Shown here: piece by piece, positions 1-64,000 of the stretch
Numbering within the stretch: the first letter of the stretch is position 1
Layout: the number at the start of each line of letters is the position of its first letter
Source: a virus
Taxonomy: Duplodnaviria; Heunggongvirae; Uroviricota; Caudoviricetes
Virus record (IMG/VR): IMGVR_UViG_3300047554_000375
Reading direction: 5' to 3' (one strand)
DNA: 64,000 nt
The notes under the pieces: model-generated
What the model saw: the letters and a program-made list of their open reading frames with translations, nothing else
Told to the model about the DNA's origin: nothing
Databases searched by the model: none
Made by a program: the position numbers and the translations under genes

Positions 1-9
1 AGGAGTTTT

Positions 10-231
10 ATGAATATTAAATTAAAAGCGTTGTTGTTGACTGGCGGCTTCTTTGCCTCTTGTGTTTTGTTTGCTGTTGGTTTGCAATGGTTCTTGTCCT
101 CGTTTGATGCGGCTCAGATAACATTTGTGGCTCAATGCTTGGCTGTTTTGCTACTTGGATATGGTGTTTACGGTCTTATCTTGACCAAGTTAGAGATGGA
201 AAAATCTTTGGATAAGTTGAAAAAACTGTAA
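10..231 (+). CDS. hypothetical small membrane protein (two predicted TM helices)
   Basis: ORF with ATG at 10 preceded by AGGAG; hydrophobic stretches in translation. Confidence 0.55.
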   Translation: MNIKLKALLLTGGFFASCVLFAVGLQWFLSSFDAAQITFVAQCLAVLLLGYGVYGLILTKLEMEKSLDKLKKL

Positions 232-241
232 GGAGAATGGT

Positions 242-427
242 ATGCGTGTGGAGATGAATGGTCCGCTGTATCGTGTAGAGTGCCGTGAGTATGAGCGTGG
301 CTATGGTCAACGAGATATGGGCACCGTTTACTTTACTACTGAGGAAGAAGCCAAACAATATTGCTTAGAGTATGCTAGTGGCGATTCTGAGTGCTACTAT
401 CGTGCAAGTTATACTAGGGTGAACTGA
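242..427 (+). CDS. hypothetical protein
   Basis: ORF, RBS AGGAGAATGG upstream, tight spacing to neighbours. Confidence 0.5.
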   Translation: MRVEMNGPLYRVECREYERGYGQRDMGTVYFTTEEEAKQYCLEYASGDSECYYRASYTRVN

Positions 428-597
428 TGGGCGCTTTAGACTTTACATGGAATGCTATCCAGTCTGACCAGATTGATACTTTAGAAGATAAAGTGAAAGC
501 CCTAGAGAAGGATATGGAGACTGCTCGGGCGTGGATTGAGCATTTGACTAAACGGATTGAGGCTTTAGAGAATGAACGAGAAAATTCGTCAAATTGA
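427..597 (+). CDS. hypothetical coiled-coil protein (57 aa)
   Basis: hand-translated ORF, ATGA-type overlap with upstream stop; below ORF-track cutoff. Confidence 0.35.
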   Translation: MGALDFTWNAIQSDQIDTLEDKVKALEKDMETARAWIEHLTKRIEALENERENSSN

Positions 598-847
598 GAG
601 ACTGTCTGGACTAGAGTTATACGGACTTGGTCTAGACCGTGCTAAGTGGGAAGCGGCTGTGGAGCGATTTACTGAAATGGTGCTTACTTCAGCCTCTGAC
701 CATATCATGGAATCTTCGGATCGGTATCGTAGGGAATACTTTGCTGATAAAGTGTTAAAGACTTTTGATGGTGATGGTGAGTATGAGATTGGTACCATGG
801 AAGGTCTGAAAGAGTTTGGAGACAAGCGAAATGGAAACGGGTCATAA
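572..847 (+). CDS. hypothetical protein
   Basis: ORF track; start uncertain, overlaps previous ORF in another frame. Confidence 0.4.
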   Translation: MNEKIRQIERLSGLELYGLGLDRAKWEAAVERFTEMVLTSASDHIMESSDRYRREYFADKVLKTFDGDGEYEIGTMEGLKEFGDKRNGNGS

Positions 848-1010
848 TTTCAATCGGAAACTAAACTGCACTGGCATGTATCTGTATTGCTGTAAGTGCG
901 GTTTGGTAAGACTTGGTAACAAGGCTTCGCAAAAAGCGATTGGTAAACCCTGTGGCGGCTTGCGTGATTTGGATGATGAGGCTTATTTGAAGGCGAAAGG
1001 TAGAAAATGA
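816..1010 (+). CDS. hypothetical Cys-rich small protein
   Basis: ORF track; CxxC-like cysteines. Confidence 0.4.
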   Translation: METSEMETGHNFNRKLNCTGMYLYCCKCGLVRLGNKASQKAIGKPCGGLRDLDDEAYLKAKGRK

Positions 1011-1165
1011 TTATTTTTGATAAAGAATATTCTGATGAAAGTTTGGTTGACTTGGAGGGCCACATAGCGGATGCACTATCCGATAATGTCGGTGAAATTC
1101 CTCGTGATGAGAATGGATTTTTGACTGGCACCTTCCGTGTGACGATTGACTGGATACCTGACTAA
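1007..1165 (+). CDS. hypothetical protein (52 aa)
   Basis: hand-translated ORF with ATGA overlap to upstream gene. Confidence 0.3.
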   Translation: MIIFDKEYSDESLVDLEGHIADALSDNVGEIPRDENGFLTGTFRVTIDWIPD

Positions 1166-1191
1166 ATCGGTTGTAATACTTTTTTCTTATA

Positions 1192-1219
1192 TTGACAATT
1201 CTGCTGGATGTGGTATAAT
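1192..1219 (+). promoter_or_regulatory. sigma70-type early promoter TTGACA-N16-TATAAT
   Basis: exact -35 and -10 hexamers, 16-nt spacer, upstream of gene at 1250. Confidence 0.7.
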
Positions 1220-1249
1220 TAATTCAAGAAATCAGAAAAGAGGTTCAAA

Positions 1250-1582
1250 ATGCAAGATGTGACTTATAAAGGTTTGGCGGTGAATGAGTGTTATACTCTG
1301 ACCCAGGCTCTTTGTGAAGCCTTGGAAGCCGACTATTCTAAGAATGGCGCTTGTGCTTCCTGGAATGCTAAGAAGTATGTCATTGAATCTGGTCGGAAAT
1401 TTTTCAAAGTTGTAATGGTCGAAACTGCTACTGATAGCCGCTCGGTTCATGCCTTTGTTGAAAAATCCACTGGCTTGCTGTTTAAGGCGGCTTCTTGGAA
1501 TGCGCCAGCAAAAGGTGCTCGGTTTGACTTGAAGCGTGGTGTACCTGCTGTTGATTGGGCTGGTGGCTACTTGTATCGCTAA
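1250..1582 (+). CDS. hypothetical protein
   Basis: ORF with RBS AGAGG, downstream of consensus promoter. Confidence 0.7.
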   Translation: MQDVTYKGLAVNECYTLTQALCEALEADYSKNGACASWNAKKYVIESGRKFFKVVMVETATDSRSVHAFVEKSTGLLFKAASWNAPAKGARFDLKRGVPAVDWAGGYLYR

Positions 1583-1591
1583 GGAGAAAAA

Positions 1592-1684
1592 AGTGTTGTT
1601 TTATCGCTACGAATTACCAATTCTGTTGACAATGTTGGCGGTTTCTGTTATACTTGTCTTTGTTGATGTTTGGAGTATGTTATG
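1592..1684 (+). CDS. tiny hydrophobic protein (GTG start, ~30 aa)
   Basis: RBS AAGGAG then GTG; ATGA overlap with next ORF. Confidence 0.3.
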
Positions 1685-1846
1685 AAAGTTTTGAAGACTT
1701 ATGTGAATACCGATGGCGTTAAGGTAACTGTATACGCTACGGCTGCGGCTCGTCCTGGTGAGCGAACATGGCGTGGCAATGCGAAGTATTCTGTCGCTAA
1801 TCTTGGTCGTAAACAATTAACTACTGGAAGTCGGAGAGTTGTATAA
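1682..1846 (+). CDS. hypothetical protein (54 aa)
   Basis: hand-translated ORF with GGAG RBS. Confidence 0.45.
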   Translation: MKVLKTYVNTDGVKVTVYATAAARPGERTWRGNAKYSVANLGRKQLTTGSRRVV

Positions 1847-1898
1847 TGGGTGCTTTTGAACAAATGGTTGCTTACTTGGTCAAACGAGGAGAAACAAA

Positions 1899-2072
1899 AT
1901 GACTACTGGTGATGCTGTGAAATTGGTATCAAAATTTGGGGCTGCTTATAATTGTGATAGTTTTTTGGACTCTTTGGAGTTGATGGAGACTATGTTTAAG
2001 ATGGGCACTTTGCCTACTGAATATCGCATTGCTTACCGAATCACTATCGGTGAAATGGCGGAGTTTGTCTGA
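1899..2072 (+). CDS. hypothetical protein (57 aa)
   Basis: hand-translated ORF, RBS GAGGAG. Confidence 0.5.
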   Translation: MTTGDAVKLVSKFGAAYNCDSFLDSLELMETMFKMGTLPTEYRIAYRITIGEMAEFV

Positions 2073-2242
2073 TGGAAAATGTCGGACCAATGATTGTGGC
2101 TATGGTAATTGCTACATTCAACTTTTTTGTGGCGTTGATAAACTTGGAATTTGACAAGGTGCTGGCCAAGTTTTTCGTTGCTGTGAATCTTGTGTTGGGT
2201 GCTATGAATTTGGCTGTGGCTATTAAGTATTTGGTGGCTTGA
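2072..2242 (+). CDS. small membrane protein (56 aa)
   Basis: ATGA overlap, hydrophobic translation. Confidence 0.45.
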   Translation: MENVGPMIVAMVIATFNFFVALINLEFDKVLAKFFVAVNLVLGAMNLAVAIKYLVA

Positions 2243-2361
2243 TGTTTTCTGCTATAATGAACACACTAAAGTATATCGCATATTTTCTAGTTGCGTTTCT
2301 TTGGTCTTTGTTTATTCTTCCAATCTTTTACCACTTGTATAATTTTTTAAGGAGTTTGTGA
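2242..2361 (+). CDS. small membrane protein (39 aa)
   Basis: ATGA overlap chain, hydrophobic. Confidence 0.3.
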   Translation: MFSAIMNTLKYIAYFLVAFLWSLFILPIFYHLYNFLRSL

Positions 2362-2813
2362 TGGGTTTAGATATGTACTTGAGTGCCAAGCGTTATGTCT
2401 CTGAATATCGTAAGAGTGACGAGGCTTTGCGTGGTGAACTGGATAAACTTTCTGATTTGACTGGCGGCTTGGAAATCCAAGAAGTTTCGTGTGAGGCGAT
2501 GTACTGGCGCAAGGCTAATGCTATCCATGACTGGTTCGTTAAGAATGTGCAGGGTGGTGTTGATAACTGCGGCGAATATTTTGTTCCACGAGAAAAATTA
2601 CAGGAACTTTTAGAGTTGTGTAAAGAAGTAATGGCTAATAAAGGTCGTGCTGTTGAGTTGCTACCTACTGCAAGTGGTTTCTTTTTCGGTTCTACTGATT
2701 TTGATGACTACTATTTTGAGGATGTGCAAAGTACAATTACTCGGTTGGAAGAACTTTTGAGTAATTCTGAAATTGCCGATAACTTTGAATTCTACTACCA
2801 ATCATCATGGTAA
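2358..2813 (+). CDS. hypothetical protein
   Basis: ORF track, RBS AAGGAG. Confidence 0.8.
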   Translation: MMGLDMYLSAKRYVSEYRKSDEALRGELDKLSDLTGGLEIQEVSCEAMYWRKANAIHDWFVKNVQGGVDNCGEYFVPREKLQELLELCKEVMANKGRAVELLPTASGFFFGSTDFDDYYFEDVQSTITRLEELLSNSEIADNFEFYYQSSW

Positions 2814-3007
2814 TCATTAAATCTGATGTTGATAAGTTGCTGTCTGGTCTTCTTGGTAATGACCAGATGGTAATTGATTTGTGGTGGCGAAGTGCCAACA
2901 TTTCCTTTCAAGGAAAAACACCACTTTTTGTTTATCAAAAGGTTGACAACGGACACAAAATCGTTTATGATTATGTTTTGAAATTTTCTCTCGGAGAGTA
3001 TTCGTAA
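2807..3007 (+). CDS. hypothetical protein
   Basis: ORF track. Confidence 0.55.
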   Translation: MVIIKSDVDKLLSGLLGNDQMVIDLWWRSANISFQGKTPLFVYQKVDNGHKIVYDYVLKFSLGEYS

Positions 3008-3318
3008 TGGAAAAATTAGTTAAAGATGGTATGGTTGCTGTGCTAGTGTCTCGTGGTTATGGTGCTGGTTGGTCTACTTGGATGTCCGATTATCCTGAAT
3101 GTTTGTTTGATCCTGTGTTGGCTCAAATGATTATTGATGGCGCTGATGAAATGGAAATTGCTACCGTTGCTCAGAAACGATATCCAGATGCGTATCTTGG
3201 TGGTCTAGATGGTTTGGATGTTGAGTGGTTACCAGTTGGTACTAAATTCCGTGTTGATGAATATGACGGTGCTGAAAGTATTGAATACCTTGGTGATATT
3301 TATTGGGAAGTGGCATGA
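3007..3318 (+). CDS. hypothetical protein
   Basis: ORF track. Confidence 0.7.
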   Translation: MEKLVKDGMVAVLVSRGYGAGWSTWMSDYPECLFDPVLAQMIIDGADEMEIATVAQKRYPDAYLGGLDGLDVEWLPVGTKFRVDEYDGAESIEYLGDIYWEVA

Positions 3319-3578
3319 AAACAGTTTGGAAATATATGATTCCGTTTCACTCAGATGGCAAGTTTGAGTTGGAATATCCTATACTTGGTCAGATTGTAAA
3401 AATTGATATGCAGGACGGTGTGCCGTGGATGTGGATTTTTATTGATACTGACCTTGAAGTTGATAAAAGAAAATTTGAGATTTACGGAACAGGACATTCT
3501 ATTGAAGACGGCCGAGTTTATCGTGGCACATTCTTTCAAAATATGTTTGTGTGGCATGTATTTGAGGTGTTTGAATGA
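3315..3578 (+). CDS. hypothetical protein
   Basis: ORF track, internal ATG at 3315 after GGAAG chosen as start. Confidence 0.6.
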   Translation: MKTVWKYMIPFHSDGKFELEYPILGQIVKIDMQDGVPWMWIFIDTDLEVDKRKFEIYGTGHSIEDGRVYRGTFFQNMFVWHVFEVFE

Positions 3579-3754
3579 TTGAATTGCGTTGGTATGTTCG
3601 TGCCGGCTGGGATGGTCCCGAACAAGTTTTACAGTATCGTGAATATGTTGATACTACTGTATACGCACAAGATCCTGGTGGATATGTTTTTCCACCACAA
3701 TCAAAAATGGAATGGTCGTATTGGAAAGATGTTCCAATCGTTGAAGATAAATGA
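3575..3754 (+). CDS. hypothetical protein (59 aa)
   Basis: hand-translated ORF with ATGA overlap; preferred over the N-terminal half of track ORF 3579-3974. Confidence 0.45.
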   Translation: MIELRWYVRAGWDGPEQVLQYREYVDTTVYAQDPGGYVFPPQSKMEWSYWKDVPIVEDK

Positions 3755-3764
3755 AGGAGTTATT

Positions 3765-3974
3765 ATGAGTAAAGTGGCTGAATTGGGTGAGTATTTGGCA
3801 ATTCGTATGGCAAACAGATTTTCTGTTCCCGGTATGAATTGGGGTTTTGATGAGTTGTTGAAAACTACCAAAGAATCTGAGTTGCAAGGTGTTGACTTGG
3901 CTCTGTTGGAGTTGTATACTCTTGTTTTGTTTCCTCCTGCTTTAGTTTATCTACAATCAGGAAAGACAGTTTAA
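3765..3974 (+). CDS. hypothetical protein (69 aa)
   Basis: AGGAG RBS 5 nt upstream of ATG 3765; this is the C-terminal part of track ORF 3579-3974. Confidence 0.55.
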   Translation: MSKVAELGEYLAIRMANRFSVPGMNWGFDELLKTTKESELQGVDLALLELYTLVLFPPALVYLQSGKTV

Positions 3975-4243
3975 TGCGTAAACGACAAATTGAACAAATG
4001 GTTGATTATGATATCAACGAAGCAGAATTGGAGAATATAATGGATAGTGGTGTGACACTTGATTTTGAAACGGCTAATGGTATTACACTTTGTTGCCTGA
4101 AAGAACAAATGGAATATTTGAAATCGGAACAAGATGAGATTGAATCTATGGATTCTGTTCCTGGTTACAAGCAAGCGGATTATTTTGCCAATCGTGAAAT
4201 TATGATTGCACTTAAAAAAGTTATTGAATACTACGGAGGTTGA
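3974..4243 (+). CDS. hypothetical acidic protein
   Basis: ORF track. Confidence 0.65.
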   Translation: MRKRQIEQMVDYDINEAELENIMDSGVTLDFETANGITLCCLKEQMEYLKSEQDEIESMDSVPGYKQADYFANREIMIALKKVIEYYGG

Positions 4244-5097
4244 TTATGTTTGGATTGTTTATTTTGTTAGTTGTGGCTATCGGTATTGCCGGTGGTATTT
4301 GGTTTGTTCTAGAGCGAAAGACACTAGGTCTTCTAATCGGAAGTTTAGTTTTCTTTGTTGGTGTTATCTTTCAGTCATTTACTGTGATTAGTGCAGGACA
4401 TACTGGTGTGCAGGTTACGCTGGGTGAAGTTAATCCGAATACATTATCTGAGGGTGTTCACTTTGTCAATCCTATCAGTAATGTAAAAAATGTTGATGTG
4501 CGATTGCAACGAGCGAATTTGAATAACGCATCGGCTGGTACAAAAGACTTGCAACAAGTTCATACTGATATTGTAATTAACTATCGTATGAATGCGAAGA
4601 AAGTTCCACATATCTTCAAAGAGTTTGGACTTGATGTTGACACAAAGGTTCTTGGACCTGCGATGAACGAATCATTCAAATCTGTTACTGGTCATTACAC
4701 AAGTGAAGAATTGGTGACTAAACGCCAAGAAGTATCTGATGCAATTCAACAACGATTGGCAGAGAAACTTGCTCCGTTCGATATTACTGTGCAGAACATT
4801 AGTTTGGTAAACTTTGGTTTCAGTAAGTCGTATCAAGATGCGATTGAAGCGAAGGTGATTGCTACACAACAAAAGCAAAAGGCCGAACAAGACTTGGAGC
4901 GTATTAAAGTTGAAGCCGCAAGCCGTATTGCACAAGCAAAAGGTGAAGCCGAAGCGATTGCGATTCAAGCACAAGCGATTCAGAGTAATGGTGGTCAACA
5001 ATATGTCCAACTACAATGGATCGAAAAGTGGGATGGTAAGTTGCCTCACACAGTTGTTGGTGCAGATACAAAAACAATGATGAGTATTGGTAAGTAA
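4240..5097 (+). CDS. SPFH/band-7 (prohibitin/HflC-like) membrane protein
   Basis: N-terminal TM helix followed by an SPFH-like core and a C-terminal coiled coil rich in A/E/Q. Confidence 0.8.
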   Translation: MIMFGLFILLVVAIGIAGGIWFVLERKTLGLLIGSLVFFVGVIFQSFTVISAGHTGVQVTLGEVNPNTLSEGVHFVNPISNVKNVDVRLQRANLNNASAGTKDLQQVHTDIVINYRMNAKKVPHIFKEFGLDVDTKVLGPAMNESFKSVTGHYTSEELVTKRQEVSDAIQQRLAEKLAPFDITVQNISLVNFGFSKSYQDAIEAKVIATQQKQKAEQDLERIKVEAASRIAQAKGEAEAIAIQAQAIQSNGGQQYVQLQWIEKWDGKLPHTVVGADTKTMMSIGK

Positions 5098-5106
5098 GGA
5101 ACAATC

Positions 5107-5535
5107 ATGGATTTAGTTTGGCTTGTATATGGTATTAGTTTGCTGAGTGGTATTGGCGCCATGTTGGGTGTTGCTATAGTCATTTCAATATGCTGTATGA
5201 TATTTTTACTGGGATATCGTGGCATGGAATGCACACAAGAGGATTTCTATGGTGCTCAAACGAATCAAAGGCGAGCCGAAAAAGGCAAATGGGCGATGGG
5301 TCATGTGAAAACTTCTTTGATTGTTTTTATTACATCGTCCGTGGTACTAACATTCTTGCCGAGTGAAAAGACCGCTTACTTGATGGTCGGTGCTTACGCT
5401 ACTCAAAAAATTGCTGAAAACGATAAAGTTCAGGAAACTGGCAGTAAAGTTTTGGCAGTTATCAATCAAAAACTTGATACTTACATTGAAGAAGGTATTG
5501 AAAAGGCTGAGAAAGCCGCAAAGAGTAAAAAATGA
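5107..5535 (+). CDS. hypothetical membrane protein
   Basis: ORF track, TM helices. Confidence 0.6.
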   Translation: MDLVWLVYGISLLSGIGAMLGVAIVISICCMIFLLGYRGMECTQEDFYGAQTNQRRAEKGKWAMGHVKTSLIVFITSSVVLTFLPSEKTAYLMVGAYATQKIAENDKVQETGSKVLAVINQKLDTYIEEGIEKAEKAAKSKK

Positions 5536-5813
5536 ATCTGAGTTTAGATTACGATAACACATATACAAGAGACAATGTTTTTTGGGACACATTCATTGAT
5601 GTTGCAAAACGACACGGTCATAAAGTATATGTGGTTACCATGAGAACACCTGCCGAGGGTGATGAAGTTGTGAAGTATCTTGCCCACCAAGTTGAGGCGA
5701 TTTACTTTACTTCACGAAAGAACAAACATGATTTTATGTTTGCCGCAGGCATTTCAATTGATGTTTGGATTGATGATATGCCATTTTTTATTTTGAATGA
5801 TGCGAGAATGTGA
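5532..5813 (+). CDS. hypothetical protein
   Basis: ORF track. Confidence 0.6.
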   Translation: MNLSLDYDNTYTRDNVFWDTFIDVAKRHGHKVYVVTMRTPAEGDEVVKYLAHQVEAIYFTSRKNKHDFMFAAGISIDVWIDDMPFFILNDARM

Positions 5814-5986
5814 TGAAAGAATTATTGGATGAAATGCACCGATTCATTTTTGAGCGGTCACTAAATTTGTTTGACTTTTGGTATTTGGCGGCAATTGCTA
5901 CACTTGCAACAGAATACACCGCTTGGTGTTGGTTGTTGGTGATTCCGTGCGTTTATGTCTCGGTGAAAGAATATAACAAATTGTAA
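5813..5986 (+). CDS. small membrane protein (57 aa)
   Basis: hand-translated, ATGA overlap. Confidence 0.45.
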   Translation: MKELLDEMHRFIFERSLNLFDFWYLAAIATLATEYTAWCWLLVIPCVYVSVKEYNKL

Positions 5987-6000
5987 ACTAAAGTATCCAC

Positions 6001-6028
6001 TTGACAACTGGCTGGATCCTGCTATAAT
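6001..6028 (+). promoter_or_regulatory. sigma70-type early promoter TTGACA-N16-TATAAT
   Basis: exact hexamers. Confidence 0.7.
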
Positions 6029-6054
6029 AATTCAATAAATTTATGGAGTTGATA

Positions 6055-6195
6055 ATGGGTAAAATGTCTGAACTTGATTTGCAAATTCGTGACCTGATTG
6101 AAAATGGTTATGATGCCGAATCTATTTCGTTGATTCTGGAAATTCCTGAATCTTGGGTGTATGAAGTTTTTGGAGAAATGGATGAATATGTTTGA
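6055..6195 (+). CDS. small protein (46 aa), possible HTH
   Basis: RBS GGAG; hand-translated. Confidence 0.45.
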   Translation: MGKMSELDLQIRDLIENGYDAESISLILEIPESWVYEVFGEMDEYV

Positions 6196-6376
6196 AAAAG
6201 TTGTTGCTTGGTTCAAAGAATATGATGATGAAATTACATGGTTCATTATCGGTTCGATGTTTGCTGATGGCACTACGGCGATAGCAAAACAAGAAACTGT
6301 ATTTGGTTTGTTCATGTTGTTTATCTCAGCCGCTTTGTGGTACTTTTATATGAAAGATTTGAAAGGTCGCAAATGA
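6184..6376 (+). CDS. hypothetical small membrane protein
   Basis: ORF track (6161) trimmed to internal ATG. Confidence 0.45.
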
Positions 6377-6603
6377 GCCGTAATATTTTCGTGAATGTTG
6401 ATGTTGATATTGATTTGTATGATATTGCTACCGAGGATTTAGTTGAAGAATTACATTCTCGTGGTTTTTATGATGAAGAGGTATCCGAAACCTGTATTGA
6501 GGGTAGTTTGATTGATAAAATCTTCCACTTGCGCCGTCAAGGGAAAGATTATGAGAAAGAATTAGACCTATATCTTTACCAAGTGACGGGTCGTGCTATA
6601 TAA
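6373..6603 (+). CDS. hypothetical acidic protein
   Basis: ATGA overlap start within track ORF 6337-6603. Confidence 0.6.
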   Translation: MSRNIFVNVDVDIDLYDIATEDLVEELHSRGFYDEEVSETCIEGSLIDKIFHLRRQGKDYEKELDLYLYQVTGRAI

Positions 6604-6612
6604 GGAATGAAA

Positions 6613-6753
6613 ATGTTAAAGCCAAGAAATTTAGTTGCTAAAGACCTACGCACACCGAAGTATCGTATGCGTGTGGTTGCCTTGGCTAAAGCATACAATC
6701 GTAAAAAAGAACAAGCCAAGTTAAAAAGAGAACTACATGAAAAAGCATACTGA
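6613..6753 (+). CDS. small basic protein (46 aa)
   Basis: RBS AAGGA; hand-translated. Confidence 0.45.
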   Translation: MLKPRNLVAKDLRTPKYRMRVVALAKAYNRKKEQAKLKRELHEKAY

Positions 6754-6754
6754 G

Positions 6755-7108
6755 ATGGAAGAGTATGATGGTTTTTTGTTTTTGCCTTCCGATGATGAAG
6801 ATGAAGACACAAGTGCGATGGAGTTTAGGTTCATAAAGTACAAACAAGATTTTGGACCTGCGGTAGAAGGTAATGACATTGGTGAAAAATACCATGTAGC
6901 ATTCTTTAAGCGTGATGCGGATGGACAATTTCAATTCGATGAAGAGTTTGAAGCCATCTTTGCTGACCCGATGACCTATGCAAAAGGTTTCATTGGACAT
7001 AATCTTTTTGGTACGATGGTAAAGAAGAAAGAAAGAACCAAAGAATGGTTCGATGAATACTTGACAGATATCAAAAAGAGTGTTATACTAGCCAATCAGA
7101 AAAGTTAA
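6755..7108 (+). CDS. hypothetical acidic protein
   Basis: track ORF 6737-7108 trimmed to ATG 6755. Confidence 0.6.
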   Translation: MEEYDGFLFLPSDDEDEDTSAMEFRFIKYKQDFGPAVEGNDIGEKYHVAFFKRDADGQFQFDEEFEAIFADPMTYAKGFIGHNLFGTMVKKKERTKEWFDEYLTDIKKSVILANQKS

Positions 7109-7120
7109 TTAGGAGTTTAT

Positions 7121-7417
7121 ATGATGAAGTCTACATTTTCAAATGTGTTTGTGAATAATGCAGAGCACCAAGAATGGTTGATTGAAGCCTTGAGAACAGG
7201 CCCTTTGACTATCAATTTCACCAAAGTTGATGGTACCGAACGTGCTATGAAATGCACACTGGATGAAACAATCGTTCCAAAAGATTTTGCACCAAAAACT
7301 GAAGGTACAGTTGAGCGTAAAAAATCGCCAGATGTTTTGGCTGTGTTTGATATTGAAAAATCTGGTTGGCGTTCATTCCGCTGGGATTCAATTAATTCTG
7401 TTGTTATTGAGGCTTAA
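7121..7417 (+). CDS. hypothetical protein
   Basis: ORF track, RBS AGGAG. Confidence 0.7.
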   Translation: MMKSTFSNVFVNNAEHQEWLIEALRTGPLTINFTKVDGTERAMKCTLDETIVPKDFAPKTEGTVERKKSPDVLAVFDIEKSGWRSFRWDSINSVVIEA

Positions 7418-7440
7418 TAATTTAAATAATAGGTAGAATA

Positions 7441-8067
7441 ATGGAATCACCCATTATTATTGATAATTGTATTCCGAAAACTTTACAGGACATGATAGAG
7501 CGTGAAGTTTTCTCATTACAACTTCCATGGTATTTTCTGGATAATATTACATTTGCCAGTAAAAAGTTTGAAGACAAAAATCTAACAACAAACTATGGGT
7601 TCAATCACACATTTGTGTCGATTGAGCGAAACGAGGTAATGCCGATACACACATTATTCTTTCCGATAATTTCTTGTGCCCTGGAGAAATTAAAAATGTC
7701 ATACGATACAAATAGATTGTATGGCGGAAGATTGTTTTTACAGTTGCCTGATGGTAATCCAAACAGACACAATAATCCTCATATTGATAGAGAGCAACCT
7801 CATTGGGTATTTCTTTATTATGTGAACGATTCGGATGGTGATACAATTCTATTCGATAAAACAACTTCGGATATTTCACCAAGTGAGTATAATCTCAGAA
7901 TGAAACAAGGTAATTTCAACAATTTTATTGAAAGTGCTTTTAAAGTTTCTGAGAGAATTACACCCAAAAAAGGAACATGTATTATTTTTGACGGCGCAAG
8001 ATACCATGCAAGTTCTTCACCGACAGTAAATAAAAGGTGTGTCGTTAACATAAATTACGCAAAGTGA
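7441..8067 (+). CDS. 2OG-Fe(II) oxygenase-like protein (putative)
   Basis: HxD (PHIDRE) and a distal His (RYHAS) with spacing typical of the double-stranded beta-helix dioxygenase fold. Confidence 0.6.
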   Translation: MESPIIIDNCIPKTLQDMIEREVFSLQLPWYFLDNITFASKKFEDKNLTTNYGFNHTFVSIERNEVMPIHTLFFPIISCALEKLKMSYDTNRLYGGRLFLQLPDGNPNRHNNPHIDREQPHWVFLYYVNDSDGDTILFDKTTSDISPSEYNLRMKQGNFNNFIESAFKVSERITPKKGTCIIFDGARYHASSSPTVNKRCVVNINYAK

Positions 8068-8074
8068 GAAAAAT

Positions 8075-8455
8075 ATGAGTACATCATGGACAGTAAGCCC
8101 TAAGTGGAAAAAATCCCTTATTGAGCGCCAGCATTGGACGAATGGTGAACAATCATTCTATGTTGATACAGTTTGGCGTGGTGGATCATTTACGGTGTAT
8201 ACCGATGATGACAATCCACCAAATATTGAGGAAGGTGTAGATATCTACAATTGTGGATATGAATCTGAGTTGATTGAGTGTTTTGATGGTTGTGCTGAGG
8301 AATACAACTTTGATGAATGTGATAATGAAACCCGTGAATGGATTGAAGAGTTTGTGGAAGAAAATTCCATCTTTGATTTGGAAGAACACGGATGGAATTC
8401 TTGGGATTGTGAAATGTTTATTGAGTGTGAGTTGGAAATCACAAAGGATGAATGA
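8075..8455 (+). CDS. hypothetical highly acidic protein
   Basis: ORF track. Confidence 0.65.
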   Translation: MSTSWTVSPKWKKSLIERQHWTNGEQSFYVDTVWRGGSFTVYTDDDNPPNIEEGVDIYNCGYESELIECFDGCAEEYNFDECDNETREWIEEFVEENSIFDLEEHGWNSWDCEMFIECELEITKDE

Positions 8456-8745
8456 TGAAAAAATATATTGTTGAAACTGTTGCGATGTACCGAATGGTGC
8501 ATGTTGTTGAAGTTGAAGATGATGCCGATATTCCATTAATCGTTCGTAATGCTGATGATAACTGGCAGGAACACTTGGGTGAATTGACTTTTGATAAAGC
8601 AGAATACTCGGAAGAAAAGATTGCACGATTCCGTGAGAAAAAATTCTACTGGGAAGGTACCGCATTCATTGGTGAAGACGGTTACATTTACTACAAACAT
8701 CCAACTGGCGAAATTCGCCAAGCACATTCGGCAAAAGTGAAATAA
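8452..8745 (+). CDS. hypothetical protein
   Basis: ORF track. Confidence 0.7.
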   Translation: MMKKYIVETVAMYRMVHVVEVEDDADIPLIVRNADDNWQEHLGELTFDKAEYSEEKIARFREKKFYWEGTAFIGEDGYIYYKHPTGEIRQAHSAKVK

Positions 8746-8771
8746 ATTTAAAAAAAAGTTGAAAAAAACGC

Positions 8772-8800
8772 TTGACAAGAGAAAAAAAAGCATATATAAT
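8772..8800 (+). promoter_or_regulatory. perfect sigma70 consensus promoter TTGACA-N17-TATAAT
   Basis: exact hexamers and spacing. Confidence 0.75.
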
Positions 8801-8806
8801 ACTATG

Positions 8807-8994
8807 ATGATAACGAAACAACATTCCTTTACGCAACCGACACGATTGAATTCGTGGGGTGGCTATTGCCTTGAGAATTCAAGTGATATGGCGATTAAGG
8901 GAAATAGGGTTCGTGAATGTGAGGGTTACGCTAAGTAACACAATTTAACCAAATATTCACAAGCCCTAGTCTAAAAAACTAGGGCTTTTTTCTT
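8807..8994 (+). ncRNA. candidate small stable RNA (promoter-to-terminator unit without ORF)
   Basis: bracketed by consensus promoter and rho-independent terminator; internal palindromes (cttgaGAATTCaag). Confidence 0.4.
8963..8994 (+). terminator. rho-independent terminator
   Basis: GCCCTAGT...ACTAGGGC stem followed by TTTTTT. Confidence 0.75.
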
Positions 8995-9031
8995 ATGTGT
9001 TGTCGAAATACAACATATTAGAAAAAAAGAT

Positions 9032-9060
9032 TTGACAACGGCATCGTTTCGTTGTAGAAT
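9032..9060 (+). promoter_or_regulatory. sigma70-type promoter TTGACA-N17-TAGAAT driving tRNA transcription
   Basis: hexamers and spacing. Confidence 0.65.
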
Positions 9061-9066
9061 ACAATC

Positions 9067-9092
9067 TGTTCTTTAAAAATTTGTAGAGTAAA
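9067..9092 (+). repeat. repeat A copy 1 (TGTTCTTTAAAAATTTGTAGAGTAAA)
   Basis: identical copy at 9881-9908 and inverted copy at 14731-14753. Confidence 0.8.
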
Positions 9093-9095
9093 TGT

Positions 9096-9169
9096 TGGGG
9101 GTTAGTTTAATGGTAGAACAACGGGTTTTGATCCCGTTGGCACAAGTTCGATTCTTGTACCCCTTACCA
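9096..9169 (+). tRNA. tRNA-Gln (anticodon TTG)
   Basis: manual cloverleaf fold: anticodon stem ACGGG/CCCGT, loop TTTTGAT, T-loop TTCGATT, encoded CCA; the 1-72 pair is unpaired (U-U). Confidence 0.7.
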
Positions 9170-9284
9170 TATAAAAACACATTATATCTGAAAAGATAAA
9201 AATTCTAGACAAGTAATCATATGTTGTTCGCGGATGCGTTAGATATCGGCGTAATCACGGCAGAGGTATAGTGTGTTTCTATAT

Positions 9285-9376
9285 GGAAAGTAATGCAGGT
9301 GCGATGGTGCGCCGACGGGCCTTGAAAACCCGGTTCTCAGAAATGGGATGGGGTTCGACTCCTCTGCTTTCCGCCA
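9285..9376 (+). tRNA. atypical long-variable-arm tRNA-like gene (Ser/Sec-like architecture, anticodon loop CTTGAAA, anticodon TGA)
   Basis: acceptor GGAAAGT/GCTTTCC plus G73-CCA, T-loop TTCGACT, long extra arm; D region folds as a 6-bp stem with a 4-nt loop; anticodon stem has only 4 bp. Confidence 0.5.
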
Positions 9377-9382
9377 AATTTT

Positions 9383-9470
9383 GGAGAGTTGGGTGAGTGG
9401 TTAAACCAGCAGTTTGCTAAACTGTCGTTTCGAAAGAGGCGCATCAGTTCGAATCTGATACTCTCCGCCA
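9383..9470 (+). tRNA. tRNA-Ser (anticodon GCT), long variable arm
   Basis: acceptor GGAGAGT/ACTCTCC, G73, CCA, anticodon loop TTGCTAA, T-loop TTCGAAT. Confidence 0.8.
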
Positions 9471-9477
9471 ATTAAGG

Positions 9478-9720
9478 ATGTTTATGTGGAAAGTTTATTT
9501 TGAAGATAATGAAATTCATGCGAGTGAATCATTAGTTGATGCATTAGAGTTTGCAAAATCACATTATGGTTTTGTTACTGTTAGTGATGGTCAACATGAA
9601 TTTGTAGGTAAGTTTGGATACGATGAAGTCAAAAACGGAAAATGTCCAGATGGTGTTAGTTATGATTGGACTATGCGGCGTGATGAAACACACCGAAGTT
9701 CAAGAAAAAAGTTAGTGTAG
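9478..9720 (+). CDS. hypothetical protein
   Basis: ORF with AAGGA RBS; stop codon overlaps the start of tRNA-Cys. Confidence 0.6.
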   Translation: MFMWKVYFEDNEIHASESLVDALEFAKSHYGFVTVSDGQHEFVGKFGYDEVKNGKCPDGVSYDWTMRRDETHRSSRKKLV

Positions 9721-9794
9721 CGGTGGCAGAGTGGTCAATTGCAACGGATTGCAAATCCGTAAAGCCGTGAGTTCAAATCTCACCCGCTACTCCA
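9717..9794 (+). tRNA. tRNA-Cys (anticodon GCA)
   Basis: acceptor GTAGCGG/CCGCTAC, anticodon loop TTGCAAA, T-loop TTCAAAT, CCA. Confidence 0.75.
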
Positions 9795-9827
9795 GTTGTT
9801 AAAAAACAACAACGATAAAAAAAGTTG

Positions 9828-9855
9828 TTGACAAATTTTGTGGTTGTGTTATACT
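9828..9855 (+). promoter_or_regulatory. sigma70-type promoter TTGACA-N16-TATACT
   Basis: hexamers. Confidence 0.65.
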
Positions 9856-9880
9856 ACATCCATGAGTTGAGAAATCAACA

Positions 9881-9908
9881 TGTTCTTTAAAAATTTGTAG
9901 AGTAAAAA
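9881..9908 (+). repeat. repeat A copy 2
   Basis: identical to 9067-9092. Confidence 0.8.
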
Positions 9909-9909
9909 T

Positions 9910-9984
9910 ACTCCGTTCGTCTATCGGTTAGGACACCGGGTTTTCAACCCGATAAGACCAGTTCGATTCTGGTACGGAGTACCA
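9910..9984 (+). tRNA. tRNA-Glu (anticodon TTC)
   Basis: acceptor ACTCCGT/ACGGAGT, loop TTTTCAA, T-loop TTCGATT, CCA. Confidence 0.75.
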
Positions 9985-10111
9985 TTTGTTTTGTTGTCGT
10001 AAGCCATGAGGTAAACGTCAACCTTGAGTAACTATGACAATAAACGGTAGGGTGGCCACCAATTCCGTTGAGACTTAGCAAATAGTGCGACAACAAAATA
10101 AATGGTAGAAT

Positions 10112-10186
10112 GCCTTGATAGCATAAAGGTAGTGCAGTCAACTCATAATTGATAAGGTACTGGTTCGAATCCAGTTCAAGGCACCA
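10112..10186 (+). tRNA. tRNA with anticodon CAT (elongator Met or Ile2-type)
   Basis: acceptor GCCTTGA/TCAAGGC, loop CTCATAA, T-loop TTCGAAT, CCA. Confidence 0.75.
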
Positions 10187-10193
10187 CCTATTT

Positions 10194-10268
10194 GGGTTCA
10201 TAACTTAACGGCTAAAGTAACTGGCTTTTAACCAGTAAATCAGAGTTCGATTCTCTGTGGACCTACCA
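10194..10268 (+). tRNA. tRNA-Lys (anticodon TTT)
   Basis: loop CTTTTAA, stem ACTGG/CCAGT, T-loop TTCGATT, CCA. Confidence 0.75.
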
Positions 10269-10278
10269 GATAAAATTT

Positions 10279-10364
10279 GGAGAGCGAGAAGCATTGGTGA
10301 CTTCAGGTGACTGTAAATCATCCGCCTTACGGTATACGGGGTTCGATTCCCTGGCTCTCCACCA
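10279..10364 (+). tRNA. tRNA-Tyr (anticodon GTA), long variable arm
   Basis: acceptor GGAGAGC/GCTCTCC, loop CTGTAAA, T-loop TTCGATT, CCA. Confidence 0.8.
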
Positions 10365-10433
10365 TTTTTGATTATTGTAGTGTGTCGGCTTGCTGATAAA
10401 CTTTAAGTAGAGATTACAATAATCATTTTATTT

Positions 10434-10508
10434 GCCTCGTTAATATAATGGCTATTATGCCCGCCTGTCCAGCGGAGAACAGGAGTTCGATTCTCCTACG
10501 AGGCGCCA
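10434..10508 (+). tRNA. tRNA-Asp (anticodon GTC)
   Basis: acceptor GCCTCGT/ACGAGGC, G73, loop CTGTCCA, T-loop TTCGATT. Confidence 0.7.
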
Positions 10509-10579
10509 GAGCAAACGACATGTATTTGTCCAACGGTTGTTAGTGACGATGGGTGATATCGGAACTATCAAAATTTTAT

Positions 10580-10654
10580 TCCACAGTAGCACAGCGGTAG
10601 TGCAGGAGACTGTTAATCTCTTGGTCGTAGGTTCGATCCCTGCCTGTGGAGCCA
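10580..10654 (+). tRNA. tRNA-Asn (anticodon GTT)
   Basis: D-stem GCAC/GTGC, loop CTGTTAA, T-loop TTCGATC, G73 CCA. Confidence 0.8.
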
Positions 10655-10658
10655 ATAT

Positions 10659-10735
10659 GCCCTGGTGACGGAATTGGTATACGTACTGGTCTTAGAAACC
10701 AGGTTCTGAGGGTTCGAGTCCCTCCTAGGGCACCA
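10659..10735 (+). tRNA. type-I (short variable loop) tRNA with leucine anticodon TAG
   Basis: perfect anticodon stem CTGGT/ACCAG, 7-nt loop CTTAGAA, T-loop TTCGAGT, A73, CCA; paralogous to 14570 and 14651. Confidence 0.7.
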
Positions 10736-10785
10736 GAGCCTCGCCTTAACTTGCGGCGTATAATAAGATAAGTAGTAAGTTATTT

Positions 10786-10860
10786 GGGCTGTTAGTGATA
10801 ATGGGAGCACATCGGTTTTGCACGCCGAAGGTAAGAGTTCGATTCTCTTACGGTCCACCA
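10786..10860 (+). tRNA. tRNA-Ala (anticodon TGC)
   Basis: acceptor GGGCTGT (G3-U70), loop TTTGCAC, T-loop TTCGATT, A73 CCA. Confidence 0.75.
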
Positions 10861-10867
10861 AATTTTT

Positions 10868-10941
10868 GCCCCTGTAGTTAAATGGTAGAACATCGGTTTT
10901 GTAATCCGAGGACGGGAGTTCGATTCTCTCTAGGGGCACCA
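10868..10941 (+). tRNA. tRNA-Thr (anticodon TGT)
   Basis: acceptor GCCCCTG/TAGGGGC, loop TTTGTAA, T-loop TTCGATT. Confidence 0.7.
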
Positions 10942-10948
10942 TTTTTAT

Positions 10949-11022
10949 CTCGGATTAGTTTAGTGGTAAAACTCGTGGTTTGGGACCATGGGTCGGAAGT
11001 TCGATTCTTCCATCCGAGACCA
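10949..11022 (+). tRNA. tRNA-Pro (anticodon TGG)
   Basis: acceptor CTCGGAT/ATCCGAG, D-stem GTTT/AAAC, loop TTTGGGA, T-loop TTCGATT. Confidence 0.75.
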
Positions 11023-11028
11023 TTTTAT

Positions 11029-11102
11029 AGCGGGTAGGTCAAGTGACCCGGCAGGTCTCATAAGCCTGACTGAGTGTGGAGCATTACCATGACCCGCTTC
11101 CA
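11029..11102 (+). other. degenerate tRNA-like element (pseudo-tRNA?)
   Basis: perfect 7-bp acceptor AGCGGGT/ACCCGCT plus T-CCA, but no canonical T-loop (AGCATTA) and no clean anticodon arm; internal duplication of GACCCG. Confidence 0.4.
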
Positions 11103-11107
11103 ATTTT

Positions 11108-11183
11108 GGTGATATAGTTCAATTGGTAGAACACCACCTTCATACGGTGACTGTTGGGAGTTCAAGTCTCTCTATCACCACCA
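11108..11183 (+). tRNA. second tRNA with anticodon CAT (Met/Ile2-type)
   Basis: acceptor GGTGATA/TATCACC, D-stem GTTC/GAAC, loop TTCATAC, T-loop TTCAAGT, CCA. Confidence 0.7.
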
Positions 11184-11236
11184 AAATTCTGAAAGATACG
11201 AAACTTATAAATAGTTCGTATCTTAAAGGAATAAAA

Positions 11237-11665
11237 ATGAAAACATGTTCGTGTTGTAATAATCTATTTTCTATAGAAGAATTTGCATTCAAGGATAAAA
11301 AATTGAATAAAAGAGTTGCCATGTGTAATGGTTGTAGAAAAGAGAGACAAAAACAGTCATATTATAAACATCATCAAACAAATTTGACTAGAGTAAAGAA
11401 TTACAAGAAACAAAACAAAGATTGGTTTCTGGAAATGAAGGAAACATTGTCTTGTTGTGTTTGTGGTGAATCTGAATCGTCATGTTTAGATTTTCATCAT
11501 ATAGATGAAAATGAAAAAGATTTTAATATCTCCGATTATTCGGAATCTAGTAAGAATAAACTTATTAGAGAGATTAATAAGTGTGCATGCCTATGTTCAA
11601 ATTGTCATAGGAAACATCATGCAGGAAAATTATTTGCGCCTTTGGTGAAACTGGATATCACATAA
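11237..11665 (+). CDS. HNH homing endonuclease
   Basis: RBS AAGGA; Cys-rich zinc-finger motifs and an HNH core (DFHHID...N...CSNCH); track start 11123 lies inside the tRNA, so ATG 11237 is used. Confidence 0.8.
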   Translation: MKTCSCCNNLFSIEEFAFKDKKLNKRVAMCNGCRKERQKQSYYKHHQTNLTRVKNYKKQNKDWFLEMKETLSCCVCGESESSCLDFHHIDENEKDFNISDYSESSKNKLIREINKCACLCSNCHRKHHAGKLFAPLVKLDIT

Positions 11666-11711
11666 GTCTACGAAATTTAGGTTGGGGATTCGAATTCCTC
11701 AGGGCGCACCA
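11636..11711 (+). tRNA. tRNA-Arg (anticodon ACG)
   Basis: acceptor GCGCCTT/AGGGCGC, loop CTACGAA, T-loop TTCGAAT, A73 CCA; the 5' half overlaps the last 30 nt of the HNH ORF. Confidence 0.7.
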
Positions 11712-11720
11712 AAAAAATTT

Positions 11721-11794
11721 ACCCGGATAGTTAAATGGTATAACGGTCGGCTGATAACCGGCTATCACAAGTTCGATTCTTGTTCTGGGTACCA
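11721..11794 (+). tRNA. tRNA-Ile (anticodon GAT)
   Basis: acceptor ACCCGGA/TCTGGGT, loop CTGATAA, T-loop TTCGATT. Confidence 0.75.
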
Positions 11795-11799
11795 AATGT

Positions 11800-11873
11800 A
11801 TCTCGTAAGTGTTACGGTAGCACATCAGTCTCCAAAACTGAGGGCCGGGGTTCGACTCCCTGACGGGGTGCCA
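11800..11873 (+). tRNA. tRNA-Trp (anticodon CCA)
   Basis: stem TCAGT/ACTGA, loop CTCCAAA, T-loop TTCGACT, G73 CCA. Confidence 0.7.
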
Positions 11874-11894
11874 GTTCGTTAGAAAAGGAATAAT

Positions 11895-12365
11895 ATGTAC
11901 AACGAAAAAATTGATTTAGAAGAAGTTAAAGCATACGTGGAAAATTGTGGTCCAGATACCAAAATTTATCTGGGTTGCGATTCTGAAAAAGTTAAGATTG
12001 GTAATGATTGGTACGCTGATTACATTATCGCCATCGTTGTGCATATTGACGGTAAACATGGTTGCAAAATCTTTGGTCAAATTACCAGAGAAAGAGACTA
12101 TGAAAAACAGCGCAATAAGCCTAGAATGCGGTTGATGAATGAAGTGTATAAAGTGGCTGATATGTACCTGCAATTGTCGGAAATGATTGCAAATGATATT
12201 GAAGTTCATCTTGACATTAACCCAAATCAACTATATAATTCTAGTATTGTTGTTAACGAAGCAGTAGGTTACATTAAGGGAATGTGTAATGTTGTGCCTT
12301 TGGTTAAGCCAAATGCATTCGCCGCTTCTTACGCCGCAGATAGATTGAAAAGTCTAGCGGCATAA
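11895..12365 (+). CDS. hypothetical protein (156 aa)
   Basis: ORF with RBS AAGGAA. Confidence 0.75.
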   Translation: MYNEKIDLEEVKAYVENCGPDTKIYLGCDSEKVKIGNDWYADYIIAIVVHIDGKHGCKIFGQITRERDYEKQRNKPRMRLMNEVYKVADMYLQLSEMIANDIEVHLDINPNQLYNSSIVVNEAVGYIKGMCNVVPLVKPNAFAASYAADRLKSLAA

Positions 12366-12453
12366 AACAGACCCCGATGACCATATCGTTAAATGGGCAC
12401 CAATTTGTTTCGGAATACACTGGTAAACATTAGTGTATTTCAAAATAAATTGC

Positions 12454-12482
12454 TTGACAAGTTGTTGTGACTATGTTACAAT
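12454..12482 (+). promoter_or_regulatory. sigma70-type promoter TTGACA-N17-TACAAT
   Basis: hexamers; it drives the ORF-free region. Confidence 0.65.
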
Positions 12483-12488
12483 AACAAC

Positions 12489-13380
12489 ATCAAGAAATTG
12501 AAATATGGTGGTTTAGCATCATAAGATAAGACAAGTGATTGTCCCAAAGGAGGTATGCCTACATAACTCCGCTAGAAATAGTCTATCTAAACAAGCCTGC
12601 TCACTATCGAAAGGTAGCAATCACTGATAAGACCGGTGGTTGTAACAATGACGCTGGATGTTGTGGAAAGAATTATTGGCTCAAGCGCCCGCAAGGGTAA
12701 CGCAAGTCATTAGAGAGTAACGGGTGGTGCCGACCTCACAACGAAACCAATCCAGTTAATTGGTATGAGAAAGGGTAGCGTATTTGTCCGAGATGTTGCA
12801 GTTAAGGGCTCATATGCAGTTTTAATGGTTGATGGAGGTATGCGAAAGCCGAGACCCGACATTAATCGTGAAAAACGACTGAGTAGTTCGCAAGACAAAA
12901 GGTACGTGGTGTGTTGTATTCTGTATTACAAAATAGTATGGAGCAACTGTGTCAGCACATCGCAGTAGGTTGATATAGCTCATTTGGTAGAGCATCTGTA
13001 TTGTCCACAGACGGCAGTTGGTTCGATTCCAACTATCTTAACGAAAACGCAAAGACTGACACGGTCATAGATGAAGAACATCTAATACTTGAGTGGTAAC
13101 ACAATCAAGTCAGACGTAACTCGCAAGGTGAAATCTGTTTATGATAGAAGTTTCGTAACTACTTAGCGGTAGTGAATGGCTCTAAAGGTCAACGGAGAAT
13201 AAATCGTAGAGTAATTTATGGCGACAAGACTAATGCCTGTCTTTCAAAACGGCGATGTTGACAGCAGACTAGATTACTATGCAAATAGAATTTAGTGGAA
13301 GTCGGAAGAAAGTAGACTCGCAAGGTTTACAATAATGTCCGAGGTGTTGTTCGGTAAGCATGTATTCTCAGTGCACCAAT
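12489..13380 (+). ncRNA. ORF-free transcribed region, candidate structured RNA(s)
   Basis: no ORF above 67 aa on either strand, a consensus promoter upstream, recurrent C-GCAA-G (GNRA) hairpin motifs, and an embedded defective tRNA-like element. Confidence 0.35.
12967..13040 (+). other. tRNA-like element with disrupted acceptor stem (Thr TGT-like body)
   Basis: canonical D-arm GCTC/GAGC, anticodon stem TCTGT/ACAGA with loop ATTGTCC, T-arm GTTGG-TTCGATT-CCAAC, but the 3' acceptor strand carries a 2-nt bulge and no CCA. Confidence 0.4.
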
Positions 13381-13382
13381 AT

Positions 13383-13456
13383 GCGGGATTAGTTTAGTGG
13401 CAAAACGCTATCCTTCCAAGTTAGAGTTATCAGTTCGATTCTGATATCCCGCTCCA
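13383..13456 (+). tRNA. tRNA-Gly (anticodon TCC)
   Basis: acceptor GCGGGAT/ATCCCGC, loop CTTCCAA, T-loop TTCGATT, CCA. Confidence 0.75.
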
Positions 13457-13587
13457 TATAAAAACATTCTTGACGGTGTATGTATCGCACTGAAACTAGC
13501 GGTAACTGCATCGGTGCCTCTGGCAGGGTGCGAAAAGTTAATGTGCCAGCATTGACGAATTATTAAGTGTGTTTCTATATGGATTTT

Positions 13588-13661
13588 GCGGGTATGATGT
13601 AAAGGTAACCTGAAACCTTGCCAAGGTTTATTTGCGAGTTCGATTCTCGCTACCCGCTCCA
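13588..13661 (+). tRNA. tRNA-Gly (anticodon GCC)
   Basis: acceptor GCGGGTA/TACCCGC, stem AAACC/GGTTT, loop TTGCCAA, T-loop TTCGATT. Confidence 0.75.
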
Positions 13662-13666
13662 ATTAT

Positions 13667-13741
13667 GGAGTTATTAGTTTAGTGGTAAAACCACGGGTTG
13701 TGATTCCGTTATCACGAGTTCGATTCTCGTATAACTCCCCA
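13667..13741 (+). tRNA. tRNA-His (anticodon GTG) with G-1
   Basis: acceptor GAGTTAT/ATAACTC, extra 5' G opposite C73, loop TTGTGAT. Confidence 0.75.
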
Positions 13742-13748
13742 AAAAAAT

Positions 13749-13823
13749 GCCTCGTTAACTCAGCGGTAGAGTAACTCTTTTACACGGAGAAGGTCGGCAG
13801 TTCAATCCTGTCACGAGGTACCA
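13749..13823 (+). tRNA. tRNA-Val (anticodon TAC)
   Basis: acceptor GCCTCGT/ACGAGGT, loop TTTACAC, T-loop TTCAATC. Confidence 0.7.
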
Positions 13824-13826
13824 TTT

Positions 13827-13900
13827 GCTTCCATAGTATAGTGATAATACACGCCCTTGGTACGGGCGAGCCCTGAGTTTGATTCTCGGTGGAAGCACCA
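13827..13900 (+). tRNA. tRNA-Thr (anticodon GGT)
   Basis: acceptor GCTTCCA/TGGAAGC, stem CGCCC/GGGCG, loop TTGGTAC. Confidence 0.75.
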
Positions 13901-13901
13901 T

Positions 13902-13977
13902 GCAACTTTAGCTGATGTGGTCATAGCGGTGGTCTGAAGAACCATTGAAAGAGGTTCGATTCCTCTAGGTTGCACCA
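13902..13977 (+). tRNA. tRNA-Phe (anticodon GAA)
   Basis: acceptor GCAACTT/AGGTTGC, loop CTGAAGA, T-loop TTCGATT. Confidence 0.75.
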
Positions 13978-13995
13978 TTTTATTAGGAGTTTAAC

Positions 13996-14568
13996 ATGCC
14001 AGCAGTTTTTCTTGTAAGTGACACACACTTCGGTCACGCTGGTGTGTGTAGATTCACCGACTCAACAACAGGTGAAAAAATTAGACCATGGACTGATCCA
14101 GATGAAATGGATGAGGCAATGGTAAAGCGTTGGAATGAAACGGTAAGACCAAATGATAAAGTATATCATCTTGGTGATGTTGTTATCAATCGTAAAGCAC
14201 TTTCAATTATGAGTAGACTTAACGGCGATAAGGTTCTTATTCGTGGTAACCATGATATCTTCCGTGATGATGAATATAGACAATACTTCCGTGAACTTCG
14301 TGCATATCATGTAATGAACGGAATGATTCTTTCACATATTCCAATTCACGAAGCCAGTCTTGGTCGTTTTGGTACTAACATTCATGGACACCTTCATACT
14401 GGTCGTGTGATGACAGGCATTAAAAATTCTAAGGTTGATGTGAGATATCACTGTGTTTGCGTTGAACAAACAGATTTTCGTCCTATTCTTTTTGAAGATG
14501 TTATCAAACGAATCAAAGATGAAGGTGGTGAAGTCGGTTTCAAAAACGGAAACGGACCAACAATGTGA
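13996..14568 (+). CDS. calcineurin-like metallophosphoesterase
   Basis: N-terminal VSDTHFGH, GDxxD, GNHD motifs. Confidence 0.85.
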   Translation: MPAVFLVSDTHFGHAGVCRFTDSTTGEKIRPWTDPDEMDEAMVKRWNETVRPNDKVYHLGDVVINRKALSIMSRLNGDKVLIRGNHDIFRDDEYRQYFRELRAYHVMNGMILSHIPIHEASLGRFGTNIHGHLHTGRVMTGIKNSKVDVRYHCVCVEQTDFRPILFEDVIKRIKDEGGEVGFKNGNGPTM

Positions 14569-14569
14569 T

Positions 14570-14646
14570 GCGGTTGTGACGGAATTGGTATACGTATCGG
14601 ACTTAAAATCCGAGTTCTGAGGGTTCGACTCCCTCCTTCCGCACCA
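14570..14646 (+). tRNA. type-I tRNA with leucine anticodon TAA; acceptor stem has two U-U mismatches
   Basis: stem TCGGA/TCCGA, loop CTTAAAA, T-loop TTCGACT, A73 CCA; acceptor GCGGTTG vs CTTCCGC; backbone TGACGGAATTGGTATACGT shared with 10659. Confidence 0.6.
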
Positions 14647-14650
14647 ATTT

Positions 14651-14727
14651 GCCCTTATGACGGAATTGGCATACGTGTTTGATTCAAAATCAAAATTTTG
14701 TGAGTTCGAATCTCACTTTGGGCACCA
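14651..14727 (+). tRNA. type-I tRNA with leucine anticodon CAA; acceptor stem has two U-U mismatches
   Basis: stem TTTGA/TCAAA, loop TTCAAAA, T-loop TTCGAAT, A73 CCA; acceptor GCCCTTA vs TTTGGGC. Confidence 0.6.
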
Positions 14728-14730
14728 TAA

Positions 14731-14753
14731 TTACTCTACAAATTTTTAAAGAA
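14731..14753 (-). repeat. repeat A copy 3 (inverted orientation)
   Basis: reverse complement of TTCTTTAAAAATTTGTAGAGTAA, abutting tRNA-Arg(TCT). Confidence 0.8.
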
Positions 14754-14756
14754 TAG

Positions 14757-14831
14757 CTGGCGTTAGTATAATGGATAATACAGTAGGCTTCTACCCTTCT
14801 GATGGGAGTTCGATTCTCTCACGCCGGACCA
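14757..14831 (+). tRNA. tRNA-Arg (anticodon TCT)
   Basis: acceptor CTGGCGT/ACGCCGG, D-stem GTAT/ATAC, loop CTTCTAC, T-loop TTCGATT. Confidence 0.7.
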
Positions 14832-14987
14832 TCAAGTTTCCAGTCAATCTGACGATATAAATACCAGTATTGACCTAGGTCAAAGGAAACAAATGCTCAA
14901 AAAGTCACCAGTGGTGGTGCTTTTTGTTATGGCTATATTATCGGTTACTGAATCGACCACACCACTCCACACCCATAGGATCGCATA

Positions 14988-15770
14988 ATGGATCCAGTCA
15001 CACTATTTGCACTAGCGAATGGTGCGGTGTCTGCCGTCAAAGCCGGATGCAAACTTTATAAAGATATCAAAGGCGCCGCAGGTGAAGTCAAAGATGTTCT
15101 TAAGGACATGGATGAACAATTCAAGAAAATACATCCACCTGAAAAACCACCAACGATAGAACAAAAAAATAATTTCATTAAAAAGAAAAATGAAGTTATT
15201 GAATTAAACAAAAAAGCAAACGCAGGTCAACACACCGGTATTTACCAAGAGATTGGTGAACAACTTGGCACATACTACGACAACTACTATAAATGCCAGG
15301 CTATATTTGATGAAGAAGAAAAAAGAGCCGAGAGTGAAGTCTATACGGGTGATGCATCATTAGGTAAGAGAGCATTACAACGAGTTCTAATGAGAAAACA
15401 ATTAGAACAAATGGGTGTTGAATTGAGAGAAACAATGGTGTATCAAAGTCCACCAGAATTAGGAGCACTTTACTCCGAAGTTGAAGCGATGATGAAACAC
15501 ATGGGACAAACCCAGCGTGTTCTTATCGCAAAACAAATGCGTGAAGAAGAGTTGGCGAAAGTTAGAAGAAAGAAAAGATTAGAGAAATTGCGTATTGAAA
15601 TTGCTATCGGTATTTCTGCAATAGTATTTTCCGCATTCATTGGTTTAACTATGGCATATGTCGTACAAGATAGAATTCAAAAATATCCACATTTAGGTGA
15701 TGGATGGATTCCAAAATCTGAAGAGCAAAGACGCCGTGATGCGGCACCTAAAGTTTGGATTGGAAGATAA
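14988..15770 (+). CDS. hypothetical protein with C-terminal TM helix
   Basis: ORF track. Confidence 0.7.
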   Translation: MDPVTLFALANGAVSAVKAGCKLYKDIKGAAGEVKDVLKDMDEQFKKIHPPEKPPTIEQKNNFIKKKNEVIELNKKANAGQHTGIYQEIGEQLGTYYDNYYKCQAIFDEEEKRAESEVYTGDASLGKRALQRVLMRKQLEQMGVELRETMVYQSPPELGALYSEVEAMMKHMGQTQRVLIAKQMREEELAKVRRKKRLEKLRIEIAIGISAIVFSAFIGLTMAYVVQDRIQKYPHLGDGWIPKSEEQRRRDAAPKVWIGR

Positions 15771-15910
15771 TGAAAACACCATGGTCTGACCTATTGCAAT
15801 ATGGTGTAGTTTTGGCTACAATAGTAGTTCTATTAATTGCTGGGATTATCGTTTTTTCATTTTTTGGCTTTGCGGTTTTCTTAGGAAAACTTTGGATGCT
15901 GATAAAATAA
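15770..15910 (+). CDS. small membrane protein (46 aa)
   Basis: ATGA overlap, hydrophobic. Confidence 0.45.
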   Translation: MKTPWSDLLQYGVVLATIVVLLIAGIIVFSFFGFAVFLGKLWMLIK

Positions 15911-15917
15911 ATAAACG

Positions 15918-16631
15918 ATGATTTTTTCAAGACTTATATTTGCCATCGTTCTATTGTTGGCAGTTTTTTCATGTGAAGCAAAAGTTACTGCACAGAGTTG
16001 GCTTGTCGCTGATGGTGATGGTAGAATCATACAGAGCGAAAACACAAACGAAGTTCGTTCAATAGCAAGCATTACTAAATTGATGACTGCAATGGTTATC
16101 TTAGATGCTAAACAAGATTTGGATGAAAAGATTGGACAATACACAAGAGGTGAATTGATACAACTTGCGATTGTGCATTCAGATAATCAAGCCGCAAAAA
16201 ATTTATGCCAACACTACACACACGGCTACAATATGTGTGTGACGATGATGAATCGCAAAGCATATTCATTAGGTTTATCACAAACAAAATTTACTGATTC
16301 GACAGGACTTGGTGTGTTCAATGTTAGCACAGCCGAAGAGTTGGTTACGCTAGTTCGTGAAGCACAAAATTATCCACTGATTGTAGAATCAAGTAAAATG
16401 AGCCAAGTAAAAATTAAAGTGAAAAAGAAGTGGCTCATTTTCAACAATACAAATCCAATCATCGGCAAGCGCCATGACTTCATTGTAAGTAAAACTGGCT
16501 ACATCCGTGCCAGCGGTGGATGCATTGTGATGATGTTGGATACGGATATCGGTCGCCGTATCGTTATCGTTTTGGGAAGCAAAAGTACTAAAACCCGAAT
16601 CCCAGAGGCCGAGTTCTTAGCAAAAATTTAG
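15918..16631 (+). CDS. secreted D-alanyl-D-alanine carboxypeptidase-like serine peptidase (S11/PBP family)
   Basis: signal peptide; SIASITK (SxxK) active-site motif. Confidence 0.8.
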   Translation: MIFSRLIFAIVLLLAVFSCEAKVTAQSWLVADGDGRIIQSENTNEVRSIASITKLMTAMVILDAKQDLDEKIGQYTRGELIQLAIVHSDNQAAKNLCQHYTHGYNMCVTMMNRKAYSLGLSQTKFTDSTGLGVFNVSTAEELVTLVREAQNYPLIVESSKMSQVKIKVKKKWLIFNNTNPIIGKRHDFIVSKTGYIRASGGCIVMMLDTDIGRRIVIVLGSKSTKTRIPEAEFLAKI

Positions 16632-16651
16632 TTGTATTTTTGCAACACCAC

Positions 16652-16679
16652 TTGACAATTCTTACCATCCTGTTATACT
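16652..16679 (+). promoter_or_regulatory. sigma70-type promoter TTGACA-N16-TATACT
   Basis: hexamers. Confidence 0.65.
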
Positions 16680-16706
16680 AATTCCATAGATTGATAAGGA
16701 GTTGGT

Positions 16707-16943
16707 ATGTCTTGGAATTTAGAAGGTCGAAAAGTTGCTGGTAAGTATCTGGATCAATTTTCCTTTATCGGTGTCGTGGTCGAAAGCCGAGTTAAGTATG
16801 GGGGCAAAGTTTGTAATACCATAGTATTAGATACTCCAATCGTGGTGTTTGGCGAGTTTCGCACCCGTGTTTTGATGGATTCTGACCAAATTAGTCAAGT
16901 ATTTGTTGACAAAGTTCCAGTTCCTGGTATAATTAATGCATAG
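16707..16943 (+). CDS. hypothetical protein
   Basis: ORF track, RBS AAGGAG. Confidence 0.65.
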   Translation: MSWNLEGRKVAGKYLDQFSFIGVVVESRVKYGGKVCNTIVLDTPIVVFGEFRTRVLMDSDQISQVFVDKVPVPGIINA

Positions 16944-16966
16944 TTTGAAAGAAAGTGAGATTTGAC

Positions 16967-17380
16967 ATGGCTTATATGAATCAAGAGAAAAAAGCGGTTA
17001 TTAAAGCAAACTTGGATAAGGCTCTGAAAGGTACCGGCGTAAAATGTACCTTGAGTGTTAGTAATCATACCTCTATCGTTTGCACTATCAAATATGCACC
17101 AATTGATTTGATTGCTAATATGAACGAAGTCTGCCGCAAGGCTCCCGGTGCAAATCGTTACGGTGAATATCGTGATGCTACCGATTATGTTCAAGTTAAC
17201 CCATACTGGTACAAAGAACACTTCTCCGGTAAAGCGTTGGATATTGTTGACAAAATCGTTAAAGCGATGTATACTGCAAACTACTACGATAATTCGGATG
17301 CAATGACCGATTATTTCGATACCGCATATTATGTAAGCGTTAATATCGGTAAGTGGAACAAACCTTTTGAAGTTAAGTAA
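16967..17380 (+). CDS. hypothetical protein
   Basis: track ORF 16955 trimmed to ATG after AAAGTGAG. Confidence 0.65.
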   Translation: MAYMNQEKKAVIKANLDKALKGTGVKCTLSVSNHTSIVCTIKYAPIDLIANMNEVCRKAPGANRYGEYRDATDYVQVNPYWYKEHFSGKALDIVDKIVKAMYTANYYDNSDAMTDYFDTAYYVSVNIGKWNKPFEVK

Positions 17381-17500
17381 ATGAAAAAATTCGTTTTGAT
17401 TGACAATGGTAAGATTGTAGGTATGTTTAATATTCGGGCTTGTGCTGAGGTTTACCAGTTAGCCCGTCCCGATAGTGTAATCCAGGAAGTAATTTTGTAA
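17381..17500 (+). CDS. hypothetical small protein (39 aa)
   Basis: hand-translated. Confidence 0.3.
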   Translation: MKKFVLIDNGKIVGMFNIRACAEVYQLARPDSVIQEVIL

Positions 17501-17501
17501 A

Positions 17502-17795
17502 ATGCCACAAGGAGTTTATGTGCTGATGACCAGTGATGGTTATCGTGCCACCGTGTTGAATGATTATGATAGTCTGTTTGATGGTTATGCTGATGATATG
17601 ACTATGTTTATCAATAAAGAAAGATTGAAAGAAGCGTTTGATGGTTGTGTTGTATTGAATTCGACTAATTATTTGGAAGTGGCTAGAGCATTAGCCGCAC
17701 CATATAAGGAAATGCCAGACGGCATTCGAGTTCTGACTACATATCGTAATTATAGTTTTGAGGAATTAAAGAATGGCAAGGCTTCCAAGAATTGA
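17502..17795 (+). CDS. hypothetical protein
   Basis: ORF track, RBS AAGGAG. Confidence 0.65.
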   Translation: MPQGVYVLMTSDGYRATVLNDYDSLFDGYADDMTMFINKERLKEAFDGCVVLNSTNYLEVARALAAPYKEMPDGIRVLTTYRNYSFEELKNGKASKN

Positions 17796-18822
17796 AGAAC
17801 CGAAGTTTGACGGTGTAATGACAAACATTGAATTGATGAATTCATTGAACTGGTATCACCAGACGATGGAAAACAAGGATGCAGTTAAGTACATCCAAGA
17901 ATACGCCAAGAAGAATAAAATTCCTGGGCGTGTTGATACAAGTAAGAGTTATCTAACACTAGGTTGGCTTTGTCGCCTAGTTATGAATGGTAACGATGTT
18001 GGTAAGAGTGGCACAGATTTTATTAAGGCACACATGAAAAGTGTTTTGTCTGCGGTAGAAGATGTGCCTGTCGCCGTTGTTGATGCGACACCGACTGTAT
18101 CAATTCAAGACCGAATGAAAGAAAAAGTTGGTGAAATTGCTGTTGACTTAGAAGCCGCACTGGATGATTATGTCACCAGTGATTTTAAGACTATGCCTGC
18201 ACCAATGTCTATCATGCATGACCGTGCTAAGGGAATGCATGCCCAAAAATTGGTTGAGCATTTTAAGAAACGCCGTGTTGAATTTGACGAAGTGTTGAAT
18301 ACGGATGATAAGGACTTGCGTGAGGGTTATTCAAACTTCACCAAACCTCAGTTGAAAAAATTGATTGCATTCTGTGATACTGTTATTACCGATGCGTTGA
18401 AGATTGCTGGTGAAGCCAAGGTCAATCGTAAGAAGCCTAAGCGTAAACAAAAAACACCAGACCAACTGGTATCCAAATTGATTTTCTGTAAAGAAGATGA
18501 TACATATAAGGTGAAGTCTGTTGCACCTCGTGATATAATTGGTGCATTACAGTTGTGGGTGTTTAATGTGAAAACTAGAAAACTTGGTGTATATCATGCT
18601 GAGGATGCTGGTGGTCTATCCGTAAAAGGTTCGTCATTGTTGAATTATAGTGAATCAAAATCTATCCAGAAGATTCTCCGTAAACCAGATGCGACTATTC
18701 CTACCGTATTGAAAGGTGGTAAAGTTGTGATGAAAAATCTTTTGGGTGAGATTGCATCCAAGGATAGTCCGCTGAGTGGTCGCATTAATGCTGATACCAT
18801 TCTTCTCCGTGTGTTGAAATAA
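17773..18822 (+). CDS. hypothetical protein (349 aa)
   Basis: ORF track. Confidence 0.75.
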   Translation: MARLPRIEEPKFDGVMTNIELMNSLNWYHQTMENKDAVKYIQEYAKKNKIPGRVDTSKSYLTLGWLCRLVMNGNDVGKSGTDFIKAHMKSVLSAVEDVPVAVVDATPTVSIQDRMKEKVGEIAVDLEAALDDYVTSDFKTMPAPMSIMHDRAKGMHAQKLVEHFKKRRVEFDEVLNTDDKDLREGYSNFTKPQLKKLIAFCDTVITDALKIAGEAKVNRKKPKRKQKTPDQLVSKLIFCKEDDTYKVKSVAPRDIIGALQLWVFNVKTRKLGVYHAEDAGGLSVKGSSLLNYSESKSIQKILRKPDATIPTVLKGGKVVMKNLLGEIASKDSPLSGRINADTILLRVLK

Positions 18823-18862
18823 TTACCACACTTTTAATCCTTAATCTTGTATAATGTGAACT

Positions 18863-19687
18863 ATGCTAATATTTGACTTTAATCAGGTTGTCATTGCCAA
18901 CCTTATGGAACAAATCGGTTCCTCAAAAACGCCAGTGGACGAAGCACTGGTTCGTCACATGGTTCTCAATACCATTCGTGCTAATGTACGAAAGTTTCGG
19001 GAATACGGAGAAGTAATCATTGCTTGCGATAGTAAACATTACTGGCGCCGTGAAGTATTTCCCAACTACAAATCCAATCGTAAGAAAAACCGTGAATCGT
19101 CTGGTCACGATTGGACTGCCATCTTTGAATGCCTATCAAAAATTCGTGAAGAGTTGAAAGAACATTCACCATATAAAGTGATTGATGTTTACGGCGCTGA
19201 AGCCGATGATGTGATTGGTGTATTGACACAAGCGTATGGATCAAATCAACCAATTATGATTCTTTCCAGCGACAAAGATTTTGTTCAACTACAAACGAAT
19301 CCGAATGTTAAACAATATTCACCAAGCCTGAAAAAGAATATCACCACCGACAATCCAATTCAACAACTACATGAGTTGGTTATTCGTGGTGATTCTGGTG
19401 ACGGTATTCCAAATATCTTGTCTCCTGATAATTCGTTCGTTGATAGCATTCGACAAAAACCAATTACCGAAAAATTCTTGCGTGAGTTTGAGACAAACAA
19501 AGAAAAACACCAGCGCAACTATGACCGCAACAAACAATTGATTGATTTATCATATATTCCTGGTTCTGTGTCGAAAAATATTATAGATACATATGAAGAA
19601 CTGAAACCTGCGAACAAGCAAAAGTTTATGAACTATATGATTGCTAATCGCCTTAAAAATTTATTGGAAGTTATTGATGAATTCTAA
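18863..19687 (+). CDS. rnh: T4 RNase H-like 5'-3' exonuclease / flap endonuclease
   Basis: N-terminal ML(I/L)xDFxQ start and acidic metal-binding clusters (GAEADD) resembling T4 RNase H by recall. Confidence 0.8.
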   Translation: MLIFDFNQVVIANLMEQIGSSKTPVDEALVRHMVLNTIRANVRKFREYGEVIIACDSKHYWRREVFPNYKSNRKKNRESSGHDWTAIFECLSKIREELKEHSPYKVIDVYGAEADDVIGVLTQAYGSNQPIMILSSDKDFVQLQTNPNVKQYSPSLKKNITTDNPIQQLHELVIRGDSGDGIPNILSPDNSFVDSIRQKPITEKFLREFETNKEKHQRNYDRNKQLIDLSYIPGSVSKNIIDTYEELKPANKQKFMNYMIANRLKNLLEVIDEF

Positions 19688-20111
19688 TTTGATGTACCAT
19701 GAGGTCTTTGCGCTTTTTGAAAAGGCGGAGAAACGTGCGGAAAAAATTAATGTGCTACGCACACACGCCGACAACAATTTTAAAGAATTTTTGTTAGCGG
19801 CATTTGATAAGAACATTGTATTTGATGTTCAAGTACCACAATACAAGCCGTCGGTTGATCCTGCCGGTTTGAATGTGTTGTATCTACATAATGAAGTACC
19901 TAAAATGTATTTGTTTATTGAGAATCATCCACGTAGACCTCAAGGTTATGGTGGTGATAAACAATCAGCCAAACTTGCTAGTGTCTTAGAAGCGTTACAT
20001 GCAGAGGAAGCCGATTTGATGGTTCGTTGCATTCAGAAAGATTTGAAGATTCCTTTTCTGACACCGAAATTAATCAACGAAGCGTTTCCTGGAATCAATT
20101 TGGAGACTTAA
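19677..20111 (+). CDS. hypothetical protein
   Basis: track ORF 19641 trimmed to ATG 19677. Confidence 0.65.
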   Translation: MNSNLMYHEVFALFEKAEKRAEKINVLRTHADNNFKEFLLAAFDKNIVFDVQVPQYKPSVDPAGLNVLYLHNEVPKMYLFIENHPRRPQGYGGDKQSAKLASVLEALHAEEADLMVRCIQKDLKIPFLTPKLINEAFPGINLET

Positions 20112-20309
20112 ATGAGTGACGGTGGTAAAGGAAGCAAGCCAAGACCATATAGTGTATCACAAGCCGAATATGATGCACGATGGGATGCAATTTTTCAAAG
20201 AGATTTGAAAGAAGAAAAAATTGAAATGCCTGGCACAATCGGTGGTGCTAAGGTTGTTTTTAGGGATGAAAATGAAAGTAGCGGTAGTAACTCCGACAAT
20301 CGGGAGTAA
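20112..20309 (+). CDS. hypothetical protein
   Basis: ORF track. Confidence 0.45.
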   Translation: MSDGGKGSKPRPYSVSQAEYDARWDAIFQRDLKEEKIEMPGTIGGAKVVFRDENESSGSNSDNRE

Positions 20310-21039
20310 ACACCTAACAAAATGTATTGATTCGGTTGATAAGCAAACTTATCCCGATGTTTTGCATTATGTGTTTATTGATGGTAGAGAGCATCGTTCA
20401 AAAGTAAAATCACAAGTGATGGGCGCAGCCAAATTGCGTTTCATTGATTTAGAAGATAATGTCGGTAAAGGCTGGTATGGTCACCGTGTATACGCAGCCT
20501 GTTCATTTTTGGTGAACGCTGACATTATCCTCTATCTTGATGAAGACAACTGGCTAGAACCAGAGCATGTTGAAAAAATGGTAAAGAAAATAAATGAAGG
20601 CTATGATTGGGTTTATTCGTTACGAAAGATTGTTGATGTTGAAGGTAAATTCCTTTGTGAAGACAATTGCGAAAGTCTTGGTAAGTGGCCAGTGTTCTTT
20701 GATAAGAATGTTCACCATATCGACACTTCCTGTTTTGCTATTCGCCGTGATGTTGCTGTGCGTATTGGTCACGCATGGTACGGACAATGGGGAGCTGATA
20801 GACAATTTTATAAAGCACTATCAACCCATTTTTCCAATTACTCTTGCACCAATGAACACACAGTTAATTACCGCTTAGATGGTAATGAAAATTCTGTTAA
20901 AGCAGAATTCTTCGAATCTGGTAATGCAATAAATCAAGTAAACTATTCACCTAATAAATTTCCATGGAAAATGAACAGCGTATCGCACTGGTCACCGGTG
21001 CCGCAGGTTATCTCGGTTCGCACCTCTGCAAACGCCTAA
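20266..21039 (+). CDS. family-2 glycosyltransferase
   Basis: N-terminal VAVVTPTIG...SVDKQTYPD...DGREH...LDEDNW (DxD-like) pattern; track start 20221 is TTG, so the ATG at 20266 is used. Confidence 0.7.
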   Translation: MKMKVAVVTPTIGSKHLTKCIDSVDKQTYPDVLHYVFIDGREHRSKVKSQVMGAAKLRFIDLEDNVGKGWYGHRVYAACSFLVNADIILYLDEDNWLEPEHVEKMVKKINEGYDWVYSLRKIVDVEGKFLCEDNCESLGKWPVFFDKNVHHIDTSCFAIRRDVAVRIGHAWYGQWGADRQFYKALSTHFSNYSCTNEHTVNYRLDGNENSVKAEFFESGNAINQVNYSPNKFPWKMNSVSHWSPVPQVISVRTSANA

Positions 21040-21929
21040 AGAAAGAAGGCTGGTTTGTAATTGGCTTAGACCTCTTACATTCCCATCATCACTATTGGGA
21101 CAGATGGTGGCAATCCGATGTTACCGATAAATCAGCCGTTGAATCTGTATTCGTGGCTTACAAAGTGGATATTGTATTTCATTTTGCTGGCAGAATTGAA
21201 GTTGGCGAATCAGTAAAAAATCCAACAGAATTTTGGCACACAAACACCGCAGGAACTATCACGGTGTTAAATGCTATGAAAAAATTTGGAAATCAAGGAT
21301 GCGATAAAATCGTTTTCTCTTCCACTGCTGGTGTGTATTTTAGTGGATCACCTACACTTGCGGAACATGAAATTACCACAAGCAATAACCCATATGCCGG
21401 TAGTAAAATTGCCGCAGAGAATGCCATTCAAGAATCAGGACTCAAGTATGTTATCTTCCGATTCTTCAATCTTGCTGGCGCAGATTCTGATGGTGAATTG
21501 GGTGAAGACCATTATCCTGAAACACACTTGATTCCTAGAATACTCCAAAATCTAAATACTTTTGAGGTATATGGCGACAATTATCGTACAGTTGATGGAA
21601 CTGCCGAGCGTGACTATGTTCATGTGGAAGATGTGGTGGATGCTAACATTGAAGCCATAAAATATCTTGATGATGGTAGTCCATCCGAGATTATTAATTT
21701 AGGTAACGGAGTTGGTTATACAGTTCTAGAGGTTATACAAACGGTTAAATTGGTATCAGGTCAAAGTGTCAACTATACATTGAAAGCACCTCGTGAAGGT
21801 GACCCTGATATTCTTGTTGCAGATATACTCAAAGCAAGGCGCTTATTAAATTTCAAACCTAAACATGACATTGCCTCTATCGTACAATCCGCATATGGCT
21901 GGGAAAAGAAAAGAAAACGATATCGCTGA
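20964..21929 (+). CDS. NAD-dependent epimerase/dehydratase (GalE-like UDP-sugar 4-epimerase)
   Basis: TGAAGYLGSHL Rossmann motif, YxxxK-type catalytic region. Confidence 0.85.
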   Translation: MENEQRIALVTGAAGYLGSHLCKRLKKEGWFVIGLDLLHSHHHYWDRWWQSDVTDKSAVESVFVAYKVDIVFHFAGRIEVGESVKNPTEFWHTNTAGTITVLNAMKKFGNQGCDKIVFSSTAGVYFSGSPTLAEHEITTSNNPYAGSKIAAENAIQESGLKYVIFRFFNLAGADSDGELGEDHYPETHLIPRILQNLNTFEVYGDNYRTVDGTAERDYVHVEDVVDANIEAIKYLDDGSPSEIINLGNGVGYTVLEVIQTVKLVSGQSVNYTLKAPREGDPDILVADILKARRLLNFKPKHDIASIVQSAYGWEKKRKRYR

Positions 21930-22476
21930 GATTCCTGTACCACTACAGGAAATCTTTGATGTTGTTCTTCTAAAAAATCACACATTCTTTTTGACTGGTG
22001 ATATTGAAGAGGACAACATTAACGCCGCTATCAAATGGATCATTTATGAGAATTCCATTCCTAGTGATGAGCCACTTAAACTGTATATTAACTCGCAGGG
22101 TGGTGATTTGTACCAGGCTCTCGGCTTAATTGATATCATGCGTTTAAGTAATAAACCAATTCAAACATTTGGAGTTGGTGCCGTCATGTCAGCCGCATTC
22201 CTGATTTTCGCATCAGGTACTAAACATTACCGCTTCATAACAAGAAATTGTGGTATAATGTGTCATCAGTATTCAGATACTTACGAAGGCAAACACCACG
22301 ACTTAAAATCTTTCACTAAAGAAGCCGAACTAACAAATAATCGTATGTCAAAAATTCTTCAGGAAGCAACGGGCATGTCCGCTCGTGAAGTAAAATCCAA
22401 ACTGTTGTCGCCTAGTGACGTTTGGATGAGTGCCGAGGAACTTGTTCAACTAGGTGTAGCAGACTTTATATTGTAA
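21895..22476 (+). CDS. ClpP-like serine protease
   Basis: LYINSQGGDLYQALGLIDIMR and GVGAVMSAAFLIFASG align to the ClpP oxyanion/Ser region; track start 21865 trimmed. Confidence 0.75.
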   Translation: MAGKRKENDIAEIPVPLQEIFDVVLLKNHTFFLTGDIEEDNINAAIKWIIYENSIPSDEPLKLYINSQGGDLYQALGLIDIMRLSNKPIQTFGVGAVMSAAFLIFASGTKHYRFITRNCGIMCHQYSDTYEGKHHDLKSFTKEAELTNNRMSKILQEATGMSAREVKSKLLSPSDVWMSAEELVQLGVADFIL

Positions 22477-22484
22477 GAGGAAGT

Positions 22485-22664
22485 ATGATTGGGGCAACGA
22501 AAATTGAAAAGGTCAATAAGACTAAAGTCCGAAAGTATGAGGACGATTCTTTTCAATACAAGCAAAAGAAAAAACACCACGATAAATCTTTTTATCGTTT
22601 AATGAAAGAGGATGAAGATTATGGCTATTCTACAAACAATCCAAAAACAAATAAAAGAGGTTGA
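22485..22664 (+). CDS. hypothetical basic protein
   Basis: RBS GAGGAAG; trimmed from track ORF 22422. Confidence 0.5.
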   Translation: MIGATKIEKVNKTKVRKYEDDSFQYKQKKKHHDKSFYRLMKEDEDYGYSTNNPKTNKRG

Positions 22665-22788
22665 GGCTCGCATTCAGGCGGACGAATCTGAAGCCCGTGA
22701 TTTGAGAGAATTACTGGCACGATTGAAGATGCAGGAATTTGAGGAAGACCTCAAGGAATCCGACGGTCGCCAACTGCTCAAAGGCTAA
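22621..22788 (+). CDS. hypothetical coiled-coil protein (55 aa)
   Basis: hand-translated, RBS GAGGATGAAG. Confidence 0.45.
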   Translation: MAILQTIQKQIKEVEARIQADESEARDLRELLARLKMQEFEEDLKESDGRQLLKG

Positions 22789-22811
22789 GTTGTTTTTTTA
22801 CAACAGTCTGG

Positions 22812-22840
22812 TTGCATTCTAACCAGAGCTGTGTTATAAT
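22812..22840 (+). promoter_or_regulatory. sigma70-type promoter TTGCAT-N17-TATAAT
   Basis: hexamers. Confidence 0.6.
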
Positions 22841-22869
22841 TGTTATTATGTTAAAGCAAAGGGTGAATT

Positions 22870-23100
22870 ATGAATGAATTTGACCGAGAGAATATTGAAT
22901 TTCTTATGAATTGTGGCGCATACGAATTCAAGAGGTTCTTGGAGGAAATGGATGAGGCTACTATAGAATACACACTTGACCTCATTCAGAGAGCAAAAGC
23001 GGAATTGCTTTTGGAAGAATTGGAATTAATGGAAGTCGGTGGTGTTGAAGACTTCACCGAAGCGCAGGCCGTATTGAGCCGTTTTACATTGAAAGGCTAA
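22870..23100 (+). CDS. hypothetical acidic protein
   Basis: ORF track. Confidence 0.65.
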   Translation: MNEFDRENIEFLMNCGAYEFKRFLEEMDEATIEYTLDLIQRAKAELLLEELELMEVGGVEDFTEAQAVLSRFTLKG

Positions 23101-23101
23101 T

Positions 23102-23296
23102 ATGGATCAGTTCGCATTTATGGTAGATACCCTTACCGATTATCGTGATAAAGTGTATGATAATCTAGGTAAGGAAGATGAGGAAGCCACAAACGAATCG
23201 TTGGCTATGGTAGAATCTACCCTACTACATGGTTACACAATCCGCGAAGTAACCGAATACAAAACAACACTCAAGCGTATTACTGAAAAGGTATAA
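23102..23296 (+). CDS. hypothetical protein
   Basis: ORF track. Confidence 0.6.
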   Translation: MDQFAFMVDTLTDYRDKVYDNLGKEDEEATNESLAMVESTLLHGYTIREVTEYKTTLKRITEKV

Positions 23297-23298
23297 TT

Positions 23299-23433
23299 AT
23301 GACAAAAGAAGTGAAAGAATTTCCTTTCTATCTGGAAGCATGGCTATGGTGCCGTGAGAATTCTATTGACATTGCACAAATTTCCCGTTATAATTGGAAA
23401 ACTTGGATAGTCAAATACACTAAGCAAAAATGA
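23299..23433 (+). CDS. hypothetical small protein (44 aa)
   Basis: hand-translated. Confidence 0.4.
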   Translation: MTKEVKEFPFYLEAWLWCRENSIDIAQISRYNWKTWIVKYTKQK

Positions 23434-23777
23434 TTATATACACCGATACCCGTTCAAAAAAGCGCAAGCCGACCAAAAAGCAGACTGCACAGTACCAAAC
23501 CTGGCTTGACGAGATTAGTTCAATGAGAACTAATTTCTCACGTGGCAAAATTCGCACCGTGACTGACAGTCCTATTCCTAAGTTGACTACACCTCCTGGT
23601 CGTGAAACCGTGCGTTATCCAAGCATGGTAACGGCTGGTGGGAGCACGACAAAGCCAATACATGGCAAAGTATACACTGGTACGGCTATGAAGGGTATCG
23701 GTACTCTCCACAAGTCCAATGCCGTGCCGATTTTTACTGATGAGGAAGCCCGTGACCAGGCAAACATGAGGCGCTAA
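23430..23777 (+). CDS. hypothetical basic protein
   Basis: ORF track. Confidence 0.55.
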   Translation: MIIYTDTRSKKRKPTKKQTAQYQTWLDEISSMRTNFSRGKIRTVTDSPIPKLTTPPGRETVRYPSMVTAGGSTTKPIHGKVYTGTAMKGIGTLHKSNAVPIFTDEEARDQANMRR

Positions 23778-23778
23778 G

Positions 23779-23907
23779 ATGGAAGTATTCATTTCACCAA
23801 GTAGTATTTTTGTGCTAGGCGCATTCACTGGTGCCCTTTTCGGGCGCTTGGTGACATTTAGCATCATGGCACTTTGCTTGGTTGTGATGTTAATACTAAA
23901 GTATTAG
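23779..23907 (+). CDS. small membrane protein (42 aa)
   Basis: hand-translated. Confidence 0.35.
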   Translation: MEVFISPSSIFVLGAFTGALFGRLVTFSIMALCLVVMLILKY

Positions 23908-23939
23908 TTGACTATTTTACTCAGGTATTCAAATAATGC

Positions 23940-23967
23940 TTGACAATTTTTACCAGCCTGCTATACT
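23940..23967 (+). promoter_or_regulatory. sigma70-type promoter TTGACA-N16-TATACT
   Basis: hexamers. Confidence 0.65.
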
Positions 23968-23999
23968 ATATTCATAGATTGATAGAAAGAGGTCGAAAA

Positions 24000-24749
24000 A
24001 TGAAATTGCTTTCCACTGGTAATCCTAAAGTTCTCAAAGGTATGAAACAAGGTTTTAATACTTACATCTTACACTTGGCTCCTGCCGATGTGTCTGGTTA
24101 TGAAACCTGTCCTAAGCGTACCGCTGGTTGCACAGCCGCTTGTTTGAATCTTGCTGGACGCGGTGGTATGTTTAAGCGTGGCGAGACTACCAATGTCATT
24201 CAAGAAGCCCGTAAGCGTAAGACAAAATTGTTTTTCGAAAATCGCACCGAGTTCATGGTTCAGTTGGTGAAAGATATTGAACTGGCTATTAAACAATCCG
24301 CTAAGTTGGATTTAGTGCCTGTGTTCCGTTTGAACGGTACCTCTGATTTGTCATTCGAAAAATACGAAGTGGTTCGCAACGGTGTTACATATCGTAATAT
24401 TTTTGCCGCCTTTCCTGATGTTCAATTTTACGACTACACAAAAATTCTTGGTCGTAAGTTCCGTGATATTCCTAACTATCACTTGACCTTCTCTGCGGCT
24501 GATGGTAACGATGGTGATGTTCTTAAGGCAATTGCCCAAGGGTACAATATCGCTACCGTGTTCGGTATCAAAAAGACAGAGCCAATGCCAGAATCATACA
24601 ACAGTCTTCCTGTGTTTAACGGTGACGATTCCGATTTGCGATTCTTGGATCCAAAAGGTGTTGTTGTTGGTTTGTATGCTAAGGGCAAAGCCAAAAAAGA
24701 TACCACCGGTTTCGTTAAGTTTCCAACAATTATGTTGCAAGCCGCATGA
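24000..24749 (+). CDS. hypothetical protein (249 aa)
   Basis: RBS AGAGG; trimmed from the TTG start of track ORF 23940. Confidence 0.75.
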   Translation: MKLLSTGNPKVLKGMKQGFNTYILHLAPADVSGYETCPKRTAGCTAACLNLAGRGGMFKRGETTNVIQEARKRKTKLFFENRTEFMVQLVKDIELAIKQSAKLDLVPVFRLNGTSDLSFEKYEVVRNGVTYRNIFAAFPDVQFYDYTKILGRKFRDIPNYHLTFSAADGNDGDVLKAIAQGYNIATVFGIKKTEPMPESYNSLPVFNGDDSDLRFLDPKGVVVGLYAKGKAKKDTTGFVKFPTIMLQAA

Positions 24750-24764
24750 TTACCAGCCATCTGG

Positions 24765-24793
24765 TTGACAGATGGCATTTTTCCTTGTACAAT
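24765..24793 (+). promoter_or_regulatory. sigma70-type promoter TTGACA-N17-TACAAT
   Basis: hexamers. Confidence 0.65.
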
Positions 24794-24821
24794 GAAGTTT
24801 CTTAATCAAATGGAGTTTATT

Positions 24822-25199
24822 ATGACCAAATCTGCAAAATCTGCTACAAAGCAAACCAAAGTTGTTCGTTTGAAAGCATGGGAGCCTATCTTCCAAGCGT
24901 TGATGACTGGCCAGCCTGTCAACAAAGATGTGTTGGAAAATATGTTGGGTGAATTGAAATACAAATTGTCAGCCCATATTCTTGAAATTAAAATCCGTAG
25001 TGATGCGATTATCCGTGTCGTTAAAGACGGTCGTAAAGTTGTGTCGTACCAACTTATGAATCCTACCTCTGCCGGTGTTACCAAGTATTGGACCGAGCGT
25101 GGTATCGTTATTGATACTGTTAAGGGTTTGAAAGATTTGAAAGCAACACCAGTTGAAGCCGAGACAGTGGCTCCTGTTGTTGAAACTGAGAAAGTTTAA
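24822..25199 (+). CDS. hypothetical basic protein (125 aa)
   Basis: RBS ATGGAG; trimmed from track ORF 24765. Confidence 0.7.
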   Translation: MTKSAKSATKQTKVVRLKAWEPIFQALMTGQPVNKDVLENMLGELKYKLSAHILEIKIRSDAIIRVVKDGRKVVSYQLMNPTSAGVTKYWTERGIVIDTVKGLKDLKATPVEAETVAPVVETEKV

Positions 25200-25218
25200 G
25201 CGTTGTTACTCGCTAGTG

Positions 25219-25246
25219 GCTCGGGCTTCGGCTCGGGCCTTTTTTA
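25219..25246 (+). terminator. rho-independent terminator (UUCG tetraloop hairpin followed by a T run)
   Basis: CGGGC-TTCG-GCTCG GGCC TTTTTTT. Confidence 0.7.
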
Positions 25247-25255
25247 TGGAGAACT

Positions 25256-25414
25256 ATGATGTGGAGATTATGGGCAAAAGCACTTGGTGAAAAAGCATCG
25301 GAAGATGATGCCGAAGCCGATAAAATTGCTTGCATTCGCACGGCAATTGTGTTATGCTATGTTATCACAAACTTTTTTATTGTTGCTGGCGTAATTCGCC
25401 ACTGGAATGACTAA
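25256..25414 (+). CDS. small membrane protein (52 aa)
   Basis: RBS GGAG; hand-translated. Confidence 0.45.
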   Translation: MMWRLWAKALGEKASEDDAEADKIACIRTAIVLCYVITNFFIVAGVIRHWND

Positions 25415-25974
25415 TGAATATTTTTTACCTACATAATGATACTCGTGTGTGTGCCGAAATGCACAACGACAAACATTGCGTTAAAATGATCCTTGAATAT
25501 GCTCAACTTCTTTCTACTGCTCATCGTGTGCTTGATGGTAATGTGTCTGTTGGCCTCTCTAAAACTGGTCGAAAACAAACGAGATATGTTCTTTCTGACA
25601 ATCGTGAGCATTTACTGTACTCTGCTACTCATATCAACCATCCATCAGCGACTTGGGTAAGACAATCATACAACAACTATTTTTGGTTGGCTGATTTGTT
25701 GGTCGAATTATGTAAAGAATACACATATCGTTATGGTAAAGTCCATAAGGTTGAACGAGATGGTCTTTTGAATATGTTGTTACATGCACCAAAAAATATC
25801 AATCTAAGTGCGCCATTCACTGAGCCAACACCTGCCATGCCTGATGATTTGAAAGTGCCTGGCGATTCGATAAATTCGTATCGCACATACTACAACATTG
25901 GTAAAACACATTTGGCTAAGTGGAAAAATCGTCCTGTCCCTTATTGGTTCAGCGCAAATAATTTTACTATATAA
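25414..25974 (+). CDS. hypothetical protein
   Basis: ORF track, ATGA overlap. Confidence 0.75.
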   Translation: MNIFYLHNDTRVCAEMHNDKHCVKMILEYAQLLSTAHRVLDGNVSVGLSKTGRKQTRYVLSDNREHLLYSATHINHPSATWVRQSYNNYFWLADLLVELCKEYTYRYGKVHKVERDGLLNMLLHAPKNINLSAPFTEPTPAMPDDLKVPGDSINSYRTYYNIGKTHLAKWKNRPVPYWFSANNFTI

Positions 25975-26304
25975 TTGTATAGAACAATGCCAACATATAA
26001 TTTTATTAATACTGAGACTGGTGAAGAATTTGAATCGTTCATGCGTATATCTGAGCGTGAAGAATATCTAAAAACCAATCCCCACATTCAACCTGTGATG
26101 ACCGCACCAGCCATTGTGTCTGGTGTGTCATCATCCACGCAGAACCGTGTCCCAAACGGTTTCAAAGAAGTCCTCTCAAAAGTTGCAGAGGCGCACCGGG
26201 GAAGTGAATTTGCAAACAAACACTTACCCAAATCAATCAAAGAAGTCAAGACCGAACAGGTTGTTAAGAAGCACGTGGAGAGGATCACTGGCGTCAAAAC
26301 ATAA
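25975..26304 (+). CDS. hypothetical protein
   Basis: ORF track. Confidence 0.6.
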   Translation: MYRTMPTYNFINTETGEEFESFMRISEREEYLKTNPHIQPVMTAPAIVSGVSSSTQNRVPNGFKEVLSKVAEAHRGSEFANKHLPKSIKEVKTEQVVKKHVERITGVKT

Positions 26305-26316
26305 CAAAGGGAACTC

Positions 26317-27072
26317 ATGGCTAGAAAAGCAAATACAAAAATTAGAATTGTTGGTGATGATACTGTCCAAAACAAAACTTCTAATGCGCTAAAAATAAAA
26401 ATAGATGACCTAAAAACTTTTCAACCATTAACAGAGAATCAAAAATTATTCTTTAATGCATACAAGCAAGGTGACTACTTTGTTGCATTACATGGTGTAG
26501 CAGGCACTGGTAAAACATTCTGTGCATTGTATAAAGCACTTGAGGAAGTTCTAGACAAGAGTAACCCTTTTAAGAAAATTATTATTGTTCGTTCCGCAGT
26601 TCAGTCTCGTGAAATGGGACACTTGCCAGGTGATGTTGATGAAAAGATGGAAATCTATCAACAGCCATATGTTCAAATTTGTGAAACCTTGTTTGATAGA
26701 AAAGATGCGTATCAACGCCTAAGTGAGCAAGGTTATATTGAGTTCATTTCAACTTCATTCATTCGTGGTATGTCATTTGATGATGCTATCATTATTGTGG
26801 ATGAAATGCAAAACTTGACCTTTGAAGAAATTGATACAGTTATGACCCGTGTCGGTTATCGTTCTAAAATTGTTTGGTGCGGTGACTATAGACAAACAGA
26901 CTTGAACAAACGCAAGAATGATATGTCAGGCATTTTGAAGTTTTTTGATATTGCTTGGCACATGGGTGCGTTTACCAAGATTGAATTTACACCAGACGAT
27001 ATCGTTCGTTCATCATTAGTGAAAGATTACATTCTTGCTAAGATGCACTACGAAGATTCGCAAACTACCTAA
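26317..27072 (+). CDS. phoH: PhoH-like ATPase
   Basis: Walker A GVAGTGKTF and a PhoH-family layout (Walker B IIIVDEMQN). Confidence 0.85.
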   Translation: MARKANTKIRIVGDDTVQNKTSNALKIKIDDLKTFQPLTENQKLFFNAYKQGDYFVALHGVAGTGKTFCALYKALEEVLDKSNPFKKIIIVRSAVQSREMGHLPGDVDEKMEIYQQPYVQICETLFDRKDAYQRLSEQGYIEFISTSFIRGMSFDDAIIIVDEMQNLTFEEIDTVMTRVGYRSKIVWCGDYRQTDLNKRKNDMSGILKFFDIAWHMGAFTKIEFTPDDIVRSSLVKDYILAKMHYEDSQTT

Positions 27073-27075
27073 ATT

Positions 27076-27729
27076 ATGTTTACATATTGCCCACCGAAAA
27101 AACTTGAAGACTTAAAATCAGAAACACTAAACAACGGAAGATATTACACTACACCGACCGGTGAGAAACTACCTTCCGTTACCACTGTTATTGGTGCGAT
27201 GGGCAAGAAAGCGATTTATGAATGGCGTCAGAGAGTTGGTGCAGAGGAAGCAAATCGTGTGTCACGCATCGCATCAGGTCGTGGCACACGAATGCACACT
27301 TTATGTGAAAAGTATTTGAATAATGAAGAGTTGGGTAAACCGATGCCTGACGCACTAGCATTATTCAATACTGTAAAACCTCTACTAAATAGAATAAATA
27401 ACATTCACTACCAAGAATGTGCTTTGTGGTCAATTAGACTTGGAATGGCAGGTCGTGTTGACTGTATCGGTGAGTTTGATGGTAAGTTATCTGTTATTGA
27501 TTTCAAGACCTCAAGCAGAGTAAAAACCAAAGAAGATATTCCCGCATACTTTGCCCAATGTGTGGCATATGCATTGATGTATGAGGAATTGATTGGTGTT
27601 AAGATTCACCAAATTGTCGTAATCATGGCGGTCGAAGGATCGAATCCTATCCTTTTTGTCGAAAGGACGGGTGACCATGTGAAAACATTGAAAGAATACA
27701 TAGATTTTTATAAAAAAACTGGCACATAA
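27076..27729 (+). CDS. putative PD-(D/E)xK superfamily nuclease
   Basis: GRVDCIGEF...DFKTS motif resembling a D...(D/E)xK core; weak. Confidence 0.5.
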   Translation: MFTYCPPKKLEDLKSETLNNGRYYTTPTGEKLPSVTTVIGAMGKKAIYEWRQRVGAEEANRVSRIASGRGTRMHTLCEKYLNNEELGKPMPDALALFNTVKPLLNRINNIHYQECALWSIRLGMAGRVDCIGEFDGKLSVIDFKTSSRVKTKEDIPAYFAQCVAYALMYEELIGVKIHQIVVIMAVEGSNPILFVERTGDHVKTLKEYIDFYKKTGT

Positions 27730-27757
27730 ATATGGTATAAAACTTTGAGAGATAAAC

Positions 27758-28315
27758 ATGGCATTACAATCATCAGGAGCAATATCGTTTTCTCAGATTC
27801 AGTCTGAGTTCGGTGGCTCAAATCCAATCAGTTTAAATGAATATTATAGTGCAGATGATGGTGTAGCGGGAAGTGGTACAATTTCCGTCAATCAATTTTA
27901 CGGAAGATCCAGACCATATTCTGCTAACTACACCACAATCAGCGCATATTACATTCCCACAGGAGCAGGTGGTACGGGAGAAGGTTTTTGGCGTGATGTT
28001 GCATCATGGACAAACAACACCAACAGAAAAGGTTCCGTCAGAATGTGGGGACATTTATGGGATGGATATTTTGGACCAGATAATTATGGTGCATGGTATT
28101 ATTCTCGTGGTAGTCATGTTTTCGGTTATAGGCTTTATCAAAACTCTTATCTATTGGTTGATGGATGGTACGGATATCACGGTGCTACCCATCCCTACTG
28201 GGACTTCACAACATATCTAAACAGAAATGATACTCTAAAAGCACAATATTATGGCTGGGGAAGTTATAATACCGACAAAATCACTGGTGGCTATTTCAAT
28301 ATCGGAGGAAGTTAA
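27758..28315 (+). CDS. Gly/Tyr/Trp-rich putative virion protein
   Basis: N-terminal AISFSQIQSEFGG...ISLNEYY motif; an ATAAATA late-promoter-like box lies upstream. Confidence 0.65.
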   Translation: MALQSSGAISFSQIQSEFGGSNPISLNEYYSADDGVAGSGTISVNQFYGRSRPYSANYTTISAYYIPTGAGGTGEGFWRDVASWTNNTNRKGSVRMWGHLWDGYFGPDNYGAWYYSRGSHVFGYRLYQNSYLLVDGWYGYHGATHPYWDFTTYLNRNDTLKAQYYGWGSYNTDKITGGYFNIGGS

Positions 28316-28584
28316 TGAGTAAAGTTTTTATTGGATATTCATTCCATATTCAATCACATTATGATAATGCATTGGATTATTTAAATAGTCGCTTACCGGA
28401 AAACCATGTTCAAATTGATTCTTCGCCGGTAGAATTGAAAAATGGAAAAAAAGCACTTGTTTGGCCAGAAGAGGCAGATTCGAACACATATATTTCCATT
28501 CTTTCAACACAATATGGTCAACCTATGCAATTTGTAACAGATGTTGATTTCTATCATCCAGGAAACGATTACGGAAATAATTGA
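28315..28584 (+). CDS. hypothetical protein
   Basis: ORF track, ATGA overlap. Confidence 0.6.
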   Translation: MSKVFIGYSFHIQSHYDNALDYLNSRLPENHVQIDSSPVELKNGKKALVWPEEADSNTYISILSTQYGQPMQFVTDVDFYHPGNDYGNN

Positions 28585-28593
28585 ACAATATTG

Positions 28594-28622
28594 TTGACAA
28601 ATAAATCATTATAATATATAAT
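28594..28622 (+). promoter_or_regulatory. sigma70-type promoter TTGACA-N17-TATAAT heading the enzyme cluster
   Basis: hexamers. Confidence 0.65.
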
Positions 28623-28646
28623 TTTTTAATATTCAGGAAGTGAAAA

Positions 28647-30200
28647 ATGAAAGATGAAAAAAATCCGAACAACTTTAATCCAGTTAATTCGGTAACTATT
28701 TTTGGTGGCGGTACTGCTGGTTGGATAACAGCACTCTCACTAACAGTTCAATGTCCACAATTAGCAATCACACTAATCCAACCCAAGTCACATTCGGTTA
28801 TAGGTGTTGGTGAATCCACACAACCAGACTTACTGCAACTCCTCAATAAAGCGGGAATTCCTATAGGCGAATTTATTCGTGAGTGTGATGCCACTGCAAA
28901 ATGTGGTATTTACTATGAAGATTGGTATGATATTGGAACACACTTTTGGCATCCATTTACGGACATGGCAAACAGTGAAGTCAACTACACCCTCGCACAT
29001 CATTATCAACAATTGATGTTGAAATATCCAGAAAAATACACACACGAAGATTATTATGATGCGGTGCATCCGTCTTATGATGTTTGTGTAACACATAAAA
29101 AAGTTGATGGAAAAAACGCTGCCGCACTTCATGTTGATGCCGACAAGATGCATAAATTTTTGCGTGAAAGACTTGATAATGTTACTGTATATGAGCCCGA
29201 AACTATTGAAGTTGTTTCCGAAGACAGTCAAGAAATACGATTCATTGATTGTGATGGTGTAAAAGTTGGCGGTGATTTGTTTATTGATTGTACAGGCTTC
29301 AATCGTGTTTTGATGCAACATTTAAATAATGTTGATGAAGATGCAAAAGAATACTATCACGAAAATGTTGAATCTGCAATCTTTGCAAGAATTCCTTACA
29401 TTGACCGTGAAAAAGAAATGTTGCCTTACACCAAAGCACATGCACAAAAACATGGCTGGATTTGGACAATTCCTCTATTCAGTCGCATAGGCTCAGGCTA
29501 TGTTTACACGAAAAATTCGTGTACTGCCGATGAAGCAGAAAAACAATTCCGTGAGTATTGGGGCGTTGAAAGAATGAAAGATGTTCCAATAAAGCATTTA
29601 GAATTTAAAAGCGATTCTTTAAAGCAACCATGGAAGAATAATGTTGTTGCTATCGGTCTAAGTTCTGGTTTTGTTGAACCTCTAGAGGCAACTGGTATTA
29701 ATTGGATTGTTACTGCGGCAAATAATTTATCTGCCGTTTTAGCGAGAAAATATTATGACCAACATGTTATTGATTTTTACAATTCTGGCATGAGTAACTA
29801 TGTCTCAGATGTTCAAGATTTTATTGATGTTCACTATAAACTTTCCAATAGAAAAGATTCTGTTTTATGGAACTATCATACAGTAAGAGGACATAATCCT
29901 AGATTGTATAGAAAATTGGAAGTCTATGGCACAGAAATGCCTGCGAAATGGAATAGACCTAGACATATGCCTTGGGCTTTCAATGAAGTTTCTTGGATTG
30001 ATATTTTGAATGGATACAAATTTAAATTTGAGGTTCAAGATATCAATGACGAGACTGTAGCAAGAATGCAGAAAGAATTCGCAAGAATTCGCTCTCTGAA
30101 AAAAGGAAGAGCGGATCATTGTTTAACACCATACGATTTTATTAAAGAAATACATGATACAAATAACAACACGCCAGTGGAAGAATTACCAAACAAATAA
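28647..30200 (+). CDS. flavin-dependent (tryptophan-type) halogenase
   Basis: N-terminal GGGTAGW FAD motif and the signature GWIWTIPL (WxWxIP) motif. Confidence 0.85.
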   Translation: MKDEKNPNNFNPVNSVTIFGGGTAGWITALSLTVQCPQLAITLIQPKSHSVIGVGESTQPDLLQLLNKAGIPIGEFIRECDATAKCGIYYEDWYDIGTHFWHPFTDMANSEVNYTLAHHYQQLMLKYPEKYTHEDYYDAVHPSYDVCVTHKKVDGKNAAALHVDADKMHKFLRERLDNVTVYEPETIEVVSEDSQEIRFIDCDGVKVGGDLFIDCTGFNRVLMQHLNNVDEDAKEYYHENVESAIFARIPYIDREKEMLPYTKAHAQKHGWIWTIPLFSRIGSGYVYTKNSCTADEAEKQFREYWGVERMKDVPIKHLEFKSDSLKQPWKNNVVAIGLSSGFVEPLEATGINWIVTAANNLSAVLARKYYDQHVIDFYNSGMSNYVSDVQDFIDVHYKLSNRKDSVLWNYHTVRGHNPRLYRKLEVYGTEMPAKWNRPRHMPWAFNEVSWIDILNGYKFKFEVQDINDETVARMQKEFARIRSLKKGRADHCLTPYDFIKEIHDTNNNTPVEELPNK

Positions 30201-30774
30201 TTCAATTAAACCGGATTGGACAAAAAACACTCAAGTCTCGACATGTCCCGGCTTGATGAATTATGTTACGGAAGGATTAGTTGTCCTTTGTCCAGATGAT
30301 TTCGAATTCGAAACTGCTGACGGAAAACTTATTCACTGGAGCGCAACTTCCGAAAACAATTTGATTCCACACTATTACTGGCAAGCAGACATTGTAAATC
30401 CTGGTCACACAATCGTAAAGTTTGACACAGGAATTATGTTGAAGCATGTGGAAGAACACAGATTGTTTTGTTTATTATCAGACTATGAGCCTATGAATCC
30501 GGCAATCAAAGTTATGCCTGCCGTTTTTCCTCTGTTAGATGTTTGGTCTCCAGTTATGATGAATACTGTTTGGCGAGATGGTATTCATAAAGTTAAAAAG
30601 GGTGATCCTCTTGCAAGAATATTCCTATCATACTATGGTGATTTTGAATATGAATATGCAGGTGAAACGAACTATCTCAAACAAGCCGAAGAATGGCTCA
30701 AGTTGAAAGAGGAACCAAATATACTAACTGCTTTCAATAAAGAAATGAAGAAATGTCCTTTCCACAATAAATGA
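30154..30774 (+). CDS. hypothetical protein (cluster member)
   Basis: ORF track; the start may be further downstream (47-nt overlap with the halogenase). Confidence 0.55.
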   Translation: MIQITTRQWKNYQTNNSIKPDWTKNTQVSTCPGLMNYVTEGLVVLCPDDFEFETADGKLIHWSATSENNLIPHYYWQADIVNPGHTIVKFDTGIMLKHVEEHRLFCLLSDYEPMNPAIKVMPAVFPLLDVWSPVMMNTVWRDGIHKVKKGDPLARIFLSYYGDFEYEYAGETNYLKQAEEWLKLKEEPNILTAFNKEMKKCPFHNK

Positions 30775-30775
30775 T

Positions 30776-31870
30776 ATGCACTACTATTCTGAAGATGGTA
30801 CGATATTCATGTCGAAAGTTAGGGCATTAGAGTATGGTAGAAAAAAACAACAGAAAATAAACTTCTATTACTATGATGATGTTTATAGTAAATGTGACTG
30901 GACTACAGAACCATCTGAAAGTTTGGAATATTACTATAAAGAGCAAGCACAAAGAATCCGTGATAACTATGATTATCTGATTCTTTGCTACTCTGGTGGA
31001 GCAGATTCGACAAACATTTTAGAGACTTTCCACTTTAATGGTATCAAACTTGATAAAATTATTACAGTTGGTGCTTTAAGTAAAGATCCAGAATATGGCT
31101 CAGATAAAAATCATAATGGTGAACTTTATCATAATGTTTTTCCATATATCAAAGAATTGGGTTTAGAATCAATCACAGAGGTAATTGACTACACAAAATT
31201 TTTTGATGATATCAACAGTCTATCAATCGTACAATATCAGGATGAATGGATCGACATTGTTGGTCCATGGTACAGTCCACATCACTGGTTCTGGAGAGAT
31301 TTGGAAAAACATGTTGTTCCTAAAAATATAGGCAACAAACGAGTTGCCATAATTTTTGGTAAAGATAAGCCAGGTCTATTCTACGGAAAGACAAATAAAC
31401 CAGATGTTATCTTACCGAGCGGAAATACCATGCTGAATGGATTCAACTTCAAAGATACCCCGTGTTCAGATTATGGTAACTTAAACTTACCGTACGGTTA
31501 TACAAATATTGATAGAGTTAATTTTTATTGGGATCCAACTTATCCACAGATACTTTTGAAACAATTACATGTTTTAAAAAATCATTATGTAATAACACAT
31601 TCAACATCATACGATCCATTCTTAGGGTCACAGATGTTTGGTGGAAAAATGACGGATCATATTGTTTACAATCTGAAAAGACCTTTGGTTTTTAAATCAC
31701 CAAAAAGTATCACTCCCATTATAAGTTTGAGGGACGATTTTCTGAAGGACAGTAAAGATTCGGATGTTTTTAAACTGCATGATGCTGGTATAAAAAAGAT
31801 GAAGATGCATATTGATTTGAATGAATTGGTGACAATCAATTCTAAATTTTATAATATTCTAAAAGGATAA
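30776..31870 (+). CDS. PP-loop ATP pyrophosphatase superfamily protein (paralog A)
   Basis: LILCYSGGADS (SGGxDS) motif; N-terminal region is paralogous to 36029-37228. Confidence 0.75.
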   Translation: MHYYSEDGTIFMSKVRALEYGRKKQQKINFYYYDDVYSKCDWTTEPSESLEYYYKEQAQRIRDNYDYLILCYSGGADSTNILETFHFNGIKLDKIITVGALSKDPEYGSDKNHNGELYHNVFPYIKELGLESITEVIDYTKFFDDINSLSIVQYQDEWIDIVGPWYSPHHWFWRDLEKHVVPKNIGNKRVAIIFGKDKPGLFYGKTNKPDVILPSGNTMLNGFNFKDTPCSDYGNLNLPYGYTNIDRVNFYWDPTYPQILLKQLHVLKNHYVITHSTSYDPFLGSQMFGGKMTDHIVYNLKRPLVFKSPKSITPIISLRDDFLKDSKDSDVFKLHDAGIKKMKMHIDLNELVTINSKFYNILKG

Positions 31871-31871
31871 T

Positions 31872-32714
31872 TTGATGTTTAAGAATAAGGTGCCTAAATT
31901 TTTTGGGCACATATCCGCACTAAAAGATGGTAATTTAGTTTTGCCGGATTTCATATTGAACAATGGTGAAGATGGCGTAAATTTAATGCACCGATATTGT
32001 CCACATAGAATGTATCCTATGCATACTCCTGGAGAAATTGTACAGGAAGTTAGTTGTAAATTTCACAATTTCAGATGGGACAAAAATGGAGTTCCACTCA
32101 ATAATGATAAGAAACTACATTGTGGTAAAATAACAACAGGTCGCAGTGGTGTTTTGTTTAGAGATTTTATTGAACCTGACCACAAATGGGTTGATGATTT
32201 GTCGAATGAGAAAAATTTGAAATATAGTCATTCACTGGAAGGTCAGAGTGAAGGAAGTTGGCTGTGGTTATTGGATGCTGAAGCCGATTTACTCCATGTT
32301 TACGAGGATGGTATTCATCCGTTCTTGTCGAAACAAGTTAAGATAGAAGATATTCAAATGGATCAAGGTGATGGTTGGATTCTACAAACACATCCGACTG
32401 GTTGGTGGTTGTATGTTTTTCCATTCTTGTTCATTGAATACTCACCAGGTTGTGTGATGATAAACAATGTCATACCAAACGATATCAATACTGAGTTTGG
32501 TTTCAAGTGGATATCACAGTTCTATTATGATGATAGTGTTGATGTGGGTGCTAGAAGAATCTTTGAAACTTGCGAAGAAGTTTTTTGTGAGGATGTTCAA
32601 ACAGCAGAGTTACAAAAAGGTAAATACTTTCCTCTGATGAAGGCGATGAACAGATATGAGGATCATTGTGTTCATCTAGGAAAATGGTACAGAGAAAATG
32701 TTAACAAAGAATAA
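31872..32714 (+). CDS. Rieske [2Fe-2S] domain protein, oxygenase-like
   Basis: CPH-X16-CKFH Rieske motif; downstream DLLH...EDGIH resembles a mononuclear iron site. Confidence 0.75.
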   Translation: MMFKNKVPKFFGHISALKDGNLVLPDFILNNGEDGVNLMHRYCPHRMYPMHTPGEIVQEVSCKFHNFRWDKNGVPLNNDKKLHCGKITTGRSGVLFRDFIEPDHKWVDDLSNEKNLKYSHSLEGQSEGSWLWLLDAEADLLHVYEDGIHPFLSKQVKIEDIQMDQGDGWILQTHPTGWWLYVFPFLFIEYSPGCVMINNVIPNDINTEFGFKWISQFYYDDSVDVGARRIFETCEEVFCEDVQTAELQKGKYFPLMKAMNRYEDHCVHLGKWYRENVNKE

Positions 32715-33513
32715 TTGGTTATACACCAATCTAGCGGATAGATTTACAAATCCTGCTTCCGATTTTAATATGGGTATAAACTTATATCCGTTTAAACATA
32801 TGACTTTTCAGGAAGCCGCTGATTATACTTGCATGGAGATTGTAAAAAATTACGACAATCTTTTTCTTGCGTTCAGTGGTGGCATGGACTCAGATTTCGT
32901 TTTGCGTTGCTTTCACAGAAATAATATTGCTATTAAACCAATCATCGTTGTCTGTGGTAAACAGATTGAAAATGAGTATGCATATAGATTGTGTGATGAA
33001 CTAAAGATAGAACCCATAATTATTGAAATTACCGAAGAGCAATTCATATACTTTTACAGAGAACACATTTATAAAAAGTTTAATGGAGTAGGATATAATG
33101 CATCACAAGTCTTGGTGGCTGCCGAATTAGTTGAAAAAGAAGGTGGTACATTAATAACAGGAAATCACTTTATGGGTGATGGTGATGATATGATAACCGA
33201 TGAAGTTTATCTGATATCGAATGAGTGGGACTTCTATACAGACTACTGTTTTACAGGATGTAAAAATATAGACTTCTTTCTCTACACACCAGAGATTGCA
33301 TATGCTATGATGCCTGATGAAAACATCACATGGAATAGACACAAAGAAAAAATATTTCAAATTCCATATAGAGATAAAATGCGTCCAGTTTATTCTGAGG
33401 AGACCACTGCTGAGGTGAGAAGAATGGCCAGAAACAGGATTCCTCTAAAGAAGACTGGTGAAGTTTGGACTAAGAATAAATTCCTAAATGTTTTCGATAA
33501 ATATAAATTTTAA
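32698..33513 (+). CDS. PP-loop ATP pyrophosphatase superfamily protein (divergent third copy)
   Basis: LAFSGGMDSD motif. Confidence 0.7.
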   Translation: MLTKNNWLYTNLADRFTNPASDFNMGINLYPFKHMTFQEAADYTCMEIVKNYDNLFLAFSGGMDSDFVLRCFHRNNIAIKPIIVVCGKQIENEYAYRLCDELKIEPIIIEITEEQFIYFYREHIYKKFNGVGYNASQVLVAAELVEKEGGTLITGNHFMGDGDDMITDEVYLISNEWDFYTDYCFTGCKNIDFFLYTPEIAYAMMPDENITWNRHKEKIFQIPYRDKMRPVYSEETTAEVRRMARNRIPLKKTGEVWTKNKFLNVFDKYKF

Positions 33514-33522
33514 GGAACATTT

Positions 33523-33867
33523 ATGCCTAAAATCATAAAAACTATTACCAACAAATCCAACAATAAGGCTTGGATCAACACAAACGAGTATCAAAATTAT
33601 TTCACTCAAGAGCAGATAGATGGAATTATTAATCCATATACAGACTATGTTCAAAGTTTGCCAGGTTTCATTTCTGTTAATATTGAAGAAACATCAAATA
33701 CATTAGTGATTACTCACGAATTTGATACACAGGAAAATTTAGAGGTCGCATTAAACAATCTTGGTGGTCCAAATGTCAACTCTATCGTTGTTATGAGAAA
33801 TACACTTTTCACAGAAAAGTTACAGGGACTCGGAGCAAATTCTACTTTAACTATAACCTTTGAATAA
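33523..33867 (+). CDS. hypothetical protein (cluster member)
   Basis: ORF track. Confidence 0.6.
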   Translation: MPKIIKTITNKSNNKAWINTNEYQNYFTQEQIDGIINPYTDYVQSLPGFISVNIEETSNTLVITHEFDTQENLEVALNNLGGPNVNSIVVMRNTLFTEKLQGLGANSTLTITFE

Positions 33868-33870
33868 TTT

Positions 33871-35163
33871 ATGTTTAGTCGTGATACATATTGTATTTTG
33901 CCATGGTCATCAATACAAATAAATCCATCAGGAGATTATAAAATTTGTTGTTTCTCTGGAGTGACTGGAGAAAATCACGGAATGGCGATTGACTCTGATG
34001 GAAAAGTGATGAATGTTATGACACATTCAATAAAAGAAGCATTGAATAGTGAAAATCATAAACAATTAAGATTGTCACAATCGAAAAATGAGAGAAATCC
34101 TTTATGCAAAGTTTGTTGGGATAGGGATGATGCCAACAAAAATAATGCAAGAACAACATCATTAAGATTCTTTAGGACATTCGACCAATTACCAGGACTA
34201 GATAATGCAGTAACATTGGAGAAGGCATCCGGTGTTATGGCTAATGATGGTTCAATTGATGAGTTTCCTATTAGTTTGGATTTGAGATTTACTAATGTCT
34301 GCAATATGAAGTGTATCATGTGCAGTTCGAAATATAGTAATCAATGGTATGAAGATGAAGAAAAACTGTATGGAACAAATTTCATGCATGTGGATCCATC
34401 ACTAAAATATAACATCATAGTGAAAAATGGAGTTTATAAATCTGACATGCCTGTTTGGCATGATTCTGACGCATGGTGGAAAAATTTTGATGACATTAAA
34501 CACAGAATACGACACCTTTATCTGACAGGCGGAGAACCGTTTATAGTTAAAGGACATGATGTTCTCTTAGACAAACTAATTGAGTTGAATTTGGCTTCCA
34601 ACATTATCTTGGAATATGATACAAATCTTAGTGTAATCAACGACAAAATATTGAATAGACTAAAGCAGTTCAAAGAAGTTATTTTATCTGTTAGTTGTGA
34701 CGATGTTGATGAACAATATGAGTTGATAAGATTTCCTGGAAAATTCAGCAACATGACTAAAAATTTACAGTTGTTGAAGGACAGAGATTTTGAGATAAGA
34801 CATTTGTCCACTTGTATAGGAATTTATTCTATATTTTCTCCACTTAGACTTCGTGATAAATTTCCTGAATATAAATTATCACTTAGAATGTTGAGAGCAC
34901 CATTTCATTCTGATATAATGTATTTGCCTAAAAGTGCTAAAGAGGAAGTCATTCGTGTCTATAGAGAATCTAATATCGAAGATAGGTGGAAGAACTTTGT
35001 TATTTCATATTTGGAAAATAATATGAATACATTTCCAGATAAAGAATGTGTTGATATGACAAAACAGCACATTAACTATCTAAATAAATTGGATGAGATT
35101 CGTGGTACAGATTGGAAAAAAACATTTCCTGATGTTGTTAAATTATTAGAAAGATGCTTATGA
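33871..35163 (+). CDS. radical SAM enzyme with N-terminal Cys-rich extension
   Basis: CNMKCIMC (CX3CX2C) and LYLTGGEPF motifs; additional CxxC pairs near the N-terminus. Confidence 0.8.
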   Translation: MFSRDTYCILPWSSIQINPSGDYKICCFSGVTGENHGMAIDSDGKVMNVMTHSIKEALNSENHKQLRLSQSKNERNPLCKVCWDRDDANKNNARTTSLRFFRTFDQLPGLDNAVTLEKASGVMANDGSIDEFPISLDLRFTNVCNMKCIMCSSKYSNQWYEDEEKLYGTNFMHVDPSLKYNIIVKNGVYKSDMPVWHDSDAWWKNFDDIKHRIRHLYLTGGEPFIVKGHDVLLDKLIELNLASNIILEYDTNLSVINDKILNRLKQFKEVILSVSCDDVDEQYELIRFPGKFSNMTKNLQLLKDRDFEIRHLSTCIGIYSIFSPLRLRDKFPEYKLSLRMLRAPFHSDIMYLPKSAKEEVIRVYRESNIEDRWKNFVISYLENNMNTFPDKECVDMTKQHINYLNKLDEIRGTDWKKTFPDVVKLLERCL

Positions 35164-36032
35164 AAATTAAAATGATGTTATTGAGTTTATTGTTGTCGTT
35201 GAATGTGAATGCACAAACAACAGTAATTTTGCCTGTTGGCTCTGGTGGTTTGATTCACAAATATGCACTTGAGATGCAACCATTCTTCAACAAAACATTG
35301 GATGGTGTTGTGTATGATTTGAAACCTGGTGCAGGTGGTGTTATTGGCGCCGCTGCCCTCGCTGAGAATAAGACAGAAAAAATGGTTCTACTATTTGGTC
35401 CTGTACAAAACTGGCCAACTAATCCATTGACAGATATGATTCCTGTAGCATATATGGGAACAATTCCTGGTGTGATTTTTACTAAACAAAACACCAAATA
35501 TTCAAACTTCAAAGAAGTTATGGAATATGCTAAAACAAATTCTGTTTCATATGGAGTTCCTGGCGCAAGTAATAATGGTAAATTGATCCGCAGTATGGTA
35601 GAAAAATATAGCACACCGAAGAATGTTATTGAAGTCCCTTATAAAAGTGGTGCGATGATTACAACGGATGTTGTAGGTGGTCACTTAGAAATTGGTGTGT
35701 CGATTCCAAATAATATAAATCAATATATTGATGAAAATAAGTTGACTGCTTTAGGTGTTTTTGCCGCACAGCGTTCGCATTATTTGCCTAATGTGCCAAC
35801 ATTACGAGAACAGGGTTTGTCCATTCCTCAAGACTATAAGTATTTCAACAATGTTTTCTTGTTTGCAAATAAGACTGCTAATCCACAAGATGTTGAAAAA
35901 TTGCGTAAAGCAATCGTAGAATTTATGCGTAGCGATGAATCTTTGGAAGTCAGAAAGAGAATGGATATTAGTTTCGGCAAACAAAGTATTTCATCACCAG
36001 AAAAGTATATCAGAGAAATTATTACAGAATGA
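35154..36032 (+). CDS. secreted Bug/TctC-family-like solute-binding protein
   Basis: signal peptide; KPGAGGVIGAAALAE region resembles the tripartite tricarboxylate receptor family. Confidence 0.6.
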   Translation: MLMKIKMMLLSLLLSLNVNAQTTVILPVGSGGLIHKYALEMQPFFNKTLDGVVYDLKPGAGGVIGAAALAENKTEKMVLLFGPVQNWPTNPLTDMIPVAYMGTIPGVIFTKQNTKYSNFKEVMEYAKTNSVSYGVPGASNNGKLIRSMVEKYSTPKNVIEVPYKSGAMITTDVVGGHLEIGVSIPNNINQYIDENKLTALGVFAAQRSHYLPNVPTLREQGLSIPQDYKYFNNVFLFANKTANPQDVEKLRKAIVEFMRSDESLEVRKRMDISFGKQSISSPEKYIREIITE

Positions 36033-37228
36033 TTATCACCAACATGTCTGTCAATTCTATTGATAGACTTGGACATTATGAAGTAGGTAATCAGAGATTC
36101 CTACACAAACATATTGCGTTGTTTGAATCGAAGAGAACAAATCAAAAATTAAAATTTTATTTTAATGATGATGTTTTTGACCAGTATGATTGGACAACGG
36201 AGCCTGAGCCAGATACTGGCTTGGGTGAATTCTACAGACGCCGAGCGCAACAGTTGAGGGATAACAATGATTATCTAGTTCTATCGTATAGTGGTGGTCC
36301 AGATAGTCAGAATATCCTAGATACTTTCCTTAAATATGATATCAAATTGGATGAAATTGTAAACTTCAACAGTTACAAATCAACCAATGTTGTTGAAGGA
36401 ACTATTCACAACGCAGACTATCTCTATAATGTTAAACCACAAGTGGATGAAATCGTGAAGAGATATGGAACATCAAAAATGAAAATAACCATTCTTGATG
36501 AAGTTGAAATGTTGGATACAATCTGGAAAGAATTTAGAAAGCGTGATGAGCATGAGATATTGTTTGGTGCAAATAGTTTTCCTTCTGCTCCACTCTACAG
36601 AGGTTTCTGGATTAAACACACAAAACATATCTGGGATATGATCCTTGAAGGAAAAAAAGTTTGTGTGATATATGGAACAGATAAACCAACACTAAGAATA
36701 AGTGATGGAAAATATTCGATGGGTTTCAATGATATCTTTTCATGTGATACTGCTGGAATGATTCTATCTGATCCTGATTTGAAAGGGAGAAATTTTCTAG
36801 AGTTCTTCTATCAAAGCCCTGATGATGTTAAACTTATAATTAAGCAAGCACATGTTTTGAAAAGATATGTTGAAAAACTGGATCATCCAGGATATTTTGA
36901 ACCAAGAGAGCCATATTTTAGAATGGGTAATCGTCCACATTTATATTGTGAGAGTAAAGAATATAGTGGTAATCTGAAATACAAATACTTCCATGAGACA
37001 ATTTATCCTGACTGGAAACCTGTGTTCATAACACCTAAAGAAGGATTTCTGGGTAACAGACCTCTGGATAATTGGTGGGTAGATAGTATGGACAAATCAG
37101 TATCATCAATATGGAAACATGGAAGTGAAGAAACTTTTAAAAAATTCAAGGACATTTTAAAAGTGGGTACAACAGGTTTCACTGGATTACCATTGACAAT
37201 GAGCAAATATTATTCCCTGGAGAAATAA
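36029..37228 (+). CDS. PP-loop ATP pyrophosphatase superfamily protein (paralog B)
   Basis: LVLSYSGGPDSQN motif; paralogous to 30776-31870 (both have YDWTTEP...RDN.DYL.L.YSGG.DS.NIL.TF). Confidence 0.75.
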   Translation: MIITNMSVNSIDRLGHYEVGNQRFLHKHIALFESKRTNQKLKFYFNDDVFDQYDWTTEPEPDTGLGEFYRRRAQQLRDNNDYLVLSYSGGPDSQNILDTFLKYDIKLDEIVNFNSYKSTNVVEGTIHNADYLYNVKPQVDEIVKRYGTSKMKITILDEVEMLDTIWKEFRKRDEHEILFGANSFPSAPLYRGFWIKHTKHIWDMILEGKKVCVIYGTDKPTLRISDGKYSMGFNDIFSCDTAGMILSDPDLKGRNFLEFFYQSPDDVKLIIKQAHVLKRYVEKLDHPGYFEPREPYFRMGNRPHLYCESKEYSGNLKYKYFHETIYPDWKPVFITPKEGFLGNRPLDNWWVDSMDKSVSSIWKHGSEETFKKFKDILKVGTTGFTGLPLTMSKYYSLEK

Positions 37229-37452
37229 TGAGATATTATATTCGCTACAATGTTGACCATAAAAATGGTAAAAGTGACTTGCCATGGAAAGTATTTGAAT
37301 CCGAAGATAAATTTTACTTGACAAGAAATGTAATTCTCTATACAATATCATGGACTGGTGACACACCGTTTCCTGACGGTGGTTTCAAGTACAGCATCTA
37401 TTGTGATGGAAAAATGACTTCTTGTGATGAGAATGAAATTGTGATAGAATAA
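37228..37452 (+). CDS. hypothetical protein
   Basis: ORF track, ATGA overlap. Confidence 0.55.
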   Translation: MRYYIRYNVDHKNGKSDLPWKVFESEDKFYLTRNVILYTISWTGDTPFPDGGFKYSIYCDGKMTSCDENEIVIE

Positions 37453-37454
37453 AT

Positions 37455-37785
37455 AGATGTATGGTTGTATGAAGCAACTTGAAAAGTGTTCTGGACGGGG
37501 GTTCGAATCCCCCCATCTCCACCAAAAGCATATACAGGTTTAAGTCCTGAGTGATACGGTGACCGAATCCGTACTTCCAGATTTGGGTGTGCTTTTGATG
37601 GGGATGCACTTGGTTTCGACAGGGCAACAAGTATAGAAGTGGACAACTTATCAGAGTAGATATAAAAACTAAATAAAGTAAACGCAAACGATGAAAAGTT
37701 CGCATTGGCAGCCTAAACGCTGACTAGGGTTTCGGTGGATTCCTCGTAACAGAATATCCACCACTTTACACATACACAACACAGG
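37455..37785 (+). ncRNA. ssrA: circularly permuted (two-piece) tmRNA gene, tag peptide ANDEKFALAA
   Basis: T-arm CGGGGG-TTCGAAT-CCCCCC plus acceptor 3' strand CATCTCC-A-CCA at 37496-37524; the acceptor 5' strand GGGGATG...TTCGACAGGG starts DOWNSTREAM at 37600, with G3-U70; the tag reading frame GCA AAC GAT GAA AAG TTC GCA TTG GCA GCC TAA lies at 37684-37716; gene boundaries are approximate. Confidence 0.75.
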
Positions 37786-37792
37786 AGATAAT

Positions 37793-38056
37793 ATGAGTAT
37801 GAGTCCCTTTGAGATTCGCCTAGAATTACTGAAAATGGCAAAAGATATGCTAGAATCAGATTACTTCGGCGAAAGAGAAAAAATAGCCAACCAGTTCGCA
37901 ATGGACTGTGATTCAGCAAAAGCAAAAGGTGCAGAGACCCCTAAGCATCCAGGCTATCCAAAATATCCATCAGAACAAGAAATTATCAACAAAGCACAAA
38001 CACTAAATGGGTTCGTGTCGATGTTGCCTGACGCCACAAAGCCGAAGAAATCCTGA
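37793..38056 (+). CDS. hypothetical protein
   Basis: strong RBS AGGAG. Confidence 0.65.
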   Translation: MSMSPFEIRLELLKMAKDMLESDYFGEREKIANQFAMDCDSAKAKGAETPKHPGYPKYPSEQEIINKAQTLNGFVSMLPDATKPKKS

Positions 38057-38097
38057 TGGAAGGACCGAATGGTTCTTAACACACAGAAAGGAAAAAT

Positions 38098-38655
38098 ATG
38101 CGAAGTATGCCTATACTTTTAAGTATAATGCTATCAGCAGTTATCTTAACTATGTCGATGGTAAATATCAGACAGCCAGATTTACCAATCAAAGCGAATT
38201 ATAATGTATTGACTGCGGAACTACAGAAACAAGTTAGTTGTCTAGCAGAAAACATTTACTTTGAAGCGGCACACGAACCACTAGAAGGTAAACATGCCGT
38301 TGGTTTCGTGACAATCAACAGAGTTCAATCTGGTAACTATGCTAATGATATATGTGGAGTTGTTCAACAAAAAGATGGTAATCTATGCCAATTTTCTTGG
38401 TATTGTGATAAGACAATTACCAACAAACGATTGACAATCAAACAAACTCCGTTGTATAATGAGATATTGCAGATTGCAACAAATCTTGTTGTAAACTTTG
38501 AGAGAATGACAGATGTGACAAACGGTGCAACTTACTATCATGCCAACTATGTTAATCCTGGTTGGACAAGATTGAAAAAAGTTGAAACGATTGGTAATCA
38601 CATTTTTTATAAACGCAGTTCGGACAGAATTGACAGAAATAAAGGAATCATATGA
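38098..38655 (+). CDS. SleB-like cell wall hydrolase (endolysin) with N-terminal signal-anchor
   Basis: N-terminal TM segment; YFEA(A/R)xEP...GKxAVGxVxxNR and QFSW core resembling the SleB/hydrolase-2 family. Confidence 0.8.
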   Translation: MRSMPILLSIMLSAVILTMSMVNIRQPDLPIKANYNVLTAELQKQVSCLAENIYFEAAHEPLEGKHAVGFVTINRVQSGNYANDICGVVQQKDGNLCQFSWYCDKTITNKRLTIKQTPLYNEILQIATNLVVNFERMTDVTNGATYYHANYVNPGWTRLKKVETIGNHIFYKRSSDRIDRNKGII

Positions 38656-38870
38656 ACAAAGACTTGATTACAATTTTAACTTGTGTTACAATTGTTATGT
38701 GTACCGTAATAATTGCAGGTTTTAATTACAATATCAATACACAAAACAACATGGCAAAAAACATTGAATCAGCCATCGCAAAGGGTGTTGATCCAGTATC
38801 TGTGAAATGTGCATACGAAACAAGTTCAAATGCAGTTTGCATCACATATGCGGCGACAGCGAAAAAATGA
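38652..38870 (+). CDS. small membrane protein (holin/spanin candidate)
   Basis: TM helix; directly downstream of the endolysin. Confidence 0.5.
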   Translation: MNKDLITILTCVTIVMCTVIIAGFNYNINTQNNMAKNIESAIAKGVDPVSVKCAYETSSNAVCITYAATAKK

Positions 38871-40042
38871 GTAAAACATTAGATGAAATTTTAAAAAGTA
38901 TGAATGTTGTAGCAAGTCCTGATAGACCTATTAGAGTAACAACAGCAGGAAGAGGAAGAAAATTTGGTGGAAGAAAATCTGGACGAAGACGCATATTTAA
39001 CAGTTGGACATGGAGTAGCGAAGAAATCGCATCACACAAAATGAGTAATGAGAAAATTTTTATTGGCGCATCGGATTATAGTGACTATCTGTATTCACAA
39101 TTATTGGATGCAAGAACAGTTGATGGTAAATCAACACTAAGTCGTGAATTGAAACTTCTTGGTGGACGTTCAAAGTGGCAAGAATTCATTGAAGATGAAT
39201 TTGATGGTGACCACATCCTAGAATTCCACGATTCTGCTGGAATTATTGTAACTGAAGGCAATAACTTCATTCGTTATAATGTTAGTTCAAACACAATCAC
39301 AGTTACCATTTATGGCGATGAAATTTTTCTAAAAAATGCATCAGACATTTTATTGAAACAATTCGAAGAAGTCACATCATATATCGAATGGGTTTATTCA
39401 AGCGATGGTAATGCAGTAAATGTTCCTTTGAATGTGGAACGACTGCCAGTTGATGAAATGTATCCTTTTCTGAAAGATGAAAAGTTGACAGACTACTATG
39501 ACCGTTTCCTTGAATCAAACGCAAACATTCTTTTGTTGATTGGACCACCAGGTACTGGTAAGACTACATTCATTCGTGGTCTATTGGCTCACAGTAACTC
39601 CTCGGCCATCGTTACATACGATGCTCAAATCTTGGAGAAAGACTATCTGTTTGCACGATTCATTGAAGATGAAACTGGTGTCATGGTTCTGGAAGATTCG
39701 GATAACTTCCTGAAAGCACGAAGTGATGGTAACACAATGATGCACCGCTTTTTGAATGTGGGTGATGGATTGGTTACAACAAAAGGTAAGAAGTTGATTT
39801 TCTCAACAAACTTGCCGAGCATCCGTGATGTTGATCCTGCGTTGATTCGACCAGGTCGTTGTTTTGATGTATTGTCATTTGACCAACTGAATGCTGAACA
39901 AGCAGAAAAACTTGCTAATCGTTTGGGTGTTTCATATGAAACTAAACCAGATGGTAAGTATAGCATCGCAGAGGTGTTCAATAAAAAAGTTGAAGGAACT
40001 GCCAACAATAAAGGTGTTGGTAAAAAAATGGGTTTTGTTTAA
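38867..40042 (+). CDS. AAA+ ATPase
   Basis: Walker A GPPGTGKTT, Walker B VLEDSD; the ATGA start lies inside track ORF 38807. Confidence 0.85.
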   Translation: MSKTLDEILKSMNVVASPDRPIRVTTAGRGRKFGGRKSGRRRIFNSWTWSSEEIASHKMSNEKIFIGASDYSDYLYSQLLDARTVDGKSTLSRELKLLGGRSKWQEFIEDEFDGDHILEFHDSAGIIVTEGNNFIRYNVSSNTITVTIYGDEIFLKNASDILLKQFEEVTSYIEWVYSSDGNAVNVPLNVERLPVDEMYPFLKDEKLTDYYDRFLESNANILLLIGPPGTGKTTFIRGLLAHSNSSAIVTYDAQILEKDYLFARFIEDETGVMVLEDSDNFLKARSDGNTMMHRFLNVGDGLVTTKGKKLIFSTNLPSIRDVDPALIRPGRCFDVLSFDQLNAEQAEKLANRLGVSYETKPDGKYSIAEVFNKKVEGTANNKGVGKKMGFV

Positions 40043-40052
40043 GGAGTATATT

Positions 40053-40325
40053 ATGGCTGTACAACAGTTTTCTATCAATCAAATCTCTAGTGAGGCAGAC
40101 CGCAAGAAATTGCTTGATGCTATCAAAGAGTGTTCTAATTCCATGATCCGTATGGATGGTGAAAAAGAATTTATCAAAGAGGCAGTAAAGAAGGTGTGTG
40201 ACGATTTGAAATTGCCTAAAAGAATTGTCAACCGTCTTGTCAAAGTTTATCATAAACAAAACTATGACGAAGAAGTGGCAACACACGAACAGTTCGAACA
40301 ACTTTATGAAACTATCGTTAAGTGA
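40053..40325 (+). CDS. hypothetical protein
   Basis: RBS AAGGAG; trimmed from track ORF 39891. Confidence 0.7.
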   Translation: MAVQQFSINQISSEADRKKLLDAIKECSNSMIRMDGEKEFIKEAVKKVCDDLKLPKRIVNRLVKVYHKQNYDEEVATHEQFEQLYETIVK

Positions 40326-40546
40326 TGCCAACAAAAGATGAGATGTATCAGTTCCAGTTGAAGATTGAAGAAATCGTGGCTGGTACTGATTACAATTACA
40401 TGGAAGCAATCGTTGATTATTGTGAACAAACTGGTATGGAGATTGAACTGGCTTCATCACTGGTAAACAAAGACCTTAAGGCAAAGATTGAGGTCGATGC
40501 ACAAGAATTGAACATGTTACCCAAAACTACCAGACTTCCTATTTGA
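40325..40546 (+). CDS. hypothetical protein
   Basis: ORF track. Confidence 0.6.
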   Translation: MPTKDEMYQFQLKIEEIVAGTDYNYMEAIVDYCEQTGMEIELASSLVNKDLKAKIEVDAQELNMLPKTTRLPI

Positions 40547-40565
40547 TTTGTGATATAATTTCGTT

Positions 40566-41147
40566 ATGACAGGTTATGAAGCATTTACATTGTATCATGT
40601 GTTGAAACTCCATTTCACCACAGACTATGATTATTTCAAATACAATGGAAAATCCAATATTAGCATCGAAGCGTTTGAGAAACGAAAAGACAAATACCAC
40701 TTCTACAAGTTGTCACGCAAATATGACACCGAGGAGTATAAACAGTTTTTAGTTTCCAACTTCTTTGTTGATGAAAAAACATGGGCAGGTTCTTTACTTG
40801 CCGATGATGCTCGTGAAGCACACATGGAACGATTGGCGGTAATTCAAGCAATGAGTTATCACTTCAAAAATGATTGTGCTTTGATAGCCGAAGAAGGAAA
40901 AATCAATGAACTTCTACACACAGATGGAGAATATCCTACACTACTCAACATGGTGTTGTATGCAGAAATCAAAGATGAAACCTTGTGTATATTGAATTCG
41001 CTGATGGGTTTCATGCCCATGTGGGAAAAAAGAATCGCTGATAATATCAGATATCCTTCCCTTCACAGAAAATGGATTAAATATACACCTTTTATTATGT
41101 TTGACCGAACCAAGTTTCGTGAAATTGCCTTGAAAGAATTACGATGA
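40566..41147 (+). CDS. hypothetical protein
   Basis: ORF track; extended -10 promoter TGTGATATAAT upstream. Confidence 0.75.
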   Translation: MTGYEAFTLYHVLKLHFTTDYDYFKYNGKSNISIEAFEKRKDKYHFYKLSRKYDTEEYKQFLVSNFFVDEKTWAGSLLADDAREAHMERLAVIQAMSYHFKNDCALIAEEGKINELLHTDGEYPTLLNMVLYAEIKDETLCILNSLMGFMPMWEKRIADNIRYPSLHRKWIKYTPFIMFDRTKFREIALKELR

Positions 41148-41635
41148 TTGAAAAGATTTATTTGGATATGGATGGTGTTCTCTGTAACTTTGAACGCCGT
41201 TACTTCCAGTTATACAATGAACTCCCAGGTTCAATGCGTGACCGAAAAGAATTCAGTAATCATTGGGACCACTTTATTGAGACAAAGCAATTTGAAACTT
41301 TGGAATGGTATCCTGGTGGAAAAGAATTGATAGATTTTTGTATGAAAACAAAACTACCAATTGAGTTGTTGACTTCATCTGGTGGACAAAAACACCACGA
41401 AGAAGTTGAACGACAAAAGCGTGTGTGGCTAGATATGAATGGCTTAGTTAAACTGAAGGCAAATGTTGTTGCTGGACGCAAACGCAAGGCTGAATATGCT
41501 ACACCAAAAACAATTCTTATTGATGATACACCTGATGTTATCCAAGGATTTAATGCCGCAGGTGGTATTGGTATTCTTCACAAAGAAATTGGTAATACTT
41601 TAATGATGTTGCAAGACAGAATTGAAAGTAACTAA
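41144..41635 (+). CDS. HAD-family 5'(3')-deoxyribonucleotidase-like phosphatase
   Basis: N-terminal DMDGVL motif. Confidence 0.7.
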   Translation: MIEKIYLDMDGVLCNFERRYFQLYNELPGSMRDRKEFSNHWDHFIETKQFETLEWYPGGKELIDFCMKTKLPIELLTSSGGQKHHEEVERQKRVWLDMNGLVKLKANVVAGRKRKAEYATPKTILIDDTPDVIQGFNAAGGIGILHKEIGNTLMMLQDRIESN

Positions 41636-41704
41636 ATAACATGATATAATGAATCATGTGGACAATTTTAATACAACGCATACAATTTATACAAGGAAAA
41701 TAAT

Positions 41705-42589
41705 ATGTCTTTCGCTAATCTAAAACGCAACCGTGACAGCCTAGAAAAACTTACTAAGGCTATTGAGACCACCACACAAACTGCTGAGGCTGGCTCTAAA
41801 GAAGATACCCGATTCTGGCAACCAACTGTAGACAAATCTGGCAACGGAATGGCCACTATTCGTTTCTTGCCTGCTCCAGGTGTTGACGGTGAAGATGGAC
41901 TTCCATGGGTTCGCCGTTTTGACCACGGCTTTCAAGGACCAGGTGGTTGGTTCATTGACAACTGTTTGACTACAGTTGGTGAAAAGTGTCCTGTTTGTGA
42001 ACACAACTCTACACTATGGAACTCTGGTATTGAAGCAAACAAAGATATCGTTCGTAAACAAAAGCGCCGCTTGAGTTATGTTGCGAATATCTTGGTCGTT
42101 TCTGATCCAGCACATCCAGAGAATGATGGTACTGTTCGTTTGTTCAAATTCGGTAAGAAGATTTTTGATAAAATCTCTGAAGCGATGAATCCAGAATTTG
42201 CTGATGAAACACCAGTTAACCCATTCGACTTCTGGGACGGTGCAAACTTCAAATTGAAGATTCGTAATGTTGAAGGCTATCGTAACTACGATAAGTCTGA
42301 GTTTGCTGAACCATCTGCATTGTTTGATGGTGATGATGATAAACTTGAAGCCATATACAAACAAGAGCATTCATTGAAGGACTTCACAGATAAGAAAAAC
42401 TTCAAACCATATGAGCAATTAAAAGCCCGTTTGGATAAAGTTCTTGGCTTTGAAGGTGATGCTTTGCCTAGCATTCGTGCTGAAGATGTTGAATTGCCAA
42501 CACCAAAAACAGTTCGTGCCGCACAAGCACCTGCCGCTGATATGCCAGAGGACGATTTGGATTATTTCAAATCACTCGCTGACGAATAA
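41705..42589 (+). CDS. 32: gp32-type single-stranded DNA-binding protein
   Basis: KSGNGMATIRFLP plus a zinc-binding Cys/His cluster (CPVCEH), resembling the T4 gp32 N-terminal core; acidic C-terminus. Confidence 0.9.
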   Translation: MSFANLKRNRDSLEKLTKAIETTTQTAEAGSKEDTRFWQPTVDKSGNGMATIRFLPAPGVDGEDGLPWVRRFDHGFQGPGGWFIDNCLTTVGEKCPVCEHNSTLWNSGIEANKDIVRKQKRRLSYVANILVVSDPAHPENDGTVRLFKFGKKIFDKISEAMNPEFADETPVNPFDFWDGANFKLKIRNVEGYRNYDKSEFAEPSALFDGDDDKLEAIYKQEHSLKDFTDKKNFKPYEQLKARLDKVLGFEGDALPSIRAEDVELPTPKTVRAAQAPAADMPEDDLDYFKSLADE

Positions 42590-42616
42590 ACATAACGATC
42601 CTTTCTCGCAATGTTT

Positions 42617-42640
42617 ACCCCGCCTAGTGCGGGGTTTTTC
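42617..42640. terminator. bidirectional rho-independent terminator between convergent genes
   Basis: CCCCGC-CTAGT-GCGGGG followed by TTTTT. Confidence 0.75.
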
Positions 42641-42641
42641 A

Positions 42642-44333
42642 TTAGTACATTCTGGCTAGTAGTCTACCGAAGTCTGAATCAAGCACATCGGCTGATGCGA
42701 TTGTTATCGGTGCCTGTTGTTGTGTTTGTGGTGCAGATGGTGCAGTAACATTCACAATTGGTGCAGTTGGTGACATGGACTCACGGGTCAAAGAAGCCAT
42801 TTGTGTGCTAGATTGTGATAGCGTTCCACCAGATGTGCCACCAGCGGAAGCCATCAAAACATTTTGTAGTGCTGATGCTGATGTTAAAACTTTATTTCCT
42901 GCAATACCTGTATAATCGGATGTTCCATCTGCTTTAGGCAAACTGGCCCAAGTGCCCGCTAGTTTACTTTGGAATTGTTCTAATCCAATTTTGCCTTCTT
43001 TGAATTTTTGATAACCTGCTCTATCAACTAGAATGCCTGCCAACTGATCCTGAACTTCGGGTGTAAATTTTTCTGAAGTTGAAATACCAGATTGTCTGAC
43101 CAAATCTTCAAGTGTGCCTTTTAAGAATTGATAACGACCAACTGCTGTGCTTGCGTGTCCTCTAGCAATCATACCTGATTGATAATTCATAACATCTTGT
43201 ATCGACATGTTTGTTAAGTCTGCGCTTTTTGGAGTATTGTTTCCATAAACCAACGCATTGTATTGTGCAGGACCACCTTCTTTGTTTCCAATGAAATCCA
43301 AAATTTGTCTTTTGCCGGCATCAATTTCTTTTGTTGGTGATGTATCACGACCAACACCTGCCCTTGTTTTATAGCCTTCCATTCGTTGTGCATTTAAAAC
43401 AAGTTCTTGTTTTCTTCTGGCTTCTGCCATAGCATCAGGACCAGCAAGATTTTCTCCGTATGAGTTTGTGCCTGTTACGAAATTTCCGTCCATAGCACCA
43501 GACATAGTTTCGGCTATTGATTGTGATGCAAGGTCTCTACCTTCTTTGCCGCCTTCTTTTTCTGCTCTATCTAAAATTTTATCGCTGAAGAATTTAATCG
43601 CAACAACTGCCGCAGTTAGACCTGCAGTCAATAAACCCAAAGGTGATAATAATGCACCTATTCCAGTTCTCAAAACTGTTGCCATACCTTCAAGTAAAGA
43701 AGTTACACCAGGAAGAATTCTCAATAAAGTTCCGAAAATACCTGTTACTGAACCAACCACGGATTTTAATCCGTCAAATATTTTAGAAACACCTAATGCT
43801 AAAGCGCCTGCTAAAATACCCAAGAAACCTTTGTCATCTTTCTTTTCGGAAACTTTTGTCGGTGCTGTTTGCTTTTTGGCGCCAAACTGTGCTTCATATG
43901 CACCTTCACGGTCTTTTGCGTTTGCAAAAAATGCATCTGCTTTATTCGTTGCAGTTCCACCTTGAAGTTTAACTAACTTGGAAATATTCTGGCGCATCAC
44001 ATTCATATCTCTTGCCATAGATGGTAGAGCCATTGAATTTTTAGCGGCAATCTGTGTGTTTGTGCCGATGGTGTCTAATTTATCGACAGATAGTGCAGCC
44101 GATTGTGATGATATTTTATCAACAGGAGTTTTTTCATTGATAGCAGAATAACCCTTACCGAAGATTTTTCTACCGATAAGTGAGCCAACACCAGAACCAC
44201 CGAATAGTGCGTTTCTGATATCCAATTTTTCAAGTGCTCGTTTGCCGGTGGCTGAAGCCAAACCTCCAACGATACCTTTGGATTGATATTCTTGTTTTAG
44301 AATGTTTGCTAGTCTACTGCTCTTATCTGCCAT
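42642..44333 (-). CDS. virion protein with a glycine-zipper TM-like core and a lysozyme-like domain (tape-measure/ejection-protein candidate)
   Basis: long G/A/L-rich hydrophobic segment; C-terminal region with ...GHASTAVGRYQF... muramidase/transglycosylase-like motif; lies in the structural block. Confidence 0.8.
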   Translation of the reverse strand: MADKSSRLANILKQEYQSKGIVGGLASATGKRALEKLDIRNALFGGSGVGSLIGRKIFGKGYSAINEKTPVDKISSQSAALSVDKLDTIGTNTQIAAKNSMALPSMARDMNVMRQNISKLVKLQGGTATNKADAFFANAKDREGAYEAQFGAKKQTAPTKVSEKKDDKGFLGILAGALALGVSKIFDGLKSVVGSVTGIFGTLLRILPGVTSLLEGMATVLRTGIGALLSPLGLLTAGLTAAVVAIKFFSDKILDRAEKEGGKEGRDLASQSIAETMSGAMDGNFVTGTNSYGENLAGPDAMAEARRKQELVLNAQRMEGYKTRAGVGRDTSPTKEIDAGKRQILDFIGNKEGGPAQYNALVYGNNTPKSADLTNMSIQDVMNYQSGMIARGHASTAVGRYQFLKGTLEDLVRQSGISTSEKFTPEVQDQLAGILVDRAGYQKFKEGKIGLEQFQSKLAGTWASLPKADGTSDYTGIAGNKVLTSASALQNVLMASAGGTSGGTLSQSSTQMASLTRESMSPTAPIVNVTAPSAPQTQQQAPITIASADVLDSDFGRLLARMY

Positions 44334-44432
44334 TTATCGCCTCTGCGCTTGCGCTTGTTTTAATTTTTCGTTTTCTTGTTCCAAATATTGCATCAACATA
44401 TTCACATAGATGATTCTTTCCCAAGGCACCAT
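44334..44432 (-). CDS. tiny coiled-coil ORF (32 aa)
   Basis: hand-translated; its stop overlaps the start of the downstream gene. Confidence 0.3.
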   Translation of the reverse strand: MVPWERIIYVNMLMQYLEQENEKLKQAQAQRR

Positions 44433-44521
44433 ATTCTCTAACTCTGTCAAACTGTATTTGTGGTGTTGCATCAATGCAAAATTCGTTTGGAAATGATTAG
44501 TTAGATTCTCATAACCAAACG

Positions 44522-45259
44522 TTAGCCGAAAAAATTTTGGATTCCTTCCAGTTCAATTTTCTCCTGATAGCCACATTTAACACAATTAAAGTCTAGTTGT
44601 TTTTTCAACTTTGGCATAGAACTGAAAAAGTCTTTCAACTTCTCCAAGTCTTTTGTCTGCATACTTTCCACAAAATCAATTAGTTCTTCTTCTTTAGCAT
44701 CCTTGGCATAATAAACATTATCTTTATCGTAAATGAAGTCAATACACTTGACGGTCATTTTAATAATAGAATCAACTTCCTGATTTGCGTCAAATTCTTT
44801 CAACAAATCAAAAGTTGGATATTTCATTGTGACACCCATGGTATCTGTAATTTGTATCGTCTTGTCAATCTTGACAGATTCTGGAGTAATCTCATTCAGA
44901 TTCAAATCAATCTCAACGATATGGTTACACTTCTTTTCTTCTTCATCATCCAACTTAGGAAGAATGTTGTTACACTTATAACGCAAATTTACAACTTCAC
45001 CAACAGAAACTGCACGAAGTTTCAGAAACAAATATTCAATGTCAAACAAAGGAAGTTCTTCAACATTAATTCCTTTTGTCATAATACAGTTATTCAAAAC
45101 CTGTTTGATTGTATCAATAACAGTATCAACTTCCTCACTCTCGTTTGCCATGAGAAATAACTTTTCCTCTTTAACTGTGAATGCTCTATACTTAACTGTT
45201 TTTCCTGTCGAAATCAATTTCGTGCTATAAACTGGCACATCAATTTTCGGTAAAGACAT
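44522..45259 (-). CDS. putative baseplate/tail assembly protein
   Basis: ORF track; lies in the structural operon. Confidence 0.7.
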   Translation of the reverse strand: MSLPKIDVPVYSTKLISTGKTVKYRAFTVKEEKLFLMANESEEVDTVIDTIKQVLNNCIMTKGINVEELPLFDIEYLFLKLRAVSVGEVVNLRYKCNNILPKLDDEEEKKCNHIVEIDLNLNEITPESVKIDKTIQITDTMGVTMKYPTFDLLKEFDANQEVDSIIKMTVKCIDFIYDKDNVYYAKDAKEEELIDFVESMQTKDLEKLKDFFSSMPKLKKQLDFNCVKCGYQEKIELEGIQNFFG

Positions 45260-45274
45260 AATAACTCCAAATAA

Positions 45275-46063
45275 TTATAATAAAACTCTTGTGGCAATGT
45301 TGCCAACTTTTTGTGTAATCGCTTGGTCAATTTGATTAATTGGTTTGAGTAATCTTTCACCAAGTGAACCACCAATTTTCTCTGCCACTTGGTCAGCGAT
45401 ATTGATTCTGCTATCGTAGATAGTTCTAAATCTTTGATATGTAAACTGAACAGAAACACGATGGAATCCATCTTCCGACCAACTCAATGGTTGTGCCGAG
45501 ATTCCTATTGGATACGCATCAATCATTTCTACAGCATAGATTTGTTTTACGAAATCATCATACTGCAAAACTTGAATGTTTGTCATGTATCTTGTTGTGT
45601 CATCTTTAGCGAATCTTAAATTGTTTGTATCTGTTGGCATAATGGATTCGATCCATCTGTCAAACAATTTACGCTCATAAAAATCATTCGTACAGACGAA
45701 TGTTAGTGTTGTCTCGTTGTACTGTGTTTGGTATGGAACTTTATATGTTGGTCCATATACTTTGGCATCAGCAGTAACTAATGTTTTCCCTGGTAGTTCA
45801 GAAGACTCACATTGCAGTCCTAGATATCTCGATAGTGTAGGATTAGCAGTTCTAGATTGTGCATCTTTTCGCTCAGTGGCAAATATGTCTTGCAACTCAG
45901 CCGTAATTGTTGCTGGCAAGTTTGTTAGTTTTTCAAAGATAGATTGACCAACAAAACTATTGATATATGTTGGAATAGGCAATACTACCTGAAAGCGACT
46001 TGGTTTTGCCAAGCCACCTTTGGCTTTGATGTTTGATAAGAATTGATTTGGTTGAAATGCCAT
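45275..46063 (-). CDS. tail tube-fold protein (gp19/gp48/gp54-like)
   Basis: N-terminal ...AKPSRFQVV... resembles the conserved PNLFQV start of T4 tube-family proteins. Confidence 0.65.
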   Translation of the reverse strand: MAFQPNQFLSNIKAKGGLAKPSRFQVVLPIPTYINSFVGQSIFEKLTNLPATITAELQDIFATERKDAQSRTANPTLSRYLGLQCESSELPGKTLVTADAKVYGPTYKVPYQTQYNETTLTFVCTNDFYERKLFDRWIESIMPTDTNNLRFAKDDTTRYMTNIQVLQYDDFVKQIYAVEMIDAYPIGISAQPLSWSEDGFHRVSVQFTYQRFRTIYDSRINIADQVAEKIGGSLGERLLKPINQIDQAITQKVGNIATRVLL

Positions 46064-46642
46064 TTAGAATTTTTTCCTAGAGTCCGCCCAGACTTTACTT
46101 GTGCTTGCTTTCTCAAATTGTTCAACAGGAAGCAAAGCGGCAATATCCCATTCATCAGCAAAAATTTCCACGAAACGAGATTGCACATGAGAACCAAGAT
46201 AACGCTTGATACATGGTGTTGCTTCATACGCTTTTGAGAATGCAGTCAACAATTGATAGTTCAATCTCAACTTGGTATTGATATCGAAGCGAGTATCTGA
46301 GGCATGTTCACTCAGTTTATCTAAAAGAATGATGCGTTGCTTTGGGTGAATGTAATGTAGATTCAGCCCTAAAAAACCGTCTGGGTATGGTTGAATTGGT
46401 ATGACCAACGGGAACCTGTCGTAATATGGCAACTCATCCTTCAACTTAGGATCATAGTAGAAAAAATACATATGACCAACAAAACTGGAGTTTGTCTGTC
46501 TCAACTTATCTTGCATCAGTTTCTGAGGTGTTGGTTTCAGTTCGCCAACTTTTGAGCGCAACCAATCTCTTGCCTGACGAGTGCGGGCATCGTAACCAGC
46601 CTTAGCCAGTTGTTCGTTAATTCTGTCCATTAGATAAGCCAT
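46064..46642 (-). CDS. virion morphogenesis protein
   Basis: ORF track; an AATAAATA late-promoter-like box lies upstream. Confidence 0.7.
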   Translation of the reverse strand: MAYLMDRINEQLAKAGYDARTRQARDWLRSKVGELKPTPQKLMQDKLRQTNSSFVGHMYFFYYDPKLKDELPYYDRFPLVIPIQPYPDGFLGLNLHYIHPKQRIILLDKLSEHASDTRFDINTKLRLNYQLLTAFSKAYEATPCIKRYLGSHVQSRFVEIFADEWDIAALLPVEQFEKASTSKVWADSRKKF

Positions 46643-46731
46643 GCTCTATTTATTACCTTTTTTAATCATAAGATTGCCATAATATAATGTTTTTACCAAC
46701 ACAAACTGTTATAAGTAGGCTGTTGGGTTCT

Positions 46732-47184
46732 TCAGATTAATCCTAATTCTCTCTCAGTAATGATTTGAAACTTCCAGCCATGAGTGTGGCAGAACTCATC
46801 AGCCGCTTTCCATTTCATTTGATTCACAGCGTAAGTGGCCACTTCCTGTAAGAACTTCTTAGTTGTTCTTTTCTTTTGCACTGGTTTCTGTGTCTGAGCA
46901 AAAGGTTTCACTTCAATCATGTGTGTCATAACAGTACCATCTTTTCGTTGTACTTTAATGATAAAGTCAGGAAAGTATCTATGCATTCTATCATCGACAG
47001 GTGAGTAATACGGCACAGACATTTCCTCAGATGACCACCAGATTACTGCTGGATTGTCATCAAAGTATTTCATGCAACGCAATTCCCAGGATGAACGAAA
47101 AACTATGTTCTCCGCATTCCCGTTGTATTTTGCTGGATTCTTGGGTTTGAACCAGCCTTTGTAACTATTCTTTCCATATGACAT
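46732..47184 (-). CDS. gp4-like head completion protein (150 aa)
   Basis: size and divergent position against the baseplate genes mirror T4 gene 4 versus 53/5; sequence support is weak. Confidence 0.5.
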   Translation of the reverse strand: MSYGKNSYKGWFKPKNPAKYNGNAENIVFRSSWELRCMKYFDDNPAVIWWSSEEMSVPYYSPVDDRMHRYFPDFIIKVQRKDGTVMTHMIEVKPFAQTQKPVQKKRTTKKFLQEVATYAVNQMKWKAADEFCHTHGWKFQIITERELGLI

Positions 47185-47191
47185 ATAAATA
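47184..47191 (+). promoter_or_regulatory. T4-type late promoter TATAAATA
   Basis: exact TATAAATA 24 nt upstream of ATG 47215. Confidence 0.6.
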
Positions 47192-47214
47192 TGTAGTCAA
47201 CCTATAGGAACAAA

Positions 47215-48423
47215 ATGGCTTTATTCACACTATCCGATATCAAATTTAAGGTACCAAAAGAGGCAAAAAGAAGTTCGTCACTTTTGGCTGGTGGAAAATA
47301 TGAAAATAATATTTTTCGTTATCCTTTAGACATAGGTAATTATGACAAAGGCCACTATGTTCTAATTCACATCAATGAACAAGTTCATACACAATATAAA
47401 AGTGATTTGACTGCTGATGATCCTACGATTATTGCTAACAGAAAACGATTTGTTACTCCAACAGCCAGTGGAAATTTAGGAACAATACAATCGGGTCTAA
47501 AAGAAGGTGCCGAAATTGCCAAAAAGAATGGGTATAGTTTCGACATGGATTTGAGTAAATTGGATGCTTTTGGTGAAGTTGTTACGGCAGGTGGCGAAAC
47601 TGCTGGTCAATTATTGTCTAATGCTGGAAACATCAATGGCGTCAGAACAATTCGTAGAACTACAGACACAATTGCATTGTATATGCCAGACACTTTGGCG
47701 TTCACACATCAACAATCATATAGCGATATCGCTTTAGGTGGTGGATTACCAGCGGCTGCTCTTTCTGCTGGTGCATCGGCGGTTCAGACTTTAAGAAGTG
47801 GACAATCTGGCGTTGATATGGCCAAGGCATTCGCCAAAAACTTAACACCATATTTGGCTAATGTTGCTTTGAACAAACTTGGACCAACAGGACAATATCT
47901 GTTTGCCGCAGGTGCAGGCATGGTTCAGAATCCTATGTTAGAATTGTTGTATTCATCACCAGCATTCAGAACTTTTAGATTAGACTTCGTTCTATATCCA
48001 CGCTCACAAAAAGAAGCGAAAGAAGTTATGGGTATCATTAACAGATTGAAATTCCATCAAGCACCCGAGATTAGAAAAGAATTTAATGGATTCTTCTTGG
48101 TGCCGCCATCAGAATTCGACATTCGTTTTATGTACAACGGTGCCGCCAATCCAAACTTGCCTGAGATTTCAACTTGCGTTTTAGAAAGCATAGACTTAGA
48201 CTATGCACCAAATGGATTTGCAGCCTACGAAGTGCCGGGACAATCAGCATCAACCACTGGAGGCACAGGAACTCCTGTTGCTATTCGTTTAGGATTACAA
48301 TTCAAAGAAACAGAAATTATGACAAAAGACAATTTCGCAAGTGGTTACAGTGGCGCACCAACCAACTCCACAACATGGACTCCAGATATGGAAATTGATG
48401 GACCTAAACAAGATTGGTATTGA
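47215..48423 (+). CDS. virion structural protein (baseplate module)
   Basis: ORF track, late promoter upstream. Confidence 0.8.
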   Translation: MALFTLSDIKFKVPKEAKRSSSLLAGGKYENNIFRYPLDIGNYDKGHYVLIHINEQVHTQYKSDLTADDPTIIANRKRFVTPTASGNLGTIQSGLKEGAEIAKKNGYSFDMDLSKLDAFGEVVTAGGETAGQLLSNAGNINGVRTIRRTTDTIALYMPDTLAFTHQQSYSDIALGGGLPAAALSAGASAVQTLRSGQSGVDMAKAFAKNLTPYLANVALNKLGPTGQYLFAAGAGMVQNPMLELLYSSPAFRTFRLDFVLYPRSQKEAKEVMGIINRLKFHQAPEIRKEFNGFFLVPPSEFDIRFMYNGAANPNLPEISTCVLESIDLDYAPNGFAAYEVPGQSASTTGGTGTPVAIRLGLQFKETEIMTKDNFASGYSGAPTNSTTWTPDMEIDGPKQDWY

Positions 48424-48425
48424 TA

Positions 48426-49073
48426 ATGGCAAAATATTTTAATTACTTTCCACAAACATATTATTCGTTTTCGCATGATCCAAATGCGGTCGATATCGTT
48501 ACCAACTTAACTAACAAATTTTCTTTTGAAGATTCATTCAAAAACAACACATCACTATTCTATGAATATTCGGTAATTGATGGAGAAACTCCTGAAGTGT
48601 TGGCTTATAAAGTATATGGTTCTTCAGAAAGACACTGGATCATTCTTGCGATGAATGACATATTCAATCCTCAGATGGATTGGCCAGTTGAGAATCGCTC
48701 ACTACATGATATCATAGAATACAAATATACAGGTAGTCCATATGCAAATACTGCAAATGGTCAGACAGGACTTGAATGGTCACAGACAAACAATCATTCA
48801 TACTATAAGTTGGAAACTCAGATTGATAATTCCACAAACCAACAATATAAAAAGACAATTCAAATTGATGCCAACACATATGCAAACTTGGCAACTTCAA
48901 GCACACCATACACTTTAGATAATGGAAACACTATCACAGTTAAGATAGAAAAACAATCCAAGACTTATTACGAGTATGAACTTGATGTGAATGAAAGCAA
49001 AAGAAAAATTAAAATTTTAAAACCGGAATATGTATCTGCTGTAGAAGAAGAATTCCAAAACATTTTTAAATAA
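48426..49073 (+). CDS. virion structural protein
   Basis: track ORF 48414 (TTG) trimmed to ATG 48426. Confidence 0.7.
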   Translation: MAKYFNYFPQTYYSFSHDPNAVDIVTNLTNKFSFEDSFKNNTSLFYEYSVIDGETPEVLAYKVYGSSERHWIILAMNDIFNPQMDWPVENRSLHDIIEYKYTGSPYANTANGQTGLEWSQTNNHSYYKLETQIDNSTNQQYKKTIQIDANTYANLATSSTPYTLDNGNTITVKIEKQSKTYYEYELDVNESKRKIKILKPEYVSAVEEEFQNIFK

Positions 49074-50374
49074 TGGCACTATTACAAAGCACACAATTTG
49101 AAATTAGAAAACTTACCATAAGTTACAATGATGGTAAAGATGTGATTGACATTCGTGGCATTTTCGAAGAACTTAGTGTGTTCGATAATATGTTGATGCC
49201 ATGTATGTCAGGTAACATTCTTATTCGTGATGGTATTGGTTTAGCATCACAGATTAATTTTGATGGTAGTGAAACAATAGAAGTTGATATTGTTAAAGAT
49301 GTTGACAATACCAATTTTATGTTCTTCACACGAAAATTTACAATCTACAAATTAACAGATAGAAAATTGGTAAATCAAAACTCCGAGTTGTATACACTAC
49401 ACTTTGTTTCACCAGAGTTTTTGTTGTCTGAGCAAAAGAGGGTTAAGAACACCTATACAGACACACATTCAAATATCGTTAAGAAAATTCTAACTGATGA
49501 ACTGAAAGTTGCTGATACTACGCCACACATGGGGAATATTATGCCCACAAAAGGAATACATTCGGTGATGCCTGCGAATAAAAGTCCTCTCGATACAATC
49601 ACCCATTTGATGAAACGAGCAGTATCTATGGATGGTAAACCAGATTTTGTTTTCTGGCAAGCACCATATGGTTTTAACTTTATGCCACTAGGAATAATTT
49701 TATCGCAAGATACGGTACACACAATTAATTTTGGTGTTAAGAACTTGGCTATAGAGTCCACAGACATTTACAATAATGAAGTTCTTGGTGCCCGTGACTA
49801 TAAGGTATTATCAAACTTCAACTATGCTCACAATATTCAGTCTGGTGTTTATGCTGGCAAGTTTATCGGTTTCGACACATTGACTAGAACAATCAAAACA
49901 AATCAGGTATCGTATGATGATGTTTTCACTAAACGAGCAAATGAATATCCTATCAATACCAAAATTAAAAACAAAGAAAATAAATTAGCGACACAGATGT
50001 ATGATTCTAGGGTAACACTTTATCCTTTCCAATCTACACGAACAGTCAATTCATACTTGAAGAATAATGATGTGAAGTCTGCAAATATTGTCGATGACAC
50101 AGATAATTATATCCTACAGAGAAAAATGATTTTTGATAATTTGATGCAGAAAAGAATTCGTGTAACTATGCCTGGAAACTTTGGCTTGTATTCCGGTTCT
50201 TGTGTGCAGTTAAATATACCACACCGCTACAATATAGATACACAAAGAATGGAACAAGGCGACAAGTCTTTGAGTGGTAAATACATCATTGTTGGTGTTA
50301 GACACTTGATTCGTTACGATAAACATGAAACAATTTTGGAAGTTGCCACAGATTCAACAAACTATAAAACATGA
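49073..50374 (+). CDS. baseplate hub protein (gp27-like?)
   Basis: about 430 aa, immediately upstream of the gp5-like spike as in gp27-gp5 pairs; no sequence motif recognised. Confidence 0.5.
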   Translation: MALLQSTQFEIRKLTISYNDGKDVIDIRGIFEELSVFDNMLMPCMSGNILIRDGIGLASQINFDGSETIEVDIVKDVDNTNFMFFTRKFTIYKLTDRKLVNQNSELYTLHFVSPEFLLSEQKRVKNTYTDTHSNIVKKILTDELKVADTTPHMGNIMPTKGIHSVMPANKSPLDTITHLMKRAVSMDGKPDFVFWQAPYGFNFMPLGIILSQDTVHTINFGVKNLAIESTDIYNNEVLGARDYKVLSNFNYAHNIQSGVYAGKFIGFDTLTRTIKTNQVSYDDVFTKRANEYPINTKIKNKENKLATQMYDSRVTLYPFQSTRTVNSYLKNNDVKSANIVDDTDNYILQRKMIFDNLMQKRIRVTMPGNFGLYSGSCVQLNIPHRYNIDTQRMEQGDKSLSGKYIIVGVRHLIRYDKHETILEVATDSTNYKT

Positions 50375-51648
50375 CAACAGAGAATAATTTTGCAGGCAGA
50401 GAAGGACATGTGACCTTCGTTGGTGTAGTAGAAGGTAGAGATGACCCAGCAAAAATGGGTAGATTGCGTATTCGCATTATCGGTTTACACACGGACGATA
50501 CAAATCTTGTGCCTACCGAAGACCTGCCTTGGGCACAAATAGTTGCTCCTATAAATGGATCCAGAAGTTTCTCTTTACCTAAAGATGGTGAATGGGTTCA
50601 CGGTTTCTTTCAGGATGGTTACAATTCACAGATGCCTGTTGTTACAGGAATTTATGTTGGTATGCAATCTGAAGAACCTAAAGTTGATGATGGTTCAGTT
50701 GCTAAAATTGCTGAGTTGGAAAGTGAACTTGTCACTTTAAATAAAACATTAACACTAATGACTGCCACTGGTGGTCAAAATGCTGTTGCTGTCAGACAAA
50801 TACAACAACAGAAAGCCAAAATTGCGGCAGTACAAAAGCAAATTGATGATTTAAAAAATGTTGTTGATAGCAAACCACAAAAAGGATTTCGTGATAGAAG
50901 AAGCCAGAGACAAGTTGCCGCATCACCAAATCCACCAAGTGGAGTTGTAACTGAAAGATACAATGAACCTGTTTTGCCTGCACTGTCTAGAGGTGTTATA
51001 ACAAAAACTGGCATCGAAGTATCCAATGCAAACAGAGAGCATGTGTGTGATTTTGCGATGTATGTTAGAAACACTATGTCTGCTGCCAAAGTTGGTACAG
51101 GACAAATTGCTATGGCGATTCGCAAAACAATACAGGCAGTCATTAAAGCACTTGGTACATCCGGTGGAAGTTCTGCTATTGCGGCACAGATTAGGTCTTT
51201 TGCCAGATTGCTGAAACGAGCCACTGCAATGTTGGAAGAAATAAATGCATATGTTGATGTGATTGTGGTATATGTTCAAAAGATTAATGCTTTGATTCAG
51301 TATATCTTGAGTTTGCCAGAAAAACTACTGGCTATGTTCAAAGAATGTTTAGCACAAGCATATACAGAATTGCAGGAAGGTATAAGATTGATTGTCGCAG
51401 ATTTTACTGGTGGCGGAACATCCACAATTTCTGAAATATCTGATGCTGTCAAAGATGTTACCACAGCAACAAAAGAACTGGCAACACAGGCTGCAAAATT
51501 ATATGCCGCACCTGCAACTATAGTTGGTGCAACCTTGAATCCAACAACTCCGTTGACAGATGCTGAAGCCAAAAATTTGTTGACACAATTATTTCCAAAT
51601 TCACAAGAATATGATTCTAATTCATACGGTAATGGAGCACTCGCATAA
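50371..51648 (+). CDS. baseplate central spike protein, gp5/VgrG-like OB-fold, no lysozyme domain
   Basis: N-terminal GxV...GRDDPAKMGRLRIRIIGLH...LPWAQ...GEWVHGFFQDG OB-fold signature; coiled-coil middle. Confidence 0.8.
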   Translation: MTTENNFAGREGHVTFVGVVEGRDDPAKMGRLRIRIIGLHTDDTNLVPTEDLPWAQIVAPINGSRSFSLPKDGEWVHGFFQDGYNSQMPVVTGIYVGMQSEEPKVDDGSVAKIAELESELVTLNKTLTLMTATGGQNAVAVRQIQQQKAKIAAVQKQIDDLKNVVDSKPQKGFRDRRSQRQVAASPNPPSGVVTERYNEPVLPALSRGVITKTGIEVSNANREHVCDFAMYVRNTMSAAKVGTGQIAMAIRKTIQAVIKALGTSGGSSAIAAQIRSFARLLKRATAMLEEINAYVDVIVVYVQKINALIQYILSLPEKLLAMFKECLAQAYTELQEGIRLIVADFTGGGTSTISEISDAVKDVTTATKELATQAAKLYAAPATIVGATLNPTTPLTDAEAKNLLTQLFPNSQEYDSNSYGNGALA

Positions 51649-52442
51649 TGGCAACCGATCCTAGTACATATTCATGGACAGAACCTGAATCTGCCTTTGC
51701 TTCCAAATATCCATTCAATAGTGTGACTGAGACTGAATCTGGTCACTTTCAGGAATGGGATGATACACCTGGTGCCGAAAGAATTCGCACACAGCATAGA
51801 ACAGGAACTTTCACCGAAATACAACCTGACGGAACTCGTGTGGATAAGATTGTCGGAGACAATTATGAGATTACTGCAAAAAATAATTATGTTAAGATTA
51901 AAGGTTTTTGTTCTATAACTATCGAAGGTGATAGTGTTGTGAATGTGAAAGGCGATAAAGTTGAACGAATCGAAGGAAATTATTATCAGGAAGTTTTTGG
52001 CAATTTCGAACAAGTTGTGAGAAAGAAGATTTCACAAACTTCTGGCGACAATATCAGCGTAAATGCTGGTGGAGGCACGATGAGAATCGTAGCGAAAGAT
52101 GAAGTTGATATCTTGTCTGATTTGGAAGTTGATGGAGATATCTCAGGCGAATCTGTGTTCTCTCGTGGCGCAGTAACAGCGGGAACAGGAATTCATGCAG
52201 GTATTCCTGGCTCATCAAATCCTGTGGCTGGTATTTCAACACTAGGTGGTGTCTCTGCTGGATTTCCAGCCGCTGGTGCGCCCGGTGTCATTAATGCTAC
52301 GGTTAGTGTGAATGCTCCTTTGATTAGCGGTATCATCACCAAAGATGTTAGAGGCACAATGGAAGCAATGCGAATGTCATACAATACGCACACCCATCCT
52401 ACACCAAAAGGTCCATCTGGACCACCACGACCATTGATGTGA
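51648..52442 (+). CDS. spike tip / beta-helical needle protein with C-terminal HxHxH metal site
   Basis: repetitive beta-strand-like segments; C-terminal YNTHTHPTPKGP resembles the His-rich iron-binding apex of P2 gpV-type spikes. Confidence 0.6.
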   Translation: MATDPSTYSWTEPESAFASKYPFNSVTETESGHFQEWDDTPGAERIRTQHRTGTFTEIQPDGTRVDKIVGDNYEITAKNNYVKIKGFCSITIEGDSVVNVKGDKVERIEGNYYQEVFGNFEQVVRKKISQTSGDNISVNAGGGTMRIVAKDEVDILSDLEVDGDISGESVFSRGAVTAGTGIHAGIPGSSNPVAGISTLGGVSAGFPAAGAPGVINATVSVNAPLISGIITKDVRGTMEAMRMSYNTHTHPTPKGPSGPPRPLM

Positions 52443-52470
52443 TAAATATGAAAATGTTTACGGAGTTATT

Positions 52471-53292
52471 ATGAGTGTTTTTGGAAGATTGGGATTTAAT
52501 TTTGATACTGATGCATTTGGAGATGCACAGTATTTGACCTCTGGTGCATTGAAAACTTTGAATGCGGCACCAGTGGCTATCGCTGATTGGCAGTTGGATG
52601 CTCTTTCGGCAGGTGCGGTTGATAAAACGGATTATGTTAAAAATCCTCATGTTACATTGTGTTCCACTTTAACATCGAATGTTACTGCGATAAGAGCAAT
52701 TACAACAAACGATCCTGCGAATACATTTCCTCTGATACTGAATGCGACTTATGTTCAGGCAATTTCTGATGCGGCAAATAATTATATCATTGAACTTGCG
52801 GCATTTAAGTCACATACAGATAATATCTCCGGTTTAGGTGTTGAATCTGCTAATGCGGCGTCTATACCAGATTATGATTTGGCAGTCTCTATCGGACAGC
52901 AAGTATTGAGAATAACGAATGTGAGTGATGGTGTATCCAACAGTACACCTATGCTAGGCTCTTTCACAAGTTTGTTCATAGGTGACGAATTAGCGGCAAA
53001 CAATACCACAATCAATCAAGATTATGTGACAATCAGTTCTCTGGTTAGACCTAATAATATGTGCTATTTGACCCAAGCACAGGCAATTTCGATTGCGGAT
53101 CACATCAATACCGCAAACAGTTTGATTTACAATAGAAGAACACACGACTGGAATTTTTACGCAAAGTCTGTAGAATTGGTGAACGATTATCTCGTTCTGG
53201 ATAGATTTACCAATCTAGGAAATACACAAACTTATCTCGTAAATAATTACATTGGAACCGAAACTCTGGTAAATAATCTGGCAAATACTTAA
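52471..53292 (+). CDS. virion structural protein
   Basis: ORF track. Confidence 0.75.
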   Translation: MSVFGRLGFNFDTDAFGDAQYLTSGALKTLNAAPVAIADWQLDALSAGAVDKTDYVKNPHVTLCSTLTSNVTAIRAITTNDPANTFPLILNATYVQAISDAANNYIIELAAFKSHTDNISGLGVESANAASIPDYDLAVSIGQQVLRITNVSDGVSNSTPMLGSFTSLFIGDELAANNTTINQDYVTISSLVRPNNMCYLTQAQAISIADHINTANSLIYNRRTHDWNFYAKSVELVNDYLVLDRFTNLGNTQTYLVNNYIGTETLVNNLANT

Positions 53293-53302
53293 TAAATAAC
53301 AG

Positions 53303-53707
53303 ATGGCAACAATTCAAGCAAACACAGTCCGTCAATATAAAGACCTAGATTTGAGGTTCACAGCGCATCCTGTAAGAAAGGATGTAACAAAGCATGTGGA
53401 CGAAATGGCTGTTATCAATTCTCTCAAGAATTTGATTCTCACGAATCATTATGAGAGACCTTTTCAGCCTGAAATTGGATCAAACATTCAAAGATTGTTG
53501 TTCGAAAATATGGACAACATTACTGCATCGGCAATTCAGCGTGAGATTTTTCAGACAATCAACAATTATGAGCCTAGAGTGGTGGTTGAGTCCATACAAG
53601 TTTCACCAGACTTCGATAATAATTCTTACAATATTGGTATGCAGTTCTACATTGTGAATCGTACCGAACCAATATCAATACAATTTTTCTTAAAAAGAAC
53701 TAGATAA
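53303..53707 (+). CDS. gp25/GPW-like baseplate wedge protein
   Basis: a 134-aa protein with the DL...L.TN.YER.F.P..GS.IQ.LLFE pattern typical of gp25/W-family proteins. Confidence 0.8.
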   Translation: MATIQANTVRQYKDLDLRFTAHPVRKDVTKHVDEMAVINSLKNLILTNHYERPFQPEIGSNIQRLLFENMDNITASAIQREIFQTINNYEPRVVVESIQVSPDFDNNSYNIGMQFYIVNRTEPISIQFFLKRTR

Positions 53708-53709
53708 AA

Positions 53710-55782
53710 ATGGCAGACCGCTTAAACGTAACCGCACTTGATTTTGATACAATCAAAACCAATTTAAAAACATTCCTAAAGTCACAATCTGAATTTCAAG
53801 ATTATGACTTTGATGGTTCTGGACTTAATGTTTTGATGGACATTCTTGCGTACAATACTCATTACAACGCATATTATCTAAACATGATTGCCAATGAATC
53901 TTTCATGGATTCTGCCGTTCTACGCAACTCTGTTGTTTCACATGCGAAACGAATTGGATACACACCACGTTCTACAACTGCGCCTAGAGCAATCGTTAAT
54001 GTTGTAGTTGATACAGGAACAGGTGGTTCTGGTTCATTGACAATTCCAAAAAACTTCGTATTCATATCAAATCAGATTGATGGTAAAGCATACAATTTTA
54101 TCACATTAGAATCCAAAACAGTAGCAAAGAGTGGCAATACTTTCACATTCACTTCGTTGCCCATCTATGAAGGCGACTATGTGACATATAGTTACACACA
54201 TAACGAATCATCGAATCCAAAACAAATTTTTACCATTCCTGATGAGAATGTGGACACAAGCACATTAGCAGTATCGGTTCGTCCTTCGGCATCAAATACT
54301 AACACCACAGTTTATGAATTATCAACAAATAAACTGGAATTGATTTCGACAAGCGAAGTGTACTTTTTGCAGGAAGGTCAGAACGGTCAGTATGAAATTT
54401 ATTTTGGTGATAATGTTCTCGGTAAAAAATTAAACAATGGCGCTGTTGTTACAATGGAATATTTGGTATCATCTGGTCCAGATTCCAATAAAGCAAATAA
54501 TTTCATTTCTTCAACCAGCATTGGTGGTTTCAGTAATGTTGATGTTGTTTCTTTGAGTGGCGCATCAGGTGGAACAGTTCGTGAAACCGTGGATCAAATT
54601 AAATTTGCCGCACCACTTTCTCTGTTGGCACAGAATCGTGCGGTAACAAAGAACGACTATATTCGTCTAATTCAACAAAAGTATCCTGCATTTGAAGCAG
54701 TAAACGTTTGGGGTGGGGAAGAGAATAATCCTCCTGTTTATGGTAAAGTTTTTGTTGCGGCTAAACCTAAGTTGGGTTTCGAAGTTACACAGACTGAAAA
54801 GGAATATGTTAAACAAAACATCTTGAAGCCAATCAGCATTCTAACTGTCACTCCAGAAATCGTTGATGTTGATTACAACTACTTGTCGGTCGAGACAACC
54901 GTATTTTACAATAAAGCAAAAACAACATTAAGTGATTCTGTTATCAAAGAAAATATAAGAACATTGATTAGAGATTACTGTGAAACAAACTTGAACAAAT
55001 TTAATAGTTACTTTAACTATTCTGGTTTGGAACAAACAATTTATAATTATGATAAATCAATTATTTCTGATGATGTTGAATTGTATGTTGCTAAAAAATT
55101 CAGACCAGTATTAACTAATAGTGATTCATATACTTTGAATTTCGGTTTTCCATTGAGCCGAGGTACCACAAACGACAATTTCTATTCATCACCAGACTTT
55201 ACAATGGTTGATGAGAATGGTATTTCTAGACAATGTTTCTTTGAAGAAATTCCATCATCATTCACAGGTCTAGAATCTATTACTGTTACAAACACAGGCT
55301 ATGGATATACAACTACACCAACTATCGAAATCGTTGGTGATGGACAGGGTGCCACTGCTGTTGCAGTTATCGTCAATGGTAAATTGTCAAGAGTTGATGT
55401 TACAAGTCCTGGAATCGGATACACATCAGCCGCAGTTCGTATCATCGGCGGTGGTGGTGTTCTAGCCGAAGCAACTGCTGTTCTCGAAGGTAGATTCGGT
55501 CAACTAAGAATCGCATACTATAAAACGGATGAGATAAGTAGCCAGAGTACAAAAGTTATTATCAATCAATCCAAAAACAACGGTGTCGCAGGAACGATAG
55601 ATTATGTTTTGGGTAAGATAACAATAACAGAATTTGCTCCCATTGCCATTAATAATGATTTCGGAGATATTCTTTTACATTTCAGACCTGCATCCAATAT
55701 TATCCAATCCAAATTGAACAACATGTTGGTTTTGGATGCTGACGATCCAACATCAATTATTGTTAAGACGGTACAAGTTTAA
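53710..55782 (+). CDS. gp6/gpJ-like baseplate wedge protein
   Basis: 690 aa, follows the gp25-like gene as in the conserved W-J order. Confidence 0.75.
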   Translation: MADRLNVTALDFDTIKTNLKTFLKSQSEFQDYDFDGSGLNVLMDILAYNTHYNAYYLNMIANESFMDSAVLRNSVVSHAKRIGYTPRSTTAPRAIVNVVVDTGTGGSGSLTIPKNFVFISNQIDGKAYNFITLESKTVAKSGNTFTFTSLPIYEGDYVTYSYTHNESSNPKQIFTIPDENVDTSTLAVSVRPSASNTNTTVYELSTNKLELISTSEVYFLQEGQNGQYEIYFGDNVLGKKLNNGAVVTMEYLVSSGPDSNKANNFISSTSIGGFSNVDVVSLSGASGGTVRETVDQIKFAAPLSLLAQNRAVTKNDYIRLIQQKYPAFEAVNVWGGEENNPPVYGKVFVAAKPKLGFEVTQTEKEYVKQNILKPISILTVTPEIVDVDYNYLSVETTVFYNKAKTTLSDSVIKENIRTLIRDYCETNLNKFNSYFNYSGLEQTIYNYDKSIISDDVELYVAKKFRPVLTNSDSYTLNFGFPLSRGTTNDNFYSSPDFTMVDENGISRQCFFEEIPSSFTGLESITVTNTGYGYTTTPTIEIVGDGQGATAVAVIVNGKLSRVDVTSPGIGYTSAAVRIIGGGGVLAEATAVLEGRFGQLRIAYYKTDEISSQSTKVIINQSKNNGVAGTIDYVLGKITITEFAPIAINNDFGDILLHFRPASNIIQSKLNNMLVLDADDPTSIIVKTVQV

Positions 55783-58556
55783 TGCAAGAAGTTCTAACAT
55801 CTAAACTGGTAAGAAATCAATTACCTGGTTTTGTTCGTGACGATTATCCAATATTCGTCACATTTTTGGAAAAATACTATGAGTGGCTGGAAACAAACAA
55901 TCAAGTTTCCTATGAGTTGGATGCACTTCAAAAATCCATAGACATTGATACTGCCGATGATTACTACATTGAGCAAATCAGAAAAGATTTAACACCATAT
56001 TTTCCAACAGAGATTGCTGGCGACAAACCACTATTTCTGAAACTGATTCACGAATTCTACAAAACTAGTGGTACACAAGATTCTGTAAAGTTCCTCTTCA
56101 AGGCATTATATAATGAAGATATTGACATTTACTATCCTAAGGAAGATGTTCTAAAAACATCGGATGGTAAATGGGTTCTACCACTCGCTTTGAGAATTGA
56201 TACGGACGATGAAAACATTTATAATATTGAAAAATGTGTATTGACTGGTCAAACATCAAAATCTACAGCCCTAGTTGAAAAAGTTATTCGCTCAGTGGAT
56301 AGACAGTTGGGTATTGTCTATATTGAAGTTTATGTATCCAATGTCCAGAGATTGTTTGAAACAGGTGAAACTGTTTCTGCAACATACAATAATGGTGTAA
56401 CTGATATTACCGTTTCTGGTCGTTTGATTGGTGCATTATCTGAAATCAAAATTGATCCACAAAATAGAGGACTATATTACAATGAATATGATCCGACAAC
56501 TGGTTATCTTGGTGATCCTGTAACTATTGTTGGTGGTTTAAATCCTAGTTCTAATACACCAATTGGCGCTATTGCATATGTTGGTGAAACTACAAAAGGT
56601 GGTGTAACTGATGTTGTGGTTATGAATGGTGGGTTTGGTTTTAGAAGTCCAACAGAATTTGCAAATTCATCTATTTTTCGCTTTATCGGTGGCTTTGATA
56701 ATGCTCCACTTGGAACTGAAGCCACTGCAAAAATTGATTTGTTGGACAAAACAAATTATCGTGTAGTAAATGTTTCCAGCACATTGATTGAATCTATATT
56801 TGATGATATGATTGATTCAATGAATGCTAATACCATTTTACAGATTACCGATACACAATCATTAAATTTGTATTCGATAGCATCAGTATCTTTGTTGGGT
56901 CAAGGTGGTGGATATAGAACTAAACCCACAACAGATGTTTATAGTCTTTATCTGGAAGATGAACAAGATGTACTTGTTTTGACTTCCGCTAATATTTTAA
57001 AAGACACAGATTATATAACAAGTTCTTCACAAGATTTGACACTCTCATTTGAAGTTGGTGACTTGGCTAGAATTTCTTTAAGAAATAGATTTGAAGCAAC
57101 TCGTGTTGTTACGGAAGTAACATCAAGTCGTGTTACATTTAACCAATCTTTCTCAAATGATATCACTGGCATTTCTTTATATAAAGTCATGCGCCGAGAT
57201 TTAAAAAAATTGGGTTCTTTGGGTAGAATAGCGATTGATAATCCTGGCGACAATTATGCTGTAGGTGAATATTTGGTATTCACTGGTGGAAGTGGATATG
57301 GTGCTAATGCAAAAATTACGGAAGTTCATGCGAACAACGGTATCAAAAAAGTGGAGTTTCAAGACACTGGTGACTATGTTATTGGAGGAGAGGCTTATAC
57401 CACAGATTCTTTACCAACAATTACCATAAACACAGTTTCTGGTGCTAATGCAGTATTGCACATTAGAGAGATTAATGGTGATGGCGAATCATTCGATTTG
57501 TCCACATCTAGAGTCGGTTCAATATCGAAACTTAGGGTTTATAGTTATGGCTACGATTACACGGACGCTCCTATCATCTCTTTAAGAAACGCAGACTTGA
57601 CTGTTTCTAATGTGACTTCCGGACAATTGTTCGTTTCTAATACTACTGTCTATCAGGGCACATCAAACACAAATACGACCTTTAGTGCAAAGGTGGACTC
57701 ATTTGTACCTTCAACAGGATTTTTGAGATTGTTTGATTACAAAGGAACATTAGATAAAACAAAACTCCTAATCTCTGATGATGGAGTGACTTCGGCTAAT
57801 GTTGTGACTGAATTGTATTATGGTGATGGAAGAGCGAAAGCGAATGCCAAATTTGAGAATGGTCTAATTCGTTATCCTGGACTATACTTGAATACTGATG
57901 GTCAGATTAGTGCTGACAAGAAATTACAGGACGGAAGTAAATATCACAATTTCTCATATATTATCAAAACGACCACAGATTATTCTAGATTCAAAAAGCC
58001 TCTGGAAGATATCGTACATCCAATTGGAACAAAAACTTTTGTTGTTCGTATTGATGATATTACCGAAAATGTGTCTTATCGTGATGACTTAGTTTTATTG
58101 TCATTTGATACTATGGAAGACACTTTCAATATTGCAACTGGACCAAGCAGAATCATATCAACAAATGTTTCGGCTGATTTGGCGAATACAGTTAATATTG
58201 GCGATACAATTATATTGAGTGGCGTAACTAGACAGATATCGAATACTGTAAATGTTGTTTCTGGTTCAAACATTATTTTTGGACATGCCAACAGCGTCAA
58301 CTTCATAAATGACCTACAGCAAGGAGATGTTATCCATATTTCCACAGGAAATACAGTTAGCGTGACCGAAGTCATAAACTCAAATTTTGCGTATGTCAGT
58401 TCGAATATTAATGTGACTTCCACATCCGCAACTATAAATGTTGTTTTTGATGAGGCTATCATCGCAAATACTGTAACTTCGAATACCATAACAACAAGAC
58501 TTGTTGTTAGAGGTACTGGTTCATATTTGTCGGCAAACATTGGAAAAATTAGATAA
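55782..58556 (+). CDS. large baseplate wedge protein (gp7-like?)
   Basis: 924 aa, ATGA overlap. Confidence 0.8.
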   Translation: MQEVLTSKLVRNQLPGFVRDDYPIFVTFLEKYYEWLETNNQVSYELDALQKSIDIDTADDYYIEQIRKDLTPYFPTEIAGDKPLFLKLIHEFYKTSGTQDSVKFLFKALYNEDIDIYYPKEDVLKTSDGKWVLPLALRIDTDDENIYNIEKCVLTGQTSKSTALVEKVIRSVDRQLGIVYIEVYVSNVQRLFETGETVSATYNNGVTDITVSGRLIGALSEIKIDPQNRGLYYNEYDPTTGYLGDPVTIVGGLNPSSNTPIGAIAYVGETTKGGVTDVVVMNGGFGFRSPTEFANSSIFRFIGGFDNAPLGTEATAKIDLLDKTNYRVVNVSSTLIESIFDDMIDSMNANTILQITDTQSLNLYSIASVSLLGQGGGYRTKPTTDVYSLYLEDEQDVLVLTSANILKDTDYITSSSQDLTLSFEVGDLARISLRNRFEATRVVTEVTSSRVTFNQSFSNDITGISLYKVMRRDLKKLGSLGRIAIDNPGDNYAVGEYLVFTGGSGYGANAKITEVHANNGIKKVEFQDTGDYVIGGEAYTTDSLPTITINTVSGANAVLHIREINGDGESFDLSTSRVGSISKLRVYSYGYDYTDAPIISLRNADLTVSNVTSGQLFVSNTTVYQGTSNTNTTFSAKVDSFVPSTGFLRLFDYKGTLDKTKLLISDDGVTSANVVTELYYGDGRAKANAKFENGLIRYPGLYLNTDGQISADKKLQDGSKYHNFSYIIKTTTDYSRFKKPLEDIVHPIGTKTFVVRIDDITENVSYRDDLVLLSFDTMEDTFNIATGPSRIISTNVSADLANTVNIGDTIILSGVTRQISNTVNVVSGSNIIFGHANSVNFINDLQQGDVIHISTGNTVSVTEVINSNFAYVSSNINVTSTSATINVVFDEAIIANTVTSNTITTRLVVRGTGSYLSANIGKIR

Positions 58557-58564
58557 ATACAAAC

Positions 58565-59893
58565 ATGGCTGCTATACTAACGAAAAACCTAAAAATTTTA
58601 ATGGCAAAACAAATCTACAACTTGTTAGATTTGGGAGCAAATTCATATTTGCCGGAAGCAAGAAAATCATACATCTATGCTTTTATGGGCAGAAATATTG
58701 CATGGAATTCTGGTACTGAAATTGTACCTTTTCCTATAGATAATGATGCGATTGTGAGTGAGTATTTCCGAAGAGGAACATTCGCAAAACAAGTTTCATT
58801 GGAAAACTCATCTTTGGTTGTAGATAGAATTAATTGGGCGGCAAACACGGTATATAATACATATGAATCGCCTTCAAATTTTTATGTCCTGAATACCAGA
58901 GACCAAGTATTCAAATGTTTGTCGAATGTTGCCACAGGAACTGCGTCCACGAATGAACCAGAATTGACACTTTCGACAACCTCCCTTGAAGAGCCATATG
59001 TTGAAACATCCGATGGATACAAGTGGAAATATATGTACACATTAACATCCGCTCAAAAGCAGAAATTTTTGAGTAATGATTGGATGCCAGTGACATACAA
59101 TAAATTTGTTAGGGCCGCTGCCGTGGGTGGTTCAATTGATATCGTGAACATTATCAATTCTGGTAATAATTATATTGATGGAACCACACAAGAAATTATT
59201 TCGATATCTGGCGATGGCTCTGGAGCAGTTCTAAAAGCAAACGTTTCTGGCGGACAAATACACGATATTGTAATTCAGAATAGAGGTCAAAACTACACCT
59301 ATGCTGATTTAACTATAACTGATGTTGCTGGTGGTGTTGGAACTGGAGCGAATGTAACAGTTTCTATTTCGCCTAGCGAAGGTCATGGATACGATCCTGT
59401 ATATGAATTGGGTGCAACAACTATCATGTTCAACGTTGAGTTTGATAGGGATGAGGGTGGCAGTCTACCAACAGATAACGAATTCCGCGAAGTGATTTTA
59501 CTCCAGAATCCTAAAGATTCGGCAACAGGTGCCAGTGCGAATGGCGCAAGTTACACGCTTTACACCAGAGTGAAAGTTTCTCCCGGTGTGGGCGATTTTA
59601 ATAATGATGAGATTGTATATCAGGGAGCAACATACGAAGAAAGAACTTTTAGTGCTGAAGTTATTTCGTTTGATGAAGTTCAGAATCTTTTGTATTTGAA
59701 TAATGTTCGTGGAACAATTCAATCTAATCAAGCAATTAAAGGATACAACACAGGTTCTATTCGTGTTGTTAATTCACTTACCAGTCCAACATTAGATTTG
59801 TACTCTGGAAAAATCTTATACATATCTGATAATTTACCAATAACAAGAGATCCATCTCAAACGGAAAGACTCCGTTTCATCTTGAGTTTTTAA
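58565..59893 (+). CDS. baseplate/tail structural protein
   Basis: ORF track; ATAAATA box upstream. Confidence 0.8.
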   Translation: MAAILTKNLKILMAKQIYNLLDLGANSYLPEARKSYIYAFMGRNIAWNSGTEIVPFPIDNDAIVSEYFRRGTFAKQVSLENSSLVVDRINWAANTVYNTYESPSNFYVLNTRDQVFKCLSNVATGTASTNEPELTLSTTSLEEPYVETSDGYKWKYMYTLTSAQKQKFLSNDWMPVTYNKFVRAAAVGGSIDIVNIINSGNNYIDGTTQEIISISGDGSGAVLKANVSGGQIHDIVIQNRGQNYTYADLTITDVAGGVGTGANVTVSISPSEGHGYDPVYELGATTIMFNVEFDRDEGGSLPTDNEFREVILLQNPKDSATGASANGASYTLYTRVKVSPGVGDFNNDEIVYQGATYEERTFSAEVISFDEVQNLLYLNNVRGTIQSNQAIKGYNTGSIRVVNSLTSPTLDLYSGKILYISDNLPITRDPSQTERLRFILSF

Positions 59894-59903
59894 CGAGAAA
59901 TAA

Positions 59904-62900
59904 ATGACAACTCTATTCAATTACGATCCATACTACGATGACTTTGATGAAGATAAAAACTTCATGCGTGTTTTGTTCCGTCCAGGATATTCAGTCCAAG
60001 CACGTGAATTAACACAGTTGCAAACAATTTTGTCGAATCAGATTGAAAAATTTGGCAATCATATTTTTAAAAGCGGTAGCCCTATCGTGGGCGGTAAGAT
60101 TTCTTTAGATAGAAAAGCAAACTATATTGTACTGGAAAGTCAATATAATAATAATGATATTGTAGTTTCCGATTTTCTAGGAAAGATAATTCAATCATAC
60201 AATTCTACAAAGAATGTTCGTGCTAAAGTTATTGCTGTTGATACTACTACAGCGAATCCAGTTTTGGTTGTAAAATATTTGAGTGGTGAAGTTTTTGCTG
60301 AATCTGATGAAATTAAAATCAGAGGTCAAAATATTTTTGCACAATTGAAAGCCACTGATGCTGTTGGTGGTTCTTTCGTTGCAAGTCTTCAAGAGGGTGT
60401 GTATTACTTCAAAGGACAATTTGTAAAAGTTGTTCCACAGTTTTTAGTTGTTGAATTGTTCTATCGTGTGGGTTATGGTTCATCAACCGTTCACACCAAG
60501 CCTTCTTACAAAATTGGTATCGAATTCACAGAACAAATACTTGACGAAATTGACGATACATCATTACTTGATCCTGCACAAGATGCATTTAACTATCAAG
60601 CGCCTGGCGCAAATCGTTTCCAAATTCAGACTACTCTTTCTAAAAGAGCATTAGATTCTACAGATACTTCATCATTCTTTGAAATTATTCGTATCGTTGA
60701 TGATGTGAAAACAAAAGAAATTGATTATGCTATCTACAGCGAAATTGAAAAGACTTTGGCCCGCCGCACATATGATGAATCTGGTAATTACACAATTGAT
60801 CCTTTCGTAATTTCACTGGAAGAAGGTGATTCTGCAAACGGCAAATTCAATGTTGTTTTGGATCCAGGTAAAGCATATGTTGGTGGATATGAGTTTGAAA
60901 CCATTGCTCCAACCACTATTGAAGTTGATAGAGCAAGAGAAGTATCTAATGTTTCGGATTATGATTTGCCAACAAACTATGAGAGTTCCGTTGTTTTGGA
61001 TTCCGTTCGTGGTACTTTGGATATCACAACTTTCCCTTCACTAGACATTCATTGTGTTCCACATGCAAGTATTAACTTGTCTAGTTCAACAACATATAAC
61101 GCAACAAAGATTGGTACTATTCGTACCGACATGATTCGTTATAACGATTCGACTGATAATACAGATGGAACAACACATTCATTCACAGTCAACACATTCG
61201 ATGCAAATACATCACCAGTAACAGGCACTGTTCCAACTGGTTCAACAACAACCGTTATCAAGTTGCCTGCTGGATTCCCGAATAGCATTGGCGCAAATGC
61301 ATTCGCCAACATGTATTTCCGAATCACATCCGGTTCATTATCAAGTGATACACCTAGACTGATTACATCATCCGATGCTACTGCAAACACTATTACTCTA
61401 TCGACAGCACTTTCAATGATTCCGAGTGTATCGAATGGCAACTCTTTCTCAATCGAATCTGATTTCCGTAATGCAGAATCTCTTGTTTCTAGCGATGGAA
61501 CATTCATTGCTTTTGGTGGTAATATCAATTCTGATTCCAGAGAAACACCTACAGGTTTTGCATACATTAATGAACCTAAGCGTTCAAGTTTAGTGTTCAA
61601 TACACCATACGAAGCAATTAAAGGTTCTTCAATCAGTAATATGGATTTGTATGCTAGAAAGCCATATTACAACAGAACCACAAATCCATCTGGAACAATC
61701 ACAATCAACGCTGGTGGTACAGATACATTTGCATTCGCTGGTACTCCTGGAGTTATTTCCGACTCACAAATTTTGAACAACATTATCTGTTTTGTTCGCA
61801 GTGGTACATCTAGCAATACACAATATGGTATTGCAGCCAACACAGTTTTGAGTTTGGCTAACAACAACTTTACTGTTACCGCAGTATCATCAACACAGTT
61901 TACGGTTAACTTGGTTGTTCCAAACGTTAATGTTGACTTCTTGATTACCACAAAAGTTAATAACGCTGAGAACGGTTCTACAGGTTCTACTCGTGGTAAA
62001 CAATTAATTCCTCTAACATCTGGTGCAAACTTACACGCTAAGGTGCCATTTGAAATGGGTGGCGCAAACACACTAGAAGCAGCCAATACAACTGGCGCAG
62101 TCACTACATTCAGCGGCGGTTCAATCTTCACAAGTGTTGGTGCAACAAACTTTGACGGTGCATCAATTCTAACTGATTTGAGAACACCAGGTAAACCAGT
62201 AAGTTTACAAGTTCCTGATGTTTATGAGATTGTTGGAATCTATGATTCTAAAAACTCAACATCGAATGTGACTACCGCTATGCTAACTACAGCATATGAT
62301 ATCACAGACAACTACGAATTCGATAACGGTTGCCGTAAGACACATTATGACCATGCAACAATCAAATTGAAGCGTGGCTATTCTGCTCCAACAGGTCGTG
62401 TATTTGTACAATACAAATATCTAAGTCATATTTCTGCCCCAGCAGGTAGCGGTGATGGTTTATTCACAGTTGATTCATATTTACAAACTGGTTCAAACTT
62501 CACATATGCCGAAATTTCTAATTTTGTTAATGCGGAAGAAGGAACTATAAACTCATTGCGTGGTTCGTTCGACTTTAGACCAACACGTGCTATCGGTGGT
62601 TCAACACTATCTGGTGCTTTGAATCCAGAACCACTTGAACAGATTACTATGGATTATGATTACTACTTGTCACGAATTGACCAAGTGGTTGTAAAGTCAT
62701 CTAAAGAATTTGCTATAATTAAGGGTAAGTCTGCAATATCTCCTCTTGCTCCTCCAGTCAAGCAAGAAGACATGCTGATTTACACACTATCAATTCCAGC
62801 ATATACAGAATCTATTAAAGATGTTCGTGCTGATTTCAAGAATCATCGCCGTTATACAATGGAAGATATCCAGGCATTTGATGATAGAATCAGAGGTCTG

Positions 62901-64000
62901 GAGTATTATGTTTCTTTGAGCACACTAGAAAAAGATGCCGCTTCTACAAAAGTTTTGGACAACAATGGTCTTGAGCGTAGTAAGTATGGTATTCTTGTTG
63001 ACAACTTCACTTCAACAACAAATCAAGCGACAGTAAATGATGTTGGAAATGATAATCGCAACTTGATTGATTCTGGTAGACTATATCCAGCATCGTTGAT
63101 GAAAACTGTTGGCTTGAAGGCAAACACAACATCATCATCTGGTTCAGCGACAATCGTTGGTACTGGAACTAAAAAAGCGATGATGGTTTCATATACACAA
63201 TCAACATTTGCATCACAGCCATACGCAACAAAATCTTTACCGATTGCTAACGCATTGTTTGCAGGTTTCAAAGGCACAACAAAACTATTCCCAGAATTTA
63301 CTGGAGATGTTGACAGTAGCGTTACTGCTAAAGTCACATTGAATTCTACAGAGGGATTTGAAAACGCATTCAACTTTATCAATAGTGCGTTTAAATATGT
63401 TTCCGATAAGAATCAAAATTGGGCTGATGATAAAAATAGTCCTTTCGCTAAAATTGCTGACAGTAAGTGGTACAAAACACTCCGTCAGACCGACAAAAAT
63501 TCTGCTAAAGTGAATCATTTTGGTGGAAGAACTTATGGTATGGTGGCACCAATTAATGATAACACATACTTGTCCGCCGGTGCTGAATTGCAACAAAAAC
63601 AAATTTCAACATCAACATCACAAGTTGATGTAGGTTCATTTGTTACAGATTTGGCAATTCAACCATACATGAAGTCTAAGCAAGTATTGTTTGCTTCACA
63701 GGGTTTGCGTCCATCGACAGTCATGTATTCTTTCTTCGATGACACAAATGTAAACAAGTATGTTGTTGTTCCTAACAGAGTTACATTAAATACCAATACA
63801 ACTTTGGTGACTGGTGAATCTGTTTTGATTGCAAATACGATTGCTGATTTGGCAGCAAACTTGACAAGTTTGATTACTGGTGGTACATCATATTCACCAG
63901 CATTCGTTGTTGTCAGCGAAGTTGGTTCAGCAAATGTTTCCCTAATTAACGAAACAGGTAAATCACTATCAGGTAAATATGTTTATGGTCTAGATAGCGG
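59904..64000 (+). CDS. large virion structural protein (tail fibre/baseplate-associated), 3' end outside the window
   Basis: reading frame is open from ATG 59904 to the end of the window (>1365 codons); AAATAAATG context; Ser/Thr/Asn-rich. Confidence 0.8.
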   Translation, partial: MTTLFNYDPYYDDFDEDKNFMRVLFRPGYSVQARELTQLQTILSNQIEKFGNHIFKSGSPIVGGKISLDRKANYIVLESQYNNNDIVVSDFLGKIIQSYNSTKNVRAKVIAVDTTTANPVLVVKYLSGEVFAESDEIKIRGQNIFAQLKATDAVGGSFVASLQEGVYYFKGQFVKVVPQFLVVELFYRVGYGSSTVHTKPSYKIGIEFTEQILDEIDDTSLLDPAQDAFNYQAPGANRFQIQTTLSKRALDSTDTSSFFEIIRIVDDVKTKEIDYAIYSEIEKTLARRTYDESGNYTIDPFVISLEEGDSANGKFNVVLDPGKAYVGGYEFETIAPTTIEVDRAREVSNVSDYDLPTNYESSVVLDSVRGTLDITTFPSLDIHCVPHASINLSSSTTYNATKIGTIRTDMIRYNDSTDNTDGTTHSFTVNTFDANTSPVTGTVPTGSTTTVIKLPAGFPNSIGANAFANMYFRITSGSLSSDTPRLITSSDATANTITLSTALSMIPSVSNGNSFSIESDFRNAESLVSSDGTFIAFGGNINSDSRETPTGFAYINEPKRSSLVFNTPYEAIKGSSISNMDLYARKPYYNRTTNPSGTITINAGGTDTFAFAGTPGVISDSQILNNIICFVRSGTSSNTQYGIAANTVLSLANNNFTVTAVSSTQFTVNLVVPNVNVDFLITTKVNNAENGSTGSTRGKQLIPLTSGANLHAKVPFEMGGANTLEAANTTGAVTTFSGGSIFTSVGATNFDGASILTDLRTPGKPVSLQVPDVYEIVGIYDSKNSTSNVTTAMLTTAYDITDNYEFDNGCRKTHYDHATIKLKRGYSAPTGRVFVQYKYLSHISAPAGSGDGLFTVDSYLQTGSNFTYAEISNFVNAEEGTINSLRGSFDFRPTRAIGGSTLSGALNPEPLEQITMDYDYYLSRIDQVVVKSSKEFAIIKGKSAISPLAPPVKQEDMLIYTLSIPAYTESIKDVRADFKNHRRYTMEDIQAFDDRIRGLEYYVSLSTLEKDAASTKVLDNNGLERSKYGILVDNFTSTTNQATVNDVGNDNRNLIDSGRLYPASLMKTVGLKANTTSSSGSATIVGTGTKKAMMVSYTQSTFASQPYATKSLPIANALFAGFKGTTKLFPEFTGDVDSSVTAKVTLNSTEGFENAFNFINSAFKYVSDKNQNWADDKNSPFAKIADSKWYKTLRQTDKNSAKVNHFGGRTYGMVAPINDNTYLSAGAELQQKQISTSTSQVDVGSFVTDLAIQPYMKSKQVLFASQGLRPSTVMYSFFDDTNVNKYVVVPNRVTLNTNTTLVTGESVLIANTIADLAANLTSLITGGTSYSPAFVVVSEVGSANVSLINETGKSLSGKYVYGLDS

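Follow-up and report, generated by a model that had tools for sequence, protein, structure and literature searches.

The window, the whole 64,000-nt stretch of viral (Caudoviricetes) DNA analysed here (IMG/VR record IMGVR_UViG_3300047554_000375), carries three leucine tRNA genes that are confirmed as genuine, well-folded leucine tRNAs without the long extra arm usual in bacteria. They fold, are conserved, belong to a wider family and match the codons of the phage, and they are very probably functional type I leucine tRNAs that would be expressed and charged by the host LeuRS, loss of the arm being tolerated. The short-arm form is widespread in phages, including coliphage T5, and is under-described rather than unique.

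Results

Three short-arm leucine tRNAs in a phage tRNA island

The genes and the features around them are as follows.

9032..9060, + strand: near-consensus sigma-70-type promoter, TTGACA-17-TAGAAT, at the head of the island (consensus match, putative function)
9096..14831, + strand: tRNA island containing the three Leu tRNAs (26 ARAGORN tRNAs and a tRNA-like element inside GOLLD, all on the + strand)
9285..9376, + strand: class II tRNA-Ser(UGA)-like gene, missed by ARAGORN (tRNA-Sec model, 33.7 bits at 9285-9372)
9383..9470, + strand: tRNA-Ser(GCU), 88 nt, long variable arm kept (internal control)
10279..10364, + strand: tRNA-Tyr(GUA), 86 nt, long variable arm kept (internal control)
10659..10735, + strand: type I tRNA-Leu(UAG), 77 nt (ARAGORN; Rfam tRNA, 61.3 bits)
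13996..14568, + strand: phosphoesterase ORF (Pfam Metallophos; phrog_547, 8e-49), directly upstream of tRNA-Leu(UAA)
14570..14646, + strand: type I tRNA-Leu(UAA), 77 nt (ARAGORN; Rfam tRNA, 58.6 bits)
14651..14727, + strand: type I tRNA-Leu(CAA), 77 nt (ARAGORN; Rfam tRNA, 55.7 bits)

ARAGORN calls all three genes tRNA-Leu (tag, taa and caa), and all three exceed the gathering score of 29 of the Rfam tRNA model (RF00005) with a cloverleaf fold. They share a 7-bp acceptor stem, U8 and G9, a 3-bp D stem (ACG/CGT) and an 11-nt D loop (GAAUUGG(U/C)AUA), with position 26 after the D arm. Their anticodon stems are perfectly paired over 5 bp and carry 7-nt loops; the variable loop has 5 nt (GUUCU in the UAG and UAA genes, AUUUU in the CAA gene), the T stem has 5 bp and a loop of UUCGA type, and all three end with A73 and an encoded CCA. 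A preliminary description of this DNA had reported a near-identical D region at the three loci, these anticodon stems, 7-nt loops reading TAG, TAA and CAA, A73 and variable loops of 4-5 nt; all of this is borne out by the sequence, the variable loop being 5 nt throughout and the D-region string TGACGGAATTGG(T/C)ATACGT exact in all three. Viewed as a repeat family, the other two copies show 82% and 71% identity with the first. The UAG copy, with anticodon loop CUUAGAA (A37) and a fully paired acceptor stem that includes U5-A68 and G6-U67, has a cloverleaf at most 0.3 kcal/mol from the MFE, and its identical sequence is found in L056. The anticodon stem of the CAA copy is AU-rich.

None of the three has a variable region of more than 10 nt forming a stem-loop, as in canonical class II tRNA-Leu. 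All carry A73, A15:U48 and the Leu-type D arm (3-bp stem, G13.A22, A14, A15, G18G19, A20a), and all conform to the type I form of phage T5 (~74 nt plus CCA, a 5-nt loop ending in U48, the D arm, A73 and a leucine anticodon). Neither ARAGORN nor Rfam at its gathering threshold finds a further tRNA-Leu in the 64-kb window, with ~100 kb of the genome lying outside it, in agreement with the earlier statement that no class II Leu tRNA is present. The only additional long-arm candidate, at 9285..9376, has a 16-nt variable arm, an extended D arm and the anticodon loop CUUGAAA; we rejected it as a leucine tRNA because of its UGA anticodon, its G73 and its L001 homologue, which is called tRNA-Ser(tga), 93 nt.

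The UAA gene starts 1 base past the stop codon of the phosphoesterase ORF, with which it is probably co-transcribed. Besides the promoter at the head of the island, further putative sigma-70-like sites lie at 9828-9855, 12211-12239 and 12454-12482 (11-12/12 consensus matches across sites). The window phage is a distant T4-like myovirus with a genome of roughly 165 kb and ~38% GC. A tmRNA resembling the betaproteobacterial two-piece tmRNA is the only hint to its host.

The short-arm form belongs to a conserved phage family

That bacterial and T4 tRNA-Leu are class II, as the preliminary description put it, holds as a general rule, but the rarity this implied for the short form does not: hundreds of phage records and contigs share it. 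At least 120 IMG/VR contigs carry the D arm of the window genes, in every case with leucine anticodons (tag 98, caa 13, taa 3, cag 3 and aag 2), and among cultured phages 270 records contain homologues, those of T5 and OSYSP among them. Xanthomonas phage X1, tRNA arrays of bacteria and some Clostridia have this 77-nt architecture too, and the window genes align without gaps with those of T5, OSYSP, Xanthomonas X1 and 50 metagenomic members. We found no published description of a phage short-arm tRNA-Leu family in the literature.

The covariation analysis covered 53 diverse members of 77 nt, with T5 and the window's three copies among them. Across these, 98.6% of cells in the cloverleaf are paired and 19 of 20 pairs have changed on both sides, giving a covariation score of 0.855, compared with 0.225 in shuffles (0/500 reach the observed value) and 0.10-0.17 in slid controls. 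The family is under selection for a type I cloverleaf, which this covariation strongly supports. Tertiary contacts vary in concert (at 26:44, 45 members have G.A and 34 have A.G; at the triple 9:12:23, 79 have G-G-C and 9 have A-C-G) or are fixed, with A:U at 15:48 in 88/88 members. Invariant in the 88 unique members are U8, A14, A15, G18, G19, A20a, U48, T54, A58 and A73, and C2-G71 is present in 84, the D-arm part of this invariance being inflated by a sample seeded with the window's own D-arm string. The same invariants are found in 32 co-resident 77-nt Leu tRNAs without the exact string.

The Leu-type D-arm layout occurs in 135 of 163 unique tRNA-Leu versus 10 of 1414 other tRNAs, and these 10 proved to be false positives with D stems of 4 bp; none of the 1577 unique tRNAs combines a Leu body with a foreign anticodon. 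Genuine class II tRNA-Leu of Saccharibacteria, Paceibacterota and Wolbachia contain the D-arm string letter for letter as well. In phage Leu tRNAs the length of the variable region grades continuously from 5 nt (91 unique) through 6, 7, 9 and 10 to 11-21 nt, and the cores of short forms are 82-86% identical to long forms of the same anticodon, which suggests repeated independent arm losses. Short and long Leu tRNAs stand together in 27 of 63 large arrays, and the tRNA-Ser arm is retained in every array (86-96 nt).

Leucine identity and decoding

Identity for E. coli LeuRS resides in A73, A14, A15:U48, G18G19, A20a and U54:A58 with the D-T tertiary pairs, and both the anticodon and the long arm are dispensable, arm-less variants remaining active (review PMC9976931). 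Every identity element named in that review is invariant in the family. A "bacteriophage-derived (GenBank ID MF402939.1) tRNALeu(CGA)", an anticodon-swapped molecule, decodes TCG as leucine in E. coli (PMC13596443); MF402939.1 is phage OSYSP, whose only two tRNA-Leu genes are 77-nt members of the family.

Leucine codon usage across 59 ORFs of the phage (TTG 0.38, TTA 0.20, CTT 0.15, CTA 0.14, CTG 0.08, CTC 0.05) is rich in UUG, UUA and CUA, as expected of an AT-rich phage, and is matched by the three tRNAs, which read UUG, UUA and CUN. A recoding or suppressor tRNA was rejected, the anticodons UAG, UAA and CAA reading CUN, UUR and UUG, all of them leucine codons. In a recoding test limited to one protein, a halogenase-like ORF with 5-9 sites per codon, leucine is the top residue among 150 diverse homologues at CTA (0.80), TTG (0.46) and TTA (0.24) sites, and translation with the standard code gives strong family matches, e.g. 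1e-161 to a baseplate wedge family.

The preliminary description had left open that the identity of these tRNAs is not leucine at all, in which case the phage would mischarge them with another amino acid or recode CUA and UUR. The class II hallmark is indeed missing, and some bacterial LeuRS reject one natural type I tRNA-Leu: the E. coli enzyme did not charge Streptomyces coelicolor type I tRNA-Leu(CAA) (PMC6614811), and acceptance of a short-arm Leu tRNA is therefore not automatic. Yet every element of the LeuRS identity set is invariant, the tRNAs bear none of the marks by which other synthetases recognise their substrates (there is no G3:U70, position 3:70 being C-G, G-C or U-A), and the leucine-only anticodons, the lack of Leu bodies with foreign anticodons, the standard-code matches and the aligned leucines all stand against a non-leucine identity, as does the OSYSP family member that, although given a serine anticodon, still delivers leucine in E. 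coli. Mischarging is strongly disfavoured, and we regard it as exceedingly improbable. The alternative in the same description, a non-canonical Leu-decoding family, is supported by the covariation, the invariant identity elements, the leucine-only anticodons, the codon match and the published OSYSP result.

Tandem U:U pairs in the acceptor stem

The acceptor stems of the two downstream copies, GCGGUUG/CUUCCGC and GCCCUUA/UUUGGGC, both contain U5:U68 and U6:U67, exactly as first noted. The UAA and CAA copies differ in a compensatory manner at 3:70, 4:69 and 7:66, and the remainder of each acceptor stem is therefore maintained. Both copies are 100% identical in the relative L003, with 0 differences over 154 nt against a background divergence of 3.4% (L003 is 96.6% identical), and by this comparison the U:U copies are under purifying selection. 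Relatives of the UAA copy are paired in L026, the ancestral state, and have a single U:U in L025. The double U:U is confined to this lineage among the 88 unique family members, and a lone U:U, at either 5:68 or 6:67, is seen again in four or more further lineages of the family. The major E. coli tRNA-Leu, leuV tRNA-Leu(CAG), has A5.C68, a non-Watson-Crick combination at the same pair.

Are the UAA and CAA copies decaying or poorly functional paralogues, leaving only the UAG copy in good order, as the earlier suggestion of diverged or inactivated copies would have it? By computed folding energy, the two neighbouring non-canonical pairs make a 7-bp acceptor stem ~4.6 kcal/mol less stable than A-U pairs would, the double mismatch, which only this lineage shows, ends a series from paired through one U:U to two, and the CAA cloverleaf is predicted to lie 5.6 kcal/mol above the MFE; taking the tandem U:U cost and this gap together, the CAA copy could be a poorer tRNA. 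However, in-silico repair of the U:U pairs still leaves a gap of 5.4, both copies reach 55-59 bits with the tRNA model and retain every invariant position of the family, and their lack of any substitution relative to L003, the compensatory changes in their stems and the deviations at 5:68 in leuV and in other family lineages speak against decay. Together the two also read UUG and UUA, which account for 58% of the leucine codons of the phage. Decay is thus disfavoured and, in our judgement, highly unlikely. A tRNA pseudogene was rejected on the same conservation, the U:U pairs being the sole breaks. Our best reading is that the tandem U:U pairs are tolerated weak spots, at positions where leucine tRNAs often deviate from Watson-Crick pairing, and not marks of inactivation.

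Comparison with known leucine tRNAs

The T5 and OSYSP genes, annotated plainly as tRNA-Leu, share with the window genes the 77-nt length, the encoded CCA, the 3-bp D stem and 11-nt GAAUUGGYAUA D loop, the 5-nt variable loop ending in U48, A73, the invariant positions and the UAG loop CUUAGAA. They belong to a different lineage (siphovirus-like Demerecviridae, as opposed to a distant T4-like myovirus), their D stem is AUG/CAU in T5 where the window has ACG/CGU, and the U:U of T5 lies in the anticodon stem, not the acceptor stem; the window further differs in having all three isoacceptors, including CAA, two of them with tandem U:U.

Streptomyces coelicolor tRNA-Leu(CAA) (Fan et al. 2019, PMC6614811) likewise has a 5-nt loop and is charged by a normal bacterial-type LeuRS; for this type I tRNA the minimum loop is 5 nt including position 48, and U8-A14 is important (PMC6614811). 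It is, however, a housekeeping gene of one genus, and its recognition is A73-independent and needs the Streptomyces-specific leucine-specific domain of LeuRS (PMC6614811). In the phage family, by contrast, the E. coli-type identity set is intact, and at least one of its tRNAs is functional in E. coli. As far as a published description of the Streptomyces tRNA allows comparison, the invariant A73 argues for an E. coli-type recognition of the phage family.

With E. coli leuV (87 nt) the window genes share a nearly identical D arm, G13.A22, A14, A15:U48, G18G19, A20a, A73 and C2-G71; in length they differ from it only by a clean gap of 10 nt in the variable region (15 nt in leuV versus 5 nt) with U48 kept, and among CUN readers leuV has G37 where the phage UAG species has A37. 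In engineered arm-less E. coli tRNA-Leu the arm is dispensable for LeuRS (PMC9976931) and for the wobble methylase TrmL (PMC4615657). Those variants are laboratory constructs, whereas the phage family is natural, with a co-adapted core and its own tertiary covariation. Animal mitochondrial tRNA-Leu also has a short variable loop and identity through A73 and A14 (PMC9976931), but the D/T loops of mitochondrial tRNAs are degenerate and their LeuRS is a dedicated mitochondrial one; G18G19 and the T-loop of the phage tRNAs are canonical.

Discussion

In the model we propose, the long variable stem-loop of a tRNA-Leu body would have been replaced by a 5-nt loop. The genes would be transcribed from host-type promoters in the tRNA island, and their products would be processed in the same way as other tRNAs, leucylated by a host LeuRS that ignores the arm, and used to decode UUG, UUA and CUN, the preferred leucine codons of the phage. 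Arm loss would be tolerated because leucine charging needs no part of the arm, and the Ser and Tyr tRNAs of the island would retain theirs because their synthetases use it.

Arm loss might instead be adaptive, allowing leucine decoding to continue once host tRNA-Leu has been disabled by an arm-recognising defence or toxin. Such a reading addresses why the architecture exists and is compatible with ordinary leucine decoding. In its favour are the concentration of the family in the tRNA islands of phages and the mobile tRNA arrays of bacteria, the length continuum with its suggested repeated losses and the negligible saving of ~10 nt per gene in a genome of this size. [quoted passage not shown] But no known defence system targets tRNA-Leu via the arm, the arm is retained throughout the arrays in tRNA-Ser, for which arm-dependent targeting is better documented, short and long Leu forms coexist in 27 of the 63 large arrays, nothing in the window links the Leu tRNAs to a defence or counter-defence gene, and neutral shrinkage accounts for the same data; we consider an adaptive loss unlikely. 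A version in which arm loss in phages and arrays is a repeated, selected escape from arm-recognising toxins or immune nucleases, with the U:U pairs at 5:68 and 6:67 forming part of the evasion, for example of acceptor-stem enzymes, seems quite unlikely. Under such an escape the arm, being unnecessary for LeuRS, could be dropped from tRNA-Leu but not from tRNA-Ser.

For the window, the practical message of the preferred reading, functional type I tRNAs whose arm loss is tolerated, is that the three genes should be annotated as ordinary working leucine tRNAs. The Streptomyces exception is the only bacterial one studied, and its authors call the recognition mechanism rare (PMC6614811); the window exemplifies a far broader exception, in the form of a co-adapted family of short-arm tRNA-Leu that is common in the tRNA islands of phages. 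This family is a natural experiment on the purpose of the class II arm, offers a testable link to tRNA-targeting defences, and may add to the efficiency of phage-derived Leu tRNAs as codon-reassignment tools.

Three short-arm leucine tRNAs in the tRNA island

The tRNA island of the window (9096-14831, + strand) contains 27 ARAGORN tRNA calls, one of which, a tRNA-Thr(tgt), lies within a match to another RNA (GOLLD, see below). Three calls are leucine tRNAs.

Leucine tRNA genes of the window (ARAGORN; bit scores from the Rfam tRNA covariance model, gathering score 29)
10659-10735, + strand: tRNA-Leu(tag), 77 nt, 61.3 bits
14570-14646, + strand: tRNA-Leu(taa), 77 nt, 58.6 bits
14651-14727, + strand: tRNA-Leu(caa), 77 nt, 55.7 bits

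All three, at 55.7-61.3 bits, exceed the gathering score of 29 and fold as tRNAs under the covariance model. Read from the sequence, they share one layout. The acceptor stem spans 7 bp and is followed by U8 and G9. The D stem has 3 bp (ACG/CGU, with G13·A22) and its loop reads AAUUGG(U/C)AU; the anticodon stem is perfectly paired over 5 bp and carries a loop of 7 nt. The variable loop measures 5 nt, the T arm is normal, and A73 is followed by an encoded CCA. This bears out the preliminary description of three short-loop tRNAs with leucine anticodons (TAG, TAA and CAA), A73 and a near-identical D region. The U-U oppositions that it placed at 5:68 and 6:67 in the two downstream copies are likewise seen in the acceptor strands, GCGGUUG/CUUCCGC in the UAA copy and GCCCUUA/UUUGGGC in the CAA copy, each giving U5:U68 and U6:U67. 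Unmodified tRNA sequences commonly miss the cloverleaf in MFE folding; the failure of MFE folding alone to return a cloverleaf for any of the three is therefore not counted against them.

Neither ARAGORN nor Rfam found a further tRNA-Leu anywhere in the 64 kb, and the claim that a class II tRNA-Leu is absent holds across the whole window. Long arms are retained in the same island by tRNA-Ser(GCU) (88 nt) and tRNA-Tyr (86 nt). One long-arm candidate at 9285-9376 (+ strand) is missed by ARAGORN in the window and matched solely by the tRNA-Sec model (9285-9372, 33.7 bits). Its anticodon loop, CUUGAAA, and its G73 mark it as Ser(UGA)-like, and it was rejected as a missed tRNA-Leu. It is an odd class II tRNA, with an extended D arm and possibly an 8-bp acceptor stem; its homologue in the viral contig L001 (14148-14240) is called as a 93-nt tRNA-Ser(tga).

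Distribution of the short-arm family in phages and bacteria

An exact search of IMG/VR with the D-arm string TGACGGAATTGGYATACGT, the single seed of our family sample, returned at least 120 loci, from which the sample was drawn. Among the matches listed, 119 ARAGORN tRNAs carry the string, every one with a leucine anticodon (tag 98, caa 13, taa 3, cag 3, aag 2), and 115 of these 119 are exactly 77 nt long. In cultured phages, 270 records match a 77-nt query, their hosts including Salmonella, Escherichia, Acinetobacter, Vibrio, Proteus, Aeromonas, Xanthomonas and others; the T5-type Tequintavirus T5_ev212 is among them, its 77-nt gene annotated simply as tRNA-Leu. With matches in 270 cultured-phage records and at least 120 IMG/VR loci, the three tRNAs are not peculiar to this phage but belong to a large family.

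Among 185,579 species genomes, just 60 loci contain the string; about 39 of them are short-arm leucine tRNAs and about 14 are ordinary class II tRNA-Leu of 82-87 nt (Saccharibacteria, Paceibacterota, Wolbachia and others). The D arm shared by the window's copies is thus a genuine tRNA-Leu D arm. The bacterial short-arm genes include stand-alone 77-nt tRNA-Leu(CAG) genes, chromosomal in Lutispora isolates and in MAGs of related Clostridia, and members of dense tRNA arrays in Achromobacter anxifer (32 tRNAs in 8 kb), a Burkholderiales MAG, Nostoc, Aerosakkonema and Christensenella.

Bacterial loci with short-arm leucine tRNAs
L163, L175 and about 25 other genome loci (Lutispora, Clostridiaceae): stand-alone short-arm tRNA-Leu(CAG)
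L170, L173, L127, L150 and L158: array loci with short-arm leucine tRNAs

The short-arm form thus belongs mainly to phages and mobile arrays. A search of 5,426 E. coli genomes with the T5 tRNA-Leu gave no match, the query being too short for that database.

Selection on the fold and the acceptor-stem U:U pairs

The family sample comprises 88 unique members. A gap-free alignment covers 53 diverse 77-nt sequences, including the three window copies and T5. In this alignment 98.6% of cells are paired in the type I cloverleaf, 19 of the 20 pairs show two-sided changes, and the covariation score is 0.855, compared with 0.225 in shuffles (0 of 500 reach 0.855) and 0.10-0.17 after shifting the partners by 1-3 columns. 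Tertiary contacts covary as well: pair 26:44 is G·A in 45 and A·G in 34 of the 88 unique sequences, the 9:12:23 triple changes as a unit (G-G-C in 79, A-C-G in 9), and pair 15:48 is A:U in all 88. These patterns indicate that the family core is co-adapted and class I-like, not that of a damaged class II tRNA. The alternative that the window's genes are diverged or inactivated copies is disfavoured.

The acceptor stem is fully paired in 80 of the 88 unique members. In seven of the remaining eight, a U:U stands at 5:68 or 6:67, and only the window's lineage combines both. Close relatives of the UAA tRNA trace the change stepwise, from paired (GCGGAUG/CAUCCGC, contig L026) to one U:U (GCGGAUG/CUUCCGC, contig L025) to the two of the window's own copy. 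In L003, the 96.6%-identical relative, both U:U-bearing tRNAs are unchanged (0 differences in 154 nt versus a 3.4% background), and 12 other tRNAs also differ by only 0-1 nt. Nearest-neighbour energies put the cost of the tandem U:U at about 4.6 kcal/mol when compared with A-U pairs, and the UAA cloverleaf lies at most 0.8 kcal/mol from the MFE. The CAA cloverleaf lies 5.6 kcal/mol from it, or 5.4 kcal/mol with the U:U pairs repaired in silico; since repair leaves the gap unchanged, we attribute it to the AU-rich anticodon stem. The major E. coli tRNA-Leu(CAG), leuV of strain K-12 (L186, 580-666), itself carries an A5·C68 mismatch at the position of one phage U:U. We read the U:U pairs as probably tolerated, selectively maintained weak pairs rather than as decay.

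Leucine identity and decoding

Invariant in the 88 unique members are U8, A14, A15, G18, G19, A20a, A22, U33 and A35, as well as U48, G53, T54, T55, C56, A58, C61, A73 and CCA, and C2-G71 is found in 84. The E. coli leucine identity set consists of A73, the A15-U48 Levitt pair, G18G19, A20a and D/T tertiary pairs, with C2-G71 acting as an antideterminant against SerRS; the anticodon and the long variable arm are both dispensable for leucine charging, and arm-less variants stay active (2023 review, PMC9976931). Nor does the wobble methylase TrmL depend on the arm, the whole of which can be removed (PMC4615657). Aligned with E. coli leuV (TGGCGGAATTGGTAGACGC versus TGACGGAATTGGTATACGT), the sole length difference is one clean 10-nt gap in the variable region that preserves U48.

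Among the fetched loci, the Leu-type D-arm layout is present in 135 of 163 unique tRNA-Leu versus 10 of 1414 other tRNAs; on inspection these 10 have ordinary 4-bp D stems and are artefacts of a loose pattern. Every Leu-bodied tRNA seen in these loci has a leucine anticodon. The Escherichia phage OSYSP (MF402939.1), a Tequintavirus, offers a functional parallel, as a tRNALeu(CGA) derived from it decodes TCG as leucine in E. coli (PMC13596443). Its tRNA region has just two ARAGORN tRNA-Leu (TAG and TAA), both 77 nt and in register with the window's copies. As these short-arm genes are the only leucine tRNAs called there, we take the construct, whose sequence is absent from the preprint, to be a family member and infer that it is leucylated by E. 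coli LeuRS irrespective of anticodon.

Leucine codons in 59 ORFs of the phage are rich in TTG and TTA (TTG 0.38, TTA 0.20, CTT 0.15, CTA 0.14, CTG 0.08, CTC 0.05), matching the CAA and UAA tRNAs, which serve 58% of them; the UAG tRNA serves the CUN box. When the halogenase-like ORF was compared with 150 diverse homologues (representatives clustered at 50% identity), leucine was the commonest aligned residue at CTA (0.80, 5 sites), TTG (0.46, 9 sites) and TTA (0.24, 9 sites), with no hint of another meaning for these codons in this small sample. The suggestion that the three tRNAs might not be leucine tRNAs at all is strongly disfavoured: identity positions are invariant, the anticodons are all leucine and leucine tops the aligned residues.

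The anticodon loop of tRNA-Leu(UAG) (10691-10697) is CUUAGAA with A37, a base shared by 86 of the 88 family members, whereas the CUN-reading leucine tRNAs of E. coli have G37, the host loop being TTTAGGT (PMC12482277). m1G37 would therefore be absent from the phage tRNAs.

Elements in and around the island

The window has about 38% GC, and its baseplate genes point to a distant T4-like myovirus; no close cultured relative of the phage was found. Near-consensus sigma-70-type promoters, identified as consensus matches only, lie upstream of the tRNA clusters, and tRNA-Leu(UAA) begins one base past the stop of a phosphoesterase ORF.

Other features of the window
9056-9092 and 9870-9906, + strand: 37-nt repeat, 89% identical, containing TTCTTTAAAAATTTGTAGAGTAAA
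9166-9284 and 13453-13587, + strand: spacers of about 120-135 nt with common conserved ends CCATATAAAAAC ... AGTGTGTTTCTATATGGA
11237-11665, + strand: HNH endonuclease gene inside the island (phrog_2255, 1e-28)
12906-13374, + strand: full-length GOLLD RNA match (RF02032), mid-island, 185 bits versus gathering score 150
12970-13040: the tRNA-Thr(tgt) call within the GOLLD match
28647-37228, + strand: unusual gene run of lower GC (0.34-0.35)
37410-37807, + strand: permuted (two-piece) tmRNA, tag ANDEKFALAA
53710-55782: gp6-like protein

The GOLLD RNA probably reaches upstream to about 12490, with a near-consensus promoter at 12454-12482. Both spacers are flanked by tRNAs on each side and could be a small RNA or processing element. 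The 37-nt repeat, directly 3' of two near-consensus promoters and just ahead of tRNA-Gln and tRNA-Glu, may be a shared leader. Compared with L003, tRNA-Leu(UAG) (10659-10735) and tRNA-Gly(UCC) (13383-13456) are divergent alleles with 18 and 17 differences, respectively, against twelve other tRNAs at 0-1, which suggests cassette-like exchange of single tRNA genes.

The tmRNA scores 136.9 bits with the betaproteobacterial and 125.3 bits with the permuted tmRNA model, hinting at a betaproteobacterial host. The gene run encodes a tryptophan-halogenase-like protein (8e-93), a Rieske-domain protein, a radical SAM/SPASM protein and a TctC-like receptor, and may be a small-molecule or peptide-modification cluster. 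The gp6-like protein has 7,826 metagenome homologues (E<=1e-20), many of which share 67-72% identity with it and come from contigs of about 150-170 kb, placing the phage in an abundant uncultured T4-like group.

Comparison with known systems and loss of the arm

The closest known systems are the tRNA-Leu of T5-like phages, which belong to the same family and are annotated without comment, engineered arm-less E. coli tRNA-Leu variants, mitochondrial tRNA-Leu and the type I tRNA-Leu(CAA) of Streptomyces coelicolor. The last, the sole bacterial type I tRNA-Leu that we found in the literature, is called rare by its authors and cannot be charged by E. coli LeuRS (PMC6614811); the 2023 review describes long-armed tRNA-Leu everywhere save animal mitochondria (PMC9976931). 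The short-arm genes of Clostridia and bacterial arrays therefore imply that bacterial type I tRNA-Leu is not confined to Streptomyces. The literature searched, mostly open-access, gave no description of a short-arm phage tRNA-Leu family, and an older report is possible (1980s T5 tRNA papers). What sets the window apart is only that its three isoacceptors all have short arms and that a double U:U is present in two of them.

In phage tRNA-Leu the lengths of the variable region form a continuum, from 5 nt (91 unique) and 6 nt (10) through 7, 9 and 10 nt to 11-21 nt, and at all lengths the region ends in U48. Where the anticodon is the same, the short-arm cores share up to 82-86% identity with long-arm phage tRNA-Leu, a likeness suggesting that the arm was lost repeatedly within each isoacceptor lineage. 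Neutral shrinkage alone suffices to explain these data. [quoted passage not shown] Among 63 large arrays, short and long leucine tRNAs are mixed in 27, short ones alone are found in the window and its 74%-identical relative L097, among others, and tRNA-Ser is always 86-96 nt. The arrays fit the rule that an arm disappears only if the synthetase makes no use of it.

Follow-up and report, generated by a model that had tools for sequence, protein, structure and literature searches.

Halogenases carried by cyanophages and pelagiphages stand among unrelated oxygenases and structural genes. Asparagine synthetase B (AsnB) joins a synthetase domain to a glutaminase domain, and in betaproteobacteria Bug-type solute-binding proteins are far more numerous than permeases. 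The locus described here, from a freshwater T4-like phage, brings a halogenase together with new ligase-like ATP-using enzymes, a secreted protein that binds carboxylates, and an oxygenase, and the core formed by these last three is undescribed: a literature text search found no paper on the pairing of PP-loop enzyme and binding protein, and three of the genes (g2, g4, and g9) have no tblastn match in 50,697 deposited phage records, which agrees with the view of an earlier note that this is not a known phage module.

RESULTS

Organization of the block

The window, by which we mean the whole 64,000-nucleotide stretch analyzed, contains ten open reading frames (g1 to g10), all on the plus strand between positions 28647 and 37452 and all confirmed as real at these coordinates. 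The earlier note had described a single co-directional operon of nine proteins; its reading frames and their direction stand, but the count is ten, as its own list adds up to. Gene junctions range from -47 to +9 nucleotides, and the promoter postulated ahead of the genes matches the sigma-70 consensus at 12 of 12 positions (TTGACA-17-TATAAT, 28594 to 28622, plus strand), lies 25 nucleotides upstream of g1, and is the sole 12/12 match in a consensus scan of positions 27700 to 38200. The 27 tRNA genes and one tmRNA gene reported beside the cluster were also confirmed and, because the tmRNA (37410 to 37768) matches the beta_tmRNA model at 137 bits, the phage host is probably betaproteobacterial. 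Elsewhere, the window encodes a GT2 glycosyltransferase, a sugar epimerase/dehydratase, and a D-Ala-D-Ala carboxypeptidase, and reading of the sequence at 38098 to 38655 suggested a possible SleB-like hydrolase.

From comparison with syntenic and distant loci, the block is made up of two conserved modules, S1 (a g3-type PP-loop enzyme, an oxygenase, and the small PP-loop enzyme g5) and S2 (a secreted TctC-like protein and a g9-type PP-loop enzyme), alongside a radical SAM enzyme and a halogenase-g2 pair that are optional. In L092, a distantly related phage of 157 kb, g3-like, oxygenase, g5-like, g7-like, TctC, and g9-like genes follow the same order as in the window at 27 to 45% identity, and this conservation supports a functional link among g3 to g9; in L092, the g5-like and g9-like genes are each preceded by a TctC gene of their own. 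Other islands have further genes for enzymes that form amides or introduce oxygen, namely Amidoligase_2, carbamoyltransferase, TauD, 2OG oxygenases, and B12 radical SAM enzymes. The block is not one indivisible pathway of nine genes, since neither the halogenase nor g2 occurs in its closest relatives, the syntenic loci L001 and L007; the L007 group also lacks the radical SAM gene, and the Rieske gene can stand alone in other phages (L097).

PP-loop enzymes

The proteins g3 (364 amino acids, 30776 to 31870, the first gene of S1) and g9 (399 amino acids, 36029 to 37228, in S2) are paralogs, as the earlier note proposed, related at 34% identity (BLASTP E value of 3e-29) over their N-terminal ~210 residues only and sharing the motif SGGxDS (SGGADS in g3). 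We refer to them as the g3 and g9 subtypes of the P family; in fold, this family most resembles beta-lactam synthetase and the synthetase domain of AsnB, and not TilS or QueC. The g9 model (pLDDT of 92.6) has the PP-loop fold, and the g9-type enzyme resembles AsnB in its synthetase fold but is without the glutaminase domain. No Pfam, PHROG, or NCBIfam model matches the family, nor does a tblastn search with g9 detect it in the 50,697 deposited phage records. At least 592 IMG/VR contigs carry a member, clustering at 50% identity divides the family into 1,803 groups, and relatives of g9 were found on only three contigs of metagenome-assembled genomes (MAGs) among 185,579 species genomes. The core of the block is widespread in uncultured phages and almost absent from cells, and the block is not one commonly found in host genomes.

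The third, divergent PP-loop enzyme that had been suspected is g5 (271 amino acids, 32698 to 33513), which we assign to a separate p family. It weakly matches QueC, TilS, LarE, and ArgG-related families in Pfam and NCBIfam; its profile matches NAD synthetase (7.6e-5), TtuA, and ArgG in the PDB and aligns with the g3/g9 family over the PP-loop region (hhalign, 94.7%). It has 86 homologs, and SGGxDS, E91, C99, D178, and K227 are invariant. The PP-loop proteins are acidic to neutral (median pI of 6.8 and 5.7) and have no detectable RNA- or DNA-binding domain, their scores against tRNA or QueC families in Pfam and NCBIfam all fall under the cutoffs, and g3, g5, and g9 show no detectable domain for binding lipids or sugar nucleotides.

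Module S1

Between g3 and g5 lies g4 (279 to 280 amino acids, 31872 to 32714, with its likely start at the ATG at 31875), a compact Rieske non-heme-iron oxygenase (PF00355, E value of 4e-6). Both the Rieske ligands C43/H45/C62/H65 (CxH...CxxH) and the residues D139/H142/H149/D241 are invariant in 39 homologs, and an AF2 model (pLDDT of 92) can be superposed along its whole length on Rieske oxygenases, including CntA, SxtT, Stc2, and TPADO (Foldseek E value of 4e-13, TM of 0.6 to 0.69).

Of the 66 g5-selected loci on which the neighbor counts for S1 are based, 49 contain a P gene, 13 a Rieske gene, and 31 a gene for an FA_hydroxylase, of the membrane di-iron lipid hydroxylase family; no locus has both oxygenases, which are mostly sited between P and p, and the p gene is flanked by one or the other in 44. 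The S1 oxygenase is thus a Rieske enzyme in this phage, whereas it is a membrane FA_hydroxylase in others. P genes beside p are of the g3 type in 29 of 37 cases, and orthologs of g3 adjoin oxygenase and g5 genes in other phages; g5 can also stand alone (L093). The acidic protein g6 (114 amino acids, 33523 to 33867; 53% identity in L001 and 31% in L007) is genetically coupled to g5, with a homolog adjoining the p gene in 8 of the 66 loci (directly after it in 7 and directly before it in L225).

Module S2

The S2 protein g8 (292 amino acids, 35154 to 36032) is a TctC/Bug-type solute-binding protein (PF03401, E value of 1e-22) with a cleavable-looking, signal-peptide-like N terminus, as the earlier note had read it. 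Its nearest solved relatives, Bug27 (1.4e-16) and a terephthalate-binding protein (2.5e-16), bind nicotinate/citrate-type ligands and terephthalate, and nearly all phage homologs retain a hydrophobic N terminus. The end of g8 (36032) and the start of g9 (36029) form a 4-nucleotide overlap (ATGA), the two genes of L003 (9120 to 10004 and 10001 to 11188) also overlap by 4 nucleotides, and such translationally coupled TctC-P pairs recur across lineages in which the TctC proteins are only 22 to 56% identical. A binding-protein gene directly adjoins P in 43 of 88 P-selected loci and is not adjacent in the other 45, and in most of the P-selected loci the TctC-P pair occurs without S1. A second, DctP-like binding-protein family, which is without a signal peptide and keeps FTYSGG(F/Y)R, is also a repeated component of these islands: it is present in 23 of the 88 P-selected loci, and a P gene is present in 31 of 80 DctP-selected loci.

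Optional genes

The first gene, g1 (517 amino acids, 28647 to 30200), encodes an optional, lineage-specific flavin-dependent halogenase that matches PF04820 (Trp_halogenase, E value of 7.8e-93), phrog_2928 (2e-100), tryptophan halogenases in the PDB (phmmer, 1e-63 for 5hy5), and the enzyme VirX1 of a cyanophage (phmmer, 6e-57). It contains the motifs GGGTAGW, GWIWTIPL, and FVEPLE, and a false halogenase call is countered by the catalytic Lys, where ATAK lines up with ATYK, and the catalytic Glu of EPLE, both of which are present in the PDB phmmer alignment. Its companion g2 (206 amino acids, 30154 to 30774), seen only with g1 and in this phage, matches no Pfam or NCBIfam family and only weakly phrog_7084 (3.8e-5), with no relatives in an IMG/VR pattern scan or, by phmmer, in the 66 g5-selected loci. 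L001 has neither gene, and L007 has a 2OG oxygenase in the place of this pair.

The radical SAM enzyme g7 (430 amino acids, 33871 to 35163) bears an N-terminal twitch/SPASM-like Cys domain, where the earlier note had read an extra Cys-rich one, scoring 280 bits against NF033640 (N-terminal-twitch radical SAM; cutoff of 170) and matching PF04055 (Radical_SAM) and PF13186 (SPASM). It contains CNMKCIMC and GGEP, weakly matches viperin, MoaA, and QueE-like cores, and has copies at 45 to 47% identity beside P or p genes in six other loci (L050, L053, L056, L068, L080, and L092). The terminal frame g10 (74 amino acids, 37228 to 37452), whose 3' end overlaps the tmRNA gene, is kept only in L001 and L002 (82 to 84%); like g2 and g6, the other two proteins listed as lacking recognizable motifs, it has no family match.

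DISCUSSION

The reading that we tentatively prefer, as one possibility with less than even prospects, is that the block forms a system, restricted to phages, in which a carboxylate is captured and then adenylated, amidated, and oxygenated, with two modules and optional tailoring genes acting on one or closely related substrates. In S2, secreted g8 would bind a carboxylate-bearing compound in the periplasm of a betaproteobacterial host and presumably pass it to the host's own TctA/TctB permease, and g9 would adenylate the carboxylate and let ammonia or another amine attack the resulting acyl-adenylate to give an amide. A point against this reading is that none of the ~40 window ORFs scanned encodes TctA/TctB, a flavin reductase, or a Rieske reductase, so that the host must supply several partners. 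S1 (g3, g4, and g5, with g6) would perform second and third ATP-dependent activations around an obligatory oxygenation, by the Rieske enzyme here and elsewhere by the membrane di-iron hydroxylase, and a thio-intermediate may be attached to the invariant Cys in g5. Decoration of the substrate, in some lineages only, would fall to the halogenase and g2 and to the N-twitch radical SAM enzyme. Also against carboxylate capture, the FA_hydroxylase alternative points to a lipid-like or membrane-bound substrate and not a soluble, imported one, co-location in hyperplastic T4-like regions can arise without shared function, the Rieske gene of L097 is solitary, and P genes often lack TctC, with no adjacent binding-protein gene in 45 of 88 loci.

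That same hydroxylase, which stands in for the Rieske oxygenase at 31 of the 66 g5-selected loci, leads to an unlikely alternative, in which amide-forming and hydroxylating chemistry is applied to envelope precursors and not to an imported metabolite, giving, for example, amidated peptidoglycan or LPS carboxylates or hydroxylated/amidated aminolipids or lipid A, and in which the TctC-like protein and porins are further phage-installed envelope components. Peptidoglycan mDAP is amidated by enzymes of the AsnB type (LtsA/AsnB1), and OlsE and LpxO/OlsC are hydroxylases that we take to be members of the two hydroxylase families seen here. Porin genes occur in L052, L069, and L077, a TauD gene and a faintly matching Asp_Arg_Hydrox-family gene occur in L009, a carbamoyltransferase gene occurs in L092, and the window has the glycosyltransferase, epimerase/dehydratase, carboxypeptidase, and possible SleB-like hydrolase noted above. 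However, the window's envelope genes lie 6 to 13 kb from the block in the conserved lineage backbone, the Rieske variant is soluble and closest in fold to enzymes whose substrates are small and polar, the known role of TctC/Bug proteins is to bind solutes and not to act as envelope enzymes, and the PP-loop proteins lack detectable domains for binding lipids or sugar nucleotides.

Less probable again is a mosaic of ten independent auxiliary ("moron") genes, co-transcribed by position within one hyperplastic early region and having no common pathway. Such a mosaic is consistent with the coming and going of g1, g2, and g7 among close relatives, with the isolated Rieske and g5 genes, with the TctC-P pairs that occur without S1, and with the unrelated surroundings of cyanophage and pelagiphage halogenases, but it does not account for the gene order common to the window and L092, the slot between P and p that two oxygenase families share and never occupy together, the coupling that recurs despite divergent TctC proteins, or the correlation of P subtypes with their neighbors.

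We regard as improbable the modification of nucleic acids, offered as an alternative in the earlier note, whereby the PP-loop enzymes would adenylate a tRNA or phage DNA base as TilS, QueC, TtcA, and MnmA do and the oxygenase and radical SAM enzyme would elaborate it. Phage restriction is typical of DNA modification genes, g5 and g7 have the weak matches to QueC/TilS and to viperin, MoaA, and QueE-like proteins, FolE and a PTPS/QueD-like gene flank a g5-like/Rieske pair in L096, the TctC-P pair of L003 sits among DNA methyltransferases, and the window carries its 27 tRNAs and tmRNA. This alternative nevertheless finds little support because the most constant partner is a secreted binding protein, the PP-loop proteins are not basic, score under the cutoffs for tRNA and QueC families, and have AsnB/beta-lactam synthetase-like folds, and searches detected no relative of FolE or QueD across the whole window and, in the ~40 ORFs scanned against Pfam, no family of the TGT/DpdA or QueE type; a membrane FA_hydroxylase, moreover, fits a nucleic acid substrate poorly.

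It is very improbable that the block produces a RiPP-like peptide, with AsnB-like enzymes forming amide or lactam bonds as the lasso cyclase does, the radical SAM enzyme, halogenase, and hydroxylases tailoring it, and g6 or g10 as precursor or recognition element: SPASM/twitch matches do include peptide maturases, Asp/Arg-hydroxylase, B12 radical SAM, and Amidoligase_2 genes occur in related islands, and these two small ORFs adjoin PP-loop genes, but only the closest relatives have g10 and only 8 of 66 loci have g6, no small ORF is conserved alongside P or p from lineage to lineage, some lineages do without the radical SAM gene, and genes for a protease, RRE/PqqD, or an exporter were looked for and not found.

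Within the block, a second promoter-like site (11/12 with TG, 34891 to 34919, plus strand) lies in the 3' end of g7, ~240 nucleotides 5' of g8, and, as a consensus match, could permit expression of S2 apart from the rest.

A ten-gene block in an uncultured T4-like phage

Ten co-directional ORFs on the + strand (28647-37452; ORF calls on the window), numbered g1 to g10, encode a halogenase (g1), a Rieske protein (g4), a radical SAM enzyme (g7), a TctC-like binding protein (g8), three PP-loop proteins (g3, g5, and g9), and three proteins to which searches of family libraries assigned no family (g2, g6, and g10). Adjacent genes overlap by up to 47 nt or are separated by up to 9 nt, and starts overlap by 1 to 4 nt at g8/g9, g9/g10, and g7/g8, the last only if g8 is taken to start at codon 3, the start used in the related phage locus L001. 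The sole 12/12 match of the region to TTGACA-17-TATAAT lies at 28594-28622, and 11/12 matches occur inside the 3' end of g7, upstream of g8, and within g10 (37318-37346), upstream of a tmRNA gene. The operon described in an earlier note on this DNA therefore stands as a co-directional, tightly packed unit behind a perfect promoter match, except that it comprises ten ORFs and not nine.

The genes around the block (PhoH, a PD-(D/E)XK nuclease, ClpP, RNase H, gp59, gp32, and a baseplate wedge protein) identify the source as a T4-like myophage distant from the cyano- and pelagimyophages. The tmRNA at 37410-37768 (+ strand; tag ANDEKFALAA), which is of the permuted, two-piece form, matches the betaproteobacterial model RF01850 with 137 bits and points to a probable betaproteobacterial host; tmRNAs are uncommon in phages. 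G+C content is 34.4% in the block and 37.8% in the window. Neither megablast nor blastn matched the block DNA to deposited phage genomes, and tblastn searches with g9, g2, and g4 found no match in 50,697 phage records, so that no isolated phage is usable as a model.

Halogenase, radical SAM enzyme, and Rieske protein

Judged by its sequence, g1 genuinely belongs to the family of flavin-dependent halogenases. Residues 16-459 match PF04820 (312 bits against a cutoff of 21; E=7.8e-93), phrog_2928 is matched at E=2e-100, and phmmer pairs the protein with a solved Trp 6-halogenase (5hy5; 1e-63) and with VirX1 (6e-57) of cyanophage Syn10, the first viral halogenase to be characterized (PMC8407142). 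The motifs GGGTAGW (residues 20-26; flavin-binding GxGxxG) and GWIWTIPL (WxWxIP) are present, and HMMER aligns 'cdatakcg' of g1 with 'cnatykla' of 5hy5 at the catalytic Lys (equivalent to PrnA K79) and 'fvepleatgi' with 'fveplestgi' at the active-site Glu (EPLE). The Pfam match and these two residues argue against the possibility, raised earlier, of a generic FAD oxidoreductase. Homologs at about 30% identity occur in 86 phage records. Compared with VirX1 and with the cyanophage and pelagiphage genes annotated as 'tryptophan halogenase', g1 is of the same Pfam and PHROG families and has all motifs, but its identity to the marine phage proteins is only about 29-32%, and the cyanophage and pelagiphage genes sit amid 2OG/JmjC/PhyH oxygenases or structural genes, a context different from that of g1. 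In three more loci, halogenase homologs lie close to porin genes and to the PP-loop and TctC genes described below. No flavin reductase partner for g1 was found among the approximately 40 window ORFs scanned. A pyrrolnitrin-like pathway (PrnA halogenase plus PrnD Rieske protein) was also considered and rejected, because close relatives do without the halogenase and PrnB and PrnC equivalents are missing.

The radical SAM enzyme g7 scores 280.5 bits against NF033640 (cutoff of 170) and is assigned by this profile to the N-terminal-twitch radical SAM subfamily; it carries CNMKCIMC (CX3CX2C), a SPASM domain (PF13186) at residues 8-83, and a Radical_SAM domain at residues 139-316.

The compact Rieske protein g4 (280 aa; PF00355, E=4e-6) is probably an oxygenase. 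Its Rieske ligands (C43, H45, C62, and H65) are invariant among 39 homologs, as is a candidate iron-site set of D139, H142, H149, and D241 (D-x2-H-x6-H...D), and its AF2 model (pLDDT of 92) matches over its full length the folds of CntA, SxtT/GxtA, stachydrine demethylase (Stc2), and terephthalate dioxygenase (E=4e-13, TM of 0.6-0.69). The alpha3-type Rieske monooxygenases CntA, Stc2, and SxtT/GxtA, whose substrates are small and polar, resemble g4 in this fold and in the Rieske ligands, and the invariant set of g4 is a candidate for their 2-His-1-carboxylate site with its bridging Asp; these enzymes differ from g4 in length (320-415 aa), in sequence (about 13-17% identity), in the usual His-x4-His spacing, and in that g4 has no reductase gene close by. 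Neither the block nor the window ORFs scanned include a cognate reductase or ferredoxin, and the reductase may be supplied by the host. The g4 family is a phage family of more than 300 metagenomic proteins at 60-70% identity that is absent from deposited phage records; its gene is solitary in one related locus (L097) and has only a g5-like partner in another (L096).

Two PP-loop families

All three PP-loop proteins belong to the ATP pyrophosphatase superfamily. The paralogs g3 and g9 (34% identity across approximately 210 residues, E=3e-29) represent one family, here termed P, and g5 is the third, smaller protein, of a family termed p. Neither g3 nor g9 matches any entry in Pfam (including PF00733, Asn_synthase, at E<=0.1), NCBIfam, or PHROG; a g3/g9 profile finds no match among PDB sequences, and Pfam searches of 26 long members yielded nothing useful by way of fused domains. 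An alignment of 53 P members retains SGGxDS, with S88, G90, and D92 invariant, together with about 18 further invariant positions, none of which is a Cys.

The g9 model (pLDDT of 92.6) matches the folds of PP-loop enzymes, and the closest known fold to the P family is the synthetase (C-terminal) domain of class-II AsnB, beta-lactam synthetase, carbapenam synthetase CarA, and TsnB9. The g9 model has the fold of this synthetase-domain class, aligning to AsnB-type synthetases over approximately 230-250 of its 399 residues at 6-10% identity. Unlike those enzymes, g9 contains no Ntn glutaminase(-like) domain: an N-terminal beta-alpha unit of approximately 45 residues leads directly into the PP-loop, and the C-terminal half is unassigned. 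Although they are PP-loop proteins, g3, g5, and g9 go unrecognized in profile tests for AsnB, QueC, and TilS, and none of the three combines a profile match to TilS or other tRNA-modifying PP-loop enzymes with a tRNA-binding domain. PF00733 is present in a single g5 homolog (P0159). The g5 family (window 32698-33513) keeps G61, G62, D64, and S65 invariant, along with a single Cys (C99) that lies approximately 35 residues past the PP-loop motif in 30/30 aligned homologs and could, by analogy, signal thio-chemistry as in LarE, ThiI, or MnmA.

P proteins occur on at least 592 IMG/VR contigs, and the family numbers 1,803 representatives at 50% identity (E<=1e-3), 921 of them at E<=1e-30, every member being named 'hypothetical protein' at its source. 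No P protein was found in the 50,697 deposited phage records. The earlier note had allowed that host genomes might be the common home of the block; among 185,579 species represented by one genome each, only three P relatives appeared, all on MAG contigs. The P family is thus almost confined to phages, which again sets it apart from AsnB and its relatives.

Secreted and cytoplasmic binding proteins

The TctC/Bug-type binding protein g8 scores 81 bits against PF03401 (cutoff of 27) and begins with a predicted signal peptide, MLMKIKMMLLSLLLSLNVNA, which is followed by QTT; its best solved relatives are Bug27 and a terephthalate binder. The N terminus is hydrophobic in 42/44 phage TctC homologs, and in 88 loci selected for a P gene, in which ORFs were called and clustered, all TctC-like proteins but one have a signal-peptide start, the exception (in L062) being an over-extended ORF call. 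The Bug/TctC proteins of tripartite tricarboxylate transporters (such as Bordetella Bug27 and Comamonas TphC) are like g8 in PF03401 membership, length, and signal peptide, but g8 is encoded by a lytic-type T4-like phage and is translationally coupled to a cytoplasmic PP-loop enzyme instead of to tctA/tctB. Neither the window ORFs scanned nor the genes tabulated for related loci include TctA or TctB, and no permease gene was seen in the window.

Cyanophage PstS, a phage phosphate-binding protein, is a host-derived auxiliary gene product that works with the host transporter in a nutrient role. It is the nearest concept to the one proposed for g8, with the phage giving only the periplasmic binder and the host giving the membrane parts; g8 differs in its binding-protein family, in its transporter type, and in being paired with phage-specific enzymes.

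Another family of binding proteins, DctP-like (DctP/TRAP-type), is found on at least 452 IMG/VR contigs, and none of its members has a signal peptide; a conserved I(R/K)W(V/L)(L/I)AHEP stands at the very start of these proteins. The stretch PFAPGGAAD is kept in the phage TctC proteins of L030, L036, L040, and L049, and FTYSGG(F/Y)R in the DctP-like proteins; both lie within the carboxylate-binding regions of the respective families. Signal-less examples are encoded in L008, L020, L023, L046, L052, and L098-L177 (e.g., L102, 8001-8948), and the gene is sometimes divided into two ORFs of approximately 160 aa (L066, L075, L082, L083, L085, and L088).

Recurring pairs and gene order

TctC-like genes are present in 43/88 of the P loci and DctP-like genes in 23/88 (either in 53/88), and a binding-protein gene immediately adjoins the P gene in 43/88. 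In the reverse direction, 31 of the 80 DctP-like loci examined have a P gene, and 30 have a TctC gene, within 8 kb. The TctC-P pair with overlapping stop and start recurs in unrelated contexts, such as L003, and L009 holds two such pairs; P paralogs are commonly in tandem. Other frequent neighbors of P are DUF2061 (at most four genes away in 13/88 loci), porins, BKACE, AhpC/AhpD-like proteins, TauD, 2OG oxygenases, and B12 radical SAM proteins.

Several individual loci illustrate these surroundings. In L003 (3458-14506), the pair lies between three DNA methyltransferases (N6_N4_Mtase, Eco57I-type, and Dam) and an NAD-salvage pair (NMNAT-Nudix and NAMPT). Gram-negative porin genes (Porin_4) are found a few genes from TctC/P pairs in L052 (6582-7487, - strand), L069, and L077, and a small DUF2061 membrane protein gene adjoins P and DctP-like genes in L008 (9577-10014), L032, L042, and L064.

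A second set was selected on g5 (86 homologs; 64 IMG/VR loci; 66 loci examined). These loci contain a P gene in 49/66 cases, a TctC gene in 36/66, a gene for an FA_hydroxylase (PF04116, approximately 150 aa) in 31/66, a Rieske gene in 13/66, and homologs of g6 and g7 in 8/66 and 6/66, respectively. In these loci, Rieske and FA_hydroxylase genes never occur together, and both are positioned mostly between P and p. Of the 56 loci left after dereplication, 39 have P and p no more than 1 kb apart; P proteins encoded beside p are mostly g3-type (29/37; median of 351 aa), and those beside TctC are mostly g9-type (14/20).

The 157-kb contig L092 has the gene order of the window: a g3-like gene (36%), FA_hydroxylase, TctC, a g5-like gene (33%), a g7-like gene (45%), Amidoligase_2, one unassigned gene, a carbamoyltransferase, TctC, a g9-like gene (27%), and a 2OG oxygenase. 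The nearest relatives of the block retain g3-g4-g5-g6-g8-g9 and are missing the halogenase and g2, whose position is empty of both in L001 and is taken by a 2OG oxygenase in L007; the radical SAM gene is also missing from the L007 group. The block divides into two modules and some optional genes. Module S1 joins the g3-type P to an oxygenase and p, and g6 goes with it; module S2 holds the secreted TctC and a g9-type P; g1 plus g2 and g7 are optional. Relative to L001, the segment with the halogenase, g2, and the consensus promoter looks like an insertion.

Proposed chemistry and alternatives

Each enzyme of the block belongs to a known superfamily, with g1, g7, and g8 recognized as members of their own families, and profiles, motifs, and folds agree with all of the enzyme assignments made from the bare sequence (halogenase, Rieske, three PP-loop, radical SAM, and TctC/Bug). 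We found no described counterpart of the combination in the family libraries or the phage collection, nor in literature searches on phage TctC, PP-loop, or solute-binding-protein combinations, above all for the phage-specific AsnB-like ligase with a secreted TctC binder and for the P-oxygenase-p triad, as the earlier note had surmised in calling it no known phage module. Gene families, folds, the export signal, phage restriction, and the recurring pairing and order are shown, and the system itself is genuine, conserved, confined to phages, and undescribed. The tailoring pathway proposed in that note is partly supported: the pairing and order of S1 and S2 recur, and the halogenase, g2, and the radical SAM enzyme are optional among relatives.

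We infer that P enzymes would activate a carboxylate by adenylation and turn it into an amide, because their five nearest structural relatives share that chemistry. The TctC-like protein, and in phages that have one also the cytoplasmic DctP-like protein, would bind the same carboxylate-bearing compound, as the known ligands of both families suggest; oxygenation would be integral to the pathway, since two unrelated oxygenases fill the same slot; and the permease and reductases would come from the host. P and p have acidic to neutral pI values and a secreted partner, which speaks for a small molecule or an envelope component as substrate and against nucleic acid. Adenylation, amidation, and oxygenation of a free carboxylate metabolite is the reading that we favor, tentatively and at somewhat less than even confidence. 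Its fullest form is a possibility that we regard as speculative: that uncultured freshwater phages own a multi-enzyme small-molecule pathway missing from cells, built on a new AsnB-like PP-loop family and a dedicated secreted binder (in some phages with a porin and a cytoplasmic DctP-like binder), which during infection takes up an exogenous carboxylic acid and converts it into a new amidated, hydroxylated, and here halogenated compound that serves replication or counter-defense.

The same chemistry could act instead on envelope precursors, an option that we consider rather doubtful even though FA_hydroxylase, as a membrane enzyme, favors it, as do porin and further envelope genes. That the block is an accidental mosaic of genes is unlikely: although some members come and go among relatives, the pairs and their order recur across loci. 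Nucleic-acid modification is improbable. Phage 7-deazaguanine clusters (FolE/QueD/QueE/QueC/DpdA) do unite a PP-loop and a radical SAM enzyme in a phage, as the block does, and g5 is weakly QueC-like, but its QueC profile score of 15.2 bits lies under the cutoff of 22, g7 belongs to a different radical SAM family (NF033640), tblastn found neither FolE nor PTPS/QueD in the window, and no TGT/DpdA or QueE-type family occurs among the window ORFs scanned, in line with the mismatch to the standard toolkit noted earlier. FolE and PTPS accompany the g5-like/Rieske pair in L096 only and have no window counterpart, and the 7-deazaguanine pathway was rejected on these grounds. Peptide modification by these enzymes is the least credible of the alternatives and very improbable.

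An NAD-salvage role had three leads, namely, Bug27 as the best match to g8, NAD synthetase as the best match to g5, and the NAMPT/NMNAT genes beside the L003 pair. It was set aside because such neighbors occur in only 4/240 loci and not in the window, and it survives only as a weak sub-hypothesis.

If the carboxylate reading is true, phage biology gains a large unannotated family in g3/g9, which has some 1,800 clusters at 50% identity, as well as two families that accompany it. A phage would then unite a periplasmic binding protein and the enzymes that act on its ligand in the cytoplasm, which goes beyond known single-gene auxiliary functions. Viral flavin-dependent halogenases and a highly conserved Rieske oxygenase of phages would also gain a genomic context and, through it, a way to find their natural substrates. 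Because the conserved pairs are small and soluble, ligand screening and ATP-PPi assays can test the question directly.

Other genes of the window and of related loci

In L096 (4779-10089), the g5-like and Rieske genes lie between genes for GTP cyclohydrolase I (FolE) and a PTPS/QueD-like protein, with a DegT-like fragment and ClpP close by, and in that phage only, the pair may be linked to pterin or 7-deazapurine metabolism. The window carries an array of 27 tRNA genes (9096-14831, + strand), including two tRNAs with CAT anticodons and three tRNA-Thr, among which small ORFs are interspersed, such as an RNaseH-like ORF (11895-12365) and a metallophosphatase (13996-14568). Further auxiliary genes encode a D-Ala-D-Ala carboxypeptidase (Peptidase_S11; 15918-16631), a GT2 glycosyltransferase overlapping an NAD-dependent sugar epimerase/dehydratase (20221-21929), ClpP (21865-22476), and an SPFH/Band 7 protein (4240-5097). 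The region 5' of the block varies: L001 encodes an extremely glycine-rich protein of 359 aa (3668-4747) where the window has a 185-aa ORF (27758-28584), and the two have their N terminus in common.

Follow-up and report, generated by a model that had tools for sequence, protein, structure and literature searches.

A circularly permuted, beta-type tmRNA gene at a conserved locus of a T4-like phage

Does a T4-like phage carry a complete tmRNA gene in permuted order, or only the trace of a bacterial one? The question is raised by positions 37455–37785 of a viral sequence of 64,000 nucleotides (the whole stretch, referred to here as the window), which had been predicted, from the letters alone, to encode a two-piece, circularly permuted tmRNA with the tag ANDEKFALAA. 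ARAGORN, Rfam, covariation in 80 relatives and synteny bear this prediction out. Judged on sequence, positions 37463–37762 are very probably a working ssrA gene in circularly permuted form, in the genome of a lytic T4-like phage.

Anatomy and detection of the permuted gene

The elements on which the original prediction was built, namely the T-arm, both acceptor strands, the discriminator A, the encoded CCA, the G3-U70 pair and the tag frame, are all present in the window at the coordinates listed below. They occur in permuted order: the T-arm, the acceptor 3' strand and CCA (ending at 37524) are followed, after 75 nt, by the acceptor 5' strand (G1 at 37600) and the tag frame. The G3-U70 pair of the acceptor stem is formed by G37602 and U37518.

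37422–37450, + strand: sigma-70-like promoter candidate, TTGTGA and TAGAAT with a 17-nt spacer and a TG extended -10 (9/12, consensus scan)
37463–37524, + strand: acceptor piece, the tRNA-like 3' half (ARAGORN, Rfam, covariation)
37463–37467/37644–37648, + strand: outer part of helix P2 (covariation)
37487–37493/37620–37626, + strand: helix P2a (covariation)
37497–37513, + strand: T-arm GGGGG/TTCGAAT/CCCCC, with stem 37497–37501/37509–37513 and loop TTCGAAT (sequence and covariation)
37514–37520, + strand: acceptor 3' strand CATCTCC (sequence and covariation)
37521, + strand: discriminator A, invariant in 80 of 80 relatives
37522–37524, + strand: encoded CCA, the CC invariant in 80 of 80 relatives and the final A present in at least 90%
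37525–37599, + strand: intervening segment of 75 nt between CCA and G1, presumed to be excised
37600–37606, + strand: acceptor 5' strand GGGGATG, forming the 7-bp acceptor stem with 37514–37520
37600–37762, + strand: coding piece (Rfam, covariation, per-sequence stem searches), with a tentative 3' end
37611–37620, + strand: TGGTTTCGAC, invariant among the 80 relatives but fixed by the search pattern
37649–37652/37659–37662, + strand: hairpin P3 (per-sequence stem search)
37655–37657/37668–37670, + strand: possible second stem of pseudoknot 1, 3 bp, of which two pairs covary
37684–37716, + strand: tag frame GCA AAC GAT GAA AAG TTC GCA TTG GCA GCC TAA, encoding ANDEKFALAA and a stop
37684 and 37714–37716, + strand: resume codon GCA and stop codon TAA (sequence)
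37707–37711/37720–37724, + strand: stop-codon hairpin P5 (drawn from the window)
37727–37729, + strand: GGG, pairing with CCT at 37742–37744 (drawn from the window)
37734–37739/37757–37762, + strand: hairpin P6 (per-sequence stem search)

Both detection methods that had been suggested as checks recover the gene. ARAGORN classes 37432–37807 on the + strand as a permuted tmRNA ("tmRNA*") with the tag ANDEKFALAA. Among the two-piece models of Rfam, beta_tmRNA (RF01850) matches over the full model (positions 1–331) at 136.9 bits, above its gathering score of 84 (E = 1.2e-41), and tmRNA_permuted (RF04321) likewise matches over the full model, at 125.3 bits against a gathering score of 47 (E = 4.5e-24). 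The last hairpin of the RF01850 model (approximately positions 306–328) is deleted in the window's tmRNA. With all listed elements present, an ARAGORN call and full-length Rfam matches, chance is excluded as the source of these features.

The promoter candidate at 37422–37450 ends 12 nt ahead of helix P2 and aligns with the 5' part of the Rfam beta_tmRNA model, which is promoter-like. Sites matching the consensus at 11/12 or better were found in 15 of the 80 relatives, compared with 0.06% of shuffles, and the strong sites of the relatives (≥ 10/12) lie mostly 8–10 nt upstream of P2. A promoter role of 37422–37450 is putative. A stronger site (11/12) at 37318–37346 could drive transcription as an alternative. 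Downstream of the coding piece, a sequence scan found no terminator-like site. Because the promoter match in the window is weak (9/12) and this terminator is lacking, the RNA ends are uncertain.

Covariation and locus conservation among phage relatives

A strict pattern (T-arm, CCA, a gap of 50–80 nt and the acceptor 5' strand) retrieved nothing from viral contigs, whereas a looser coding-piece pattern, which specified TGGTTTCGAC and the greater part of the tag, yielded at least 120 loci. In the 120 loci listed, ARAGORN called 113 tmRNAs, 96 of them permuted. Some viral-contig matches are ordinary one-piece tmRNAs, which may sit at prophage borders. Eighty distinct permuted sequences, including that of the window, were aligned with MAFFT, and pairs were counted with a structure based on the window's sequence. 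These relatives are on average ∼70% identical to one another. Since the pattern imposed the bases of TGGTTTCGAC and of tag positions 1–4 and 9–11, their invariance in this set is circular. The T-arm, the acceptor stem and the P2 5' strands lie outside the pattern, so covariation in these elements is independent of retrieval.

The core helices are held together by compensatory change. Pairing is complete (100%) in the T-arm, with double changes in all five pairs, and reaches 99.3% of cells in the acceptor stem, where G3-U70 occurs in 80 of 80 sequences. Helix P2a is paired in 99.1% of cells over the 80 sequences, and the outer P2 helix in 97.7%, again with double changes in five of five pairs. 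Across the whole structure, double changes affect 40 of 50 pairs, a number reached by none of 500 shuffles, and overall pairing is 79.5%, falling to 35–53% when the partner strand is slid by 1–3 columns.

Pairing in the middle of P2 (approximately 37468–37486 with 37627–37643) is 45.8% as drawn (37475–37480 with 37637–37642), and no register was found there that suits all subgroups of the 80 relatives; in some of them a local hairpin within the acceptor piece is possible at this place. Hairpins P3, P5 and P6 were only 48–70% paired in the MAFFT alignment, poor scores that we attribute to register shifts, and P3 and P6 were therefore redone by a per-sequence stem search. By this search, 71 of the 80 sequences form a P3 hairpin with 4 bp or more (25 distinct stems), and 68 form a P6 hairpin with 5 bp or more that encloses the conserved loop UUCCUCGUAACAGAAUA (40 distinct stems). 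For the second stem of pseudoknot 1, marginal in the window's sequence at 3 bp, one pair alternates between G-C (48 sequences) and A-U (23) and another between C-G (40) and G-C (7); the third pair does not covary.

One structural proposal did not hold. The 5' region of the acceptor piece (37455–37490) had been expected to form a helix with 37740–37785, but it pairs instead with 37620–37626 and 37644–37648, the P2 strands described above (97–99% paired, many double changes), and 37734–37762 is a self-contained hairpin. In all tmRNAs the P2 partner lies just after the acceptor 5' strand. Duplex energies for the single sequence gave −13.8 kcal/mol for the proposed 37740–37785 helix and −14.1 kcal/mol for the true P2 partner, and neither beat shuffles. 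These energies could not separate the options; the choice of partner was settled by covariation.

The same signal extends into the intervening segment. A closing stem, 37521–37533 with 37587–37599, extends the acceptor stem across ACCA and is 92.6% paired, with double changes in nine of 12 pairs; sliding the partner by 1–3 columns lowers pairing to 37–48%. The interior of the segment varies in both sequence and length, from a few nt to >200 nt among the 80 relatives, and in the window the segment by itself is not unusually stable (z = −1.28). A covarying closing stem around a freely varying interior fits a precursor built for precise excision, and by analogy with known permuted tmRNA genes the 75-nt segment is presumed to be removed.

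The tag varies in a manner that shows selection at the peptide level. In the relatives, the codons TTA, TTG, CTA, CTG and CTT all serve for Leu8 and GCA, GCT and GCC for Ala7, while position 6 is F or Y only; all three positions lie outside the search pattern. Synonymous codon turnover at Leu8 and Ala7, together with the restriction of position 6, argues from the aligned sequences that the tag is under peptide-level selection.

The window itself belongs to a T4-like phage, as indicated by gp59, gp32, a gp33-type coactivator, baseplate genes, PhoH and a PD-(D/E)XK nuclease. The tmRNA lies within a locus ordered PhoH, PD-(D/E)XK nuclease, tmRNA, gp33, gp59 and gp32, with the following genes:

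26317–27072, + strand: PhoH (Pfam)
27076–27729, + strand: PD-(D/E)XK nuclease (Pfam)
37793–38056, + strand: 87-aa ORF, common to 43 of the 120 listed tmRNA-bearing viral loci
38098–38655, + strand: Hydrolase_2 endolysin, common to 63 of the 120 listed loci
38807–40042, + strand: AAA ATPase
39891–40325, + strand: transcriptional regulator
40322–40546, + strand: gp33-like late-transcription coactivator
40566–41147, + strand: gp59, common to 46 of the 120 listed loci
41144–41635, + strand: 5'-3' deoxyribonucleotidase
41705–42589, + strand: gp32, common to 33 of the 120 listed loci

In the window, a variable island of ∼9.7 kb lies between the nuclease and the tmRNA, and the enzyme island upstream of the tmRNA encodes a tryptophan halogenase, a Rieske protein, a radical SAM/SPASM protein and a TctC-family protein. 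The predicted setting, between an enzyme cluster and an endolysin, is right: the radical SAM/SPASM, TctC-family and tryptophan halogenase genes are upstream, and the endolysin at 38098–38655, followed by gp59 and gp32, is downstream. Among the 120 tmRNA-bearing viral loci listed, 78 share neighbours with the window, and relatives of the PD-(D/E)XK nuclease occur in 54. ARAGORN finds 27 tRNA genes in the window. A megablast of 15 kb around the tmRNA against cultured phages returned no match, so that the phage is without a close cultured relative, and gp32 is ∼57% identical to the gp32s of cyanomyophages.

For a sample free of retrieval bias, 80 loci were fetched by gp59 similarity alone (52–100% amino-acid identity). 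Among the 30 of these relatives with at least 5 kb of upstream sequence, 22 carry a permuted tmRNA 2.2–5.3 kb upstream of gp59 on the same strand, and all nine tmRNAs tested are beta-type. The tags of the gp59-selected relatives, on which no pattern constraint acted, end in ALAA or RIAA (e.g. ANDSQFALAA, ANEERFALAA, and ANDSEYALAA). The tmRNA is widespread and conserved in position in a large, uncultured T4-like clade, occurring in about three quarters of close relatives with enough upstream sequence. It is absent from the other eight of the 30, and is therefore dispensable.

Such dispensability would suit a decaying, non-functional relic that detectors still pick up, as would the missing Rfam terminal hairpin and the weak promoter of the window. 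We nevertheless regard a relic as very unlikely: compensatory changes run through every core helix across the relatives, and the invariance of the identity elements (G3-U70, ACCA) and the conservation of the tag peptide point to continuing purifying selection.

Origin and proposed role of the phage tmRNA

A different reading takes the gene for all or part of a host's ssrA, acquired by imprecise excision or left over where a phage had integrated, and of no use to the phage. Precedent exists, as integration often occurs at tmRNA genes and pieces of ssrA can be present in prophages (PMC9004378), and some of our viral-contig matches are one-piece tmRNAs, perhaps at prophage borders. The window's gene, in contrast, is complete, its pairs are kept by compensatory changes, and it occupies a fixed locus in lytic T4-like genomes.

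Comparison with bacterial copies points the same way. We scanned one genome for each of 185,579 species with a pattern for permuted genes whose intervening segment is short, which leaves long-segment bacterial genes outside, and obtained 114 loci, mostly from Rhodocyclaceae and Gallionellaceae, with scattered copies in Cupriavidus, Stenotrophomonas, Variovorax and Oligella. The closest bacterial tmRNA in this short-segment scan, from Cupriavidus, has the same tag and 73.8% core identity (236 well-aligned columns), compared with 82–98% over the 236 core columns between the window and its nearest phage relatives. For 78 of the 80 phage sequences the nearest neighbour is another phage sequence. 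Base composition follows this division: the G+C content is 57% in the bacterial copies but 42% in those of phages, and that of the window's gene is phage-like. Origin as a host fragment is therefore extremely improbable, and the earlier argument against a host att remnant stands, given 73.8% identity to the nearest bacterial tmRNA of the short-segment scan and a fixed locus in T4-like phages.

The tag had also been taken as a hint of a beta-proteobacterial host, which our results weaken: beta-type tmRNAs occur as well in phages of Stenotrophomonas (a gammaproteobacterium) and Synechococcus elongatus (a cyanobacterium). The window's tmRNA is beta-type by sequence and structure, not by descent within the betaproteobacterial chromosomal lineage, and it clusters with phage sequences. 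Because beta-type permuted tmRNAs are found in phages across host classes, the subtype is a weak hint of the host, and host prediction should not rely on it.

On a broader reading, T4-like phages would have harboured permuted tmRNA genes over long periods and moved them between bacterial lineages. This reading draws on the occurrence of alpha and beta subtypes at one locus in related phages (see below) and on the separation of the phage beta cluster from the sampled bacterial ones. We give it only a small chance of being correct. If it were, phage carriage could explain the scattered permuted copies in Cupriavidus, Stenotrophomonas, Variovorax and Oligella, and the separate two-piece lineages might even be not fully independent inventions. 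In Cupriavidus the copy has genes for a LysR regulator and a RecD2 helicase beside it, and these neighbours do not decide whether it lies on a mobile element.

We infer the following course of expression, processing, charging and tagging for the window's gene. A single precursor would be transcribed, probably by the host sigma-70 RNA polymerase, from the weak promoter at 37422–37450 or by read-through. It would fold so that the acceptor stem runs on into the conserved stem at the base of the intervening segment. RNase P of the host would cut 5' of G37600, and 3' processing would halt at the encoded CCA (37524), giving an acceptor piece of ∼62–67 nt and a coding piece 163 nt or more in length, which helix P2 and the acceptor stem would keep together. 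Host AlaRS would charge the RNA by way of G3-U70 and the discriminator A. The charged RNA, with EF-Tu and SmpB assumed to be supplied by the host, would then enter stalled ribosomes; a weak tblastn test found no SmpB homologue in the 64-kb window, which is part of the genome only. Translation would resume at GCA 37684 and add ANDEKFALAA, whose terminal LAA motif would be recognized by ClpXP and lead to proteolysis.

The likely benefit to the phage is ribosome rescue, kept up while host transcription is shut down and host mRNA is degraded, a benefit that fits the 27 tRNA genes of this phage. Together, the tmRNA and the large tRNA set suggest heavy phage investment in sustaining host translation. 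The phage tag may differ from that of the host, and if so it could offer a natural label with which to gauge phage-driven trans-translation.

The RNA might instead act against the host or its defenses, by tagging nascent host proteins (whose degradation would recycle amino acids), by competing with host tmRNA, or by relieving the ribosome stalling that follows cleavage of tRNA or mRNA by defense nucleases. The 27 tRNAs would suit such a role as well, since phage tRNA sets can offset tRNA-cleaving defense nucleases, and so would the strong, early-type promoters of 15 of the 80 relatives. Selective tagging early in infection has been proposed by Buchholz et al. (PMC9004378), and a tmRNA-like RNA of mycobacteriophage DS6A, which lacks a tag frame, inhibits host tmRNA (PMC11915505). 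The tag of the window, however, is canonical and conserved, so that the RNA is not a tag-less inhibitor, and the remaining anti-host roles share their molecular mechanism with plain rescue, from which sequence cannot separate them. We consider an anti-host function unlikely and retain ribosome rescue as the preferred reading.

Comparison with known two-piece tmRNAs

Taken singly, the gene adds little, as phage-borne two-piece tmRNAs are already documented and annotated. Buchholz et al. (2022; PMC9004378) found tmRNA genes in 402 of 18,146 phage genomes, representing 133 distinct tmRNAs. ARAGORN classed 53 of the 133 as two-piece, 50 of them from marine or aquatic phages. The same study reports a permuted tmRNA in 17 of 47 Melnitz-like contigs and lists the Stenotrophomonas phages Mendera and Moby as "Permuted" in its Table S1. 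Novelty, which the original prediction had implied, must accordingly be withdrawn: two-piece tmRNAs of lytic aquatic myophages have been published, one of them at the same locus. The published accounts of Pf16 and of the Comamonadaceae phage contain no phage tmRNA.

The experimentally established example of a two-piece tmRNA is that of Caulobacter crescentus (Keiler, Shapiro and Williams 2000, as cited in PMC9004378 and PMC11915505). It is of alpha type and chromosomal, and its processing has been shown, whereas for the window processing is a prediction.

The bacterial beta type (RF01850), which we describe from Rfam, our genome scan and citations in other papers, is found in Rhodocyclaceae (Azonexus/Dechloromonas, Thauera, and Azoarcus) and Gallionellaceae. 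It shares gene order, helices and the P6 loop with the window, and its tags (ANDERFALAA, ANDEQFAIAA) resemble the window's. A few Cupriavidus genomes carry a beta-type copy with the identical tag ANDEKFALAA. The one Cupriavidus locus that was read has a similar precursor stem, with complementary flanks AGAAGC after CCA and GCTTCT before G1. The bacterial genes differ from the window's in G+C content (57% vs 42%), in the length of the intervening segment (∼29 nt in the Rfam model vs 75 nt), and in having the terminal hairpin, which is missing from the window; their core identity to the window does not exceed 73.8%.

Among phages, the Stenotrophomonas phages Marzo, Moby and Mendera (Menderavirus) resemble the window in carrying beta-type permuted tmRNAs in T4-like genomes. 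The Marzo tmRNA, annotated as such in GenBank, scores 94.6 bits with RF01850 and 119 bits with RF04321, and is 83% identical to the window over 37460–37530, with a core identity of 62.5%. It lies inside a tRNA cluster near nrdA, not by gp33-gp59-gp32, carries the tag VAANDDSYTVRIAA, and belongs to a phage with a gammaproteobacterial host. Synechococcus phage BUCT-ZZ01 (ON615601), a lake member of the Kyanoviridae, likewise has a beta-type permuted tmRNA (94.5 bits with RF01850, 111.9 bits with RF04321), with 69.8% core identity to the window. It differs in its cyanobacterial host, its tag (ANDETFSMALAA) and its position among tRNA and hypothetical genes, and is unannotated in the record.

A parallel in gene order is Methylophilales phage Melnitz EXVC044M (MZ577097; PMC9004378), a lytic T4-like phage (Kyanoviridae) that likewise has a permuted tmRNA. 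Its order of PhoH, PD-(D/E)XK nuclease, two small ORFs, SsrA, gp33 and gp59, with gp32 farther on, is that of the window's locus. The Melnitz tmRNA matches RF04321 at 113.4 bits. Its tag (ANDNYVPVDYALAA) is longer than the window's but has the same first residues, AND, and the same last ones, ALAA. The Melnitz tmRNA scores highest with the alpha model (RF01849, 106.7 bits), in contrast to the beta type of the window, and downstream of it comes a glutamine riboswitch (RF01739, 52.8 bits), for which Rfam gives no counterpart in the window. The window's gene is thus a further beta-type example of the known phage two-piece tmRNAs, at a Melnitz-type locus.

A variable island upstream of the tmRNA

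The DNA directly 5′ of the window tmRNA is occupied by a variable island of ~9.7 kb, which carries the genes listed below.

about 27730-37452, +, variable island
28647-30200, +, tryptophan halogenase (Pfam, E = 8e-93)
31872-32714, +, Rieske protein
33871-35163, +, radical SAM protein, SPASM domain at its N-terminus
35154-36032, +, TctC/Bug-family solute receptor

The island is missing from comparison locus L101, in which the PD-(D/E)XK nuclease gene stops ~50 nt from the tmRNA and the downstream region is 96.7% identical to the window; part of the island is present in locus L010. In four relatives from viral contigs (L100, L090, L084, and L063), the intervening segment of the tmRNA, between CCA and the acceptor 5′ strand, is longer by roughly 100–230 nt, and the extra sequence, placed between conserved closing-stem arms, is unrelated.

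Neighboring frame and translation-related RNAs

The reading frame that follows the tmRNA has a good ribosome-binding site and is kept in 43 of 120 tmRNA-bearing viral loci among the matches listed; comparison of its product with Pfam and PHROG returned no match. Because no terminator separates the two, this frame is possibly co-transcribed with the tmRNA.

37793-38056, +, 87-aa ORF, next after the tmRNA
9096-14831, +, tRNA array of 27 genes
12906-13374, +, GOLLD RNA (Rfam RF02032; 185 bits vs gathering score 150)

The tRNA genes, all on a single strand, cover most amino acids, and the array and the tmRNA together are a large translation-support set. The GOLLD RNA is located within the tRNA cluster and has a tRNA-Thr (12970-13040) nested inside it.

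Permuted tmRNAs in Cupriavidus and cultured phages

The permuted-tmRNA pattern had matches in the genomes of several Cupriavidus species (loci L147, L166, L175, L179, L188, L216, and L229), with the window's tag, ANDEKFALAA, in five of the Cupriavidus loci and pattern matches on two contigs of C. consociatus LEh25. Two of these loci, L166 and L188, score 281 bits with RF01850 (beta_tmRNA); in the neighborhood of the latter lie genes for a LysR regulator and for a RecD2 helicase.

Among cultured phages, Synechococcus phage BUCT-ZZ01 carries a permuted tmRNA above both Rfam thresholds, which is unannotated in its GenBank record (ON615601), and a nearby tRNA.

2787-3205 of locus L235, BUCT-ZZ01, permuted tmRNA, tag ANDETFSMALAA
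1665-1740 of locus L235, BUCT-ZZ01, amber-suppressor tRNA (anticodon CTA) called by ARAGORN under the label 'Pyl'

For Stenotrophomonas phage Marzo, ARAGORN made two overlapping tmRNA calls at 2748-3347 of locus L236, one standard (tag APDLGSDASA) and one permuted (tag VAANDDSYTVRIAA). Rfam backs the permuted call, and the standard one, which overlaps tRNA-Pro and tRNA-Leu, is probably spurious.

An Rfam scan found no glutamine riboswitch in the window, nor did scans of whole loci at Rfam gathering thresholds in any of nine beta-type relatives (0/9), whereas in phage Melnitz an Rfam-confirmed glutamine riboswitch (2399-2447 of locus L237; 52.8 bits) lies directly 3′ of the tmRNA.
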